Shown: in pieces, positions 1 through 64,000 of the stretch | Numbering within the stretch: the first letter of the stretch is position 1 | Layout: each line of letters opens with the position of its first letter | Source: Yuukianura sp. NJ FZ-2021 | Taxonomy: Eukaryota | Reading direction: 5' to 3' | DNA length: 64,000 nucleotides | Assembly: GCA_046563655.1 (NCBI GenBank) | Contig: CM102283.1 | Span: forward strand, 1,054,001 to 1,118,000 | Made by a program: the position numbers and the translations under genes | Notes under the pieces: model-generated | Told to the model about the DNA's origin: nothing | Seen by the model: the letters and a program-made list of their open reading frames with translations, nothing else | Database searches by the model: none

Positions 1-222
1 TTAAAACGCTAAAGTACAAGGTGACATCTTAAGTTAGGATAGATGTTAATCTATCCTAAATTTAAGTTAAATAGAAGTTAAATAATAAAGTTAATAGATA
101 GAAGTTAAGTAAGATGTTAAGTTAAGATTCTTAACTATAATTATTGTTTAGTATTATGTTTATAATACTAAATTTATGTTCGTGAACAGGTAAATAGTGC
201 CGGACTTCACTTGGATGTTATA

Positions 223-501
223 ATGGGGGGAAACTACTCGGTGGAACTTGAACATGCCGCTAAAGAACCGATTCTCGTTAAACATTTCTTCCAATTCGAA
301 GTCATCAGTCACTGGACCATGCAAGCTTTTTTCCTCAGTGCCTGTATTTACTTGCTCACTCTGGCTATCAACCAGATCGTCCTGCTGCTCTCCGTTATAC
401 TGGCTTCTCCTATTCTAACTACTGCTGTCATGGTTACAGTCCTTCCAGGAAGCGGGGTACTCCTCTTCCAACTGTTCAAGTGGGTCAACGACAATCGCTG
501 A
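223..501 (+). CDS. Small hydrophobic putative membrane protein, MGGNYS family copy A1 (92 aa)
   Basis: ATG at 223 gives MGGNYSVEL...; long hydrophobic stretches; paralogous to 28274-28561 and 29118-29429 (shared HWT..F.....LL and V...P...VLL motifs). Confidence 0.5.
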   Translation: MGGNYSVELEHAAKEPILVKHFFQFEVISHWTMQAFFLSACIYLLTLAINQIVLLLSVILASPILTTAVMVTVLPGSGVLLFQLFKWVNDNR

Positions 502-840
502 TCGCAAGTAACTACAGCTGTGAAACTCTATGGAGTGAATTAATCTCTTCTCAAGTTTACAGTAAACTACCACTGCTTCTCCTAACTTAGTTTCACTTTA
601 ATTAAACCATAATCATAAACTAACTAATCATTGAAGATAATATTAATATTGCAACCTACCAGAAATATTGTGCTTTTGTCGCAAATTAGTAACTACTATA
701 GAGTGGTAGACTTATCAGATTTATCACTATCAAAGCCAATTACTGAAGTAAAATGAAACTTTTTTTTCCAACTATTGCCAGTTGCGCTTGAAAGTTACAA
801 AAAGCGCAGATAGCACTTACTTTTTAAAGCTGTTTTTTTA

Positions 841-1478
841 ACCCTTCAAAAGCGGATACTTACAAAAGCGGATCCCTACAAAAGCGGATTCCTACAAAAG
901 CGGACCCTTACAAAATCGTATCCCTACAAAAGAGGATGCCGGGCTATCCTTGTTTTTGTTAAGTTTCTCATACGTGGTTGTATGATTGGTGTTTAAAAGA
1001 AAATTTTATGCGAATCGAGTAGTTTCCACCCATTTCAAATAACCCGACTGATCACTTTTAGGTAAACGGAGTGATGATGCAAGCTTTCCTGTTTCCATAC
1101 AATTTAGTTTAAAGTAATATAGTAATTATAATGAAATATAACGTGAAATGTCAAAAAACTAGACCTTGCGAAATGATTGGTTTAAACAAACAATTCGATT
1201 TTACGGTGCTGTATGATGAGGATGAAGTAATATTTCACACTTTAACACTCCGTTTACCTAAAAGTGATCAGTCGGGTTATTTGAAATGGGTGGAAACTAC
1301 TCGATTCGCATAAAATTTTCTTTTAAACACCAATCATACAACCACGTATGAGAAACTTAACAAAAACAAGGATAGCCCGGCATCCTCTTTTGTAGGGATA
1401 CGATTTTGTAAGGGTCCGCTTTTGTAGGAATCCGCTTTTGTAGGGATCCGCTTTTGTAAGTATCCGCTTTTGAAGGGT
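841..1478. repeat. Inverted repeat with 233-bp arms (841-1073, 1246-1478) and a 172-bp spacer
   Basis: Arms read as exact reverse complements wherever I compared them (ACCCTTCAAAAGCGG... vs ...CCGCTTTTGAAGGGT; ...GGTAAACGGAGTG vs CACTCCGTTTACC...). Confidence 0.95.
1286..1305 (+). pseudogene. Truncated start of MGGNYS family copy B1
   Basis: ATGGGTGGAAACTACTCGAT is identical to 29118-29137 and the upstream sequence is homologous; homology then stops abruptly. Confidence 0.6.
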
Positions 1479-1559
1479 ACGATTTTGTAAAGTAGCTTTT
1501 GTAAATTATACGCTTTTGTAAGAGTACGATTTTGTATATACGCTTTTGTCGGCGGACCC
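1386..1559. mobile_element. Probable single terminal arm of a DNA transposon with ~17-18-bp subterminal tandem repeats
   Basis: About ten copies of an (C)CGCTTTTGTA-core motif ending in GTCGGCGGACCC; architecture typical of Mutator/foldback-type ends; no partner end found. Confidence 0.4.
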
Positions 1560-2076
1560 TGCGTACATCAGACTAAGAGTACCCTGGTCCATCTGTACGC
1601 TTACACCTAGTTTTTAGCGTACATTTGTTTAAGCGTGCGGGTTTTTTGCACATACGATCAATTGCCTGTACGCTTAGGCGATTTCACGCGTTCAAAACTT
1701 TTCTGAAATAAGTTATTGCAATTTTTAAAAAAATTCTCGGATTAAAGTCATGAGTGAAAGGGTAATTTTTAATCACAGCAACTGCATTAGAAGTGGGAAA
1801 TTATAAAATAATTTTGCCACCCATATCCCTCCATACTATGTAATGCTGATTACGGGAAGACTTACGTAAAACACCTCGACATTGGTCTTTTCAATCGCCG
1901 ATAGGGGCAAAATTGGCTTGAAATGTCAGAAAATTGTCAAAAATTCGCTAAAAATACCTCCTTTTTGTCAAATTCTGAGAATATTTTGCTAAATATTTTT
2001 TATATTTTTTTTCGAGAAATATTTTTTAAAAATATAAAAATATGTAATATATAAAAAAATATGTTTTGCGGCTCTG

Positions 2077-3764
2077 TGCATTACCAACTTGGCGCTTTAC
2101 AAATTCCTCTGTGCATAAATTTTTTTCAATACAAGTTTGAGGACCATGTCCTGTGCCACTTCGCTGTTATAATTTGAGTTCCACATGTCACCACATGCCT
2201 GTATTTTCAGGATTATGAGACTGACCAACAATGGAAAACCGCCCATATATGCCTGGAATGAGACATAACTGCATTACGAACTTGGCGCTTTACAAATTCC
2301 GTTGTGCAAAAAATTTTTTCAATACAAGTTTGAGGACCATGTCCTGTGCCACTTCGCTGTTATAATTTGAGTTCCACATGTCACCACATGCCTGTATTTT
2401 CAGGATTATGAGACTGACCAACAATGGAAAACCGCCCATATATGCCTGAAATGAGACATAACTGCATTACCAACTTGGCGCTTTACAAATTCCTCTGTGC
2501 ATAAATTTTTTTCAATACAAGTTTGAGGACCATGTCCTGTGCCACTTCGCTGTTATAATTTGAGTTCCACGTGTCACCACATGCCTGTATTTTCAGGATT
2601 ATGAGACTGACCAACAATGGAAAACCGCCCATATATGCCTGAAATGAAACATAACTGCATTACCAACTTGGCGCTTTACAAATTCCTCTGTGCATAAATT
2701 TTTTCAATACAAGTTTGAGGACCATGTCCTGTGCCACTTCGCTGTTATAATTTGAGTTCCAGATGTCACCACATGCCTGTATTTTCAGGATTATGAGACT
2801 GACCAACAATGGAAAACCGCCTATATATGCCTGAAATGAGACATAACTGCATTACCAACTTGGCGCTTTACAAATTCCGTTGTGCATAAATTTTTTTCAA
2901 TACAAGTTTGAGGACCATGTCCTGTGCCACTTCGCTGTTATAATTTGAGTTCCACGTGTCACCACATGCCTGTATTTTCAGGATTATGAGACTGACCAAC
3001 AATTGAGAACCGCCCATATATGCCTGAAATGAGACATAACTGCATTACCAACTTGGCGCTTTACAAATTCCGTTGTGCATAAATTTTTTTCAATACAAGT
3101 TTGAGGACCATGTCCTGTGCCACTTCGCTGTTATAATTAGAGTTCCACGTGTCACCACATGCCTGTATTTTCAGGATTATGAGACTGACCAACAATTGAG
3201 AACCGCCCATATATGCCTGAAATGAGACATAACAGCATTACCAACTTGGCGCTTTACAAATTCCTCTGTGCATAAATTTTTTTCAATACAAGTTTGAGGA
3301 CCATGTCCTGTGCCACTTCGCTGTTATAATTTGAGTTCCAGATGTCACCACATGCCTGTATTTTCAGGATTATGAGACTGACCAACAATGGAAAACCGCC
3401 CATATATGCCTGAAATGAGACATAACTGCATTACCAACTTGGCGCTTTACAAATTCCGTTGTGCAAAAATTTTTTTCAATACAAGTTTGAGGACCATGTC
3501 CTGTGCCACTTCGCTGTTATAATTTGAGTTCCACGTGTCACCACATGCCTGTATTTTCAGGATTATGAGACTGACCAACAATGGAAAACCGCCCATATAT
3601 GCCTGAAATGAGACATAACTGCATTACCAACTTGGCGCTTTACAAATTCCTCTGTGCATAAATTTTTTTCAATACAAGTTTGAGGACCATGTCCTGTGCC
3701 ACTTCGCTGTTATAATTTGAGTTCCACATGTCACCACATGCCTGTATTTTCAGGATTATGAGAC
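2077..3764. repeat. 193-bp satellite array, left part (~8.7 monomers)
   Basis: GCATTAC..ACTTGGCGCTTTACAAATTCC recurs at 2078, 2271, 2464, 2657... Confidence 0.97.
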
Positions 3765-3765
3765 G

Positions 3766-3992
3766 AAAAGAAGTTATCTTTAAAATATTTACATTTAATT
3801 GTAAATTCAATTGATAATTGAAAAGAAGTGCAGACCATGCTGCTTCCCAATCAGAATTCGAAGTGAAGGTGGCAGTTCCTCTGCTCATCTTCTGCACACT
3901 CTTTACACCTTTTGGATATGCCTATATCTTAACACTTTTTACACTTTGAATTTGGCGCTTTCCACTTGAGAAGCGTCTCAAATGCCAAAACA
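3766..3992 (-). repeat. 3' LTR (outer ~50 bp deleted)
   Basis: On the minus strand begins TGTTTTGGC directly after the polypurine tract GGAGGGCGG; matches 10087-10260 and 16101-16155. Confidence 0.9.
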
Positions 3993-4488
3993 CCGCCCTC
4001 CATTGAATGACTAGGTCATTCAATTCACAAAATAGAAAAAGAAAATGGCGACCAATTCTGGATACATGCAAATGTAGGAAATAACCCAACCTGAACCGAC
4101 GCCACTGGATTCGGTGGCTGAAGGTGGACTAGGCCTTCTTCCAGTTGCTCAGGCTGGAATTGCCGTTTTCTAGACCCTACCAGTAACTCTGAACCTGAAA
4201 GATTACCCCCACAATCACAAGATCCAGAATTGGAGCACCTTACGTTCAGTAATTAATTTTACTTGAACGGGAGGTTTTTTGGCAGATGATTTTTTACCCC
4301 TAATTTTAGTATTTGAAAGAGATAGAACTTGAAACTAACTGTAACCTAAACACCTATGTTTTGATTGCTTGAAAAAGCTACTTAACACTTATGATTTTAA
4401 ATGTAACTTTAACCCAAATTTTAAAGTTAATGAAATAAATGAATATTTTTGAATTTAACACTATTTACACAATTTCCCTAGACTTACG

Positions 4489-6300
4489 CTACTCTGGCTC
4501 GAGTAATTTCACAATTTTGACAATTGGACGAAGTAGCACATGATCTTTCACTTTGGATTTTCCTTTCTTGTCGATTTCAGTGGTCTTGTAGATTACTTCC
4601 ACTGATCGTACCAAATTGTCATCTCCAGGGAATGTTTTGGCGATTCTGGCTAGTTTCCACTTCAACGGTGGAGTGTCGTCGTCTTTGATGAGAACGAGAT
4701 CCCCAGTCTTCACATTTTCGGATTCGTTTCGCCATTTGTTACGCTGCTGAAGAAGGTTGAGATACTCTTTCTTCCAGCGATTCCAGAAATGTTCCGACAT
4801 CTGTTGAACTCGTTGCCATCTTGACAGTCGGTTCTCCTTGATTTCAGCCAGACTTGGTTCTGGAATGGCGAGTAACGGCTTTCCGATGAGAAAGTGGCCT
4901 GGAGTCAGCGCTTCAACGTCATCTGGGTCGCGAGATTTTGCACAGATCGGCCGAGAGTTGAGCACTGCTTCCACCATTGTCAGGAGCGTATGGAACTCTT
5001 CCAGCGTCAACGTGGTGTTTCCTACCACTCTCCTGAGGTGGTACTTCGCCGATTTTACTCCTGACTCCCATAGTCCACCCATGTGAGGAGCATCAGGAGG
5101 AATGAATTTCCACTCAATTCCTGAAATGCACAAAAAATCAACGACTTTAGTATCTTGAATAATCTTTTGCCATTCCGCAATTTCATTGGCTGCGCCCACA
5201 AAATTTTTGCCATTGTCAGAATGGATTACTGACACAAGTCCTCTCCTGGAAATAAATCTTTTTAGAGTGGCAATGAACGCTGCCGTGGTTAGGTCAGTCA
5301 CGGGTTCCAAATGGATTGCCCGTGTGGCAAAACAGACAAACACGCAGAAATACCCATCAAATTGCCTTTTGCCACGCCCATATTTTTCTTGTAGCTTAAT
5401 AGGGCCTGCGTAGTCGACTCCACAGTGAGTAAATGGAGGAGAGGGGGTTACTCTCGCCTTTGGCAAAGATCCCATCAGTTGTTCACTGGCTCTGGCTCGA
5501 AGTCTTTTACACTTTAGGCAGTCTCTGACCACCTGTCGAATTGTGACTCGTGCACGTACAATCCAGAACTTTTTGGCCAAGTTAGCCCACAACAGCTGAT
5601 AATTGGCATGTAAATAAAATTGGTGGTAGTACCTTACCATGATTTTGGTGAAATGACTATGACCTGATAGAATGATGGGGTGACATTGCTCACTAGGAAG
5701 ATCAGACTTCTGGAGTCTCCCACCAACACGCATGAGTCCCTGACTGTCCAGGAATGGATTTAGTGATTCCAGTGCACTTCCCTTGTCGACTCGATTGTTT
5801 TTCTTTAAGGCCATTATGTCGTCATTGTAGTCGTCTTCTTGCGCTACTTTGACACAAATGAGGAAGGCTCGGTCAGTTTCTTCAACTGTCAAGTCACCAG
5901 TAAGCCTCTCCCCCTGTTTCAAATTCCTGCAATTTGAAACAAATCGCAATGCGTACGCTACCGCACGGTTAAGCCTCATGTAATTTGAAAAACGATTCAT
6001 CATTTCACGATCAATTATGGCCAGATTTACCTTTACCTTTCTTAACTCAAGGAGTTCAGAGGGCTCACTTACTTTCCCTTCCGACTCAAACACTGGTAAT
6101 TCTGGATTTTTTAGCCAGTCTGGGCCACACCACCACAGTTTTGAACTTACGAGTTCATCAGCAGTTATTCCACGAGTACCAAGGTCAGCTGGATTGTCCA
6201 CTCCAGGAACAAAATTCCACGAACTGACTGGAAGAACCTCTTGGATTTCTGAAACACGATTAGCTACAAAAGTCACAAACCTACGACTTGTGTTACGTAG
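4489..6300 (-). CDS. BEL/Pao Pol C-terminal part (end of RNase H, integrase zinc-binding region and DDE core)
   Basis: TFVANRV, NPADLGTRG, LWWCGPDWL, HCGVDYAGP, SDNGKNF, GGLWE motifs; in frame with the upstream ORF across one TGA. Confidence 0.92.
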   Translation of the reverse strand, partial: LRNTSRRFVTFVANRVSEIQEVLPVSSWNFVPGVDNPADLGTRGITADELVSSKLWWCGPDWLKNPELPVFESEGKVSEPSELLELRKVKVNLAIIDREMMNRFSNYMRLNRAVAYALRFVSNCRNLKQGERLTGDLTVEETDRAFLICVKVAQEDDYNDDIMALKKNNRVDKGSALESLNPFLDSQGLMRVGGRLQKSDLPSEQCHPIILSGHSHFTKIMVRYYHQFYLHANYQLLWANLAKKFWIVRARVTIRQVVRDCLKCKRLRARASEQLMGSLPKARVTPSPPFTHCGVDYAGPIKLQEKYGRGKRQFDGYFCVFVCFATRAIHLEPVTDLTTAAFIATLKRFISRRGLVSVIHSDNGKNFVGAANEIAEWQKIIQDTKVVDFLCISGIEWKFIPPDAPHMGGLWESGVKSAKYHLRRVVGNTTLTLEEFHTLLTMVEAVLNSRPICAKSRDPDDVEALTPGHFLIGKPLLAIPEPSLAEIKENRLSRWQRVQQMSEHFWNRWKKEYLNLLQQRNKWRNESENVKTGDLVLIKDDDTPPLKWKLARIAKTFPGDDNLVRSVEVIYKTTEIDKKGKSKVKDHVLLRPIVKIVKLLEPE

Positions 6301-9300
6301 TCACTTCAGAACCGTTTCGCTGTCCGTCCATGCCATGATTGGACAATGTAACCGTGTTGCTTCCATCACTTTCGGGATTAATTTGGACAAAAGAAGAGCA
6401 CCGCAAAGCTCAAGTCTCGGAAGGCTGATTTGCTTCATGGGAGCTACCTTCGTCTTTGAAGCAACGATGTTTGTGGTGACCCGACCATTCCTCTGACTTG
6501 ACCGAACGTACACCACCGCGCAGTACGCAAGTTCAGAGGCGTCACTAAATCCATGAATTTCAATTATTCCTGGAACACCTGAGAACAAACACCTTGGAAT
6601 GGTTAGACCTTTTATGTTCTGGACACTTTGGACATAGTCATGCCATTGTCCAGCCAGATCAGGAGGAATCTCATCGTCCCATGAGAGTATTCCATTTTCC
6701 TTTCCTGAAACTGGTGACCACAGAACCTGAAAATAAACTTTGATTTTAACAGTTAGGGGGGACAAAAAACCAAGTGGGTCAAAAACCTTGGACATAGTCG
6801 ACAAGACCGTCCTCTTTGTGACCACGCCCACTGGTTTTGGAGTGTAACCTTTAAAATGAAAGTAGTCACCTCCACTGTCCCAACACACTCCTAAAACTCT
6901 GTCAAAATCAGCATCACATGTTATTACCTCATTTTTACCTCGGTTGATTTTAGGAATGGACTTCAGTACATCTTTCGAATTGGAGTCCCACTTTGTAATT
7001 TCCAGACAACCACGACGTAGAAGCCCTTCTAGCTCTGTCACGAGTTGGTTAGCCTCTTGGACACTGTTGGCTCCTCCCATCAAGTCGTCCACGTAAAAAT
7101 TTGACTTTAGTACCTCAGCAGCCATTGGAAATTTGCCTTTCTCGTCTTCTGCGAGTTGCTGGAGGCATCTGACGGCGTGAAATGGGGCGGAGCTTGTGCC
7201 GTATGTCACCGTTTGAAGTTCGTATTCACCAATTTCATCACTTGGTGTTTGTCTCCAGAGGATCCGTTGTTTTCTCTGGTCACATTTGTCCACGAGGAAT
7301 TGACGGTACATCTTTACGATGTCCGCCTTAAGTGCAATTTTATTAGTCCTGAAAAACAACAAATGAGAAAAAATATCAGGTTGTATAGTCGGACCCACTA
7401 AAAGACACTCATTCAACGACACATTATTTGACGTTTTCGCTGAACCGTCAAACACCACTCGTAATTTCGTTGTTGTGCTCGTGTCTTTCAAGACAAAATG
7501 ATGGGGCAAATAATTGGTCTCTCCAATGACCTCACCCTCCTCCGACTTGGTCACTCGACTCATGTGGCCAAGTTCTTGGTATTTTGACATAAATTGGTGG
7601 TAGTCGTCCTTGTACTGAGGGACCTTTTGCAAACGTTTTTCGATTCCCAATAATCGACTTACGGCCATGTCCCGTGACGAACCCAATTTGACACAATCAT
7701 TTTTGTATGGTAATTTGACCACGTACCGGCCACTCTCAGTCCTGGAGTGGTTTGACACAAAATGTTGTTCTGCCAGTGCCTCCTCTTTAGTGTACACCGG
7801 CCGAATTGGGACACTCTCAAGTTCCCAAAATTTTTTCACATACGACTCACACACAGAAGTAGAAAAGTTGACACTTACGTTTTTTGTAGTGCTTACCGGG
7901 CCAGATATGACCCACCCAAACTCAGTTTCCTCAGCGATGGGAAGACTAACGTCACTTTGTACCTTCTTTCCAGTCTTCAAACGGGCCACAAATTCACTGC
8001 CAAGTAGAATGTCCACATCGCTGGGCTGAAGATAGGTTGGATCTGCCAACTCCAAATTTTTCAAATGTGGCCAATCAGTGTTTTTCACAAGAAACGAGGG
8101 CAGAGTACCTGTAACTTTGTTCAAGACTAGAGCACAAACATTAATTTCAAAATTCTTAATTCTAGATTTGACACAAAAGTTCGTTTCTCCCAACGCTCTT
8201 TCGACCTGGGTTCCTGAAATGCCTGTAATGGTCACATTAGCACGATGTTTTTTCAAACCTAATTTTTTGACACACGAATTTGAAATGAAGTTGGACTCAG
8301 AACCTTGGTCCAACAAGACACGACAATTTTGGTAATCACCAAAGGAGTCCATTACACTCACCACAGCTGTAGCCAAAATAACACGAGTACTAGAACAGTA
8401 CAGTGCTGTGGTTGAAGTGGTTGGTTTCTCCTCCTTTGTATCCACGGCTGGAGGTTTCGGTTTTCTGTCATAGTGGAGCAGTGTGTTGTGCCGTTTTTGA
8501 CATTTTGCACATTTAAATTTAGACACACACTTGCTCTCACCGTGACCACCCCTAAGGCAACAGAAACACAAATTTTTAGATTTTACAAATTTCTCACGTT
8601 CGTCGACTGCCATGGCGTTGAATTGGTCACATTTGAACAACGAATGTTCACCCCCGCATTTTGGACATGGGACCTTGGAGGACGATTGGTGAGACTTTTT
8701 CTCAGTGGGTTTCTCAGCAGTCTTTTTCTCACTGTGACCCGATTTTTCTGAGCCAACATTTAACCCACGAAGGTGATCTTCCAGAAAGTCCTTGACCTCG
8801 CTAAATTTTGGCATCTGCGTACCTTTGAAATGGCGGGTCCACTCACGTTTTGTTTCAACCGAAACTTTTTCTAAAATCAAAAAAATCAGAAAAGAGTCCC
8901 ACTTGTCCACAGGCTCCTTCAACACCTGAAGTGACCTGATGGACTGATTAAAAACATCAAGCAACTTCCGTAGTGCTTGTGCGGACTCATTAGCAATTGG
9001 TTTGAAATTCACAATATTTTTCAAAAATGAAAATATGATTTGGCGCGGGTTTTCATACCGCTCTTTGAGGCTGTCCCATGCCTCTTCAAAAGTCCCATTG
9101 CTCAAATCGAAGTACTTGAGCGCTTCTTCAGCCTCACCCTTCAGCGTAGGCTGGAGATATCCCAGCTTCTGGCTTCCAGTCAAGTCAGGATTATTGACAA
9201 TGTAAGTCAAAATTAAATCCTTGTAGGACAGCCAGTCTTCGTATTTGCCGCTGAACGTGGGTAGTTCCAACTTCGGCATATTTACTTTCATTTTTCCAGA

Positions 9301-9756
9301 TGCTGAGCCTCCACTGACCTGGGACTCAAAAGAAATCAATTTCAGATTAATTGCATCTAAAAACTTATCACACACATTTAATTCCGCAGCCTGCGCGCGT
9401 ATTTGCGTTTCGTCGTCGCAGTTCATGTACACATCGCTGCGCAATTCACTTAGCCTTGTTTCGAAACCCTCAAGTTTCTTCCGTTCCATCGCCATCCTGG
9501 GCTTGGACACAAGGGTGGGATTTGTGCTGTACTCCTCCACTTTTTGCTGAAAATACTGGAGGTCAAAGTTGAAACCTCTTATGGCTTTTACCATTCTCTG
9601 CATGTTTTCAGACTCCACACTTGGTAGTGACACGCTCAGCATTGATTTCGAGCCAGTCGGCTTGACCTGACCTTGACCTTTTGCTGCAGCCACCTTACTC
9701 TCTTGTTCTTGGTCAGACATGGCCAAAGACGATTCTTTGGCTTTCTTCATGGTCAA
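6301..9756 (-). CDS. BEL/Pao Gag-Pol N-terminal part (Gag with three Cys/His knuckles, aspartic protease, RT, RNase H)
   Basis: LPTFSGKYEDW; CPKCGGEHSLFKC/CFCCLRGGH/CAKCQKRHNTLLH; LLDQGSE; KLRVVFDGS; YVDD; FSDAS; LPRLELCGA; ends in a premature TGA. Confidence 0.93.
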   Translation of the reverse strand: MTMKKAKESSLAMSDQEQESKVAAAKGQGQVKPTGSKSMLSVSLPSVESENMQRMVKAIRGFNFDLQYFQQKVEEYSTNPTLVSKPRMAMERKKLEGFETRLSELRSDVYMNCDDETQIRAQAAELNVCDKFLDAINLKLISFESQVSGGSASGKMKVNMPKLELPTFSGKYEDWLSYKDLILTYIVNNPDLTGSQKLGYLQPTLKGEAEEALKYFDLSNGTFEEAWDSLKERYENPRQIIFSFLKNIVNFKPIANESAQALRKLLDVFNQSIRSLQVLKEPVDKWDSFLIFLILEKVSVETKREWTRHFKGTQMPKFSEVKDFLEDHLRGLNVGSEKSGHSEKKTAEKPTEKKSHQSSSKVPCPKCGGEHSLFKCDQFNAMAVDEREKFVKSKNLCFCCLRGGHGESKCVSKFKCAKCQKRHNTLLHYDRKPKPPAVDTKEEKPTTSTTALYCSSTRVILATAVVSVMDSFGDYQNCRVLLDQGSESNFISNSCVKKLGLKKHRANVTITGISGTQVERALGETNFCVKSRIKNFEINVCALVLNKVTGTLPSFLVKNTDWPHLKNLELADPTYLQPSDVDILLGSEFVARLKTGKKVQSDVSLPIAEETEFGWVISGPVSTTKNVSVNFSTSVCESYVKKFWELESVPIRPVYTKEEALAEQHFVSNHSRTESGRYVVKLPYKNDCVKLGSSRDMAVSRLLGIEKRLQKVPQYKDDYHQFMSKYQELGHMSRVTKSEEGEVIGETNYLPHHFVLKDTSTTTKLRVVFDGSAKTSNNVSLNECLLVGPTIQPDIFSHLLFFRTNKIALKADIVKMYRQFLVDKCDQRKQRILWRQTPSDEIGEYELQTVTYGTSSAPFHAVRCLQQLAEDEKGKFPMAAEVLKSNFYVDDLMGGANSVQEANQLVTELEGLLRRGCLEITKWDSNSKDVLKSIPKINRGKNEVITCDADFDRVLGVCWDSGGDYFHFKGYTPKPVGVVTKRTVLSTMSKVFDPLGFLSPLTVKIKVYFQVLWSPVSGKENGILSWDDEIPPDLAGQWHDYVQSVQNIKGLTIPRCLFSGVPGIIEIHGFSDASELAYCAVVYVRSSQRNGRVTTNIVASKTKVAPMKQISLPRLELCGALLLSKLIPKVMEATRLHCPIMAWTDSETVLK

Positions 9757-10018
9757 CAGTTTGTCAACTTTGATTAATTTTACTCAAAAAGAGCCACACA
9801 CGATAAGTTAGACAATTACTGTTGCCACACACACATATGTCATGACCGAAGACTCAAGATTACACAAATACACACTGACACAATGATTAATTCATTAACA
9901 CATTTGTTCAATTGACACCTTTGAACTCACCTAAGTTAACTGTTACGTTAGTTAACGATTACCAAAATACCGCATGCTTCATCCTTTGTTGATTGGTGGT
10001 TCGTTGTCTTGTCGACGC

Positions 10019-10036
10019 AACCGTCTTTCGGCACCA
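10019..10036 (-). promoter_or_regulatory. Primer-binding site TGGTGCCGAAAGACGGTT (variant tRNA-Phe)
   Basis: Abuts the CA end of the 5' LTR; complementary to the last 15 nt of the tRNA at 59908-59980 plus CCA. Confidence 0.93.
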
Positions 10037-10260
10037 TGAAGTGAATTTGGATGGTAGAGCGGATGTTGGTTTTTGTGTTTTATTATAAAAGAAGTTATCT
10101 TTAAAATATTTACATTTAATTGTAAATTCAATTGATAATTGAAAAGAAGTGCAGACCATGCTGCTTCCCAATCAGAATTCGAAGTGAAGGTGGCAGTTCC
10201 TCTGCTCATCTTCTGCACACTCTTTACACCTTTTGGATATGCCTATATCTTAACACTTTT
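10037..10260 (-). repeat. 5' LTR, inner portion (continues at 16101-16155; full LTR ~277 bp, TG...CA)
   Basis: Matches the 3' LTR over 10087-10260; the remaining LTR sequence ACACTTTGAATTTGGCG...CCAAAACA reappears at 16104-16155. Confidence 0.92.
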
Positions 10261-11321
10261 AGTCTTCTGGAGACGCACGTCTACGACGTGCTGAAGAAGA
10301 CTATTGATACGGCTTAGTCTGTCTGTCCGTCCGTCACACTTTTTAGGACTTTTTGCACTGAAACATTAGCCCCATTATTGACCGGGGGTTCTGTATCGCT
10401 CAAGTGTTTTTATTATGTCTGCATTCCACTCAAAGTGTTATCTTAACAACGTAGAAATGGGCGGCCACTTTACGCACACGCAGTGTTGTCGTATTCCGAC
10501 ATTTTTCGGTTTCCATTATACTTAAAATTTATTTAAACAACGAAGATTTGACCCTGTCATTTGCTGACAGTAGGTTTATTCACATTGTTAATTTAAGCCT
10601 AGTTCGAGGGTAGAAAATCCGGCTTAAATGTTTAATATGTGAATAGTGAATGAAAGGGGTCAAATGTGCAATCACAAGAAACTTATATTTTTGGTTTTTA
10701 TCAAGTGATATTCGAGCACTCCATCTCAATGTTCAATTTTGTGCATCATGCACAAAACTCAATTTCGATATCATTATTTTGATGCCGTTTGCTTTACGCT
10801 CTTGTCACTACTGCATTGTCATGGCAACACTGCAACATTGGAAGTATGTTATGTGAATGTTGTTTTCTGAATTTCAACAATTTCAACAACACTATGTTGC
10901 TAACGCTGGGTAAAAGACATTGTTATGTAAATAATACCAGTTTGTGCATTCTTTAGAACAATTACACAACATTGCTAACACTGGTGCACAACCTGGGAAC
11001 AATAAGAAACGATATTCGACACCTAATTGTGCATCAAATAATTTTGAAGAGAGTGAATACTGTGCAGAGCTTAATGTTTAGAACATTTTAATGCAAGCGG
11101 TTTTTTAATATTTTTTGCTATTGCAAACTTATGTGCTACTTATGCACAAAATATGGCCTTATATCCACACTGAAAATTTTGAGAGACGTTTTGTAGCATG
11201 AAATGCATGAAAACGGTTTCTCATCTTTTTGTTCCACGGTTTTGCGCATAGAGTTGCCAAGGAAATAAATTTTGAATTTCTCTTTAACTAGAGTGGACAT
11301 AAGGCATTGTTACAATAACAT

Positions 11322-12052
11322 TTTTGAAGCATTTACAAAGCGGGAAAAAAACCGTTTTCATCGTAAGTTTAAGCCAGGTTCACACAAACTATGAATTGCA
11401 GGTGTCATTTTTTAAAATTTCGAAAATTATTCGCGAATTCACGAAAAAGTTAAATTTAGGGTTTTGTTTTTCAGAAAAACTATCAACCCTAATCTGTGAT
11501 TCTGGAAAATGCGACTAGTAGTGGCGTGGACGTAGAAAGTAACTATAGATTAGTTAATTTAACGTTTAAATTTACTTTAGCTGTGTTTAAGTACTTGAAA
11601 CTATTTGGAAGCAGGGGAGATTTATTTTACAGCAGAGTTTAAATTGTAAAATTGTAAAGTTTAGACACATCGAAAGTACATTTTGTATTCATATTTAATA
11701 ATCACCAATTTTAAGTACGATTAGCACTAATAAGCGAAATTTTTATCGAATTTGTAGTTGCATGATTAATATATTATGTAATTTTATTCAAAACATCTGC
11801 GCGACCCTTTAGGAAGAAGAAATTTTTCGGTTGATGAGCCATCTTCTTAACACACCACTTGTCACAACTACTGCCATGACATACATGGACAGATATTTTT
11901 TTTCTAGAAAACCAACTTTACACATTTTTGACAATTTTAGAACTTTTCGGAAATTAACGTTTCAATTTCATTTTTTATCGTGAGAACCGGGCTTAAACTT
12001 CAGATGAAAGCGGTTTTTATCCGCTCTTATCCGCTCTAGAAATGCTTCAAAA
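11322..12052. mobile_element. Degenerate inverted-repeat (MITE-like) segment
   Basis: TTTTGAAGCATTT...GTTTAAGCCAGGTTC is imperfectly complementary to GAACCGGGCTTAAAC...AAATGCTTCAAAA; no TSD recognised. Confidence 0.4.
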
Positions 12053-12057
12053 ATTTT

Positions 12058-13252
12058 GTAGGGCGATGCTCAAGGGTTGAGCATAGGTCTTCTGGAGGGA
12101 GTTGGCAATTGATACGGTTCTTACACCGGCTGTCCGCAAACGCAAGAAAAACGTTAAGAAACCGTTTTCACGAGATTTATGCAACAAAACGGCTCAAAAC
12201 TGGCTCATAATTTTCAGTGCGGATGTGGGGCGTTTTGATGTGCACAATTGCACTAAAATGTGAAAAACCGTTTGCATCAAAATGCTGTTCAAGGTTAGCT
12301 CAGATTTCACTCTCTTCAAAATTATTTGGCGCACAACATTTTTGCGTCAAATTATTCTCAAGTATGCACAAAATTAGAATGCCCTTAAATCTGTTCATGT
12401 AAATGCACAGTATAATCGGATGGTTGGGTTTAGGTTATAATCGGATGTATTCACCATTCTAAAAGATGTATGTTGAAAGATGTTCTCCAGTATGCACAAA
12501 TTTTGAAATAACCACGATCATTGCCCAGCATCAAAGTAACTGCGCAATTCGACATTTATGTGCATCTACTTATAAGTGTGCACAAAATTGAACGTCGAGG
12601 GGCAGGGGTCGAATATAGCTTCAAAATCGGTTCAAATACATGCACCATGTGTTAAATCAAAATATTTTTTAACAACGAAGTTTTGATCTGGTCATTTTCT
12701 GGCAGTATGTTTAATTACGTTGTTAAATTAAGACTGATCAGAGGGTAGAAAATCCGGCTTAAATGTTTAACATGTGAATAGTGCATAACAGGGGTCAAAT
12801 TTGCATTTACTAGAAATTTATATAATTTTGATTTTCACAAGCGATATTCAACCCCTCGCCCTTGCGTTCATTTTTGTGCATGATGCACATGTATTGCACA
12901 TCAATGCAAAATTGTGCAGTTCTTTTGACGCTGGGTAATGGACGTTGTGATGTCAAACATATTTGGGAACAAGTGTGCAGCAAAATAAATTTGAAGAGAT
13001 TGAAAACTGTTCAAAGTTGAACTTGAACAACATTTTGATGCAAACGGTTTTTTAACATTTTGGTGCAATTGTGCACAAAATGCCACACATCTGCACTGAA
13101 AATTATGAGCGATGTTTTGTTGCATAAATCTAGTAAAAACGGTTTCTTAACGTTTCTCTTCGACGGGTTTGCGGACACCCGGTCTAAAAGCCGTATCAAT
13201 TGTTCACTACCTCCAGAACACCTATGCTCAACCCTTGAGCCTCGCCCTACCG
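12058..13252. mobile_element. Two more HINE-family 3' ends in opposite orientations (minus at ~12058-12330, plus at ~12980-13252)
   Basis: ATGCTCAAGGGTTGAGCATAGGTCTTCTGGAG at 12066 and CTCCAGAACACCTATGCTCAACCCTTGAGC at 13212 match the terminus at 16056-16097. Confidence 0.75.
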
Positions 13253-13336
13253 CTCATATCAAAATGATGTTCAAAGTTGAACAACATTTTGATGCCGTTT
13301 GGTTTATGCTCACCCAATTCACCAAATTTTTCACCA

Positions 13337-14456
13337 AACGGGAATTTGATTTAAAGTCTAACGTACGCCTCTACTCTTACGTCCTCGGTTCCACTTGTTT
13401 CCAGTAGCAGTGCAGGTCTAAACCGCCTTTGTTGAGACTGGCTATTTTTTGGTACATCCTAATTGCATTTTAAGAAGCAATCGAACAATGCAATTTTGAC
13501 GCCACCGCTGCGTTGTTTCTAACACGCTTAGTCAGAGCATTGCGTCGTGCAATAATTTTTCGCTCGTAAATCGTTTGTTCGATTCCACTTTGTTATTCGA
13601 GTGTCACAACGGGAATTTGATTTAAGGTCTAACGGACACTTCTACTCTTACGTCCTCGGTTCCACTTGTTTCCAGTAGCAGTGCACGTCTAAACCGCCTT
13701 TGTTGAGACTGGCTATTTTTTGGTACCTCATAATTGCATTGGAAGAAGGCATCGAACAATGCGATTTTGACGCCACCGCTGCATTGTTTTTAACACGCTT
13801 AGTCAGAGCATTGCGTCGTGCAATAATTTTTCGCTCATAAATCGTTTATTCGATTCCACTTTGTTATTCGAGTGTCACAACGGGAATTTGATTTAAGGTC
13901 TAACGGACACTTCTACTCTTACGTCCTCGGTTCCACTTGTTTCCAGTAGCAGTGCAGGTCTAAACCGCCTTTGTTGAGACTGGCTATTTTTTGGTACATC
14001 CTAATTGCATTTTAAGAAGCAATCGAACAATGCAATTTTGACGCCACCGCTGCGTTGTTTCTAACACGCTTAGTCAGAGCATTGCGTCGTGCAATAATAT
14101 TTCGCTCGTAAATCGCTTGTTCGATTCCACTTTGTTATTCGAGTGTCACAACGGGAATTTGATTTAAGGTCTAGCGGACACTTCTACTCTTGCGTCCTCG
14201 GTTCCACTTGTTTCCAGTAGCAGTGCAGGTCTAAACCGCCTTTGTTGAGACTGGCTATTTTTTGGTACATCCTAATTGCATTTTAAGAAGCAATCGAACA
14301 ATGCAATTTTGACGCCACCGTTGCGTTGTTTCTAACACGCTTAGTCAGAGCATTGCGTCGTGCAATCATTTTTCGCTCGTAAATCGTTTGTTCGATTCCA
14401 CTTTGTTATTCGAATGTCACAACGGGAATTTGATTTAAGGTCTAACGGACACTTCT
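13337..14456. repeat. 271-bp tandem repeat, ~4.1 copies
   Basis: GGGAATTTGATTTAA at 13340, 13611, 13882, 14153, 14424. Confidence 0.96.
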
Positions 14457-15251
14457 TTTAAAGTCATATGTACACATTACACAGACATGAAATTCTCAGT
14501 AATATAACTTATGGTCCACAAAATAAAGAATTTTTAGAGACCTTGACCACCTCTCTATGTCATTCCTGTGAATTCTTATAAGACGTTAAATTTAATTAAT
14601 TTGAGGCGAATCGAGACCCCGTCATGGCTCATGGGTCCTTAAGGACGGCTTATTGTTGATTAATTTACACCAATCGTTTCCGTTAACAACTGGAAAATTG
14701 GTTTTTGTTTAACACCAGACGTCGGCATATTTGTTCATTTTCACTCAAATCCACCAGCGGTGATTCGTGGTATCTTTCGTTCAAACGTACAAACAGTTGC
14801 CGATGTCTTGGTGATTTCCGTCGATTCAAAATAAAACTTCCAGAATTTTTGGTCAGTTTGTAAAATGAGTGCCAGAGCACGCTAGGATTGACATAGAAAG
14901 ACGATTAATGGTATCAAAATTTGTGAAATTCGACTGCGGGGTTTTCAACGGTCTCAAAAGTTAGAAATTTCCACGTTGAAACCTAAAAAACAACGATTGT
15001 TCGCGACTACTTTTATTAGATCGGCTATAACTTTTAAACGGGTTAAAATATTTCAAATCCGAAACCGTTGAAAACCCCGCCACGCCCTTCCGCAAATTTT
15101 GATACCTTACCCAACGTTCTACGTTGATCCTACGATTTTTAACTGATTTTAGAAAATGGTGAATTTTCAGTAGTTATCAGACCTGTTGGTTGCCGAGCTA
15201 ACAGGACCTTAAAGCTCGTGTGTCTGTTTGTTTAGTTGCCTTGGATATCAT

Positions 15252-15718
15252 CAAGGCAACTAAACAAAAAGACACACGCGCTTTCTAAGGTAGTCTCACG
15301 AGCCGTTTTTTAATTGTTTTTTGCGAAAGTTATAGTGGGGTGGTATCCAGGGAGATTAATTTGTGCAAAAGTTGGTTGAGGTAACGATATGTGTTACTTG
15401 TAACCAGTGTTCGATATTTGGCACAAAATCAACTACTTGCCATTGAGTTGTAATGAATTTTTAGTAATTATAAGCGTAAAACTTGTATAATTCCATTTTC
15501 CAATCTTTAAACCGATCTAAACTGCAGGTCTGATGATTGGTTACAACGGATGGTTACAATGGATAAATTTACTTTGTTGTCCAACCGAACTAAAACGTTG
15601 TCACAGAAAGTAAAAAAACAAACAATCCACCCCACTATAACTTTCGCAAAAAACAATTAAAAAACGGCTCGTGAGACTACCTTAGTAATACAATGTGTCT
15701 TTTTGTTTAGTTGCCTTG
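15252..15718. mobile_element. MITE with ~90-bp TIRs (CAAGGCAACTAAAC...) and 8-bp TSD GATATCAT (P- or hAT-like)
   Basis: TSD at 15244-15251 and 15719-15726; an empty homologous site is present at 10767-10774. Confidence 0.85.
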
Positions 15719-16155
15719 GATATCATTATTTTGATGCCGTTTGGTTTATGCTCTTTTTGCTAATAGTACATTGCCATGGCAACACCGACAATGCATTATG
15801 TGCATCTTGCTCAACAAATTAAGAACATAAATTTAGTGCAAATATTTTGAGGTTCAAAACTGGAACATGATTTTTGTGCAATTAAATGGTGGAATTGCCA
15901 ACCCAGTTTTGGTGCAACTCATGCACAAAATAGGACCTCACATCCGCACTAAAAATTTTGAGCGTCGTTTTGGTGCAGCTACTCTATGAAAACGGCTTCT
16001 CAGTTGTTCTTCAGTTTTGACGCAGGCCGGTTTAAGTCGCATCAATTGTCAACTCTCTCCAGAAGACCTATGCTCAACCCTTGAGCATCACCCTACCTTG
16101 TTTACACTTTGAATTTGGCGCTTTCCACTTGAGAAGCGTCTCAAATGCCAAAACA

Positions 16156-19100
16156 GAGACATAACAGCATTACCAACTTGGCGCTTTACAAATTCCGTTG
16201 TGCAAAAATTTTTTTCAATACAAGTTTGAGGACCATGTCCTGTGCCACTTCGCTGTTATAATTTGAGTTCCACATGTCACCACATGCCTGTATTTTCAGG
16301 ATTATGAGACTGACCAACAATGGAAAACCGCCCATATATGCCTGAAATGAGACATAACTGCATTACCAACTTGGCGCTTTACAAATTCCTCTGTGCATAA
16401 ATTTTTTTCAATACAAGTTTGAGGACCATGTCCTGTGCCACTTCGCTGTTATAATTTGAGCTCCACATGTCACCACATGCCTGTATTTTCAGGATTATGA
16501 GACTGACCAACAATGGAAAACCGCCCATATATGCCTGAAATGAGGCATAACTGCATTACCAACTTGGCGCTTTACAAATTCCTTTGTGCATAAATTTTTT
16601 TCAATACAAGTTTGAGGACCATGTCCTGTGCCACTTCGCTGTTATAATTTGAGTTCCAGATGTCACCACATGCCTGTATTTTCAGGATTATGAGACTGAC
16701 CAACAATGGAAAACCGCCTATATATGCCTGAAATGAGACATAACTGCATTACCAACTTGGCGCTTTACAAATTCCGTTGTGCATAAATTTTTTCAATACA
16801 AGTTTGAGGACCATGTCCTGTGCCACTTCGCTGTTATAATTTGAGTTGCAGATGTCACCACATGCCTGTATTTTCAGGATTATGAGACTGACCAACAATT
16901 GAAAACCGCCCATATATGCCTGAAATGAGACATAACTGCATTACCAACTTGGCGCTTTACAAATTCCGTTGTGCATAAATTTTTTCAATACAAGTTTGAG
17001 GACCATGTCCTGTGCCACTTCGCTGTTATAATTTGAGTTCCACGTGTCACCACATGCCTGTATTTTCAGGATTATGAGACTGACCAACAATTGAGAACCG
17101 CCCATATATGCCTGAAATGAGACATAACAGCATTACCAACTTGGCGCTTTACAAATTCCTCTGTGCATAAATTTTTTTCAATACAAGTTTGAGGACCATG
17201 TTCTGTGCCACTTCGCTGTTATAATTTGAGTTCCAGATGTCACCACATGCCTGTATTTTCAGGATTATGAGACTGACCAACAATTGAAAACCGCCCATAT
17301 ATGCCTGAAATGAGACATAACTGCATTACCAACTTGGCGCTTTACAAATTCCTCTGTGCATAAATTTTTTTCAATACAAGTTTGAGGACCATGTCCTGTG
17401 CCACTTCGCTGTTATAATTTGAGTTCCACATGTCACCACATGCCTGTATTTTCAGGATTATGAGACTGACCAACAATGGAAAACCGCCCATATATGCCTG
17501 AAATGAGGCATAACTGCATTACCAACTTGGCGCTTTACAAATTCCTTTGTGCATAAATTTTTTTCAATACAAGTTTGAGGACCATGTCCTGTGCCACTTC
17601 GCTGTTATAATTTGAGTTGCAGATGTCACCACATGCTTGTATTTTCAGGATTATGAGACTAACCAAGAATTGAAAACCGCCCATATATGCCTGAAATGAG
17701 ACATAACTGCATTACCAACTTGGCGCTTTACAAATTCCTCTGTGCATAAATTTTTTTCAATACAAGTTTGAGGACCATGTCCTGTGCCACTTCGCTGTTA
17801 TAATTTGAGTTCCAGATGTCACCACATGCCTGTATTTTCAGGATTATGAGACTGACCAACAATGGAAAACCGCCCATATATGCCTGAAATGAGACATAAC
17901 TGCATTACCAACTTGGCGCTTTACAAATGCCTCTGTGCATAAATTTTTTTCAATACAAGTTTGAGGACCATGTCCTGTGCCACTTCGCTGTTATAATTTG
18001 AGTTCCAGATGTCACCACATGCCTGTATTTTCAGGATTATGACACTGACCAACAATGGAAAACCGCCCATATATGCCTGAAATGAGACATAACTGCATTA
18101 CCAACTTGGCGCTTTACAAATTCCTTTGTGCATAAATTTTTTTCAATACAAGTTTGAGGACCATGTCCTGTGCCACTTCGCTGTTATAATTTGAGTTGCA
18201 CATGTCACCACATGCCTGTATTTTCAGGATTATGAGACTGACCAACAATTGAAAACCGCCCATATATGCCTGAAATGAGACATAACTGCATTACCAACTT
18301 GGCGCTTTATAAATTCCTCTGTGCATAATTTTTTTTCAATACAAGTTTGAGGACCATGTCCTGTGCCACTTCGCTGTTATAATTTGAGTTCCAGATGTCA
18401 CCACATGCCTGTATTTTCAGGATTATGAGACTGACCAACAATGGAAAACCGCCTATATATGCCTGAAATGAGACATAACTGCATTACCAACTTGGCGCTT
18501 TACAAATTCCTCTGTGCATAAATTTTTTTCAATACAAGTTTGAGGACCATGTCCTGTGCCACTTCGCTGTTATAATTTGAGTTCCACATGTCACCACATG
18601 CCTGTATTTTCAGGATTATGAGACTGACCAACAATGGAAAACCGCCCATATATGCCTGAAATGAGACATAACTGCATTACCAACTTGGCGCTTTACAAAT
18701 TCCTCTGTGCATAAATTTTTTTCAATACAAGTTTGAGGACCATGTCCTGTGCCACTTCGCTGTTATAATTTGAGTTCCACATGTCACCACATGCCTGTAT
18801 TTTCAGGATTATGAGACTGACCAACAATGGAAAACCGCCCATATATACCTGAAATGAGGCATAACTGCATTACCAACTTGGCGCTTTACAAATTCCTTTG
18901 TGCATAAATTTTTTTCAATACAAGTTTGAGGACCATGTCCTGTGCCACTTCGCTGTTATAATTTGAGTTCCAGATGTCACCACATGCCTGTATTTTCAGG
19001 ATTATGAGACTGACCAACAATGGAAAACCGCCTATATATGCCTGAAATGAGACATAACTGCATTACCAACTTGGCGCTTTACAAATTCCGTTGTGCATAA

Positions 19101-22100
19101 ATTTTTTTCAATACAAGTTTGAGGACCATGTCCTGTGCCACTTCGCTGTTATAATTTGAGTTGCAGATGTCACCACATGCCTGTATTTTCAGGATTATGA
19201 GACTGACCAACAATTGAAAACCGCCCATATATGCCTGAAATGAGACATAACTGCATTACCAACTTGGCGCTTTACAAATTCCGTTGTGCATAAATTTTTT
19301 TCAATACAAGTTTGAGGACCATGTCCTGTGCCACTTCGCTGTTATAATTTGAGTTCCACGTGTCACCACATGCCTGTATTTTCAGGATTATGAGACTGAC
19401 CAACAATTGAAAACCGCCCATATATGCCTGAAATGAGACATAACTGCATTACCAACTTGGCGCTTTACAAATTCCTCTGTGCATAAATTTTTTTCAATAC
19501 AAGTTTGAGGACCATGTTCTGTGCCACTTCGCTGTTATAATTTGAGTTCCAGATGTCACCACATGCTTGTATTTTCAGGATTATGAGACTAACCAAGAAT
19601 TGAAAACCGCCCATATATGCCTGAAATGAGACATAACTGCATTACCAACTTGGCGCTTTACAAATTCCTCTGTGCATAAATTTTTTTCAATACAAGTTTG
19701 AGGACCATGTCCTGTGCCACTTCGCTGTTATAATTTGAGTTCCAGATGTCACCACATGCCTGTATTTTCAGGATTATGAGACTGACCAACAATGGAAAAC
19801 CGCCCATATATGCCTGAAATGAGACATAACTGCATTACCAACTTGGCGCTTTACAAATGCCTCTGTGCATAAATTTTTTCAATACAAGTTTGAGGACCAT
19901 GTCCTGTGCCACTTCGCTGTTATAATTTGAGTTCCAGATGTCACCACATGCCTGTATTTTCAGGATTATGACACTGACCAACAATGGAAAACCGCCCATA
20001 TATGCCTGAAATGAGACATAACTGCATTACCAACTTGGCGCTTTACAAATTCCTTTGTGCATAAATTTTTTTCAATACAAGTTTGAGGACCATGTCCTGT
20101 GCCACTTCGCTGTTATAATTTGAGTTGCACATGTCACCACATGCCTGTATTTTCAGGATTATGAGACTGACCAACAATTGAAAACCGCCCATATATGCCT
20201 GAAATGAGACATAACTGCATTACCAACTTGGCGCTTTATAAATTCCTCTGTGCATAATTTTTTTTTCAATACAAGTTTGAGGACCATGTCCTGTGCCACT
20301 TCGCTGTTATAATTTGAGTTCCAGATGTCACCACATGCCTGTATTTTCAGGATTATGAGACTGACCAACAATGGAAAACCGCCCATATATGCCTGAAATG
20401 AGACATAACTGCATTACCAACTTGGCGCTTTACAAATTCCTCTGTGCATAAATTTTTTTCAATACAAGTTTGAGGACCATGTCCTGTGCCACTTCGCTGT
20501 TATAATTTGAGTTCCACATGTCACCACATGCCTGTATTTTCAGGATTATGAGACTGACCAACAATGGAAAACCGCCCATATATGCCTGAAATGAGACATA
20601 ACTGCATTACCAACTTGGCGCTTTACAAATTCCTCTGTGCATAAATTTTTTTCAATACAAGTTTGAGGACCATGTCCTGTGCCACTTCGCTGTTATAATT
20701 TGAGTTCCACATGTCACCACATGCCTGTATTTTCAGGATTATGAGACTGACCAACAATGGAAAACCGCCCATATATGCCTGAAATGAGGCATAACTGCAT
20801 TACCAACTTGGCGCTTTACAAATTCCTTTGTGCATAAATTTTTTTCAATACAAGTTTGAGGACCATGTCCTGTGCCACTTCGCTGTTATAATTTGAGTTC
20901 CAGATGTCACCACATGCCTGTATTTTCAGGATTATGAGACTGACCAACAATGGAAAACCGCCTATATATGCCTGAAATGAGACATAACTGCATTACCAAC
21001 TTGGCGCTTTACAAATTCCGTTGTGCATAAATTTTTTCAATACAAGTTTGAGGACCATGTCCTGTGCCACTTCGCTGTTATAATTTGAGTTGCAGATGTC
21101 ACCACATGCCTGTATTTTCAGGATTATGAGACTGACCAACAATTGAAAACCGCCCATATATGCCTGAAATGAGACATAACTGCATTACCAACTTGGCGCT
21201 TTACAAATTCCGTTGTGCATAAATTTTTTTCAATACAAGTTTGAGGACCATGTCCTGTGCCACTTCGCTGTTATAATTTGAGTTCCACGTGTCACCACAT
21301 GCCTGTATTTTCAGGATTATGAGACTGACCAACAATTGAGAACCGCCCATATATGCCTGAAATGAGACATAACTGCATTACCAACTTGGCGCTTTACAAA
21401 TTCCTCTGTGCATAAATTTTTTTCAATACAAGTTTGAGGACCATGTTCTGTGCCACTTCGCTGTTATAATTTGAGTTCCAGATGTCACCACATGCCTGTA
21501 TTTTCAGGATTATGAGACTGACCAACAATTGAAAACCGCCCATATATGCCTGAAATGAGACATAACTGCATTACCAACTTGGCGCTTTACAAATTCCTCT
21601 GTGCATAAATTTTTTCAATACAAGTTTGAGGACCATGTCCTGTGCCACTTCGCTGTTATAATTTGAGTTCCACATGTCACCACATGCCTGTATTTTCAGG
21701 ATTATGAGACTGACCAACAATGGAAAACCGCCCATATATGCCTGAAATGAGGCATAACTGCATTACCAACTTGGCGCTTTACAAATTCCTTTGTGCATAA
21801 ATTTTTTTCAATACAAGTTTGAGGACCATGTCCTGTGCCACTTCGCTGTTATAATTTGAGTTGCAGATGTCACCACATGCCTGTATTTTCAGGATTATGA
21901 GACTGACCAACAATTGAAAACCGCCCATATATGCCTGAAATGAGACATAACTGCATTACCAACTTGGCGCTTTACAAATTCCTCTGTGCATAAATTTTTT
22001 CAATACAAGTTTGAGGACCATGTCCTGTGCCACTTCGCTGTTATAATTTGAGTTCCAGATGTCACCACATGCCTGTATTTTCAGGATTATGAGACTGACC

Positions 22101-25100
22101 AACAATGGAAAACCGCCCATATATGCCTGAAATGAGACATAACTGCATTACCAACTTGGCGCTTTACAAATGCCTCTGTGCATAAATTTTTTCAATACAA
22201 GTTTGAGGACCATGTCCTGTGCCACTTCGCTGTTATAATTTGAGTTCCAGATGTCACCACATGCCTGTATTTTCAGGATTATGACACTGACCAACAATGG
22301 AAAACCGCCCATATATGCCTGAAATGAGACATAACTGCATTACCAACTTGGCGCTTTACAAATTCCATTGTGCATAAATTTTTTCAATACAAGTTTGAGG
22401 ACCATGTCCTGTGCCACTTCGCTGTTATAATTTGAGTTGCACATGTCACCACATGCCTGTATTTTCAGGATTATGAGACTGACCAACAATTGAAAACCGC
22501 CCATATATGCCTGAAATGAGACATAACTGCATTACCAACTTGGCGCTTTATAAATTCCTCTGTGCATAATTTTTTTTCAATACAAGTTTGAGGACCATGT
22601 CCTGTGCCACTTCGCTGTTATAATTTGAGTTCCACATGTCACCACATGCCTGTATTTTCAGGATTATGAGACTGACCAACAATGGAAAACCGCCCATATA
22701 TGCCTGAAATGAGACATAACTGCATTACCAACTTGGCGCTTTACAAATTCCTCTGTGCATAAATTTTTTTCAATACAAGTTTGAGGACCATGTCCTGTGC
22801 CACTTCGCTGTTATAATTTGAGTTCCACATGTCACCACATGCCTGTATTTTCAGGATTATGAGACTGACCAACAATGGAAAACCGCCCATATATGCCTGA
22901 AATGAGGCATAACTGCATTACCAACTTGGCGCTTTACAAATTCCTTTGTGCATAAATTTTTTTCAATACAAGTTTGAGGACCATGTCCTGTGCCACCTCG
23001 CTGTTATAATTTGAGTTGCAGATGTCACCACATGCCTGTATTTTCAGGATTATGAGACTAACCAACAATTGAAAACCGCCCATATATGCCTGAAATGAGA
23101 CATAACTGCATTACCAACTTGGCGCTTTACAAATTTGCCTGTGCATAAATTTTTTCAATACAAGTTTGAGGACCATGTCCTGTGCCACTTCGCTGTTATA
23201 ATTTGAGTTCCAGATGTCACCACATGCCTGTATTTTCAGGATTATGAGACTGACCAACAATGGAAAACCGCCTATATATGCCTGAAATGAGACATAACTG
23301 CATTACCAACTTGGCGCTTTACAAATTCCTCTGTGCATAAATTTTTTCAATACAAGTTTGAGGACCATGTCCTGTGCCACTTCGCTGTTATAATTTGAGT
23401 TGCAGATGTCACCACATGCCTGTATTTTCAGGATTATGAGACTGACCAACAATTGAAAACCGCCCATATATGCCTGAAATGAGACATAACTGCATTACCA
23501 ACTTGGCGCTTTACAAATTTGCCTGTGCATAAATTTTTTCAATACAAGTTTGAGGACCATGTCCTGTGCCACTTCGCTGTTATAATTTGAGTTCCAGATG
23601 TCACCACATGCCTGTATTTTCAGGATTATGAGACTGACCAACAATTGAAAACCGCCTATATATGCCTGAAATGAGACATAACTGCATTATCAACTTGGCG
23701 CTTTACAAATTCCTTTGTGCATAAATTTTTTTCAATACAAGTTTGAGGACCATGTCCTGTGCCACTTCGCTGTTATAATTTGAGTTGCACATGTCACCAC
23801 ATGCCTGTATTTTCAGGATTATGAGACTGACCAACAATTGAAAACCGCCCATATATGCCTGAAATGAGACATAACTGCATTACCAACTTGGCGCTTTATA
23901 AATTCCTCTGCGCATAATTTTTTTTCAATACAAGTTTGAGGACCATGTCCTGTGCCACTTCGCTGTTATAATTTGAGTTCCAGATGTCACCACATGCCTG
24001 TATTTTCAGGATTATGAGACTGACCAACAATGGAAAACCGCCCATATATGCCTGAAATGAGACATAACTGCGTTACCAACTTGGCGCTTTACAAATTCCG
24101 TTGTGCAAAAAATTTTTTCAATACAAGTTTGAGGACCATGTCCTGTGCCACTTCGCTGTTATAATTTGAGTTCCAGATGTCACCACATGCCTGTATTTTC
24201 AGGATTATGAGACTGACCAACAATGGAAAACCGCCCTTATATGCCTGAAATGAGACATAACTGCATTACCAACTTGGCGCTTTACAAATTCCTCTGTGCA
24301 TAAATTTTTTCAATACAAGTTTGAGGACCATGTCCTGTGCCACTTCGCTGTTATAATTTGAGTTCCACATGTCACCACATGCCTGTATTTTCAGGATTAT
24401 GAGACTGACCAACAATGGAAAACCGCCCATATATGCCTGAAATGAGGCATAACTGCATTACCAACTTGGCGCTTTACAAATTCCTTTGTGCATAAATTTT
24501 TTTCAATACAAGTTTGAGGACCATGTCCTGTGCCACTTCGCTGTTATAATTTGAGTTCCACGTGTCACCACATGCCTGTATTTTCAGGATTATGAGACTG
24601 ACCAACAATTGAAAACCGCCCATATATGCCTGAAATGAGGCATAACTGCATTACCAACTTGGCGCTTTACAAATTCCGTTGTGCATAAATTTTTTTCAAT
24701 ACAAGTTTGAGGAATATGTCCTGTGCCACTTCGCTGTTATAATTTGAGTTCCAGATGTCACCACATGCCTGTATTTTCAGGATTATGAGACTGACCAACA
24801 ATGGAAAACCGCCTATATATGCCTGAAATGAGACATAACTGCATTACCAACTTGGCGCTTTATAAATTCCTCTGCGCATAATTTTTTTTCAATACAAGTT
24901 TGAGGACCATGTCCTGTGCCACTTCGCTGTTATAATTTGAGTTCCAGATGTCACCACATGCCTGTATTTTCAGGATTATGAGACTGACCAACAATGGAAA
25001 ACCGCCCATATATGCCTGAAATGAGACATAACTGCGTTACCAACTTGGCGCTTTACAAATTCCGTTGTGCAAAAAATTTTTTCAATACAAGTTTGAGGAC

Positions 25101-28100
25101 CATGTCCTGTGCCACTTCGCTGTTATAATTTGAGTTCCACATGTCACCACATGCGTGTATTTTTAGGATTATGAGACTGACCAACAATGGAAAACCGCCC
25201 ATATATGCCTGAAATGAGACATAACTGCACTAGCAACATAACCCTTTACAAATTTGCCTGTGCATAAATTTTTTCAATACAAGTTTGAGGACCATGTCCT
25301 GTGCCACTTCGCTGTTATAATTTGAGTTCCACATGTCACCACATGCCTGTATTTTCAGGATTATGAGACTGACCAACAATTGAAAACCGCCCATATATGC
25401 CTGAAATGAGACATAACTGCATTACCAACTTGGCGCTTTACAAATTCCTCTGTGCATAAATTTTTTTCAATACAAGTTTGAGGACCATGTCCTGTGCCAC
25501 TTCGCTGTTATAATTTGAGTTCCACGTGTCACCACATGCCTGTATTTTCAGGATTATGAGACTGACCAACAATTGAGAACCGCCCATATATGCCTGAAAT
25601 GAGACATAACTGCATTACCAACTTGGCGCTTTACAAATTCCTCTGTGCATAAATTTTTTCAATACAAGTTTGAGGACCATGTCCTGTGCCACTTCGCTGT
25701 TATAATTTGAGTTCCAGATGTCACCACATGCCTGTATTTTCAGGATTATGAGACTGACCAACAATGGAAAACCGCCTATATATGCCTGAAATGAGACATA
25801 ACTGCATTACCAACTTGGCGCTTTACAAATTCAGTTGTGCATAAATTTTTTTCAATACAAGTTTGAGGACCATGTCCTGTGCCACTTCGCTGTTATAATT
25901 TGAGTTCCAGATGTCACCACATGCCTGTATTTTCAGGATTATGAGACTGACCAACAATTGAAAACCGCCCATATATGCCTGAAATGAGACATAACTGCAT
26001 TACCAACTTGGCGCTTTATAAATTCCTCTGTGCATAATTTTTTTTCAATACAAGTTTGAGGACCATGTCCTGTGCCACTTCGCTGTTATAATTTGAGTTC
26101 CAGATGTCACCACATGCCTGTATTTTCAGGATTATGAGACTGGCCAACAATTGAAAACCGCCCATATATGCCTGAAATGAGACATAACTGCATTACCAAC
26201 TTGGCGCTTTATAAATTCCTCTGTGCAAAAATTTTTTTCAATACAAGTTTGAGGACCATGTCCTGTGCCACTTCGCTGTTATAATTTGAGTTCCACATGT
26301 CACCACATGCCTGTATTTTCAGGATTATGAGACTGACCAACAATGGAAAACCGCCCATATATGCCTGAAATGAGACATAACTGCATTACCAACTTGGCGC
26401 TTTACAAATTTGCCTGTGCATAAATTTTTTCAATACAAGTTTGAGGACCATGTCCTGTGCCACTTCGCTGTTATAATTTGAGTTCCACATGTCACCACAT
26501 GCCTGTATTTTCAGGATTATGAGACTGACCAACAATGGAAAACCGCCCATATATGCCTGAAATGAGGCATAACTGCATTACCAACTTGGCGCTTTACAAA
26601 TTCCTCTGTGCATAAATTTTTTCAATACAAGTTTGAGGACCATGTCCTGTGCCACTTCGCTGTTATAATTTGAGTTGCAGATGTCACCACATGCCTGTAT
26701 TTTCAGGATTATGAGACTGACCAACAATTGAAAACCGCCCATATATGCCTGAAATGAGACATAACTGCATTACCAACTTGGTGCTTTACAATTTCCTCTG
26801 TGCATAAATTTTTTTCAATACAAGTTTGAGGACCATGTCCTGTGCCACTTCGCTGTTATAATTTGAGTTCCAGATGTCACCACATGCCTGTATTTTCAGG
26901 ATTATGAGACTGACCAACAATGGAAAACCGCCCATATATGCCTGAAATGAGACATAACTGCATTACCAACTTGGCGCTTTACAAATGCCTCTGTGCATAA
27001 ATTTTTTTCAATACAAGTTTGAGGACCATGTCCTGTGCCACTTCGCTGTTATAATTTGAGTTGCAGATGTCACCACATGCCTGTATTTTCAAAATTATGA
27101 CACTGACCAACAATGGAAAACCGCCCATATATGCCTGAAATGAGACATAACTGCATTACCAACTTGGCGCTTTACAAATTCCTTTGTGCATAAATTTTTT
27201 TCAATACAAGTTTGAGGACCATGTCCTGTGCCACTTCGCTGTTATAATTTGAGTTGCACATGTCACCACATGCCTGTATTTTCAGGATTATGAGACTGAC
27301 CAACAATTGAAAACCGCCCATATATGCCTGAAATGAGACATAACTGCATTACCAACTTGGCGCTTTATAAATTCCTCTGTGCATAATTTTTTTTCAATAC
27401 AAGTTTGAGGACCATGTCCTGTGCCACTTCGCTGTTATAATTTGAGTTCCAGATGTCACCACATGCCTGTATTTTCAGGATTATGAGACTGACCAACAAT
27501 GGAAAACCGCCCATATATGCCTGAAATGAGACATAACTGCATTACCAACTTGGCGCTTTACAAATGCCTCTGTGCATAAATTTTTTCAATACAAGTTTGA
27601 GGACCATGTCCTGTGCCACTTCGCTGTTATAATTTGAGTTGCAGATGTCACCACATGCCTGTATTTTCAGGATTATGACACTGACCAACAAAGGAAAACC
27701 GCCCATATATGCCTGAAATGAGACATAACTGCATTACCAACTTGGCGCTTTACATATTCCTTTGTGCATAAATTTTTTCAATACAAGTTTGAGGACCATG
27801 TCCTGTGCCACTTCGCTGTTATAATTTGAGTTGCACATGTCACCACATGCCTGTATTTTCAGGATTATGAGACTGACCAACAATTGAAAACCGCCCATAT
27901 ATGCCTGAAATGAGACATAACTGCATTACCAACTTGGCGCTTTACAAATTCCTCTGTGCATAAATTTTTTCAATACAAGTTTGAGGACCATGTCCTGTGC
28001 CACTTCGCTGTTATAATTTGAGTTCCAGATGTCACCACATGCCTGTATTTTCAGGATTATGAGACTGACCAACAATGGAAAACCGCCCATATATGCCTGA

Positions 28101-28264
28101 AATGAGACATAACTGCATTACCAACTTGGCGCTTTACAAATTCCGTTGTGCATAAATTTTTTTCAATACAAGTTTGAGGACCATGTCCTGTGCCACTTCG
28201 CTGTTATAATTTGAGTTGCACATGTCACCACATGCCTGTATTTTCAGGATTATGAGACTGACCA
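16156..28264. repeat. 193-bp satellite array, right part (~63 monomers)
   Basis: Same monomer as 2077-3764 (192-194 bp, variable T-run), head-to-tail with no spacers. Confidence 0.97.
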
Positions 28265-28273
28265 TCCTACCTG

Positions 28274-28561
28274 ATGTCCATCCCTAGTTACACTTTTACT
28301 CTTTTTTTAATAAGTACATCAATTTCGTCGTTAAACACAACTTCCACTTCGACGTCACCAATCAGTCACTGGACCATGGAAGTTTTTTTCTTCAGTGCCT
28401 CTATTTACTTGATCGCTTCTGACTATCAATCAGTGTTCCGCCTGCTGTTTTCCGTCGTACTGATCTCTCCTAGTTTAACAACTGCTGTCATGGTTACAGC
28501 CTTTCCAAGAAGTGGGGTACTTCTCGTCCAACTGTACAAGTGGTTCAAAGACAATCGCTGA
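28274..28561 (+). pseudogene. MGGNYS family copy A2, N-terminus lost next to the satellite
   Basis: ISHWTMEVFF...KWFKDNR aligns with copy A1 and the 3' flank 28562-28915 aligns with 502-840; no MGGNYS start. Confidence 0.55.
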
Positions 28562-29117
28562 TCGCAAGTTAACTACAGCTGTGAAACTCCATGGGCATGG
28601 ATTGTACCTATTCATATCTCTTCCTAAGTTTACCGTCAACTATCACTGATACTCCTCAAAGTTAGTTTTACTTTAATTTAAACCATAATCATAAACTAAC
28701 CGTTAAAGATAATTTTTCGATCTACCAAAAATATCGTGTTTTGCATTTTCGCAAATTACTAAGTACTGTATAGAGTGATAGATTTATCTGATTTATCACT
28801 ATCAAAGCCAATTACTAAAGTAAAATGATACTTTTTTTTCAGAACACTAATAACAGTTGAACTTTAAAGGTTACAAAAAGCGCAGTTTGAACACTCATTT
28901 TAAATCTGGTTTTTAAAGTGTGAAATATTACGTCATCATACAGCACCGTACAGTACAATTTATTGTTTGTTTTAACCAATCACATCGCAAGGTCTAGTTT
29001 TTCGATATTTTACGTTATATTTCATTATAATTACTATTTCTTTAAATTAAATTGTATGGAAACAGAAAACCTTCCGTCACCACTCCGTTTACCTAAGTGA
29101 TCACTCGTGTATTTGAA

Positions 29118-29429
29118 ATGGGTGGAAACTACTCGATGCAACACGCTGTTAAGGGCCCTTTTACGGTCAACGGTTTCGGTAACCTCAGCGGCAGCGTCAA
29201 CATCTACCACAACTTCCGAGTGGAGACTCACTGGACTCTGCAATTCCTCTGCTTCTGCGCCGCATTCCACCTCCTCACTCTCGCACTCAACCAAGCCACG
29301 CTGCTCTGGTCAATGCTTCTCACATCACATCTGCTAACCAGTGTTGTCCAGGTTACGGGCGTCCCAGAAACTGCTGTCCTCCTCTGTGTATTGTGTACAC
29401 TGTACCTGATCTACAAGGGTTGCCGTTGA
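29118..29429 (+). CDS. Small hydrophobic putative membrane protein, MGGNYS family copy B2 (103 aa)
   Basis: MGGNYSMQH...HWTLQFLCFCAAFHLLTLALNQ aligns with A1 at the protein level despite nucleotide divergence. Confidence 0.55.
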   Translation: MGGNYSMQHAVKGPFTVNGFGNLSGSVNIYHNFRVETHWTLQFLCFCAAFHLLTLALNQATLLWSMLLTSHLLTSVVQVTGVPETAVLLCVLCTLYLIYKGCR

Positions 29430-29817
29430 GCCCAATGCATTCTCGATAGTTGTTAAATAAGAAAGTTAACTAATGTACCGTAAATTTCCAAATAATACAC
29501 CCGGTGTACTAATATTGTTTTCGACTTCCAGGGGTGGTGTAGTATTACTACTTAGGGACCCGGTGTACTATTGAAGTACGATGTACTATGTATTAGGAAG
29601 AAGTTCAAACTTTTGAAAATGCAAAAGAAATCAAGAATTGATGTAAACGGGTAGATTTCCCCCTGAATCTGACCCCACGAAATCCAACGTCGATTTTCTA
29701 ATTTTCCAAAAATTTTCTTTCCTTTCACAAACCGCTTTTGAATTTAAGTTTTAAAAAATTCATTTCTTTCTACTTTTTTTAATCTGTGTTCTAATTTGTT
29801 CAAAAGTTTATAAACAG

Positions 29818-30577
<760 letters not shown>

Positions 30578-33307
30578 CTTTTTCAAAAAATGAACTTTTT
30601 TGGAAACGAAAAGTAAATTTTTCAAAAAATGTTTGCTTTGAGTACCATGACTTATGTACTCATGTACTCAGAAAACAGAAAAAAATTCGCCTCAGATTTC
30701 ACCTTGTCTTCTGAAGATTAAAACTTGTTTTGATTTTGATCCAGCAGACTAATGAGGCATCATCATAGTCAATTCTTTAATTGTCATCACATCACCTCAT
30801 TTTGAGGCATCACATCATTGTCCGCACTCTTTAAGCATCATCATCATCATCATCGTCACTTTTTAATCATCATCCCATCATCTTCATCAGCATCGAACTT
30901 AAAAATTTTCAAGTCAGTGAAAATGGATTTTTGATTTTAATCAGGAATGTTATGTAGCAACTAATTTTTTTTATGAGATGGGAGTGAAATCAATATCAAA
31001 CCAATTTTGTAAATGTTCGAAAATTCAAAAAAAAGCAGAGTTTTTTCAGTGTTGTTGGTCATATCAAAATTTCTAAAAATCGAAAGCACATCCAAAATGG
31101 TGATGCTTCCATTTTAGTAATTGACTCTCGAATCCGTTCTGGATACTATTTGAACAAAAGTTCTCCAAAACATCAAAATTCATTGTCCACTGGAAATTAT
31201 TCAACCAATTGGAATCCGTTACTCTCTTGTTCAATTTTCAAATTCACTTTCCCGCATCGCTTCTCTTCAATGTCAAGGTCACTAATCGCTAGAAAATAAC
31301 GCTTACGTTCAAGATCCTCTGGAAGTTGCTGCGACCTAAAAATTGGAAACCGGAGGGACATGCGGAATCAGTGCGCCAAAAATTTCGACTCCAGCAATGT
31401 AATGTCAACTGGAACAAAGTTAGAATTGGAGCCATTTTTGTGTCGAAGTTTTGTTTTCGCTAAAACCCCAAGCGGTTAACATGTAAAAACTAAACCTAAA
31501 CCTAAAATTCAGCTAAACGGTTTACAAACTCTGCCAATGCATATATTTTTAAAAAACAAAGTTGAAAGTCAGTTTCTTTTACTCACGTGTTTTTTTCATC
31601 GATTTATTTTAGTTTTGTGTTTTTTAGAACAACTCAAAGAAGACACAGTAACGAAGTAAGCTGAAGTTCGATCGGTACAAAATTAAAAATTTCCAAGAGT
31701 GAAAGCAAAATCTGAAAATTGCGCAGCTTTATGAAAACTCAAGTCCGTTTTTTTCAATAACACTTCAAGAAATATTCGCCCTTCAAAATTTCCAATTGTA
31801 TTGATGAAAATCAGTTGGCTTTGTAAATAATTTTTTTTAAACTGTTCCTAGGATTGTGCACTTTCAAACTCATTTAGAAAATCTTTTCAACTCAAATTCG
31901 TCTATAGAAAACGACCTAGTAAATGAACTTTTGAATTCCCAAACTAACAATCACTTGCAGTAGCTTTTGAAAATTAAGATTGTAGAAATCTGCTTGTAGA
32001 TTGTAGAAGTGCAATAATCATTGAATGAGTCATTTTGAAACTTCTTGTCCTTTCAGCAACTGGAGGATATATAGCGTATATCTGATGAAAATAATAACTT
32101 ATGAAAAATTCATAATGTGTTATTTGTCCTTTGCGACGTTCACGGATGAGAAATCGCCAGGGCTTTCTTCAATGTGCGACGTTGGAAAAGAAGTGACATA
32201 TCAGCAAAGCGAAGTTAACTGCATTGTCAGCATGTAACCAGTCCATATTACATTACAAAAGAGTAGATAAGACATTTTAAAATGTCCATAATACTAAAAA
32301 CGCCTAACACTGCAAGCACACTGGTGCAAAATCACTAGAAATACACCGTCAACATCTTACATCCGAATTTTACTAAATATTGCAAAAAATTGACCAAAGT
32401 TGTAACAAAATGAGACAGCATAACAAGAAAAAAAATTCAAAAATATTATGGCATGTATCATTGAACAACCAATTCTCCAAGGTTTGTGGAGTAAGAGGTT
32501 TGGGGATTACCTCATGTTATTTCAATTTTGGAACTTTTCATTTCATTGCATCGTAGTCATAACAATACAGCCAATTTTTTAAATTTTGCATACGAATTGG
32601 TACCAATTTTTGTTTTCATTTTGTTTTCTAACAAGTGAAGTAGAGTACTCAACCTCTGAATGAACAGTTAAACAAAATCCACTTTTCGTTGTCAGGGAAC
32701 TTTGCAATTCTCTGTCATAAATGCTAACGTTTGAGAAAATATATCACATACAGTGAAAACAATACATCTTCGTAATGCGGTTATTAAAGATTTGGTATTG
32801 AAACCACTAATCACTGTAGTCAGTTTAATAGCCTATCGACGCGCTTTTAGCGCGGGAACGTAAAAGTGGAGCAAACAAGATTGCAAGCTTTGCGGTGTCG
32901 TTTTCTTCTCAAAAATACAGAATTCCTTGTTAGTTAAGATTGGATTTCAAGGTCTCATAAGGGTACATTGAAGGGTCAACTTTTGTGGCATCTTTCTAAA
33001 AGTACTCCTTTAATCTCTCGCTTCGTGAACGCAACAACTACCAAGAACTCCTTCACAAGTAATAACTTGACTAGTTTTCTGTTGCGATTCCACTGTGCAT
33101 GTGACTTTGGAATTACATTTGAACTGTTTATTGAATTTCAAACAGTTTCGAAGTGCTAACAAGTTAGAAAACATCGAGTAAGAAGAGCTAAGTTTGCCCT
33201 TAGAAACAACGCGTTGCTTCTGGATGAGATGTAAGAAACGAAAAATTCATCTTAATTCATTTTAATAATTTGGTTTCATGATCTTTTTTAATGACAGGGA
33301 GTATTTA

Positions 33308-34424
33308 ATGAGACAAAGCTCATTTCGTCTTGACAAAATCAATGAAATGGATAACATTTTGAAAACTTTTGTGAGACAAAAGCTAACCCCGAGCACGGAG
33401 TACAAGCGAACAGGAAACGAACATGCTGACAAAATATTCAAGTATTTGCAGCAGTTCAACGAGTTCAAAATTGGAAGGACTTTGATTGGAGGAAGCATGG
33501 GGAAAAATACTGCATTGGGTGATGAATTTAACCCTGATTACGATTTGGTCGTTTTTTTGAACCACGAATGCCCGCCATTCAAAGGATTTTTGAACTTTTT
33601 TGACAAAAAGTTCCAAGCGGAAGGAAAGAAGGCATTTGGTCAAGATTTTGTTTTTGGAAGAGCAACAGAATTTGGATTGCAATTTGAAATTGGAATTTAC
33701 AAGTTCGATTTGCTTCCTGCCGTGAACTTTGAAGTCGGATCAGGAAAAAAACAAATCTTCCATACTCTTAGGGCGATTGAAGCATGTCGAAAGCCTTCCT
33801 CCAAAAAATCAGGCGGCGTATTTAGTTCCAGTTTGCAGGAGTACGCTGTCAGCTTCGTTCTTGGATTTCCCGAATTTGTTCACGATGTCATTCGACTGGC
33901 TAAATACTGGAACAAGCAAGTTCCTATTAGCAAGGACGTCTACATTCCGGGGAGGTCAACAATGATAGAACTCATTGCAATTCATGCAAACGTGCGCAAA
34001 AAGAAGAAACACTTGCTGACAGGATTTAAGCGTTTCTTGGTCGCCATGACCACCGTGGATTCGATTGAAATCTGGTTCGGTGCTTTCTATCCTGAATGTG
34101 CCATTGGTAATTTGTTTGCTTAGTTTATCACTCATGAACGCTGTTTATTTTATTGTTAATAACTTTTTGGTATAACTGTTTTCTGTAGCTGGAACAAAGA
34201 TGAAGTCAGGAATGCCGTTGGTTATGGATCCAGCGAATCCGCACAATAATATTTCGCATGAGCTGGGAAAGGAAACGACAGAAATGCGGGAAGCTTTGAA
34301 TGCGTTCATGAACAAAGCACAAGAAACTCTCGGAAATCTGGACAAATTAGCCATAGGTTGGACTGTTGAACAATGTTGCCAACGCACTCCACTTCCAGCG
34401 CTTGGACGACTATCGATTCATTGA
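33308..34424 (+). CDS. OAS: 2'-5' oligoadenylate synthetase-like nucleotidyltransferase (exons ~33308-34106, 34189-34424)
   Basis: GGSMGKNTAL...DYDLVVF, third Asp in FDLLPA, VIRLAKYW, PLVMDPANPHNN; phase-1 GT-AG intron joins in frame; the start could instead be an ATG split by an intron at 33231-33297. Confidence 0.85.
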
Positions 34425-35209
34425 ATTTATTGTGACTTACACCCATTAATATGCTGTTACTCCCGTCGTAAATTTGACGTCCTGTATAACACAAACAAAA
34501 AATAGAAATTAAGAAAAATATAAACAAAGCGTTTCTTTTTGTTTCCATCATTATGGTTTCTGGTTTATCCTGACAAAGATTCCCGAATGACAATAGTTAA
34601 CTTTTTTTTATCAACAATATACGATAAAATCAGTTTTTCTTACTAACTAAGCATAATATATATAATATAAAATGTATAACTGGGCATATAACTGAGTGTC
34701 TCAAAGTGATATTTCGTCAGCTAAAATTCGATCTGATCCAAATGTTAAGCTGTTTTCAGTCGTGACTAAAATTCACAATGCAACGCAACTTGCACATTTT
34801 CTGCTTGTTGTAATTTCTCACAGATTTGTTTATGCAAGAGATATAGTTTATTAAAAAAAATATATGCCTTATTTTTCATTGTTCTTTTATTGTTGATGTC
34901 ATGTTAGTTTCAGTTATTTTACTTATGTCACTAATAATGCCTAGCTGCATAAAAATTATTCATATTAATTAATTAATTAAGCGTTCAAATCATTCCCGTA
35001 AAATGATGTCAATTAATTGAGGTACTTTAAACGGTAGTTTATACGCACTTGTCTCAAAGCTAGACCACTACGCGTGAGAGTTTCAATGACTATAATTAGG
35101 ATGGATCATGCATGGAATGAGAGTCAGGGTCATTTTTTTTTTCAAGATAGGTCAAAGATCACTTTGCGACTTGTAAGATTTTGTGTTTGGAAATGCAGAC
35201 CATGAAGAT

Positions 35210-36574
35210 ATGATTTCATTTATGCGTTTGCTGGAGAGTCATAAGGGGAACCACATGGCGCCAGTGCTGGATTGTACCGATTTGCCAAAATTCGATAGTC
35301 AAAGTCCCGGATTTCGGTTGTTCAGTGACAATTTGGGTGTGGCACTGCAACAAGAAGGATTTGTGTATTTAGTCAATCACGGTATATCCACGACTACGGT
35401 AGGTTTATTAATCATTTTTAATAATTTTGTATATATTTTTTTTTCCAAAATAGTTTTGTGATTTGAGAAATTTACGTTTCAAGTTGATGTGGTTCTGGTT
35501 CTAGGTTGCTGACCTGTTCGAAAGGTCACAAAAATTTTTTGAGTTGGAGCCAGAGGTCAAACTAAGATGTAAAAAAACTGATCCATTTACAGAAACTTTC
35601 GGATTTGTGCCAGCAGGAACAGAGCGGTAGAATTTTTGACATTTTCAAAACATTAAAATTAGAAATTTTGAAAAGTCTGACTTTTTTTTTTCAAAATTTC
35701 TAATTTTTCAGAGCCGCTGAAAGTTCTACGCCAGTGAAAAGTACAGGACTTACAAAACGTGAAGCGTTCGATTTTGATTTGCCGGAGAGGCGGTGTGATG
35801 AGTATGACTTTGCAAGTTATCCAGAAGAAGTTCAAAGTTGGGTTCCAGAAATTGACAAAATCTCGAACCAGTTGAAGGAACTTGCTAAAACAATTTTAGA
35901 AGCAATCGCAACTTTTCTGGATTTGGATCCATCTTTGATTCTGGAAGTCCACAAATCTCTGAATTCCGGCGAGGTCAATGAGGTCACTTCCGGAACAAAG
36001 CTTAGAGCCAGTTACTACATGCCCCTGGATGTACCGTTTCCAGAAGATCGTGAACTGTTTCGACTTCGGATGCATTGTGACTGGGGTTCGCTCACTTTCC
36101 TGTTTCAAGACGAACATTCCGGACTGGAATGTCAGCGCAGCGACAGCGCAGAGTGGGTAGAAGTCAACCCAGTACGGCATTCAATTGTACTCCAACTGGG
36201 TCAGGTCATGGAGACACTTTCTGGAGGACATCTCGTTGCTGCTGTAAGATTATTTAAAAAACTTGAAAAAAAAAACGCTTTACATTTTTTGAAATATGTT
36301 TTTTTCGAAAATGTTCTTTGACCAGCCTCACCGAGTACGTCTAACCAAGAGTAACGCTTACGTGGCTCGACAGACCCTTGCATTTTTCGTACATCCCGAT
36401 GATACCGCACGTTGTCAGCTTCTGGTTCCGCCAAAAGCTGACTGGATTCCACCTCTTGCTGACAACAAAGATCTTACGCATGCGCAGTCCATGGTTAGAA
36501 AACGTCTGCGCACAACCGTCGACGACAAGAAAGAAACAACAGAAGAGAATTTAGAATTCCATCACCGGGGATAG
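35210..36574 (+). CDS. 2-oxoglutarate/Fe(II)-dependent dioxygenase (DIOX_N + 2OG-FeII_Oxy); exons ~35210-35398, 35505-35626, 35712-36243, 36326-36574
   Basis: GFVYLVNHGI, HCDWGSLTFLFQD (HxD), PHRV (distal His), RQTLAFF; all splices keep frame; start codon uncertain. Confidence 0.9.
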
Positions 36575-36742
36575 GCTAAAAATCAAAGCATTTTAAGTAA
36601 CCATCGTCTTGACAACAGGGAATAAAATTTAGTCAATAAAATGATTAAATGTAAAATTGAATCTAAAAAACTTGAATTTTTACTTCTTTGAAAGAATTTT
36701 TTTTTTTTGAAAAACCGCCCAAATTCAAAATTTTGAGGAGAG

Positions 36743-38135
36743 ATGGTGGAGGAAGCAGAGCTGAAGGAGAAACATTTCGAAAGCTGCTTGAGCTTGCCGC
36801 CCGGACTGTGGAGACTCAAACGTCGTCCCTACTTCGGCCGAAACGATGAAGAGCGCAGTGTGCCTTGGGGGTCAAAGTTAACAGAAGAAGATTCTGCGTT
36901 TCACCACGAAGTATTTCAAGAGACTGGCATTACTCTTGTGGATCCAATTGCCAACGGATCATTCTCCACTGTCTGGGTAAGTCAAAGGTCAAGTCCATAA
37001 GTTACCTTCAGTCATATGAATACCTAAACAGTATTTTAAAAACAAATCATAAAAATTCTCAGAAAGCGGAATGGCGTCTGTATGGACTCACCGTGGCAGT
37101 CAAAATTTACGAAAAGGGAAGCGACGACGGTTCGACTGCGATGAAAACTCTAGCAACGGAACTGACTGTTCTGCGATTGGTCAAACATCCGCATCTCATG
37201 TCGTGTTTTGGCAGTTGGGAAACGGAGTTCCGAGTTTACATGGCTCTTGAGTATGTTAGCAACGGTGACCTTCTGAAGTACTTGAAAGTCAATGGACCAG
37301 TGGATGAACAGCGGGGGAAGTTGTGGTTTATCCAATTAGTTTCCGCTATCAAATATCTCCATGACCTCAGAATTGCACATAGGTGAGGTCAAAGGTCAAT
37401 TCAAAAGTGAGCGCGTTAACCTGAAAAAATAACAATTTTGAATCAAATTCAGAGATATCAAATGTGAGAACATTCTGGTGGACCAGAAGCTTAATTTGAA
37501 ATTGACCGATTTCGGATTTTGTACGATGGAAATTCACTGGTGAGTTTTGATTTTTATACCAAATCGAGTTTGACTCAAAAATTTAAATTTTTCTAGAAAT
37601 TCTAATCAATTTTTTTTTAAATTCAAGGGATCAGTCAATTCCAAACTCCGACTGGAGGAAGTACACCGATTTTTGTGGGTCGCAAGCATACTTATGTCCA
37701 GAAATTTTATTGAAGATTCCATACTCACCGCTATTGGCCGACGTGTGGGCGCTGGGCGTCGTGTTATATGCAATCCTCTTTGGAGCATTTCCGTTTGACA
37801 CTGTAAGTAAATGGGTTGACCCAAGAGAGTTGCCGACATCTTGGGAAGTTCCTGGAGACAGACAGGTTTCACCAGAGTGTCTGTATGTCTTCCGTCGAAT
37901 GTTCCTTCTGGAACGTCGTCGTGTCCGGTCGTATGAGTTGGTCCAACTGGATTGGTTCAGAATGTCTTACGACGCAGAACTGGAAGCGGTTCAGCTTCTG
38001 GCTGAGAAGGCTGGAAAAACGCTCAAGGAAATTGCTGAGGAAAGCAAAGTAAAAGAATCGACTTTTGAAAACTTCTGGGGAACTCATCATCCTCATGCAG
38101 AGAAATTTCATAAACACTGTATGCCGTCTGCCTAG
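36743..38135 (+). CDS. TSSK: Testis-specific Ser/Thr kinase-like (CAMK group); exons 36743-36976, 37063-37382, 37453-37539, 37628-38135
   Basis: GSFSTV, VAVK, IAHRDIKCENIL, DFGF, FCGSQAYLCPEIL..IPYSP..ADVWALGV. Confidence 0.85.
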
Positions 38136-38316
38136 AAAAAACTTTCAGACAGACAAAAAAAAGACAGACAAAAGAAAGACAGACAAAAGAAAGACAGACA
38201 AACTTTCAGACGTTAGACAGTGAAACATTTTTATTAAAATATGGTCAAAATTATATATAAGGGTTTTTACGAAATTAAATACTTGAAACGCCGAATACAA
38301 GATCAGAAGTTTATGG

Positions 38317-39297
38317 TCACACTCTTTCTTTCTTAATTCTGGGCTCTTCGTGTCTACTTCGACTGGATTCGTCCCTTCTGTCTCTGTCCGATCTGTTTCT
38401 GGAACTGGACGAACGAGAGTAATCGTCCGACCTTCTTCGTGAATTACGCGGACTGTCTGGTTCCACTTTTACTTTGACACGTCTGGGAGAAGGTGATTTT
38501 CTACTTGACCTTTCTGGTTTGCTAGAACGTTTAGGTGACGGTGAATGTCTACTGCGCTTTTCCGTCTTGATGTGTTTCGGAGACGGAGACCTCCTGGAAC
38601 TTTCTGCCTTAATCATTAGTCTTGGAGGTGCTTCTGGAGGTGGATTGGATATCGCAGGGGCTTCGTCGTCACTTTCGTCTTCGACGCCCTTACTTTCTTC
38701 ATGGAGAATCACGTATTCACGGGAGCTGAAACCAAACTTCAGAATGTCTCGTTCCAAGAGTTCGACGTATCGACTTGCTTGAATCTGAGTTCCATTGACA
38801 AAAGTTCCATTGGCACTGTTGAGGTCGATGACATACGGCCTGATGCGCCGGCCTTTGCTACCGTCTGGTCGATCGTAGGGCATGAGACGATACTGTATCA
38901 CGGCGTGCTGCTTCGAACAAGATGGATGATCAACTGGAATGTCAACAACCTTCCGCTCTCTTCCTAAATAGAAGAACAAGGAAAGATGAGTAAACTTATA
39001 CTTATCATTTTTGCTCACTACATTCTTCTCACTGACAATAGGTTTCTCCAAGAGATAGATAGATTTACCTATTAGATATGCACTCTGTCTGTGGATATAC
39101 ATGACGGGCAGTGACTCTTGACCTTTGAACGGGTATAGCCGCCATCTTATCTTCTGGGGTTTCCTCGCTTCCGGTGGCTCACTGTACTTGATGACAACTC
39201 CCTTGTAAGTGTTTGTCTCTTCAGTTAGTTTACCAGACAGTCCAAAGTTCGGTTTCTCCTTCTCTACCTTCTTCTCATTACTCTGTTCCGGTTCCAT
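38317..39297 (-). CDS. SNIP1: Smad nuclear-interacting protein 1 (FHA-domain RES complex subunit); intron 38964-39068
   Basis: KPNFGLSGKL, KYSEPPEARKP, WRLYPFKG, HRQSAYLIGR, DHPSCSKQHAVIQYR, FGFSSREY. Confidence 0.95.
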   Translation of the reverse strand: MEPEQSNEKKVEKEKPNFGLSGKLTEETNTYKGVVIKYSEPPEARKPQKIRWRLYPFKGQESLPVMYIHRQSAYLIGKSIYLLEKPIVSEKNVVSKNDKYKFTHLSLFFYLGRERKVVDIPVDHPSCSKQHAVIQYRLMPYDRPDGSKGRRIRPYVIDLNSANGTFVNGTQIQASRYVELLERDILKFGFSSREYVILHEESKGVEDESDDEAPAISNPPPEAPPRLMIKAESSRRSPSPKHIKTEKRSRHSPSPKRSSKPERSSRKSPSPRRVKVKVEPDSPRNSRRRSDDYSRSSSSRNRSDRDRRDESSRSRHEEPRIKKERV

Positions 39298-39516
39298 TAC
39301 AACTACAACTACAAATTCAAAAACGATAAATGGTTTTATACGAGGAGGCTTCACTACTATTAGAGTTAGATTTGCGATTAAAAATAAGATCTCACCACAA
39401 TTTTTCTAAAAATAAAATTTTTATGATTACAGTTTGATTACTTTGATTTGATTGAGGCAATCCAATTTTTGAAAAGAATTTTCTCAATGCCGTACGGCCT
39501 AACCACCTTCATTGTA

Positions 39517-39750
39517 CAGTAGAGTTTCCCACTTATGCCATTTGCCAAATACAAAACAAAATACAATTGAACTACACTGGGGTTAGACAATTACATGAGT
39601 CTGCGGTCAAATTGTCATTGGCAATTCCTCCATTTGCCATTTGGCGTTTCATTTTGCCACTTCACCGCCAATGTACGGATACGAGTTTTGTAGTTCTCAA
39701 TTGTATTTTGTTTTGTATTTGGCAAATGGCATAAGTGGGAAACTCTACTG
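39517..39750. mobile_element. Tc1/pogo-type MITE, 234 bp, ~54-bp TIRs, TA TSD
   Basis: TA|CAGTAGAGTTTCCCACTTATGCC...GGCATAAGTGGGAAACTCTACTG|TA. Confidence 0.9.
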
Positions 39751-39879
39751 TAGTCACAAATTGTTTGTAGCAACTTCAGCCTTGTTTTGTCGCTACAATA
39801 CGTGGCTGGCTACATCTATCTGGCAACTTATATAGCCACTTTACCTTAACCGAACCTGAATTAAATGGGCAGCATTTGC

Positions 39880-41449
39880 GGCTGAGTTGCAGTTTTGTTC
39901 TGAAGCCTCCGTGGCGGCTGTCGGCTGTCGGCTGTCGGCTGTCGGCTGTCGGCTGTCGGCTGTCGGCTGTCGGCTGTCGGCTGTCGGCGGCGGCTGTCGG
40001 CTGTCGGCTGTCGGCTGGATATATACTTTTTAGGTTAGGTTAGTTAACCTTAGGTTAGTTAACTGGTAAAAGTGCAGAGTAATTGGTAAGTTCCGATTTG
40101 CATGAAAATTTTTTTCTAGACTAATTTGAAGGTGCTGAACACGAATATGACAAAAATTTTCCGCGGAAACCACTTTTTCAAATTTTTTGAAAATTTTGAA
40201 AAAAAAAATTTTTGGCGTCCGATTTGCATGAAATTTATTTCCCAGACTAATTTCGGGTTGCTGAACTCGAATCTGGAATCAAATTGAGGCTGACTCCTCA
40301 AATAACGAAATGACTTTCAATTTCCCGCGCCGAAGGCGCGGTGTTAGGTTTGGTTAAGTTGACAATAGTGATTCCATTGGTAGGTTTAGTCTAGGTTACT
40401 GAGTTTATAATACTTTTTACGCATATCGGAGACGAAAAGCCATTCAAAAAATTTTTTAAAAATTTTCAAAAACTTAGAAAAAGATGTTGGTAAAAATTTT
40501 TTATCATATTCGTGTTCAGCACCTTCAAATTAGTCTAGAAAAAATTTTCATGCAAATCGGAACTTACCAATTACTCTGCACTTTTACCAGTTAACTAACC
40601 TAAGGTTAACTAACCTAACCTAAAAAGTATATACCCAGCCGACAGCCGACAGCCGCCGCCGACAGCCGACAGCCGACAGCCGACAGCCGACAGCCGCCGC
40701 CGACAGCCGACAGCCGACAGCCGACAGCCGACAGCCGACAGCCGACAGCCGACAGCCGACAGCCGACAGCCGCCGCCGACAGCCGACAGCCGACAGCCGA
40801 CCGCCGACAGCCGCCATTTCAAAAAAATTTCAAAATTTCAAAAAAATTTCAAAATTTCAAAAAAATTTCAAAATTTCAAGAAAAATTTCAAAATTTCAAA
40901 ATTCTTTCAAAATTTCAAAATTCTTTCAAAATTTTCAAAATTTCAAAATTCTTTCAAAATTTCAAAATTCTTTCAAAATTTCAAAATTTTCAAAATTTAG
41001 CCACCAGCCGACAGCCGACAGCCGCCGCCGACAGCCGACAGCCGACAGCCGACAGCCGACAGCCGACAGCCGACAGCCGCCGCCGACAGCCGACAGCCGA
41101 CAGCCGACAGCCGACAGCCGACAGCCGACAGCCGCCATTTCAAAAAAATTTCAAAACAATTTCAAAATTTCAAAAAAATTTCAAAATTTCAAAAAAATTT
41201 CAAAATTTCAAAAAAATTTCAAAATTTCAAAAAAAATTCAAAATTTCAAAAAAAATTCAAAATTTCAAAAAAAAATTCAAAATTTCAAAATTCTTTCAAA
41301 ATTTCAAAATTCTTTCAAAATTTCAAAATTTTGAAAATTTAGCCACCAGCCGACAGCCGACAGCCGCCGCCGACAGCCGACAGCCGACAGCCGACAGCCG
41401 ACAGCCGACAGCCACCACGGAGGCTTCAGAACAAAACTGCAACTCAGCC
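39880..41449. mobile_element. Foldback-like non-autonomous DNA transposon with GG...CC ends and 8-bp TSD GCATTTGC
   Basis: TSD at 39872-39879 and 41450-41457; outer TIR GGCTGAGTTGCAGTTTTGTTCTGAAGCCTCCGTGG; (CGGCTGT)n / (ACAGCCG)n arrays; inner IR ~40015-40158 / ~40495-40640. Confidence 0.88.
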
Positions 41450-41995
41450 GCATTTGCTGTTACGCAAAACATAAGCCACCCAGTCGTAAAGTGGGTATTG
41501 GGTACACTATCAGGTTACAATGATGGTCGGGAGAAATAACGCCAACCGAGAATTTACATAAAGTTAGAATTTTAAAAGTAAAATTTGCGCCAACTTTTTT
41601 CTCAATCAGTCACATGCGTATCAATAATAAAAACATAACAAAAACAAACATAAACACAAGGTTAAATTGGTTAACGGAGGGGTTAAAAAGTATTCCCTCT
41701 CATTTAGAATTGAATTAGTTAATTATTAATCGTATTAGTCGACTTGCTTTGACGCTTGTGGACCATCACTTTGAAGTTCTCACCAACAACAGTTAAGGGT
41801 CCAAGAAACGCAGAACAGACATTTTGACAGCAGGTAACAATTTAGGTAGTACAAGTCACATGAATCAGCTGAGCGATGAATCATCATCTATTTGATAAAA
41901 ACGAAAAGTATTCTGATAATCTGGTGTATAACCTAATATTCTATTTACCTTGGTGTAAACTAAATTTTAGTTTGTAATTCCACAGTTTCCAGAAC

Positions 41996-42827
41996 ATGAA
42001 TCAAAACCAAGGACGAGGACGAAGGAATCGTGGTGGTGTTGACTCTCCTTTGGGCGCCATGATTGCTTCATCGTCAACGTCTGCACAAGATGCAAGATAT
42101 TCGAGAAATCGAAATGCAGTTGCTGGTGCTACCACGGCCGGCGCCACCCGAGTGGTCATTACGCAGAAAATGGAGGATGAGATGCTGGCGCTGAACTCGG
42201 AGTATCTGAGAACTCAGGACATAGCATTTCGATGCATTATCGAGAAGGCCTCTCAAGCAGCAATTTATTCGTATAACGTCGCAGACGGGGAAGGATGGGT
42301 AGGTCACAAACAGAACTTCATTTAGGCCGTGCTAACTAATCGTAGAAATGATAGTTTAAGTATTTTTTCTAATCAGGCGATTTTGATTATTTTTGGTTTT
42401 GCAGAGTGATGCCAAGGCTGCGGGATGCCTCATGCTGTATGAAAGGTATGACGAATCCTGATTTTCGGTTTTTAAGAGGAGATGAAGGGGATTAAAAATT
42501 GTGAAATATTTTTCAGAAATGTGCCACCAAGACTTGGTTTCATAATCCTAAATCGACTGGCGGTTCCTAATTGGAAGCACTTTTTTACCCCTTCCCAAGT
42601 TGAAATGCAAATTCAAGGGAAGTATCTTCTTTTAAGAATGGATCCGGTAAATTACTATTTTTGTTGCACCTCTACTGTATTTATTAATATACGACAATGA
42701 ACTAACGTATGAAATTATGTGAATTCTAGATATTTTTTGCCTATGGTTCTATGAGGACAAAGACCCAGAGAAGTTTGGTCAAATCATGAGAGAAGTTGGA
42801 TGCAGAGTGGCCGAAGATATTGATTGA
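41996..42827 (+). CDS. DCP1: Divergent Dcp1-like protein (EVH1 domain only); exons 41996-42298, 42405-42445, 42517-42646, 42730-42827; last junction out of phase
   Basis: ASQAAIYSY, G.LMLYER, GFIILNRL, YLLLR, CLWFYE resemble the Dcp1 EVH1 motifs; upstream non-coding exon likely (donor ~41834, acceptor ~41986). Confidence 0.7.
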
Positions 42828-45800
42828 CGAAGGCTTGAGTAATGAAAAGAAGAAATGCCTTTTCAAGTGAGAGTGACATTCTTGTTATTAATTAATATTT
42901 TTTATTTCCTTCTCAAAAAAATTATGTAGTAAAACATTTTTTTTTTCATTTAGAAATCGTTATCGCCGTGCCTCTCTTCCTCTCACGCAACAAGTCGAAA
43001 ACCTCTCATTCATAACACTTTTGAAGCTGCAGTTGACGTATGCAGGAAGTGCAACGACTGACTGCAATGTCTTCGAAGATACGTCCGTCCCCAATGACAT
43101 CTTGACGTTAATCAAGTATCTAATTATTCAATTCAATTAACCTTAAATAGTCATAGTAACCCATTATAACTTTCCCGTCTTGATCTCAGAGAACACACAA
43201 TCATGTCATAGGCCAATTTCACCTCTCCTGCCAAGCTTATCAAAAATCTTGTTTGGAGTGTAGCAGCAGAAGTGAAAGTGGAATAGACTGAAAGTGGAAC
43301 GGAGAGATTAAGTGTTTGTTGTTGAAAATGTTGTTGCCATGGTTACTTTATAGGGTGTTTAAGAATGTATGAACGGAACAGGGAAAGGTTCTTGGCCCAA
43401 TAACCAACAGCATTGGAATTCCTTCACTTTCAATCTTTATGCTTCGCTTGTACTGACACTTCGATCTGTTCAATCGGTTTCCCGGAGTGCAGTTCCTTTC
43501 CCCTTCCTTGTTCCTTGCCATTTCAAAACATATTTTCTGTTACCAAGCGAGTCCCATACTTTCTTGCGCTCTAAATCAAAAGGTTTTTTTAAACAATTAT
43601 TCGTTGAGTTAGATTATGTTAAGTTTTGAAAAATGGAGACTATTATGTTATAATGGAACACTAAAAAAATTATTTTGTTAGGTTAAAGAAAGTTAGCATC
43701 AGTTTTTGTGCCGTGTGTACAATTTTACAGAATTTGTCTATGTGACAATTTCAAAAGTCTATTTTAAAATTTTTAATTTATTAAAACGTGAAAGTGTTTC
43801 TGTATTTTTCCTTTCGAAGAAATCGTGAGCGACTTTGTGAACAAATTGTGAACGCCGGTAGACAATTCGCTTTTCTCCAGCGGCAAAAAAAGTGCTTTTG
43901 TTGTTAAAATTCTCCAACCCGAGGTTAGGTTTATTCCTAATTTAATTATTATACAACACAATTATTATTTTAGCTATGTAGAAATGTATTCTAAGAAATA
44001 TAAAACTCCGTTTTTGAATTCATTTTTATGAAAGCGGCGATTGTGAAACACTTTCTTTAAAAGGCTTCATACGCCTAAGGGGATAATTCGTAGGCAGGAT
44101 GAGTAATCATACCCTATGTTTATGGAAATGTCAAAAATGGACTTGTTGCGTCGTTCTTAATCGTAAATGGCCTTCAGCGTTCAAAAACACAATGGACCAA
44201 TTATGTAACCAATCAGAGGTTAAGCTCCAAATGATCCAACCAATCACGCTCATAGAGGTTACAGCCCTTATAGGCTTTGTTTTTAATTTGACCTCATCTT
44301 GAGATGTCACGAAACAAGTAGAATAGTTGTAGTTATTCTGTTTTCTTTTTTTCCCAAAATTTTTCTGAGTTGAGTTGCTTTTTGTATATTCGTGTATTTA
44401 AAAATGTTGAATTTCATTTTTTCTTGCAAGTGGTTCATAGTGTAAGTTGTGCTTTTAAATTCAGTTCACATTCGTCCTATGTCCAAATTTGGACATGTTG
44501 TTTGACTTTCAGAAATCTTTTGTTCTCCCTTCCTTCTAAGGCCAACGAAGACTTCGAAGGGACACGTAGTGGGCAAGAACAAAAAGTTATTAGGAAGAGA
44601 TGCAAAAGATGCAGTTCTATTTTGAGCGATGTCATAATCTCTCCCCCGTGTCACCCTACTTATTGTTAGGCTAACCTAACCTAAAGTCGATTTTTGCCAA
44701 CGTATAACTCATCTTGTCCTCGGATTCACTTGCCATTATTTGCAAAGTTGTGCATGGCATGCGCAATTTTGAGTCACTTAGGACACTGGCGCTAATCCAA
44801 TGAAATCAGCTCCAATGCCACTCTCCATCAAAGTATTTCACATTTTTTAATTTAACCAATTTTTTGCCAACTTTGATTTTATTGACCTTGGACACGGAGT
44901 CTGGTCCAGAACTTGATCATGCACCGCGGCGTCTTTCGAATACAAAGAGATTTTTTTTATTTAGGAGTTTGACAGTAAAAGAAAAAGAAAACATGTTACA
45001 TAAACTTGATTTTTTTTTAATTTTCAAAACAAAAGACCAATTTTTTATGAAAAACTTTAAAAGAAAACCAATTCAGAATTTGTGTTTGCATAATTTTCAT
45101 GGTACAACGAAATTTAATTTTTTTTCTTCTGTCAAAGCCGTTTTCAATTTCGAGTTTTTTTTTAAACTAGAAAACTGGAACGGAAGCGTTTTCCGGAAAA
45201 GTAGCGTTAGGTAAATTTTTCGTACACTGGAAATAGTGTGTAACGTTTGTCATATTACGTAATATTTTTTCATGGTTCATATGAAACTACACAAAAATGA
45301 GTAATGTTAGGGTGATTGGTGGGTCATTGTTCATATTTGATCTGTAGATTTCATGTTTAGTGCATAACACCACACAATTGTTAGGTTTTGCGTGGGAGAC
45401 TACTTCCTTCCTAGGAATTCCTTCCAAGGCAAACATCATGACTTCACTTTTTATTGTCTTGGTGGGGTTTACCACCTCCGCCCAAAATTTCAGCTGAACA
45501 CTCGAAATGGTCAGAGGTCAACTACACTTTGGGTGAATTTGACCTCTGACCTCTGCACAAACGTCAAACCTAACCTACACAGTTTCAAATGTCAAAAATC
45601 CCGGTTTTCCAACTTGAATTCCTCAAAAACGCGGCAAGTTTTTGCACATTTGCAGTCAAGAATGTCGCTTAATGTGTTTTTGCAGAAAAGAAAGTAAATG
45701 TTTATTAATTTTTTGTGTATTTTTCAGAATTCAGAGGTCAAGAGATGTTGGACGATGTTAATGAGTGATGCGTGACCTTTGACCTGGGATGTGCAGAGGA

Positions 45801-46403
45801 CATTTGGGCATGCCCAGTTTCGCCAATTATTGTCTAGACTAATCCTCATCATAAATGGCGCTAAAGAAATTAAAGCTGTGATCAGAACTCTTGCGTTTGA
45901 CGTTATAAATTTAAGGTGAGGTGGCATAATAATGTGAAATTTTTGGCTGAAGGCGTGAAGCATACAATGGGAGTCACATATTCACACTAGCAAAGTGCTG
46001 CAAGTAGAATGGAAGCACTAGTGGAGGTCACCCAACACACAGTTTCAACCTCCTTCAAAAGTTTTTTAGTCTTTTTGGCATGGAGTGGCTCACCCAAGCC
46101 TTACAACTGTCAGTCCTACAACAGACTTTCCAAAAAACACACACGCGCATATTTTAGTCAACTAGAAAAAAAATTAGAATTGTTACGGTTTTTATTAGTC
46201 TTAGAAAGTGGTGTGGGCAAATCGACTATTTTGTGAAAGTAATCGATTTTTTACAAGTGATTTTCCAGAAGTAGCCGGTTTATTTTGAAAAAAATTAACC
46301 TGTTGGCTTCCACAACTTTTTAACTTGAGCTTCCATTTGAATCAATTGTGTTTTTTGAGTGAATTTTTTGAAATTTTGAAATTTTTATTTTGAAAAAGTG
46401 GAG

Positions 46404-49400
46404 ATGGTGATCAAAGAGGAGAAAGCAGCAGGGAAGGTGAAATCCAAGAAACCGCAGAAGAAAAACGACGATGAAGTTTGCGTCTGTGAGCTCTGCACTT
46501 GCGGGTAAGGAAAAAATTTTTTTGAAAAGTTCTTTATGTTTTGTCTTTTGCGAAAATATTTCGAAATTAAGAAACGTTTAAGCGGTTTAAGTTGTTCAAT
46601 TTCGGATGTAAATTGGTTAAAAAGAACTAAACATTGAAAGTTTTCTTTTGAATTTTTAACCTTGAAAAAACATATTGCAGCTCACATTTGATTAGCTAAT
46701 TGTGAGAGTTAAATGCAATCATTGTTAAGTATTTAAGTGCCGATAAGTAACAATTGTGCTCAAGTGTTTTGTGTTTAGCTTTGTTTGTTTATGACTTATG
46801 CCAAGAATTCATCTGTTCGTGTTTACATTGATGACAACTGCACGAAAACACGGTTTTTGCGTCCTGCACAGTTGACATACGAAACAATTTCATATTTCAT
46901 ATTCATAAAAAATTTGTGTATAATTTTTTTATTAATTTTTATATAGTAATGTTATGTGTTTTACTTTGTATTTTTCAAGTTAGTATACCTGTAACCCAAA
47001 ACACAACACTGATGAAATCACGTTGCGGACCGTAAACAATTTGTTTCAATTCCAAATTTGAAATTTTTAAAATTTCAAACGAGGAATACTTTTTATTTTC
47101 TCATTTCCTGAGAATTGAAATCCAACCTGTTTTTTAGTTTAAAAAATGTTTTTAAAAAAACACGACTTTTTCTCATGTTTCTGAAGAAATGATAGTAATG
47201 CTCGTTCGTGTTTGTAATGAATCTCATCATTAGAGGCTCTTATAATTTCACATATCTAATTACACGCGTCAGAAAATTTTATGAAAAGGAAAAACTCGTT
47301 TTGAAGTATCGTTAATCGTCGTAATCCTTGCTCCAAATTTGGATTTTTTTTTAAACTTTGAAGCATTTTTGAAAAACCTACCTGACGTAACGCTATCATT
47401 GTTAATTTTCACTTTGTAAATTAACTTTAAGTAGTTTTTTTTTCTTTTAACTCTAATATTTCCTGCTTCAGCTTCTTTTGTTGAAACGCTGCAAATCTTG
47501 GCATTTATCATAAAACAGCTTTAGTTTTTTGAAAATTGACCAAAATGTTGTTCATTTGCATGGGAAATGCCGATGCATTTCCTCTCCTATTTTGATGAGG
47601 TAATGCATATTTTGTGGGTCTTGACAAGGTCTTTTTGTTCGTGTCAAGAAATGTAAATGGGAAAGCTAAGGCTTAGACATGAAAATGATGATCTCATGGT
47701 GATCTCAACATTTAAGAAAACGATAAGTGGGTGGCCATTACAACTCATTCCAACATTTGGCATAAGTTATGCATAAGCAACGAAAACGCGTCTTTCAAAA
47801 AAATCATAAAAAACATATAATTGCACGTTTTATAAAAATTTAATTTTAAATATTATAAAAAATTCTGAGTTTAGCAAAAACCAGAACAAAATATAACCTG
47901 TTTATTCCTTCCATTTCATGAAATGATGTCACTGGGACTGGATCCCACAATTACTTTAATTGCATATCACCGAATTGTATGCTTCAGTGTCTTAAATAAG
48001 TAGCCTACCCTAACTTAATAAATATCATAACCTAACCAACCTTATTTCACTTAACTAGGCTAACCTAATGTAAAAAAATTATTGTATTGTTTTAACCTAA
48101 TCTAGCAATTAATCTGACCAACTCCTGGAACTCGTTTTTTGGATGGAGATTTTACGCAGTAATGTCTGTGATGTAATTATGAGTTTACTATTGTCCTTGG
48201 ACATAAAAGTGAGATGTAACTTCCGGTGGGTGAGGAAGGTGGGGCCTGTGACCTCGTGACCACCAGAAGCGAGGTCACTTCAGAGTGCAACAAGTATGAA
48301 CATCATTTTCCATTCTGTTTTGTATTGCTATTTGTCATTTCTGATGAGAGGCTCATCTTCCTTTCCCGCCCATCCGACATGCATCACGACTCTCTCGACT
48401 TGGTTTATTCAAAACAGCGACCTCAAAAATGTCTTAACTAATTTTCGCAATTCCTAATCAAAATTTTGAATTATTGCCGCCTTGAAATTTTCACACGTAC
48501 ATGTTCTCGGCCTGCCCAAGAAAGAAACTACGCTAATTTTGCACAGGGACAGACATGTTAGGCGAGAGGGTGTGAAAAATGTTAGCAAGATTGTTGTTTA
48601 TTTAAGCAAACAAACACATCAACACAGGTTTTCGCCAAAAGAAAATTATTTGCAATTTTTTTTTTCAAAAAAAAAATTTCAAAAATTTTGGCACAATGTG
48701 AAAACAATAAATAAATGTCATTTTCTGGTTTTACACTTTTAAACGTTGTGCCTTCGCTAAAAATAATTTTTTATACTGATGTTTTCCTGTTCCTAAACGA
48801 CGCTTTTGAAGGTCAATGACCCGAGGTCAATGAATTATATAATGTTGTTTATTTGCACCGAATAATTTTTGAAATTTTTCAAAATAATCTCTTTTTTGAA
48901 AAAATTTTGCTGCACGTCAGCCGGTCATTGGTTTCAAAAATTTGAGCACAGTTGTAGACATTGGGTTTGAAATAGTTTGTGATTTGATTTGAAAATGGCG
49001 TGTTTTAGTGAGGTTTTTGAACTCATTGAGTTCACAGTTCATTGTTTTGATGAAAAAATCAATAGAATTGTAGATGATGAAGGGTTTTTGAAAGGAAAGT
49101 GAAGCAAAGTGTTTAATTTTCTTTTCTTTTGGTTATCCAGTGGCCATCGCTGCCCACACAACGACTACAGAGGCCATGACCATATTGGGACACAACTTAC
49201 ATCCTCCGCCTCGTCCCACTTCCAAACGTCTTCCTCAGAAAGCCAAGCTCAGTACCAAGCATATTCCTCAGAAGTATGCCTAAATGATATAATATAATAT
49301 ATTAATGTAAATATATTAATTCGTCATTCTAATTTATGGCTCCCCTTTGTACAGGTGGAGAGACAAAGAATGAAGCGACCGGTGACGGCCCTGCGGCTTG

Positions 49401-52400
49401 ACTCTTCGGCCAAAATGGAAGGCAGCTCCTCCTACAGAGATCAGTTTCAACAGAAAGAACTTGAAGAACAAAAGCGGTATAAAAAATTCAAAATTTCGAA
49501 AAATTTCCAAAAATGGACAGACCTTGAAAAGTGACCAAACTTGAATTGGTCTCGAAGTGGCCAAATTTGGTCCCATTTCGGTTATGTATGAATTTTTGAC
49601 ACCTGATGAACTGACAGATTTGACAATTCGAAGGCCTAAATTTTCAGGAATACTTTATTTTTTTGAAAAAAGGCCAAAAGTGGTGGTGAAATTTTGATGA
49701 GAGAGAAGTGGTTGGGCACACTTAATAGACATAGTTTTCCAAATTCTAGAACTTTTTTCTACTTTTTACAAAAGTTTGTATGCAAGTTTCGATTTTTTTC
49801 TAGGTTCAAGCTGGAAGACTATGCCGAAAAGGCGGGAATTTTCGGAGACATGGATACCGTTGAAACACGAATCGTTACTGAAGTGACGTCTTCAGTACCC
49901 GGAGATTTTGAAAAGTTAGGAGCGAGAAATTTTGAAAAAGACGACTTAGTTGCAAGGAGCATTTTGCTCCAAGATACTTCAGATGGAACTACGACGAAGT
50001 TCCAGTCTTCATCTACTCAAGAATCCAGTTCCATGGCAACATCGTCTTACCAAAAAAGTTCATCATCATCCAGTCACGTCCAGAAGAGTTCCAGTGGATA
50101 TCAAATGACCTCCGAAATTGAAGGAATCGATTCGATTACTGGGCTGAAAATCGATTCCAAGGATTTCATAAACCAAGGAATCGATTCCGGTGATGCGATT
50201 ACTGACCGAAGACTGGATTCCAAAGATTTGATTACCAGACAAGAAGTTGATTCCACTTCCACGCAACTAATCGCTCCGATTGAATCGATTACTACGCATG
50301 GAATCGATTCGATTACTAGGCAAGGAATCGATTCCAACCAATCAACTACTATTAAATACTCGAGTCAAGTCCACGGTGGGACTTATACTAGAAAACAGCT
50401 TCGTGGCGGGAAGCTTGTTGACGTGCCTTGGTCAGGACCAGTTCCATCCTCTTCCGATTCTGCACAAACTCAGTCCATTCAGAAAATCTTTTCTTCTGAA
50501 CAAGATTCCGATGTCAACCGACAGTCCACGAGCGTCTTCGAATCAACTGCGCATGACTCCAAGCAAGAATCATCGAAACTTGTGTCCAGCAGCTACATGC
50601 TATCTGATACGCTTGACCACGTCGCTGACATAATTGATGGACACTCCACAGGAACCGTTGTGAAAAAAAGTGGCGTCACCTTTACTCCAATTCCTCCGAA
50701 GGACGCAAGACATGGGCAGACGACGCTTGACATTTCTCATGACACTTCGTTACTTGATGTTTCACGTGACGCAACAAATTTTGAAGTAACTTCTTCTACC
50801 ACGACAGTTGACATGTCTCAGTCGTCGCAAAAGTCTTCCAGAACAGGTTCCAAGGTCGTCGATGGTCGTACGGTAGAAGATTATGCAGAATCAAGCGAAT
50901 CCAGCCAGAAAAGAGTCAGAGGAGGTCCGCAAGGTCCTGTATCAACTTCAACCCACGTAACTTCTCGTACTGAACACAGTACTGGAGTGGGAGGAGACAC
51001 GAAAGTGGGGGGAGGTGGTGGGCCTAAGGGGGAAAAAGCTCCTCGTGGTCCTAGGAAAATACTGCGCGGTGGTCAGCTGATTACGCTTCCAGCTGACCCG
51101 GGATACTACGATCAGCCGGACCAAAGCGGCACTTCCAGGGCTACCACGCAACTCCTTCCAGTAAAACCATCTCGGGCGGGAACTTCAGGAACATTTAAAT
51201 CTTCAATTGATCACTCCGGTTACCAAAACATTCAACAGAGTGAAGAAATTATTCAAGAGTCGGTCAGTTCCCTCAAAGGCTTAGGCGACGAGCTAACTCA
51301 GCGTCATACGACATTCAAAATTGTTCCTGGAACGACTACATACACATCCCGAGGCGACACAACGAGCGACATGAGCACCCATGGAAGAACTTTTGTGTCA
51401 TCAATTGACGTCCAAACGACCGAAACTACTTCTAAAGAAGAGCATGTCAGCCAATCAGCAGAGATGTCGCAAAAGTCGTATGAAATGTCGCAGATGACTT
51501 CTGGAGCTACGTCGTCGCAAAAGCAAGTCAAGAAATCCACGGATAAGTCGGATCTGTCAAAAGACCTCAGTTCCACTACCGATCACATTACAAGGTCAAC
51601 GACCTCTGGCCAAGATGATTCTACAACGGATAGGTCAAAGGTCATTTCCACTGACAACGATACAGTCACGAGATCATTTCACGATACAACGACTTCAACC
51701 GAAGAAAGCAACACAGCACTGGAACGGATCAACCGCGTGTCCTCGGCGACATACGTTGATCATATTACTGATGTCACCCACTTGCGACACGTTTCAAAAC
51801 CGAAGAAAACCGTTTTGCAAAGTTCCGAAATGGAAACCATGTCGAGCGGTACGGTACACGACCTGGGTGATATCCAAGGTCTGACGGTCGTCTCACAATC
51901 AAGAAGCTCCGTCGGACAAACTGTGGATCAGCGACAGGCGCAGACAGATCTTGAAAATTTGACTCAGACGAGACGTGTCTACGGAGTAGACATTGAGACG
52001 AGTCTGTCCAAAGTCAATGTCCAAGCGATCCACGAAGAAGAAATTTCTTCCGGAACTGTCCGAATCGGTGACTCTGGAATCGAAACGACCGAGAATGTGG
52101 TCAAATCTGTAACTGAAATTAAACGAGCCAAAGTTCCTGGAGGAGATCGTCCTGGAAAACTTGTTGAAATTGACGAACGCGTTTCCACTTCGACGACGTC
52201 AACTGACCAACAAACTTTCAAGTTTCACGAGATTAGTTCCAGTGAAGCTGAGAGAACGCTGCGTGAAACACGCCGGCGCAATGACATTTTCAAATCCGAC
52301 ACTGCAATTGAGTCGGGAGTCACAAGCAAAACTTCAGATGTCAAAGATGACACGACCGAGAAACTCAAAGTTGGTCAAGTACTGGTCGAGGAAGTTTTTG

Positions 52401-55400
52401 ATACAAACACGTCTTTTGAAAGTCGAGATCGGAATCACGTTAAGACGAGAGCCATGGAAGACGAACATCTTCAGACCACCACGGTCCTGGAGAAGACTGA
52501 AGACGTTTTCAAACCGGTAGACCGACCGAGTCCGATTCGGCAAAAAGATAATTTGAAACCGGAAGGAGAGTTTTACCGAAAACCGAAAGATGATGCTCCG
52601 CTACGCGGCGATCGAGCGCCAATCAAAAAACCAACGGACAACTTGACTACAGAAGGTAAAAATATTTATTTATTTTGTCATTTTGTAATTGCAAAAAAAA
52701 AAAACCCTGCGCATGAGCAGTTTTTTTTGTTAAATTATTTGTTCAGGGTTATTGCGATTTCTTTCATACTTTGCCACTCGGTTTCCGTAAAAGTTGAACT
52801 TTGAACTACGTGAGGAATTCCCGCAAAAATTCGTTTTTCATCCACCTCTGCTAAATCTTGATCCAGAACTTTTTCGACCATGTTAAATTCCGTTTTCCTC
52901 GTCCACATTTCCGTTCCTTTCAAAAGCATCAAAGGCCATGCGTCTAGAATTCCGGGTTTTAGAAATTGACGAACCCAGTCAATAGATGAGCGAAACGAAT
53001 CGACGGTTTGTAGTGGCAAACCATAAATTAGCGATACTTCGAAAGGAATTTTCAAATTCCTTAGTTTTTCTGCAGCACTCACAACAGCCTTTAAATTGTT
53101 TTTGCGTCTGATCACTTTTGACTCGGACGGAATAATCGTTTGAATGCCAAACTCCAGCTCCACTTGGACTCCTTGAGCTTGAAGCCGACAGAGGGCGTTG
53201 AGAAACTCATCTCGAACCATTTCAAACCGGCATTGGAGGGAGAGGCGACCACTGTAGCCACTTTTTTCAAACTCTTCTAGAATGTTCATGTAGTTTGAGC
53301 CGGAGTTGAAGATGGGGTCAACGATCGAAAGGTCATTGACCCCTTGCTGTACAATGAACGCAATTTCATTTTGAATTCTGTTGAGGTCACATGCCAGTCG
53401 CTTCTCATAACTGTCTTTGTGTTGGCTGAAAAAAGAGGTTGCAGTAAGGACAAACTGAATTCAATGTAACCACAAAGTGTAACTACTGCCGCCATTTCTA
53501 ACTTAGTCAGAAATAGTACTACGGCTAAGGTAAACCGAAATTGACGTCATAAAATGAAGCACTAACGATACGGCATACCCATCCACTATTTTGTAATGAC
53601 GCTTTGGTTGCACTGTGCCTTCAAAATCAAATGATCACAAAAATTTAACATTTAATTTTTAAAAAACTCAAAAATTTAAAAATTTGGAACGAAGCCTAAA
53701 CTCATCATAATATTATTGTACCCACGCACTGCACGAATTAAGTGTTGCAGTATAGTTTCCGTTACTACACGGGTGGTTACACCGAATGTAACTCCGGTTT
53801 ACTCTAATACAATATCTCGATTCCAATAGCTTTATGTCGTTCCTTAAAGGAATTTCAGAAGAATATTTTAGCAGAGTTATTTATGTGAGACAAAGTGGTA
53901 CGGTTAGCATTTGTGGTTACAATAGTTGCAGTTTGTTCTTAAGCCAACCAAAAGGAACAAGTGAAAGGACATCCCCTTTTCGTTTCCAGGCGAAGATACT
54001 GCTTGTGCTTGACAATTCCGGGACTCAAGAGTGGGGACGGCAAGGCGCTGAGGTCATACACCGATTTCACGCCAAGGTCACTGTGACCTTTGTAATGTAC
54101 TCCATCAATTTGCATTTGACCTTTTGACCTGAGATTCTTCAAAAGAGTTGTAAGACTTTGCTCTGCATAGCCTCTGATGAAAATGTCTCCATATGGGTAG
54201 TTGACCTCGAGTGACCCCGCTGGGTTGTACGTCACCTGTGGTCCACCAAGGACAGTGACCACATAGGGGCTCTCGGCCTTGAGTTCGTTTAGGCTTGGGC
54301 TGATGTAAGACTCATTCCAGACATAAACTCCAGTTGCGACGAAATCGGGACGAAGTTGACGCGTGTCGGTTAGAAAGTCGTTGCAAATTGTTTGCAAATT
54401 TCCTCTGTTGACGTTGTACTGTCGGTGAACGATGTCGTACCCCGCAGTGACCTCCGGGTCTCTTTTGAGTTGTGCTAAAATTGAAGATGCTGCGAGAGAA
54501 ACGTTGGGATCTTTTTTCCTCAACCAATCAAAAGACGCCAGAAAAAGTCGCTTCATTTTTCAAAAATGTTTGAAAAGATTTTCCAAAATCTTGACCAATT
54601 GCACTCTGTGGTCGTTCCAGTATGACTAACTCATGACTTCAGATCTTTGCAAATCTCGGCCTTGTTTTTGCAAAATGACTCACTCCGTTCCAGTTTTTTC
54701 TTATCTATTAAACTTGCAGTTATTTGCTTCTGACGCAAAATGTAAGTTGAGGCTGCGACGTTTTGTTTTGGAACTGAATAGCATTTTTATCTCTCGTTGT
54801 TTAACCATTAGTATGCTCGTAAGTTGGACGTGACGAAGGACGACTGACCTTTTCCTGACCTTTAAATGGTATAATTAGCAAAAGTAGTTCGCTCTTTACA
54901 TTTTTCTCCTACTCTGTCTGTCTGTCCGTCTGTCCGCAGGACACTATAACTCTGGCTCCTGGAACCACTTGACCGATTTCGAATCTTTCTTCCTCTTTAC
55001 AAATGAACTTCATATGGTCTGGTTGTTATTAATCTGTTTTCGGTTTTACCGGAAGTAAACAACTTCGGGGTTGTGAACTTCATTTTTATTTCGCTACTTC
55101 TATATGTCGTTTACGACGGTTTATTAAACCCGATCCAGTTTAGGTTGATTGATTAAGTAGATTGATATTTACCAAAAGCCACTTAAATTGTTTTGAACTT
55201 GAACCGATTGACACTTTTTTTGAAAATCATTTGATTTGAAAACCTTTAGAATCGATACGGCTTTCAAAAGTAGTCAACCCTATTACAGATAACCAAAAAA
55301 AGTACTATGGCTTATTTATCCAGTGGCACAAACGAAAACGAAATTTTAAAAGAAGTCGTGCTAAAAGAAAGTGTGTCATTGGAAGATTGAAGTGTGTTTG

Positions 55401-58400
55401 GTTAAGGGAGAAAAACACATAGTGCAAAAGAGTTAATCAATTCCATTGATTGTTAATTAATCGAATTTTTAATTCGTTTTCTCTTTTCTTTTTCGTAGGA
55501 GAGTTCTACAAAAGGCCAAAGGACGATGCTCCGTTGAAAGGTGACCGTGCTCCCATTAGGCGTCCACAGGACTCGTTAAAACCAGAAGGCGAATTCTACA
55601 AGAAGCCAAAGGAAGACGTTCCAGCAGGAGAGAAGCGACAGCCAATAAGACATCCAGACACACTTTTCCTGGAAGGTATGGATATTTTTTAAAAAGACAA
55701 AAAATTATTTCAGAATTCTGAAATTGTAACCAAAAATTCTGAAACAGGCGAGGTTTACCAGCGACCAAAACCGGAAGGCCCTATGAAGGGAGACAGAGCT
55801 CCTACGAAACGACCAGAAGACAATCTTCGAACTTCAGACGAACCATTTTACAAGAAACCGACTCCAGAATTTCCAAAAGGAGAAAAACGAAGTCCGGTAA
55901 GACACGGCGACAATTTGTTTCTCGAGGGACAATTTTACCAAAAACCGAAAGAACCGATTCCGGTAGGAGAGCGCGCTCCGGTCAAAAAACCGGTAGATAA
56001 TTTGAAACCTTCTGAGGAACAATTCTACACGAAACCGGTTCAGTCCGTACCGACCGGAGAAAAACGAAGTCCGATCCGGCATGGAGATAATCTTTTCCCC
56101 GAGGGAGAATTTTATAAAAGACCAAAGGAACCGGTACCGGTAGGAGAGCGTGCTCCGGTCAAAAAACCGGAAGATAATTTGAAACCATCTGAAGGCGAGT
56201 TCTACACGAGACCGGTTGAAAGTCTTCCTGCTCCGGAGAAACGAACTCCAATCAGACACGGGGATAACTTATTCCCCGAGGGCGAATTTTACCGGAGACC
56301 GAAAGAGGGCGTTCCGATAGGCGAAAGAGCTCCAACAAAAATTCCGCAAGACAATTTGAAACCGTCGGAAGAAGAATTTAGTCAGAGACCGACACAAATT
56401 GTTCCGACTGGAGAAAAGAGGACACCAATCCGACACGGTGATAATCTGTTCCCTGAGGGTGAGTTTTACAAACGACCAGTGGAACCGGTTCCGACAGGAG
56501 AGCGCGCTCCGGTAAAGAAACCACAGGACAATCTGAAACCTTCCGAGGAAGAATTCAGCCAAAGACCAACTCAAGCTTTTCCAACCATTGAAAAACGAAC
56601 TCCCATCAAGCAAGGTGACAATCTCTTCCCCGAGGGAGAATTTTACAAGCGACCGATTGAACCTATACCGAAAGGAGAACGAGCACCGGTCAAAAAACCG
56701 GAAGACAATTTGACGACATCCGACGCAGCATTTTACCAAAGACCGAAAGAAACTGCTCCGAAAGGAGAGCGAGCGCCAACAAAAATTCCACAAGACAATT
56801 TAAAACCGTCCGAAGAAGAATTTTACCAACGTCCAACCCAAATTCTTCCGACACCCGAAAAACGAACTCCAATCAAACACGGAGACAATCTTTTTCCGGA
56901 GGGCGAATTTTATAAGCGACCAGTTGAACCGACTCCAAAAGGAGAGCGTGCTCCAACTAAAATTCCACAAGACAATCTCAAACCTTCAGAAGAAGAATTC
57001 AGCCAGCGACCGACCGAGAGATTTCCAACTGGAGAGAAGCGTTCACCAATCAGACACGGAGATAACTTGTTCCCGGAAGGTGAATTTTACAAACGGCCAA
57101 TCGAACCGATTCCAAAAGGAGAGAGGGCTCCAACTAAAATTCCACAAGACAATTTGAAACCTTCAGAAGAGGAGTTTAGTCAGCGACCAACCGAATTGAT
57201 TCCGACCGGAGAAAAACGGACACCAATCAGACACGGGGATAATTTGTTCCCCGAGGGAGAATTCTACAAACGCCCAGTTGAACCAACTCCAAAAGGCGAA
57301 CGTGCTCCGGTCAAAAAACCTTTAGACAATTTGAAAACATCCGAGGAGGAATTCAGCCAAAGAGTGACAGAAACTTTCACAATTGGAGAAAAACGAAGCC
57401 CAATCAGACATGGAGACAATCTTTTCCCGGAAGGCGAATTTTACAAACGGCCAGTAGAACCCACGCCAAAAGGAGAAAGAGCTCCAACTAAAATTCCAAA
57501 AGACAATTTAAAACCGTCCGAGGAAGAATTCTACCAGCGTCCGACCGAATCTTTTCCAACAGGAGAAAGGCGTAGTCCAATCAAACACGGTGACAACCTC
57601 TATCCAGAAGGAGAATTTTATAAAAAACCGGTCGAACCGATACCGAAAGGCGAACGGGCTCCGGTTAAAAAACCGGTGGACAATTTGACAACGTCTGAAG
57701 AAGAATTCAGCCAAAGAGTGACCGAAACGTTTACAATCGGAGAGAAACGAACACCAATCCGACATGGCGACAACTTATTCCCGGAAGGTGAATTTTACAA
57801 ACGGCCAGTTGAGCCTATTCCGGTCGGAGAAAGAGCTCCGGTAAAAAAACCGCAAGACAATCTGAAACCTTCCGAAGAAGAATTTAGCCAAAGACCAACC
57901 GAAACTTTTCCTACCGGAGAAAAACGAACACCAATCAAGCATGGCGACAACTTGTTCCCCGAAGGTGAATTTTACAAACGGCCAGTTGAAAAAACACCAA
58001 AAGGAGAACGAGCTCCTACAAAAATTCCAAAAGACAATTTAAAACCGTCCGACGAAGAATTTTACCAGCGCCCGACCGAATCTTTTCCAACTGGAGAAAA
58101 ACGAACTCCAATCAAACACGGAGACAATCTTTTTCCGGAGGGTGAATTTTATAAACGCCCAGTTGAACCGATTCCAAAAGGAGAACGAGCTGTAGTGAAA
58201 AGACCAGAAGACAATTTGACCACCTCCGATGCTGATTTTTACCAAAAGCCAAAAGAGGGCGCACCAAAAGGCGAACGAGCGCCTACCAAAATTCCAAAAG
58301 ACAATTTGCGTCCTTCTGAAGATGATTTTTACCAGAGACCGGTTGAGCAAGTTCCAATTGGAGAACGACGACAGCCAGTAAGACACGGCGACAACCTGTT

Positions 58401-59913
58401 TCCAGAAGGTGATTTTTACCAACGTCCAGTGGAACCAGTACCACGAGGGGAGCGGGCTAATGTGAAGAAACCAGAAGACAATCTCTACCCGGAAGGAGAT
58501 TTTTACCAGAGACCAGTAGAGACAGTGCCAAAAGGCGAGCGAGCGCCTACCAAAATTCCGCAAGACAATTTGAAACCATCCGAAGACGAATTTTATCAAC
58601 GACCAATCGAAAGCCTCCCTTCGCCAGAAAAGAGAACGCCAATCAAACACGGAGATAACTTGTTTCCAGAGGGAGAGTTTTATCGAAAACCGATCGAAAC
58701 TGTTCCGGCTGGAGAAAAACGAACGCCAATCAAACACGGCGATAACTTATTTCCGGAGGGAGATTTTTATCAGCGGCCAGTCGAAAAAGTACCGAAACCG
58801 GAACGTGTTTCGCCTAAAAAACCGACGGATAATTTGAAACCGTCCGAGGAGGAATTTACTCAACGGCCTGTACAGGAGTTTCCCAAAATTGACAAACGGA
58901 CGCCAATCAAGCAAAAGGATTCGCTTCGCCCTGAAGGTTAGTATGTTACGTTTTTTTCTTAGAACGAGAATGCTTCGTTGTCGTATTGGGGCTTCGCCGC
59001 TGACTCAATCACAAAATTAATAGTTTAGCAATATTTTAATCAAAAATTATTTTTCAAAGCAATTTTTGCTGAATTAGCAAGTCACGTTGCCTTAAATGCT
59101 AATGGTTACACACAAACAGGGCCTTAAGAAGAAACAGCCCTAACTTTTTAGTATTGTAATTGATAGTGAATACTTTTTTCGGATTGGCAATTCTTTGCAT
59201 TGTAAGAATTTTGGTAAAATTTTACTATCATGTGAACTAATCCTGTTTACTATCCCTACTTCTGATTTTTATGAAACTGTTTCTGAGAAACTAACCGCTT
59301 GAGAAACCGATGATCACAGAATGCGAAAAAAAATTGTGTTGCGACTGCGAGACGAACGATGTTTGTTTTCATTTTCACCTTAACCTAACCTTAACGCTTT
59401 CGCAAAGTAGTTTTTGCTTAGAAAATTCTTTGATTCTTTTTCTATTTCGTTAAATTCACTTTTGAAATTGTTAAACAGCGTTTTTATAACGTTTATGTTA
59501 GTTTTGATGAGGTTTCGCAAAATGGATTTTATTTATAAACAAAAAAAAAAGAATAGTAAACTGTGTCCTTTTATGGTGAACTTCACATTTTCAAAATTTT
59601 GATAAAACAAAAACACTTCGAGTAACAACCCCATTTTTTTTATTTTTGCGATCAGTGGCGCTTTTAGATATTCTCGGAAAATTTTTCATCAAATATGAAA
59701 GCTCACGATAAAAACATTCTTGCTTCACTTGTTTCAAACTGTGAATTTATACAGTTTTGAGTACCTATAAGAGAAATTTTTTGCGCGTACTTTTTTTTTG
59801 AATTGCATTTTTTTTTGTAAGTGACGAAGATGTTTCTAACTTTATGTTCTAGAGAACAAGTTCTACTTTGTACTTGAGGTGCAACTTACGGACTGTTCTC
59901 CAACGGTGCCGAA

Positions 59914-59953
<40 letters not shown>

Positions 59954-62900
59954 CCGGCGGGTCGAAACCGTCTTTCGGCACATTATTTTTTTTTTCTATT
60001 TTTTAAAAGAATTTAGTTGAAAGCGCTTCATCATACCTTGACAGCTTTAATTATTTTGAAAAACCCGCTTTATTTTTTTTTTGTAGAACCGTAAGTTTTG
60101 AAAATTATTGTGAATTTTTTCTACCGTATTGACTGAGTATACGAATCAGTATTTAGTGGAATGTGAGGCTAGTAGTTAACTTTTGACTTTTGCAGTTAAT
60201 CTTATCTTGGTTGATGACTGCTCTATGGACTTTAGTTTTGAAACAGGAACAAACATTATTTCCAATAACTTGTTCCTGTCTAGAATTCAGAATTGTGACA
60301 CTTTGACCTTTGATTTATTTTGAAAGTCAGTTTTTTTAGCATTTTGAAATTGGAAATTTCTATTGACAGGTGAATTCTATCAACGTCCAGAGGAAACTCA
60401 AATTTTCGTGGGCGAACGCGCGGAGAAAGTTCTTCACGAAGACAATCTACTTCTGGAAGGACAATTCAGTGAAGTTACTACTTCGAGAATGGACTTTAGA
60501 GATGTCAGAGGAGAAAGAGTCCAGGTCAAGAAGCAAGTGGACAATCTCTACATGGAAGGTCAGTAACATTTTTAATTGTCTTTACCAAAAAGCCTAAAAT
60601 TTTGAAATATTTTAAGTGTTTTATATTTCCGATTTTGTTTTTAGGTGAGTTTTATAAAAGACCAGAAGAGAAAGCACCTCTGAAGGGTGATCGTGCTGAA
60701 AAAGTGATTCCAAAAGACAATTTGAAGCCTTCTGAAGACGAATTTTACAAGCGACCGGTCCAGCCTATTCCTAAAGGTGAACGAGCAGCGGTCAAAAAAC
60801 CGGAAGATAATTTGAAACCTTCCGAAGAGGAATTCAGCCAGCGACCAACCGAAAAATTTCCAACTGGTGAAAAACGAACACCAATCAAACACGGAGACAA
60901 TCTTTTTCCGGAAGGAGAATTTTACAAGCGCCCTGTCGAACCAATTCCAAAAGGTGAGAGAGCTCCTACAAAAATTCCAAAAGACAATTTGAAACCATCA
61001 GAGGAAGAATTCTATCAGCGCCCGACCGAAACTGTTCCAACCGGAGAAAAGCGTACTCCAATCAAACACGGCGACAATCTCTTCCCCGAGGGAGAATTCT
61101 ATAAACGTCCAGTTGAGCCAACTCCAAAAGGAGAACGAGCTCCTGTTAAAAAACCGCAAGACAATCTGAAACCATCCGAAGAAGAATTTAGCCAGCGACC
61201 AGCCGAAACATTTCCGACTGGAGAAAAGCGCAGTCCAATAAAACAAAGTGACAACTTGTACCCCGAGGGTGAATTTTACCAACGTCCAGTTGAATTGGCT
61301 CCCAAAGGAGAGCGGGCTACCGGTAAAAAACCGGAAGACAATTTGACGACTTCTGATGCCGCTTTTTACCAACGACCGAAGGAACCAGTTCCAGTTGGAG
61401 AAAGAGCTCCGGTCAAAAAGCCCGTGGACAATTTGAAAACATCCGAGGAGGAATTCAGCCAAAGAGTGACAGAAACTGTTACAACTGGAGAAAAACGAAC
61501 CCCAATCAGACATGGAGACAATCTTTTCCCGGAAGGAGAATTTTACAAGCGGCCAGTTGAACAAACACCGAAAGGCGAACGAGCTCCAACTAAAATTCCA
61601 CAAGACAATTTAAAACCTTCAGAGGAAGAATTCTATCAGCGTCCGGCGGAAACTTTTCCAACAGGAGAAAGGCGTAGTCCAATCAAACATGGTGACAACC
61701 TTTATCCAGAAGGAGAGTTTTATAAAAAACCGGTCGAACCGATTCCAAAGGGCGAACGAGCTCCGGTTAAAAAACCGGTTGACAATTTGACAACGTCTGA
61801 AGAAGAATTCAGCCAAAGAGTGACAGAAACGTTTACAACCGGAGAGAAACGAACACCAATCAGACACGGAGATAACTTGTTCCCGGAAGGTGAATTTTAC
61901 AAACGGCCAGTCGAACCGGTTCCAGTAGGAGAGAGAGCTCCGGTCAAAAAACCGCAAGACAATTTGAAACCGTCAGAAGAGGAGTTTAGCCAGCGACCAA
62001 CCGAATTGTTTCCGACTGGAGAAAAACGGACACCAATCAGACACGGGGATAATTTGTTCCCCGAAGGAGAATTCTACAAACGCCCAGTTGAACCGACTCC
62101 AAAAGGCGAACGAGCTCCGGTCAAAAAACCTTTAGACAATTTGAAAACATCCGAGGAGGAATTCAGCCAAAGAGTGACAGAAACTTTTACAATTGGAGAA
62201 AAACGAAGCCCAATCCGACATGGAGACAATCTCTTCCCGGAAGGTGAATTCTACAAACGACCAGTCGAACCCATTCCAAAAGGAGAAAGAGCTCCAGTAA
62301 AGAAACCGGAAGACAATTTGAAGCCATCCGAAGAGGAATTTGAAACTAGGCCAGTCAGCAGTGTTCCAATTGGTGAGCGACGAAGCCCAATCAAACACGG
62401 AGACAATCTTTTCCCGGAGGGTGAATTTTACAAACGTCCAACTGAACAAGCTCCCAAAGGCGAACGAGCACCGACCAAAATTCCAAAAGACAATTTGAAA
62501 ACATCCAAGGAGGAATTCAGCCAAAGAGTGACAGAAACTTTTACAATTGGAGAAAAACGAAGCCCAATCAGACATGGAGACAATTTGTTTCCGGAGGGAG
62601 AATTCTATAAGCGTCCTGTCGAATCAGCTCCGAAAGGCGAAAGAGCTCCAGTCAAAAAACCCGAAGACAATTTGAAACCTTCTGAAGAAGAATTTGAAAC
62701 GAGGCCAGTCAACAGAGTTCCGGTTGGTGAAAAACGAAGTCCAATTCGGCATCCCGACAACTTAAAACCCGAACAAGGGGAGTTTACGCAGAGGCCGGTC
62801 AGCGATACTCCAAAAGCAGAACGTCGGACGCCCGTAAAACAGAAAGATTCTCTGTATCCTGAAGGTAAAATATTCCTTTTTTCAAAAATTCAATTGTACG

Positions 62901-64000
62901 TTTTCGAAATTTTGATTTTCTAAATGTATGAATTTTCATTTCCAGGAGAATTCTACAAACGACCGCCAGAAAACGTTGGGCCTGGTGAGCGACGGTCTCC
63001 GATCAAACAACCCGACAATTTGTACCAATCAGGTCCGTTCTACGCCAAACCAAAAGATGTCGCTCCGCTGAAAGGTGACCGCGCAGACGTTCTTCGGCCA
63101 ATTGACAACCTGCGACCGTCCGGAGACGTCGACTATGGACACAAACCGACTGCAGTTCCAAAGGGAGATCGCTATGATGCAAAAAAACCAAAAGACAACT
63201 TGTCTCCCGAAGGAGAATTCTACAAGCGACCGAAAGAACAATTTCCAACAGGCGAGAGAAGAACGCCAAAGAAACCGCAGGATAATTTGCATCTTCCAGA
63301 TGGATTGTTTACGCAGAAGCCAATGAAGGAAGGACCCCTTAAGGCAGAGCGAGCAGAAATTAAAATTCCGTCGGACAATTTGAAACCTGGCGGGAAATTT
63401 TATGAGAAACCAAAAGACGACGTCCCGGTTGGAGAACGACGACGTCCAATTCGTCATGAAGATACACTCAAAACTGAAGGTAAATTTTTCTTCTGACGCT
63501 AAAAAAAACAATGGTGCATCGTAGTTAAAAAATTTTAAAAAAAAAACCTCCTTATTGCTTTTTCTTCAACTGCTCTTTTAGCTCTTGAATAAAACTTCAT
63601 CACTTTTTGTCTCTTGCCATCGTATTTATGTGGTTGTGGGCTTACTTTATTAAATTGCATATTAAAATTTCAAATTCCAAAAACTAACAAATTCTTCAGC
63701 TTCTTTACTCATAATTTCACCTGTCGCGTCCATTTTGTTGAAACATTGCTCATTTTTAGGTCAATTTTACAAGAAACCGGTTGAAGCCGTACCGGTTGGT
63801 GAGAAACGATCTCCGGTAAAACATCCCGATAACTTGTTTCCTGAGGGAGACTTTTACAAGCGACCGGTTGAGGAAGTTGGTAAAGGAGAGCGGCAGAAAC
63901 CGTACAAATACAAGGACAATTTGTTCCCGGAAGGCGAATTTGCAAAAAGAGATGCCCAAAAAGTTCCTGTTGGGGAACGAGCCGAAACGAAACGCCCGGT
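46404..64000 (+). CDS. Giant SAXO/FAM154-like (possibly chascon-like) repeat protein, runs off the window; exons 46404-46504, 49141-49273, 49355-49476, 49804-52655, 55499-55675, 55748-58936, 60370-60558, 60645-62864, 62946-63479, 63760->64000
   Basis: Spliced N-terminus CVCELCTCGGHRCPH resembles the SAXO Cys-rich motif; MEGSSSYRDQF and FSEVTTSRMDF are Mn-like; Ser/Thr-rich region, then dozens of DNLxPEGEF repeats; all junctions are GT-AG and in frame. Confidence 0.8.
52735..54556 (-). CDS. B12-binding-domain radical SAM protein, 432 aa; exons 54556-53949 and 53425-52735
   Basis: GVYVWN and VLGGPQVT (B12-binding fold); RGYAE; LPSP; ETKRGCPFTCSF|C (CxxxCxxC completed by splicing); DPIFN; EFGIQT; LIYGLP.QT; PLMLLKGT. 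Confidence 0.9.
54914..54945 (+). repeat. GTCT/GTCC microsatellite, probable HINE/DINE-1-like remnant
   Basis: CTGTCTGTCTGTCCGTCTGTCCG resembles 10317-10335; termini not recognisable. Confidence 0.35.
59908..59980 (+). tRNA. tRNA-Phe(GAA) variant with a non-canonical T-arm
   Basis: Cloverleaf: GCCGAAA/TTTCGGC, GCTC/GAGC, TCAGA-CTGAAGA-TCTGA, GGCGG-GTCGAAA-CCGTC, discriminator A; oligo-T terminator ~6 nt downstream. Confidence 0.92.

What the first reader, a model, noticed from the sequence alone, without database searches (positions are those of the whole stretch)
52735..54556. Intron-containing cobalamin-binding radical SAM gene nested antisense in an animal gene (HGT candidate)
Seen: two minus-strand ORFs join through a 523-bp GT-AG intron (53948-53426) that splits the third Cys codon (TG|C) of CPFTCSFC. 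The product is an intact 432-aa protein lying wholly within intron 52656-55498 of the giant gene. Known: B12-binding + radical SAM proteins (class B methyltransferase-like) are essentially prokaryotic, and animals classically have only two B12 enzymes (methionine synthase, methylmalonyl-CoA mutase). Inference: a domesticated horizontally acquired enzyme, possibly a third B12-dependent activity in an animal. The spliceosomal intron and nesting argue against contamination.
Basis: partly seen in the sequence, partly recalled or inferred. Interest (0 to 1): 0.82.

Follow-up and report, generated by a model that had tools for sequence, protein, structure and literature searches.

The report
Bacterial-type B12 radical SAM gene in animal
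An intact, intron-containing gene for a cobalamin-binding radical SAM enzyme sits inside an intron of an animal gene; its nearest relatives are springtail-type genes and then bacteria, where the same family lies in anti-phage defence islands, so it looks like an old gene transfer from bacteria.

Summary
Two minus-strand exons (54556-53949 and 53425-52735) join across a 523-bp GT-AG intron. The product is a 432-aa protein, and the join restores RGCPFTCSFCQHKDSY, the motif its homologues carry.

The gene lies antisense in host intron 52656-55498. The window is animal DNA: it also holds a BEL/Pao retroelement.

[quoted passage not shown] Evidence is PF02310 above its cut-off, a confident model of the N-terminal domain that best matches TokK, and a profile match to TokK at 1.8e-31.

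The family equals PADLOC's untested phage-defence candidate PDC-M51A. In bacteria it is often coupled to a dTMP-kinase-like gene (M51B). In some loci it lies next to BREX genes or next to SoFic and type I restriction-modification genes.

The family is not purely prokaryotic. Sponges, early fungi, dictyostelids and a springtail have copies, but these are scattered over the tree. The window gene groups with Orchesella cincta (60% identity) and unnamed sequences. That clade is sister to a Bacteroidota/Gammaproteobacteria clade in all three trees.

Old horizontal acquisition is the best reading (about 0.65). Expression, cobalamin binding and function were not tested. A nucleotide-modifying, possibly antiviral role is inference.

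The parts
53949..54556 (-). Exon 1 (CDS): Met1 to the first two bases of Cys203. Holds the cobalamin-binding Rossmann-like domain, a linker and the first two Cys of the cluster motif.
   Evidence: PF02310 at 6.7e-9, 36.1 bits, above the 32.1 cut-off. PDC-M51A profile positions 5-199 at 1.4e-43. AlphaFold model with pLDDT 90.7; best PDB match is TokK 7kdx, E 1.3e-10, TMq 0.69.
54143..54445 (-). Residues 38-138, the stretch matched by Pfam B12-binding.
54317..54319 (-). Trp80 codon in YVWNE. It aligns with TokK Trp76, the side chain under the corrin cobalt.
   Evidence: Profile alignment to TokK. W is nearly invariant in the family. The role of TokK Trp76 is from passages of 10.1101/2021.07.10.451909. 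Window motif.
53949..53971 (-). Radical SAM cluster motif C196-x3-C200-x2-C203. The last Cys is completed by base 53425.
53426..53948 (-). 523-bp GT-AG spliceosomal intron in phase 2, 35% GC.
   Evidence: It is absent at this site in the relatives P0254 and P0256-P0258, whose ORFs run through the motif.
53437..53483 (.). Left arm of a 47-nt terminal inverted repeat of the intron.
   Evidence: Ungapped score 23, against a maximum of 15 in 2000 shuffles (0 of 2000 reach it) and 0 of 130 other window segments.
53903..53949 (.). Right arm of the inverted repeat, ending at the exon 1/intron border.
52735..53425 (-). Exon 2 (CDS): third base of Cys203 to the stop codon TAA (52737-52735). Holds the rest of the radical SAM barrel and the C-terminal helices.
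   Evidence: PF04055 at 5.9e-6. PDC-M51A profile positions 201-412 at 3.7e-68.
52665..52674 (-). Two overlapping AATAAA poly(A) signals, 61-72 nt after the stop and 10-19 nt from the host exon.
   Evidence: Read from the sequence. Their use is not shown.
52656..55498 (+). Host intron (GT..AG) that contains the whole gene in antisense.
   Evidence: The repeat motif is continuous across the join.
49667..52655 (+). Upstream host exon (open frame). Ser/Thr-rich, then PEGEFY[KR][KR]P-type repeats. No Pfam domain.
55499..55675 (+). Next host exon, made of the same repeat.

Best explanation
The gene encodes an intact 432-aa cobalamin-dependent radical SAM enzyme. It has an N-terminal cobalamin-binding Rossmann-like domain and a [4Fe-4S]/SAM barrel, built like the methylases TokK and CysS but without their C-terminal domain. 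It belongs to the family that PADLOC calls PDC-M51A. In bacteria this family is often translationally coupled to a dTMP-kinase-like P-loop kinase (M51B), and in some loci it sits next to BREX or type I restriction-modification genes. An ancestor of this animal and of springtail-type relatives most likely acquired the gene from bacteria. The gene then took on host-like base composition, a poly(A) signal and, in this lineage only, an intron that looks derived from an element with terminal inverted repeats. Inferred mechanism: reductive cleavage of SAM at the cluster gives a 5'-deoxyadenosyl radical that abstracts hydrogen from a small substrate. Methylcobalamin (or cob(II)alamin chemistry) then completes a methylation or a related modification. 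The kinase partner in bacteria points to a nucleoside or nucleotide substrate. The product could act against viruses, as the products of viperin do. Shown here: the gene structure, the domains, the family membership, the tree position and the bacterial gene contexts. Inferred: the direction and age of the transfer, expression, cobalamin use, the substrate and any immune role.
For: Gene model.
Integrity: the window protein keeps 50 of 50 invariant columns of alignment A2 (its own clade plus bacterial sisters) and 90 of 99 of A1.
Fold and family: PF02310 above its cut-off; family profile A1 against PDB gives TokK 1.8e-31 and CysS 3.3e-29 over both domains; the exon 1 model has pLDDT 90.7 and its 13 best PDB matches are all chains of TokK, CysS, OxsB or TsrM; the Trp under the corrin is conserved.
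PADLOC: M51A matches both exons; the kinase neighbour matches M51B at 4.5e-50 and VakA at 1.1e-16.
Bacterial context: the kinase follows in 8 of 80 genome loci; in the four with cleanly called ORFs the stop and start overlap by 4 bp. It follows in 27 of 80 metagenome loci, and in 23 of the 56 that have 650 bp or more downstream. PglZ and BrxL lie directly after the pair in L112 (same neighbour families in L138, L139). SoFic, then a type I methylase and specificity subunit, follow in L113 (same neighbour families in L117 and L121; in L117 the kinase lies between).
Transfer: the window's clade (window, P0254, Orchesella, P0256-58, P0260-62, L081) is sister to a Bacteroidota/Roseivirga/Reinekea clade in three trees, with support 97*, 95 and 96*. 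Holding the window's clade and Oscarella together costs 31.0 lnL, p-AU 0.0216. None of the 53 named prokaryotic locus proteins in the first tree falls inside the window's clade region.
Animal context: BEL/Pao element; nesting in a host intron; exon GC 44.9% against 45.9% for host exons and 35.4% for the intron.
Against: No expression evidence of any kind could be obtained.
The sister relation rests on two fairly long stems (0.25 and 0.69), so long-branch attraction is not excluded.
The trees are 'quick' IQ-TREE or FastTree, unrooted, and most rows are unnamed.
The AU group was chosen after seeing the tree, and p = 0.02 is only moderate.
Other eukaryotes, including sponges, carry the family, so ancient eukaryotic paralogy with many losses is not ruled out.
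PDC-M51 is an untested candidate; I found no paper that names it.
No M51B-like kinase lies in the window (best tblastn E 0.05), and I could not search the rest of the genome.
The residue aligned with TokK Trp215 is an invariant His in this family, and TokK's C-terminal domain is absent, so the chemistry may not be methylation.
Most bacterial loci examined have no recognisable defence neighbours.
Confidence: 0.6

Rival explanations
1. Ancient eukaryotic gene inherited vertically. The family was already in early eukaryotes, perhaps as several paralogues, and was lost in most lineages. The window gene is a surviving paralogue, not a transfer.
For: Named copies occur in Porifera, Collembola, Chytridiomycota, Glomeromycotina, Mortierellomycota and Dictyostelia. 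That distribution resembles the one I recall for B12 use in eukaryotes. The window's clade is sister to, not nested inside, the bacterial clade.
Against: Named eukaryotes need at least 5 label changes on starred branches for 10 rows. Gigaspora, Paraglomus and the dictyostelids sit inside a Legionellales/Rickettsiaceae-type clade, while Acaulospora and Diversispora sit elsewhere. The window's clade and the sponge copies held together are disfavoured, p-AU 0.0216. The window's clade shares ETK and LLKGTE with the bacterial sister, where the other eukaryotes have ETQ and LLRGTP.
Confidence: 0.15
2. A real transferred gene that is now a silent or decaying relic, with no function in the animal.
For: No expression data. 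The antisense position inside another gene's intron could be a neutral landing site. The bacterial kinase partner is missing from the window.
Against: The 432-codon frame is open. All 50 invariant positions of its subfamily, all three cluster Cys and the corrin-facing Trp are kept. The splice sites are canonical and restore the motif exactly. Relatives 50-65% identical also keep open frames, which points to long purifying selection.
Confidence: 0.1
3. The same enzyme and origin, but with a housekeeping or metabolic role (for example methylation of a lipid, cofactor or RNA) and no link to immunity.
For: The residues are very strongly conserved from bacteria to eukaryotes (44-50% identity), which is typical of a fixed small substrate. 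In 72 of 80 genome loci the gene stands without the kinase. Weak similarity to MnmL/YtqA and HemN-type barrels.
Against: The kinase pairing recurs in both bacterial subfamilies. The pair lies directly before BREX PglZ/BrxL or before SoFic and type I RM genes. ParE-like, NYN and CHAT neighbours also occur. The PADLOC candidate status was derived independently. Viperin is equally conserved yet antiviral (recalled).
Confidence: 0.35
4. Bacterial contamination or an assembly chimera.
For: The protein family is mainly prokaryotic.
Against: The gene has a 523-bp GT-AG intron that must be removed to restore the catalytic motif. Host exons lie 80 bp beyond its stop codon and about 940 bp upstream of its start. 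Its GC matches host exons. No bacterial sequence is closer than about 47% identity, whereas a springtail gene is 60% identical.
Confidence: 0.02

Closest known systems
PADLOC phage-defence candidate PDC-M51 (M51A radical SAM + M51B kinase)
   Same: Both window exons match the M51A profile end to end (1.4e-43 and 3.7e-68). Bacterial relatives carry the M51B kinase directly downstream. Some of them lie next to BREX or type I RM genes.
   Different: The window has no M51B gene. The gene is eukaryotic and has an intron. PDC systems are untested candidates predicted by 'guilt by embedding' (passages of 10.1101/2024.01.29.577857), and no paper in the library names PDC-M51.
TokK / ThnK / CysS, cobalamin-dependent radical SAM sequential C-methylases (PDB 7kdx, 9n1b)
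   Same: Best solved relatives by sequence profile (1.8e-31, 3.3e-29) and by fold of the N-terminal domain. They share the CX3CX2C motif and the Trp below the corrin (TokK Trp76).
   Different: The window protein is about 430 aa against 645-681 aa, and the alignment stops at TokK residue 404, so the C-terminal domain is missing. TokK Trp215 aligns with an invariant His (CQH). Identity is only about 20-23%. The substrates of TokK and CysS are pantetheinylated antibiotic precursors, which nothing here suggests.
Viperin (RSAD2) with its neighbouring kinase CMPK2, and prokaryotic viperins (recalled, not tested)
   Same: A radical SAM enzyme paired with a nucleotide kinase, present in both prokaryotes and animals. 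The M51B kinase also matches PADLOC's VakA model (1.1e-16); I read that name as a viperin-associated kinase from memory only.
   Different: Viperin has no cobalamin domain and was not a hit in any search here. The analogy concerns logic, not homology beyond the superfamily.
Methionine synthase and methylmalonyl-CoA mutase, the two classical animal B12 enzymes
   Same: The cobalamin-binding Rossmann-like fold. MetH cobalamin domains appear as weaker fold matches (ranks 37, 48, 49).
   Different: No radical SAM domain. Those enzymes bind cobalamin His-on through DxHxxG (passage of PMC12931638). I did not check whether the window protein has such a motif.

Membership tests
Radical SAM superfamily | CX3CX2C motif for the site-differentiated [4Fe-4S] cluster | tested here: met
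   C196-x3-C200-x2-C203 after splicing. The three Cys are invariant or nearly invariant in 38 aligned sequences.
Radical SAM superfamily | Match to the Pfam Radical_SAM model above its curated cut-off | tested here: inconclusive
   Exon 2 alone scores 27 bits against a cut-off of 29.5. The spliced protein could not be submitted. Full-length homologues carry PF04055 in the precomputed annotation.
Cobalamin-dependent radical SAM enzymes (TokK/CysS type) | N-terminal cobalamin-binding Rossmann-like domain | tested here: met
   PF02310 at 36.1 bits, above 32.1. Model pLDDT 90.7; the best matches are the cobalamin domains of TokK, CysS, OxsB and TsrM.
Cobalamin-dependent radical SAM enzymes (TokK/CysS type) | Trp on the lower face of the corrin (TokK Trp76) | tested here: met
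   Window Trp80 in YVWNE aligns with TokK W76 in YVWNF.
Cobalamin-dependent radical SAM enzymes (TokK/CysS type) | Active-site Trp next to the third Cys (TokK Trp215) | tested here: not met
   The aligned residue is His, invariant in the family (CQH).
Cobalamin-dependent radical SAM enzymes (TokK/CysS type) | C-terminal substrate-capping domain | tested here: not met
   The profile alignment ends at TokK residue 404 of 681. Family members are about 410-470 aa.
Cobalamin-dependent radical SAM enzymes (TokK/CysS type) | Binds cobalamin and transfers methyl from SAM through methylcobalamin | not testable with these tools
   Needs purified protein.
PADLOC PDC-M51 | Protein matches the M51A profile over its full length | tested here: met
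   Exon 1 covers profile positions 5-199 and exon 2 covers 201-412 of 420.
PADLOC PDC-M51 | Adjacent M51B kinase gene | tested here: not met
   tblastn of four M51B-type kinases against the 64-kb window gave a best E of 0.05. The rest of the genome could not be searched.
PADLOC PDC-M51 | Protects against phage or virus | not testable with these tools
   PDCs are described as untested.
Horizontally acquired gene in an animal | Nearest outgroup in the tree is prokaryotic, and other eukaryotic copies lie elsewhere | tested here: met
   Three trees and the AU test, p 0.0216. Caveats: long stems, unnamed rows, no root.
Horizontally acquired gene in an animal | Physically integrated in host DNA | tested here: met
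   Nested in a host intron, has its own spliceosomal intron, host-like GC, and a BEL/Pao element on the same contig. Read-level support was not available.
Horizontally acquired gene in an animal | Expressed and under purifying selection | tested here: inconclusive
   Invariant residues are kept, 50 of 50 and 90 of 99. No transcripts and no dN/dS.

The most novel reading that the evidence does not exclude
Some animals (this one and springtail-type relatives) carry a working cobalamin-dependent radical SAM enzyme taken from a bacterial anti-phage system (PDC-M51). It makes a modified nucleotide with antiviral effect. That would be a second viperin-like radical SAM immune effector in animals, and a third class of B12-dependent enzyme beside methionine synthase and methylmalonyl-CoA mutase.
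Probability: 0.12. Interest if true: 0.9.

Novelty: new member of a known kind. Interest (0 to 1): 0.6.

Why it matters
Textbooks give animals two B12-dependent enzymes. [quoted passage not shown]

An intact, spliced, conserved copy in animal genomes would therefore extend B12 biochemistry in animals. It is also a clean case of an old bacterium-to-animal transfer that later gained an intron.

The bacterial relatives sit with a nucleotide-kinase partner next to BREX and restriction-modification genes. The gene therefore also gives a testable lead to a new branch of immunity shared between bacteria and animals, in the manner of viperin, cGAS-STING and gasdermins.

If it is only an unexpressed relic, it remains an ordinary entry in the long list of foreign genes in soil arthropods.

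Tried and rejected
RNA evidence: the look-up of sequencing runs (kind rna) on 52600-54700 listed no RNA holder. This is no evidence either way.

Own genome: none is held, so I could not look for the kinase partner, paralogues, other intron copies or B12 pathway genes.

Earlier findings: three look-ups returned nothing.

ESM Atlas on exon 2 gave only generic radical SAM clusters.

Viral contigs: 19 pattern matches, none confirmed as a relative, so I found no sign of a viral vector in IMG/VR with these two patterns.

Conserved operon in the first 80 genome loci: only the kinase recurred directly downstream (8 of 80). The other recurrent families were protein kinases, DUF4143 ATPases and Fic proteins in 3-6 loci each, at no fixed position.

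Apparent rSAM-kinase fusions in L042, L046 and L063 were rejected. For L046 the long ORF starts in a different frame from the rSAM match; I took all three to be kinase ORFs extended upstream in GC-rich DNA.

NCBIfam: no model reaches its cut-off. The best is KedN5 family at 84 bits against 700, so the family has no NCBI name.

The EF-P paper (PMC11388002) mentions an unrelated uncharacterised B12/radical SAM family only in passing.

The spliced 432-aa protein was not sent to the fold or search tools, because it is a joined sequence. The exons were used separately, and full-length homologues stood in.

The identity of the window's species was not resolved beyond 'animal'. The best Atlas clusters for the BEL/Pao element are mostly arthropod or cnidarian.

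Supplements of the PADLOC-candidate preprint and of the Orchesella genome paper are closed. They may list PDC-M51 details or already flag the springtail gene as foreign.
Full report
OBSERVATION

The two minus-strand open frames are present at 53939-54559 and 52735-53460. The first ATG is at 54556, one codon after an in-frame TGA. A GT follows directly after TG at 53950-53949. An AG preceded by CCTCTTTTTTC ends at 53426, and base 53425 (C) completes the Cys codon.

Joining 54556-53949 to 53425-52735 in a script gives 1299 nt, or 432 codons plus TAA, with no internal stop. The junction reads ETKRGCPFTCSFCQHKDSYEKR. Full-length homologues read RGCPF[RK]C[ST]FCQH[RK][DE]S at the same place. The PADLOC profile PDC-M51A matches exon 1 at positions 5-199 and exon 2 at positions 201-412 of 420. 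The splice is thus confirmed by homology to the residue.

Two overlapping AATAAA signals lie 61-72 nt after the stop.

The host intron is as described. The + strand exon ends GAA G|GT at 52655/52656 and resumes after AG at 55498, reading TEG|EFYKRPKDD. This continues the PEGEFY[KR][KR]P repeat of the flanking exons.

IS IT ANIMAL DNA AND NOT CONTAMINATION?

- The same 64-kb window carries a BEL/Pao retroelement at 4489-9783 (Peptidase_A17, DUF1759, RT, integrase). The Atlas clusters most like it are 100% eukaryotic, commonest Arthropoda or Cnidaria.
- The window also holds GH47, FHA, 2OG-Fe(II) and OAS1_C-like open frames.
- The gene's exons have 44.9% GC and the host exons 45.9%. The gene's own intron has 35.4% and the window 39.7%.
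- No whole genome is held.

WHAT THE PROTEIN IS

- Exon 1 matches Pfam B12-binding at 36.1 bits (cut-off 32.1). Exon 2 matches Radical_SAM at 27 bits, just under the 29.5 cut-off, because the cluster loop is on exon 1.
- No NCBIfam model comes near its cut-off. The best are the KedN5, ApyD, MJ_1487, PhpK and ladderane-type B12/radical SAM families.
- A profile of 12 homologues finds TokK (7kdx, 1.8e-31) and CysS (9n1b, 3.3e-29) in the PDB, aligned over the cobalamin and radical SAM domains up to TokK residue 404 of 681.
- I folded exon 1 with a 38-sequence alignment. The model has mean pLDDT 90.7 and a beta-alpha Rossmann-like pattern. Its 13 best Foldseek matches in the PDB are all chains of TokK, CysS, OxsB or TsrM. 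Corrinoid proteins and MetH cobalamin domains rank further down.
- TokK Trp76 lies 3.8 A under the cobalt and is shared only with ThnK and CysS among characterised methylases (passages of 10.1101/2021.07.10.451909). It aligns with the family's nearly invariant Trp, Trp80 in the window's YVWNE.
- TokK Trp215 aligns with an invariant His (CQH), and the TokK C-terminal domain is absent. The protein is therefore a member of the cobalamin-dependent radical SAM group, closest to the TokK/CysS methylases. It is a distinct, shorter family whose reaction is unknown.
- The window protein keeps 50 of 50 invariant columns of its own subfamily alignment and 90 of 99 of the other subfamily's. That argues against decay.

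THE FAMILY IN BACTERIA

PADLOC-DB recognises the family as PDC-M51A: Oscarella 8.6e-133 and Cystobacter fuscus 2.6e-152, and the window exons 1.4e-43 and 3.7e-68.

In genome contigs, 211 of 245 pattern matches encode a relative. The best 80 come mainly from Myxococcota, Legionellales/Coxiellaceae, Rickettsiaceae, Planctomycetota and marine group II archaea. In 8 of those 80 loci a 200-aa gene follows; in the four with cleanly called ORFs (L018, L028, L049, L069) its start overlaps the stop by 4 bp. It is a thymidylate-kinase-like P-loop protein. It matches PDC-M51B at 4.5e-50 and PADLOC's VakA at 1.1e-16.

A second scan, of metagenome contigs with the window's subfamily alignment, gave 218 relatives among 294 pattern matches, of which 80 were kept. 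The kinase family occurs in 27 of these 80 loci, and in 23 of the 56 that have at least 650 bp downstream of the gene.

Further neighbours in these loci:

- In L112 the pair is followed directly by PglZ (2.1e-297) and BrxL (E 0), the BREX genes. L138 and L139 have the same neighbour families.
- In L113 the gene is followed by SoFic, a type I methylase and a specificity subunit. L117 and L121 have the same families; in L117 the kinase lies between the gene and SoFic.
- Other neighbours are a ParE-like toxin domain, an NYN nuclease, an ankyrin protein and a CHAT protein.

According to the preprint that introduced them, PDC systems were predicted from genes embedded in BREX, DISARM and type I RM loci and are untested. 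Its figure legend lists 'SAM' and 'dNK' among the parts of multi-gene candidates (passages of 10.1101/2024.01.29.577857). No paper in the library contains 'PDC-M51'. The defence context is thus seen directly here in a minority of loci. Defence activity itself is not shown anywhere.

THE FAMILY IN EUKARYOTES, AND THE ORIGIN OF THE WINDOW GENE

Named eukaryotic members:

- Oscarella lobularis (XP_065841835.1) and O. pearsei
- Orchesella cincta (ODM99751.1)
- Nowakowskiella
- Acaulospora, Diversispora, Gigaspora and Paraglomus
- Entomortierella (partial)
- Cavenderia and Tieghemostelium

The statement that such proteins are essentially prokaryotic therefore needs softening.

The closest sequences to the window's exon 2 are an unnamed 246-aa protein (P0254, 65%), Orchesella cincta (60%), three unnamed 253-aa proteins (56-58%) and three more at about 50%. 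The open frames of P0254 and P0256-P0258 run through the CxxxCxxC motif. The window's intron is therefore not shared by them.

Three trees were built.

1. IQ-TREE quick with the PMSF C20 model on 109 rows. Before its close relatives were added, the window gene was a long, unplaced branch.
2. The same method on 63 rows. The window joins P0254 (95*), and these join the Orchesella group and the P0260 group (92). This clade plus Reinekea and Bacteroidota is split from all other rows at 97*.
3. The same method on 57 rows with metagenome loci. The window's clade (10 rows, 95*) is sister to an 8-row clade (99*) holding Bacteroidota, Roseivirga, Reinekea and loci with the kinase partner. The two together have 96*.

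A FastTree of 333 rows gives the same sister relation (95) to a 71-row clade of about 413-aa proteins. For that tree I left out one fused model (P0023), one duplicate (P0017), the cluster members P0121-P0153 except P0138, ids from P0343 on, and proteins under 240 aa.

Discrete characters agree. The window's clade and its bacterial sister share ETK and LLKGTE, where the other subfamily, including sponges, fungi and dictyostelids, has ETQ and LLRGTP.

The other eukaryotes fall in at least three further places. Gigaspora, Paraglomus and the dictyostelids sit inside a Legionellales/Rickettsiaceae-type clade. Holding the window's clade and the two Oscarella rows together costs 31.0 log-likelihood units, p-AU 0.0216. 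The group was defined after the tree was seen.

Caveats: the searches were quick, there is no root, the stems are long, and most rows are unnamed.

My reading is that an ancestor shared with springtail-type animals acquired the gene from bacteria, long enough ago for 35-50% protein divergence inside the clade. I put this at about 0.65. Ancient eukaryotic paralogy with losses gets about 0.15.

THE INTRON

The intron carries a 47-nt inverted repeat (74% complementary) whose arms lie 11 nt from one end and exactly at the other. Its ungapped score of 23 was reached by 0 of 2000 shuffles (maximum 15) and by 0 of 130 other window segments. No second copy lies in the window.

Together with its absence from the relatives, this suggests a lineage-specific intron gained from a small element with terminal inverted repeats. 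This is an inference. I could not search the genome for sister copies.

HOW IT LIKELY WORKS

Shown: a cluster motif, a cobalamin-type domain with the TokK-like Trp, and a conserved barrel.

Inferred from the chemistry of TokK and CysS (named family knowledge, and abstracts listed):
- One SAM methylates cob(I)alamin.
- A second SAM is cleaved to the 5'-deoxyadenosyl radical, which abstracts hydrogen from the substrate.
- The substrate radical takes the methyl group from methylcobalamin.

The coupled dTMP-kinase-like partner in bacteria suggests a nucleoside or nucleotide substrate (about 0.3). The defence-island contexts suggest an antiviral product (about 0.2-0.25 for the animal gene).

The N-terminus is the first beta strand of the domain. 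No targeting peptide is apparent, so I infer a cytosolic location.

WHAT IS NEW

The protein kind is known, and database entries for eukaryotic members exist as 'hypothetical' or 'uncharacterised' proteins. I found no paper on cobalamin-dependent radical SAM enzymes in eukaryotes. A 2026 review has no occurrence of 'eukaryot'. In the search listings, the paper on cobalamin use in early fungi and the Orchesella genome paper each show 0 occurrences of 'radical SAM'. I saw only listings for those two papers, and their supplements are closed.

I therefore rate the finding as a new member of a known kind, with an unusual host and an interesting possible link to immunity.

WHAT REMAINS OPEN

Expression, read support, the species, the rest of the genome, cobalamin binding, the substrate and any phenotype.

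Noticed in passing
window 53437-53483 and 53903-53949: The gene's 523-bp intron ends in a 47-nt imperfect inverted repeat (score reached by 0 of 2000 shuffles). The intron is absent from the closest relatives. It may be an intron born from a small element with terminal inverted repeats.
   Followed up: partly
window 4489-9783 (-): A near full-length BEL/Pao LTR-retrotransposon coding region in two long open frames: DUF1759 gag-like, aspartyl protease, RT and Peptidase_A17, then integrase and DUF5641.
   Followed up: partly
window 33269-34123 (+): An open frame with a weak match to the C-terminal domain of 2'-5'-oligoadenylate synthetase (OAS1_C, 1.1e-5). This is a possible innate-immunity gene about 19 kb from the radical SAM gene.
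   Followed up: no
window 49667-52655, 55499-55675, 55693-58941, 60500-62923 (+): The host gene has very long exons made of a roughly 28-residue Pro/Glu/Lys-rich repeat (PEGEFY[KR][KR]P...GERAP.K.P.DNLKPSEEEF) with no Pfam domain. It recalls PEVK-type elastic segments (recalled likeness only).
   Followed up: no
L112 8001-14602; also L138, L139: In three metagenome loci the radical SAM plus kinase pair lies directly upstream of BREX PglZ and BrxL. This is an embedded arrangement of the kind that led to the PADLOC candidate.
   Followed up: partly
Proteins P0197, P0200, P0020, P0176 in the trees: The Gigaspora, Paraglomus and dictyostelid copies sit inside a clade of Legionellales, Coxiellaceae and Rickettsiaceae sequences. 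This suggests exchange between amoeba- or fungus-associated intracellular bacteria and their hosts, in an unknown direction. Glomeromycotina carry two different types of the gene.
   Followed up: no
Proteins P0003-P0019, P0154-P0167 (21-row clade): A tight, well-supported clade of unnamed 443-476-aa proteins on contigs of up to 5.6 Mb. It contains none of the 53 named prokaryotic locus proteins in that tree and shares a C-terminal TEGNHP tail with the sponge proteins. It may be another eukaryotic group.
   Followed up: no
P0255 (Orchesella cincta ODM99751.1): The 395-aa springtail model lacks the stretch around the conserved VWNE motif of the cobalamin domain that all other members have. It is probably a mis-predicted intron in the annotation.
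   Followed up: no

Follow-up and report, generated by a model that had tools for sequence, protein, structure and literature searches.

A tRNA-Phe(GAA) gene with a purine-54/purine-60 T-arm and a BEL/Pao primer-binding site that fits its 3' half

The tRNA gene and its surroundings

The window, that is, the whole 64 kb stretch of DNA that was analysed, holds one tRNA gene, reported by ARAGORN as tRNA-Phe(gaa) at 59908-59981. The gene proper (Table 1) matches Rfam family RF00005 with 66.3 bits (cmscan; gathering score 29), compared with 68.9-71.2 bits for canonical tRNA-Phe genes of metagenome contigs. On our own Phe covariance model it scores 91.9 bits, where canonical tRNA-Phe reaches 99.5-106.5 bits and the best non-Phe tRNA 70.7 bits. 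The stems have 7/4/5/5 pairs, with seven nucleotides each in the anticodon loop and the T-loop, and comprise an acceptor stem GCCGAAA/TTTCGGC, a D-stem GCTC/GAGC and an anticodon stem TCAGA/TCTGA; the variable loop is AGGCC. All 21 stem pairs form, with G50-U64 as the one wobble. The fold of lowest free energy, at -25.9 kcal/mol, is the cloverleaf, with a z-score of only -1.23 against shuffled sequences. ARAGORN, RF00005 and the alignment confirm the original prediction of a tRNA-Phe body that carries a T-arm with G54 and has all its stems paired. The usual animal anticodon stem is TTAGA/TCTAA, as the prediction also held, and the C28-G42 pair found here is shared by 6 of 125 tRNA-Phe copies, or 5 of 22 distinct sequences, in the comparison set described below.

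The identity positions for PheRS are G20, A73 and G34-A35-A36, and the sequence has all of these bases (anticodon GAA, G20, A73). Pol III terminates at T runs, and a run of this kind follows the gene. CCA is not encoded 3' of the gene; the genomic sequence there is CATTAT. Within the T-arm, G54 lies at 59961 and A59 with A60 at 59966-59967, while positions 59957 and 59971 form the G50-U64 wobble. The consensus sequences used for the A and B boxes are those of PMC4333407, and the predicted B-box string GGGTCGAAACC is present. The departure of G54 from the B-box consensus counts against a working gene.

The tRNA gene lies on the same strand as a large repeat-rich host gene, termed the "giant gene" in the original prediction, which placed the tRNA in one of its introns. 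This position fits the sequence: a splice-like GT at 58937 and an AG at 60643-60644 would bound a phase 1 intron between two long same-strand open frames of the same repeat. The putative intron has no other Rfam match and no notable repeat. The sole Pfam match of the host gene, RPN7_PSMD6_C, includes no stretch that passes the E-value limit alone and is not regarded as real.

Table 1. Positions of the features in the window
Feature	Position	Strand	Basis or remark
tRNA-Phe(GAA) gene, 73 nt, last base discriminator A73	59908..59980	+	ARAGORN, Rfam, own Phe model, fold
A box, tRNA positions 8-18, TAGCTCAGTTG	59915..59925	+	fits TRGYnnAnnnG
T-arm GGCGG/GTCGAAA/CCGTC	59956..59972	+	single occurrence in window
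B box, tRNA positions 53-61, GGTCGAAAC	59960..59968	+	GWTCRAnnC matched at 8/9 positions; W54 is G here
Run of 10 T, Pol III terminator-like	59986..59995	+	begins 6 nt past the tRNA gene
Putative host-gene intron, GT...AG, phase 1, holding the tRNA gene	58937..60644	+	sequence
Primer-binding site of BEL/Pao LTR retrotransposon, complement of tRNA 59-73 + CCA	10019..10036	-	exact 16-mer, extended to 18
5' LTR, repeated part	10087..10260	-	174/174 identical to 3766-3939
3' LTR copy	3766..3939	-	~50 nt short at its end; 193-nt tandem array abuts
BEL/Pao gag-pol	4489..9783	-	open frames 9783-6301 and 6300-4489, same frame, one stop between

A rebuilt T-arm on a tRNA-Phe body

The tRNA was compared with a set of 440 tRNAs, 125 of them copies of tRNA-Phe, taken from 115 eukaryote-like metagenome contigs. 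Relative to the commonest animal tRNA-Phe(GAA) of the metagenomes, positions 1-27, 29-41, 43-46 and 66-73 are identical, and the anticodon GAA, G20, A73, the D-arm, G18, G19, T55, C56 and A58 are common to the window tRNA and canonical tRNA-Phe. The differences from the canonical form are T47C, T54G, T59A and C60A, together with a T-stem rebuilt at 49-65 (G-C), 50-64 (G-U) and 51-63 (C-G). T47, T54 and C60 are invariant in 17 distinct aligned Phe sequences, and this invariance is not forced by the search pattern. The consensus T-stem given for mammal and insect tRNA-Phe in the main text of PMC9023262 is CCYGG.

Neither G54 nor the loop GTCGAAA occurs in any of the 440 tRNAs, and G54 is likewise missing from all 125 tRNA-Phe copies. 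A scan of the entire metagenome collection with an animal-type tRNA-Phe pattern requiring a base other than T at 54 had no match; with position 54 left open, the pattern matched at least 115 contigs. In the genome and viral contig collections, which hold almost no animal DNA, neither a non-T54 animal-type tRNA-Phe nor the exact 3' half of the window tRNA was found. When the 115 metagenome contigs were compared with the window by blastn, the matches were confined to the tRNA and its T run and revealed no relatives. Twenty sequencing runs share sampled words of the window (best 0.27, many 0.04-0.05); these small shares say nothing about conservation, expression or habitat.

Ten positions differ from the nearest common tRNA-Phe (L040-type). 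All ten fall within 47-65, and the remaining 54 positions are unchanged; with even placement, such confinement has P = 1.5e-7. We simulated decay by placing ten random changes within 47-65 in 200,000 trials. All five T-stem pairs survived in 1.2% of the trials, and these pairs together with C48, G53, T55, C56, A58 and C61 were all kept in 0.0085%. Random decay would not give such a pattern, and the placement of the differences and the simulation both support the predicted maintenance of structure; judged from its sequence, the gene is not a decay product. The changes lie in one module with the pairs kept, the T-arm has no second copy in the 64 kb window, and the run of ten T directly after the gene means that no SINE body is attached.

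The T-loop changes follow a known rule. Of the 49 comparison tRNAs with A54, 48 have a purine at 60, as against only 3 of the 391 with T54; the window tRNA combines G54 with A60 and keeps A58, while lacking the U(T)54-A58 pair. By this pattern, the T-loop changes are coordinated. The association of purine 54 with purine 60, and a class of A54 tRNA-Ala, are described in the portions of PMC7566577 available. The claim that T54 marks elongator tRNAs does not hold as a rule, given this class and the presence of A54 in 32 of 36 tRNA-Ala of the comparison set. The purine-54/purine-60 loop is known so far from initiator tRNA-Met and A54 tRNA-Ala, and the known members all have A, not G.

The window tRNA resembles the A54/A58 tRNA-Ala(AGC) (Westhof et al. 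2020, PMC7566577, in the portions available) in having a purine-purine 54-58 combination with purine 60 in an elongator, and some A54 tRNA-Ala also share its G50-U64. According to the same portions, however, A54/A58 in tRNA-Ala always occurs with R15/A48, whereas here G15-C48 is standard, the purine is G and the isotype is Phe. The main text of Westhof et al. (2022, PMC9023262) describes the primate C54-A58 tRNA-Ile(GAU), also a rare lineage-restricted U54-A58 exception in an elongator; unlike the window tRNA, it has a pyrimidine at 54, and a rebuilt T-stem is not mentioned for it there. The exceptions to U54-A58 given in that main text for mammals and insects are only the A54 initiator, the A54 tRNA-Ala class and the C54 primate tRNA-Ile. 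Rare G54 genes that the main texts pass over might be found in the alignments supplementary to PMC9023262 and PMC7566577. Among the publications listed for G54 with the tRNA T-loop, titles and the beginnings of abstracts show only mitochondrial, riboswitch or unrelated uses.

The arm nearest to that of the window tRNA among the 440 is the initiator arm, with mismatches at 4 of 17 positions. The description of the T-arm as initiator-like therefore stands, by a slim margin: Asn, Val and Lys arms have 5 mismatches, and canonical Phe arms at least 6. The loop ATCGAAA is present in 14 of 14 initiator copies, and the arm GATGG-ATCGAAA-CCATC, cited as typical in the original prediction, is real and was seen in 2 of the 14. 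Six of seven loop positions agree with the eukaryotic initiator tRNA-Met, which shares purine 54, GAAA at 57-60, including A60, and the standard G15-C48; position 54 itself is G here and A in the initiator.

Only A60 and the purine at 54 recall an initiator. The marks of the initiator D-loop/T-loop substructure are A20, A54, A60 and the lack of N17 (PMC10275265); the window tRNA has A60 alone of these, with G20, T17 and G54 in place of the others. Instead of CAU, A1-U72 and three G-C pairs at 29-31/39-41, it has GAA, G1-C72 and one G-C pair. When Phe and initiator models were compared, as proposed with the original prediction, the initiator covariance model gave it 53.2 bits, against 101-103 bits for three true initiators, 46.2-49.9 for canonical Phe and 53.0 for an unrelated tRNA. 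By these marks the window tRNA is not an initiator, and the suggested part in non-AUG initiation is ruled out. That the gene is either an initiator-like tRNA of that kind or a tRNA pseudogene or SINE head, against which the adjoining T run, the single copy and the lack of random decay also speak, is extremely unlikely.

A BEL/Pao primer-binding site that fits the variant tRNA

A BEL/Pao element lies ~50 kb from the tRNA gene in the same window. Its gag-pol has Pfam matches to DUF1759, Peptidase_A17 (Pao), RVT_1, rve, Integrase_H2C2 and DUF5641, and the element is young. In the element's orientation, the primer-binding site stands between the LTR and gag, directly after the sequence ...CACTTCA. 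The 5' LTR probably extends to 10037, with CA as its last two bases; the 50 nt between its repeated part and the primer-binding site are unpartnered in the 3' copy, so that the end of the LTR is deduced.

The primer-binding site has no mismatch in 18 positions to the window tRNA with CCA added, and none of the 15 gene-encoded positions differs; the chance expectation of an exact 18-mer in the window is 2e-6. The best of the 439 other tRNAs have 3 mismatches (7 of the 439), and canonical Phe has 4 (116 tRNAs stand at 4). The site spans the variant bases 59, 60, 64 and 65, at all four of which every canonical Phe differs. The complementarity ends just before A58, as would be expected if A58 is methylated. 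The 18-nt site itself has no match in the viral contig collection, which contains almost no animal DNA.

In retroelements, the primer-binding site is as a rule complementary to the last 18 nt at the 3' end of a tRNA (PMC1797187). The arrangement found here corresponds to that of retrovirus and LTR-retrotransposon primer tRNAs, with an 18-nt complement of the 3' end, CCA included, that adjoins the deduced end of the 5' LTR upstream of gag; unlike the usual primer, the tRNA matched is an atypical tRNA-Phe. In the literature searched, no statement was found on the tRNAs that BEL/Pao elements use as primers. Because CCA is absent from the genome after the gene, the site would record a processed tRNA. 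The match at 18 of 18 positions makes it probable that a matured tRNA with such a 3' half is present and that reverse transcription starts from it. The cognate primer of the element is probably a mature tRNA, CCA-tailed and with these positions 59-76, and the match suggests that the odd tRNA-Phe is really produced in the cell.

Since the primer-binding site ends at position 59, it is silent on G54 itself. G54 may be a private change of this one copy, damaged or neutral, in a lineage whose tRNA-Phe has the rebuilt arm (A59, A60, U64, C65) with A or T at 54. The absence of G54 from the comparison tRNAs is consistent with this, loops with T54 and A60 exist in three Val-AAC genes, and a single transition, A to G, leads from the initiator loop to the loop seen here. 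We nevertheless regard a private change as rather unlikely: the gene shows no other damage, either against the primer-binding site or against the Phe body outside 47-65, and a change at exactly position 54 would be a priori improbable (~1 in 73 per change).

The gene may also be a silent copy that arose as a chimera or by gene conversion, such as a Phe body with a foreign T-arm, the primer tRNA coming from other genes. The limitation of the differences to one module, a T-arm nearer to the initiator arm than to any canonical Phe arm, and the B box off consensus at 54 point in this direction. However, none of the 440 tRNAs offers a donor arm closer than 4 mismatches in 17 positions, and the A box and terminator are intact. 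The 3' strands of the acceptor stem and the T-stem, moreover, jointly match the primer-binding site, by which the same join of Phe and odd arm would exist in a mature tRNA. A chimeric copy is therefore considered unlikely.

Elongation, priming and significance

We favour, at somewhat better than even chances, a real, structurally intact and working gene for a lineage-specific nuclear tRNA-Phe(GAA) with a rebuilt purine-54/purine-60 T-arm. Its body (positions 1-46 and 66-73) is that of the pan-animal tRNA-Phe, and the T-arm has been rebuilt to the purine-54/purine-60 kind with G as the purine. Transcription by Pol III would be directed by the internal A and B boxes and end at the run of ten T; the transcript would be processed at its ends and then given CCA. 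With GAA, G20 and A73 present, PheRS is anticipated to charge the tRNA, which would decode UUY as an elongator, possibly with weaker eEF1A binding through G50-U64 and C51-G63.

The strength of this binding was approached with a bacterial EF-Tu additive T-stem table, scored on 407 tRNAs. The window stem (GC/GU/CG) obtains +1.5 kcal/mol, weaker than all 407 (maximum +1.4), and no entry destabilises more than that for G50-U64 (+1.4 kcal/mol). The table is a poor guide to eEF1A, since it is bacterial and true initiators, at 0.6-1.0, are not outliers in it but overlap the Phe range (0.3-1.1). If the bacterial EF-Tu values transfer to eEF1A, elongation could be impaired. G50-U64 occurs in 10 of the 440 tRNAs, a number equal to the copy count of the A54-type Ala-AGC arm CGGGG-ATCGATA-CCCTG; this arm carries the wobble, so a purine-54 arm with G50-U64 is compatible with elongation. 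Particular base pairs of the initiator T-stem reportedly block eEF1A, in work by Drabkin et al. in 1998.

A specialised isodecoder would turn these properties to another use: an initiator-like T-arm would keep the charged tRNA largely off eEF1A, make it poor in elongation, and leave it to serve above all as a dedicated retrotransposon primer or to yield regulatory fragments. A predicted T-stem weaker than all of the 407 is consistent with this, as is a primer-binding site that fits the variant and not canonical Phe. The vertebrate initiator sequence blocks elongation-factor binding according to the portion of PMC11301382 available, which cites Drabkin 1998, and the window tRNA shares GAAA at 57-60 with the initiator, a tRNA that nuclear PUS10 binds in mammals according to the available portion of PMC7749629. 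The unremarkable values of true initiators in a bacterial table argue against such a role, and the A54 tRNA-Ala with G50-U64 is an ordinary elongator. Retroelements normally prime with ordinary host tRNAs, and use as a primer therefore does not show specialisation. The priming role put forward in the original prediction is supported, unexpectedly, by the match to the BEL/Pao site; the specialisation does not follow from it. We consider a specialised isodecoder quite improbable, and a non-elongator role of the window tRNA is unproven.

Other LTR elements use the initiator tRNA as primer, and a translation-poor primer here would parallel that use. If G54, GAAA at 57-60 and G50-U64 form an initiator-style T-arm that weakens eEF1A binding and leaves a fraction of this tRNA-Phe outside translation, and if the BEL/Pao primer-binding site is tuned to exactly this species, which is again quite improbable, the G54-A58 T-loop would be the first found in nature to have a defined use other than decoding. 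If, on the other hand, the gene is one copy among many normal tRNA-Phe genes, it is a minor curiosity only.

The favoured reading, a working tRNA-Phe with G54, bears on the U54-A58 pair, one of the most conserved features of tRNA, and would add a fourth exception to those given for mammals and insects in PMC9023262. Such a tRNA would put to a natural test the rule that purine 54 needs purine 60, and it could show how far the T-stem may weaken for elongation-factor binding. The retrotransposon primer-binding site, in turn, serves as a sequence record of the maturation of an odd tRNA where RNA data are not to hand.

The tRNA-Phe gene and its setting

ARAGORN makes a single tRNA call in the whole window, a tRNA-Phe(gaa) gene that the Rfam general tRNA model recovers with a score of 66.3 bits (gathering score, 29), and the coordinates, the arms and the G at position 54 agree with the original prediction. 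The 21 expected pairs all form, with a G-U wobble at 50-64, and the cloverleaf is the minimum-free-energy fold (-25.9 kcal/mol), a value that is ordinary with respect to shuffled sequences (z = -1.23). The anticodon stem carries C28-G42 instead of T28-A42, which is a natural variant present in 6 of 125 tRNA-Phe copies among the metagenome matches listed.

tRNA genes with an A at the W54 place of the B box are transcribed. The A box of the gene matches the consensus TRGYnnAnnnG, and the B box matches GWTCRAnnC everywhere except at W54, which is G (consensus from PMC4333407). A silent or chimeric locus, with the tRNA supplied by other genes, has this departure on its side, and the A box and the T10 run against it; we consider it unlikely.

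The gene is located between two long open frames that share one repeat, rich in proline and glutamate. The upstream frame ends in a GT, and the downstream frame is entered through a pyrimidine tract followed by AG; joining the two at these sites leaves the repeat unit in phase, which places the gene within a putative intron of 1708 nt, in the orientation of its host. No further Rfam match and no notable repeat were found in the rest of this intron, and a Pfam search of the host gene returned no real family. Judged by the relatives of the FHA-domain, SNIP1-like gene elsewhere in the window, the organism is probably an arthropod that lacks close kin in the protein collection searched.

Features of the window (tRNA parts are from the sequence and the cmscan alignment)
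Feature	Position	Strand	Description
tRNA-Phe gene	59908-59980 (Rfam); 59908-59981 (ARAGORN)	+	anticodon GAA
Acceptor stem			GCCGAAA/TTTCGGC
D-arm			GCTC-AGTTGGGA-GAGC
Anticodon arm			TCAGA-CTGAAGA-TCTGA
Variable loop			AGGCC
T-arm			GGCGG-GTCGAAA-CCGTC
G54	59961		
Discriminator base			A73
T10 run	59986-59995		starts 6 nt past the gene
Host gene	49667-62923	+	large, long exons; repeat unit of ~56 residues, P-, E-, K- and R-rich (…GDNLFPEGEFYKRPVEP…)
Ser/Thr-rich exon	49667-52804	+	upstream of the repeat exons
Upstream long open frame	55693-58941	+	proline- and glutamate-rich repeat
GT	58937		
AG	60643-60644		
Downstream long open frame	60500-62923	+	same repeat
BEL/Pao element	3766-10260	-	LTR parts, gag-pol frame, Pfam domains
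Flanking repeat pair	10087-10260 and 3766-3939		174 nt each, 174/174 identical
Primer-binding site	10019-10036	-	18 nt
gag-pol frame	9783-4489	-	DUF1759, Peptidase_A17 (Pao), RVT_1, rve (integrase), DUF5641; a single in-frame stop at the 6301/6300 junction
Tandem array	2504-3767		193-nt period, abuts the shortened 3' LTR; 300-nt reference has 6 overlapping copies, 72-99% identity
Skewed region	16001-32000		GC skew negative throughout 16 kb, -0.10 to -0.14
Open frame	33269-34123	+	weak match to OAS1_C (2'-5'-oligoadenylate synthetase C-terminal domain), E = 1.1e-5, 25.6 bits
FHA-domain, SNIP1-like gene	38317-39405	-	top-scoring match an 'UNVERIFIED_CONTAM' protein in a sturgeon assembly; best named relatives springtails (Orchesella, 65% identity), then other arthropods
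Simple repeats	40614-41539	+	open in three frames (…PTADSRQ…, …FQNFKKISK… units); probably satellite or microsatellite, not coding

Isotype and organization of the T-arm

Covariance models were built from 17 distinct Phe genes and 5 distinct initiator genes from metagenome contigs. The gene scores 91.9 bits with the Phe model (canonical Phe 99.5-106.5, best non-Phe 70.7), and 53.2 bits with the initiator model (true initiators 101-103, canonical Phe 46.2-49.9, an unrelated tRNA 53.0), so that initiator identity is not borne out. The initiator likeness proposed for the T-arm is real, as the initiator arm GATGG-ATCGAAA-CCATC is the nearest among the matches listed (4 mismatches in 17, against 5 for each of the Asn, Val, Lys and second initiator arms that come next), but it is weak and limited to the T-loop, where A60 is the only initiator mark of the gene.

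With respect to the nearest common tRNA-Phe form that carries C28-G42 (the L040 type), the gene has ten differences, at positions 47, 49, 50, 51, 54, 57, 59, 60, 64 and 65, and none over the other 54 positions (P = 1.5e-7 if evenly placed); only eight differences separate it from another type, L034. When ten random changes were placed inside positions 47-65 in 200,000 simulated trials, the five T-stem pairs were all kept in 1.2% of them, and the pairs together with C48, G53, T55, C56, A58 and C61 in 0.0085%. This confinement of the changes, with pairing kept, upholds the earlier claim of a maintained structure. Initiator-like function is very improbable on the model scores, and so is a pseudogene or SINE head on these patterns of change.

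Among the matches listed, position 60 is a purine in 48 of 49 A54 tRNAs vs 3 of 391 T54 tRNAs, an association that its tiny Fisher P overstates, as gene copies are non-independent. Westhof et al. report the same co-occurrence of purine 54 and purine 60 (PMC7566577), and the T54G and C60A changes of the gene follow this rule. Judged from its sequence, the T-arm is a coherent one of the purine-54/purine-60 kind and not a broken one.

G54 is rare among tRNAs. An animal-type tRNA-Phe pattern with non-T at 54 had no match in the whole metagenome collection, and once position 54 was opened to N it matched at least 115 contigs; the 115 contigs among the matches listed hold 125 copies (22 distinct sequences), all with T54. 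These public contigs form our comparison set, in which ARAGORN identified 440 tRNAs: 391 with T54, 49 with A54 and none with G54 or C54. Among these listed matches, A54 occurs in 32 of 36 tRNA-Ala, in 14 of 20 tRNA-Met (the initiators) and in single Asp-, Lys- and Trp-labelled genes. The T-loop GTCGAAA is absent from the 440 tRNAs listed, in which ATCGAAA marks the 14 initiators as well as one odd Lys-CTT gene, and TTCGAAA three Val-AAC genes. Another purine-54 gene with an elongator label, Lys(ctt), has the initiator-type loop ATCGAAA and lies on one metagenome contig (L086:1049-1123, minus strand), next to a C28-G42 tRNA-Phe and a pair of initiator genes.

The premise that elongators have T54 is wrong, both from the tRNA-Ala counts of the listed matches and from the A54/A58 class that Westhof et al. 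describe in tRNA-Ala(AGC) (PMC7566577). Three exceptions to U54-A58 are given for mammals and insects, namely the A54 Ala class, the A54 initiator and the C54 primate Ile-GAU (PMC9023262), and the main-text passages of Westhof et al. on these exceptions do not mention G54 (PMC9023262, PMC7566577).

Predicted binding to the elongation factor

Additive free-energy terms for the three T-stem pairs read by bacterial EF-Tu (Schrader and Uhlenbeck, Table 2; PMC3239215) assign the gene -0.4 for 49-65 G-C, +1.4 for 50-64 G-U, the worst entry for that position, and +0.5 for 51-63 C-G, which sum to +1.5 kcal/mol with yeast tRNA-Phe as the reference. The terms allow 407 of the 440 listed tRNAs to be scored (the other 33 contain a pair absent from the table), with a maximum of +1.4 in this bacterial table. 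For Phe, 124 genes were scored, at 0.3 to 1.1 (mean 0.77), and the 14 initiators lie at 0.6 to 1.0, so that initiators are no outliers under the bacterial terms. G50-U64 is present in 10 of the 440, equal to the copy number (10) of the Ala-AGC arm CGGGG-ATCGATA-CCCTG, and these A54-type Ala-AGC tRNAs are ordinary elongators. The calculated sum lends some support to weak factor binding, but the table is bacterial, the initiators do not stand out in it, and the G50-U64 count equals that of the A54-type Ala arm; poor elongation is therefore a possibility. A specialised, translation-poor isodecoder, which the sum would suit and the Ala elongators speak against, is quite improbable.

A BEL/Pao primer-binding site complementary to the tRNA

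The suggestion that the tRNA might serve in priming was tested by scanning the window for the complement of its 3' end plus CCA. An exact 16-nt match (10021-10036, minus strand) grows to 18 nt when the sequence is read, and pairs with tRNA positions 59-73 plus CCA with 0 mismatches in 18 (chance expectation of an exact 18-mer in the window, 2e-6), in support of that suggestion. The site spans positions 59, 60, 64 and 65, which differ in every canonical tRNA-Phe among the matches listed; the best of 439 scorable comparison tRNAs listed have 3 mismatches (7 genes), and canonical Phe has 4 (116 tRNAs at 4).

The site lies immediately after '...CACTTCA' and ~235 nt upstream of the gag-pol frame in the orientation of a BEL/Pao element, a layout that reads as the primer-binding site of an LTR retrotransposon, in agreement with the standard arrangement, where such a site pairs with the last 18 nt at a tRNA's 3' end (PMC1797187). 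The 3' LTR copy is without its last ~50 nt, and we therefore infer the LTR end that adjoins the site. That the LTRs are identical points to insertion not long ago. The genome reads CATTAT after the tRNA-Phe gene; since CCA is not encoded, the site would record a processed, CCA-tailed tRNA.

In retroviruses, methylated A58 halts reverse transcription. The complementarity stops exactly before A58, which would fit such a stop, and does not reach position 54. The apparent maturation record thus ends short of the odd base, and G54 could be private to this copy in an arm otherwise typical of the lineage; this is unlikely, as the copy is without any other damage.

On balance, it seems somewhat more likely than not that the organism makes a tRNA-Phe with a rebuilt T-arm, that this gene is among its sources, and that the tRNA serves in Phe elongation while carrying a purine-purine pair of G54 with A58. 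This pair would be of the kind present in initiators and tRNA-Ala, and the BEL/Pao element would simply exploit the tRNA as host tRNAs are exploited. The case comprises one gene in one genome, and what appears new is purine 54 in an elongator isotype without a known example, with G in place of the A of all described purine-54 tRNAs.
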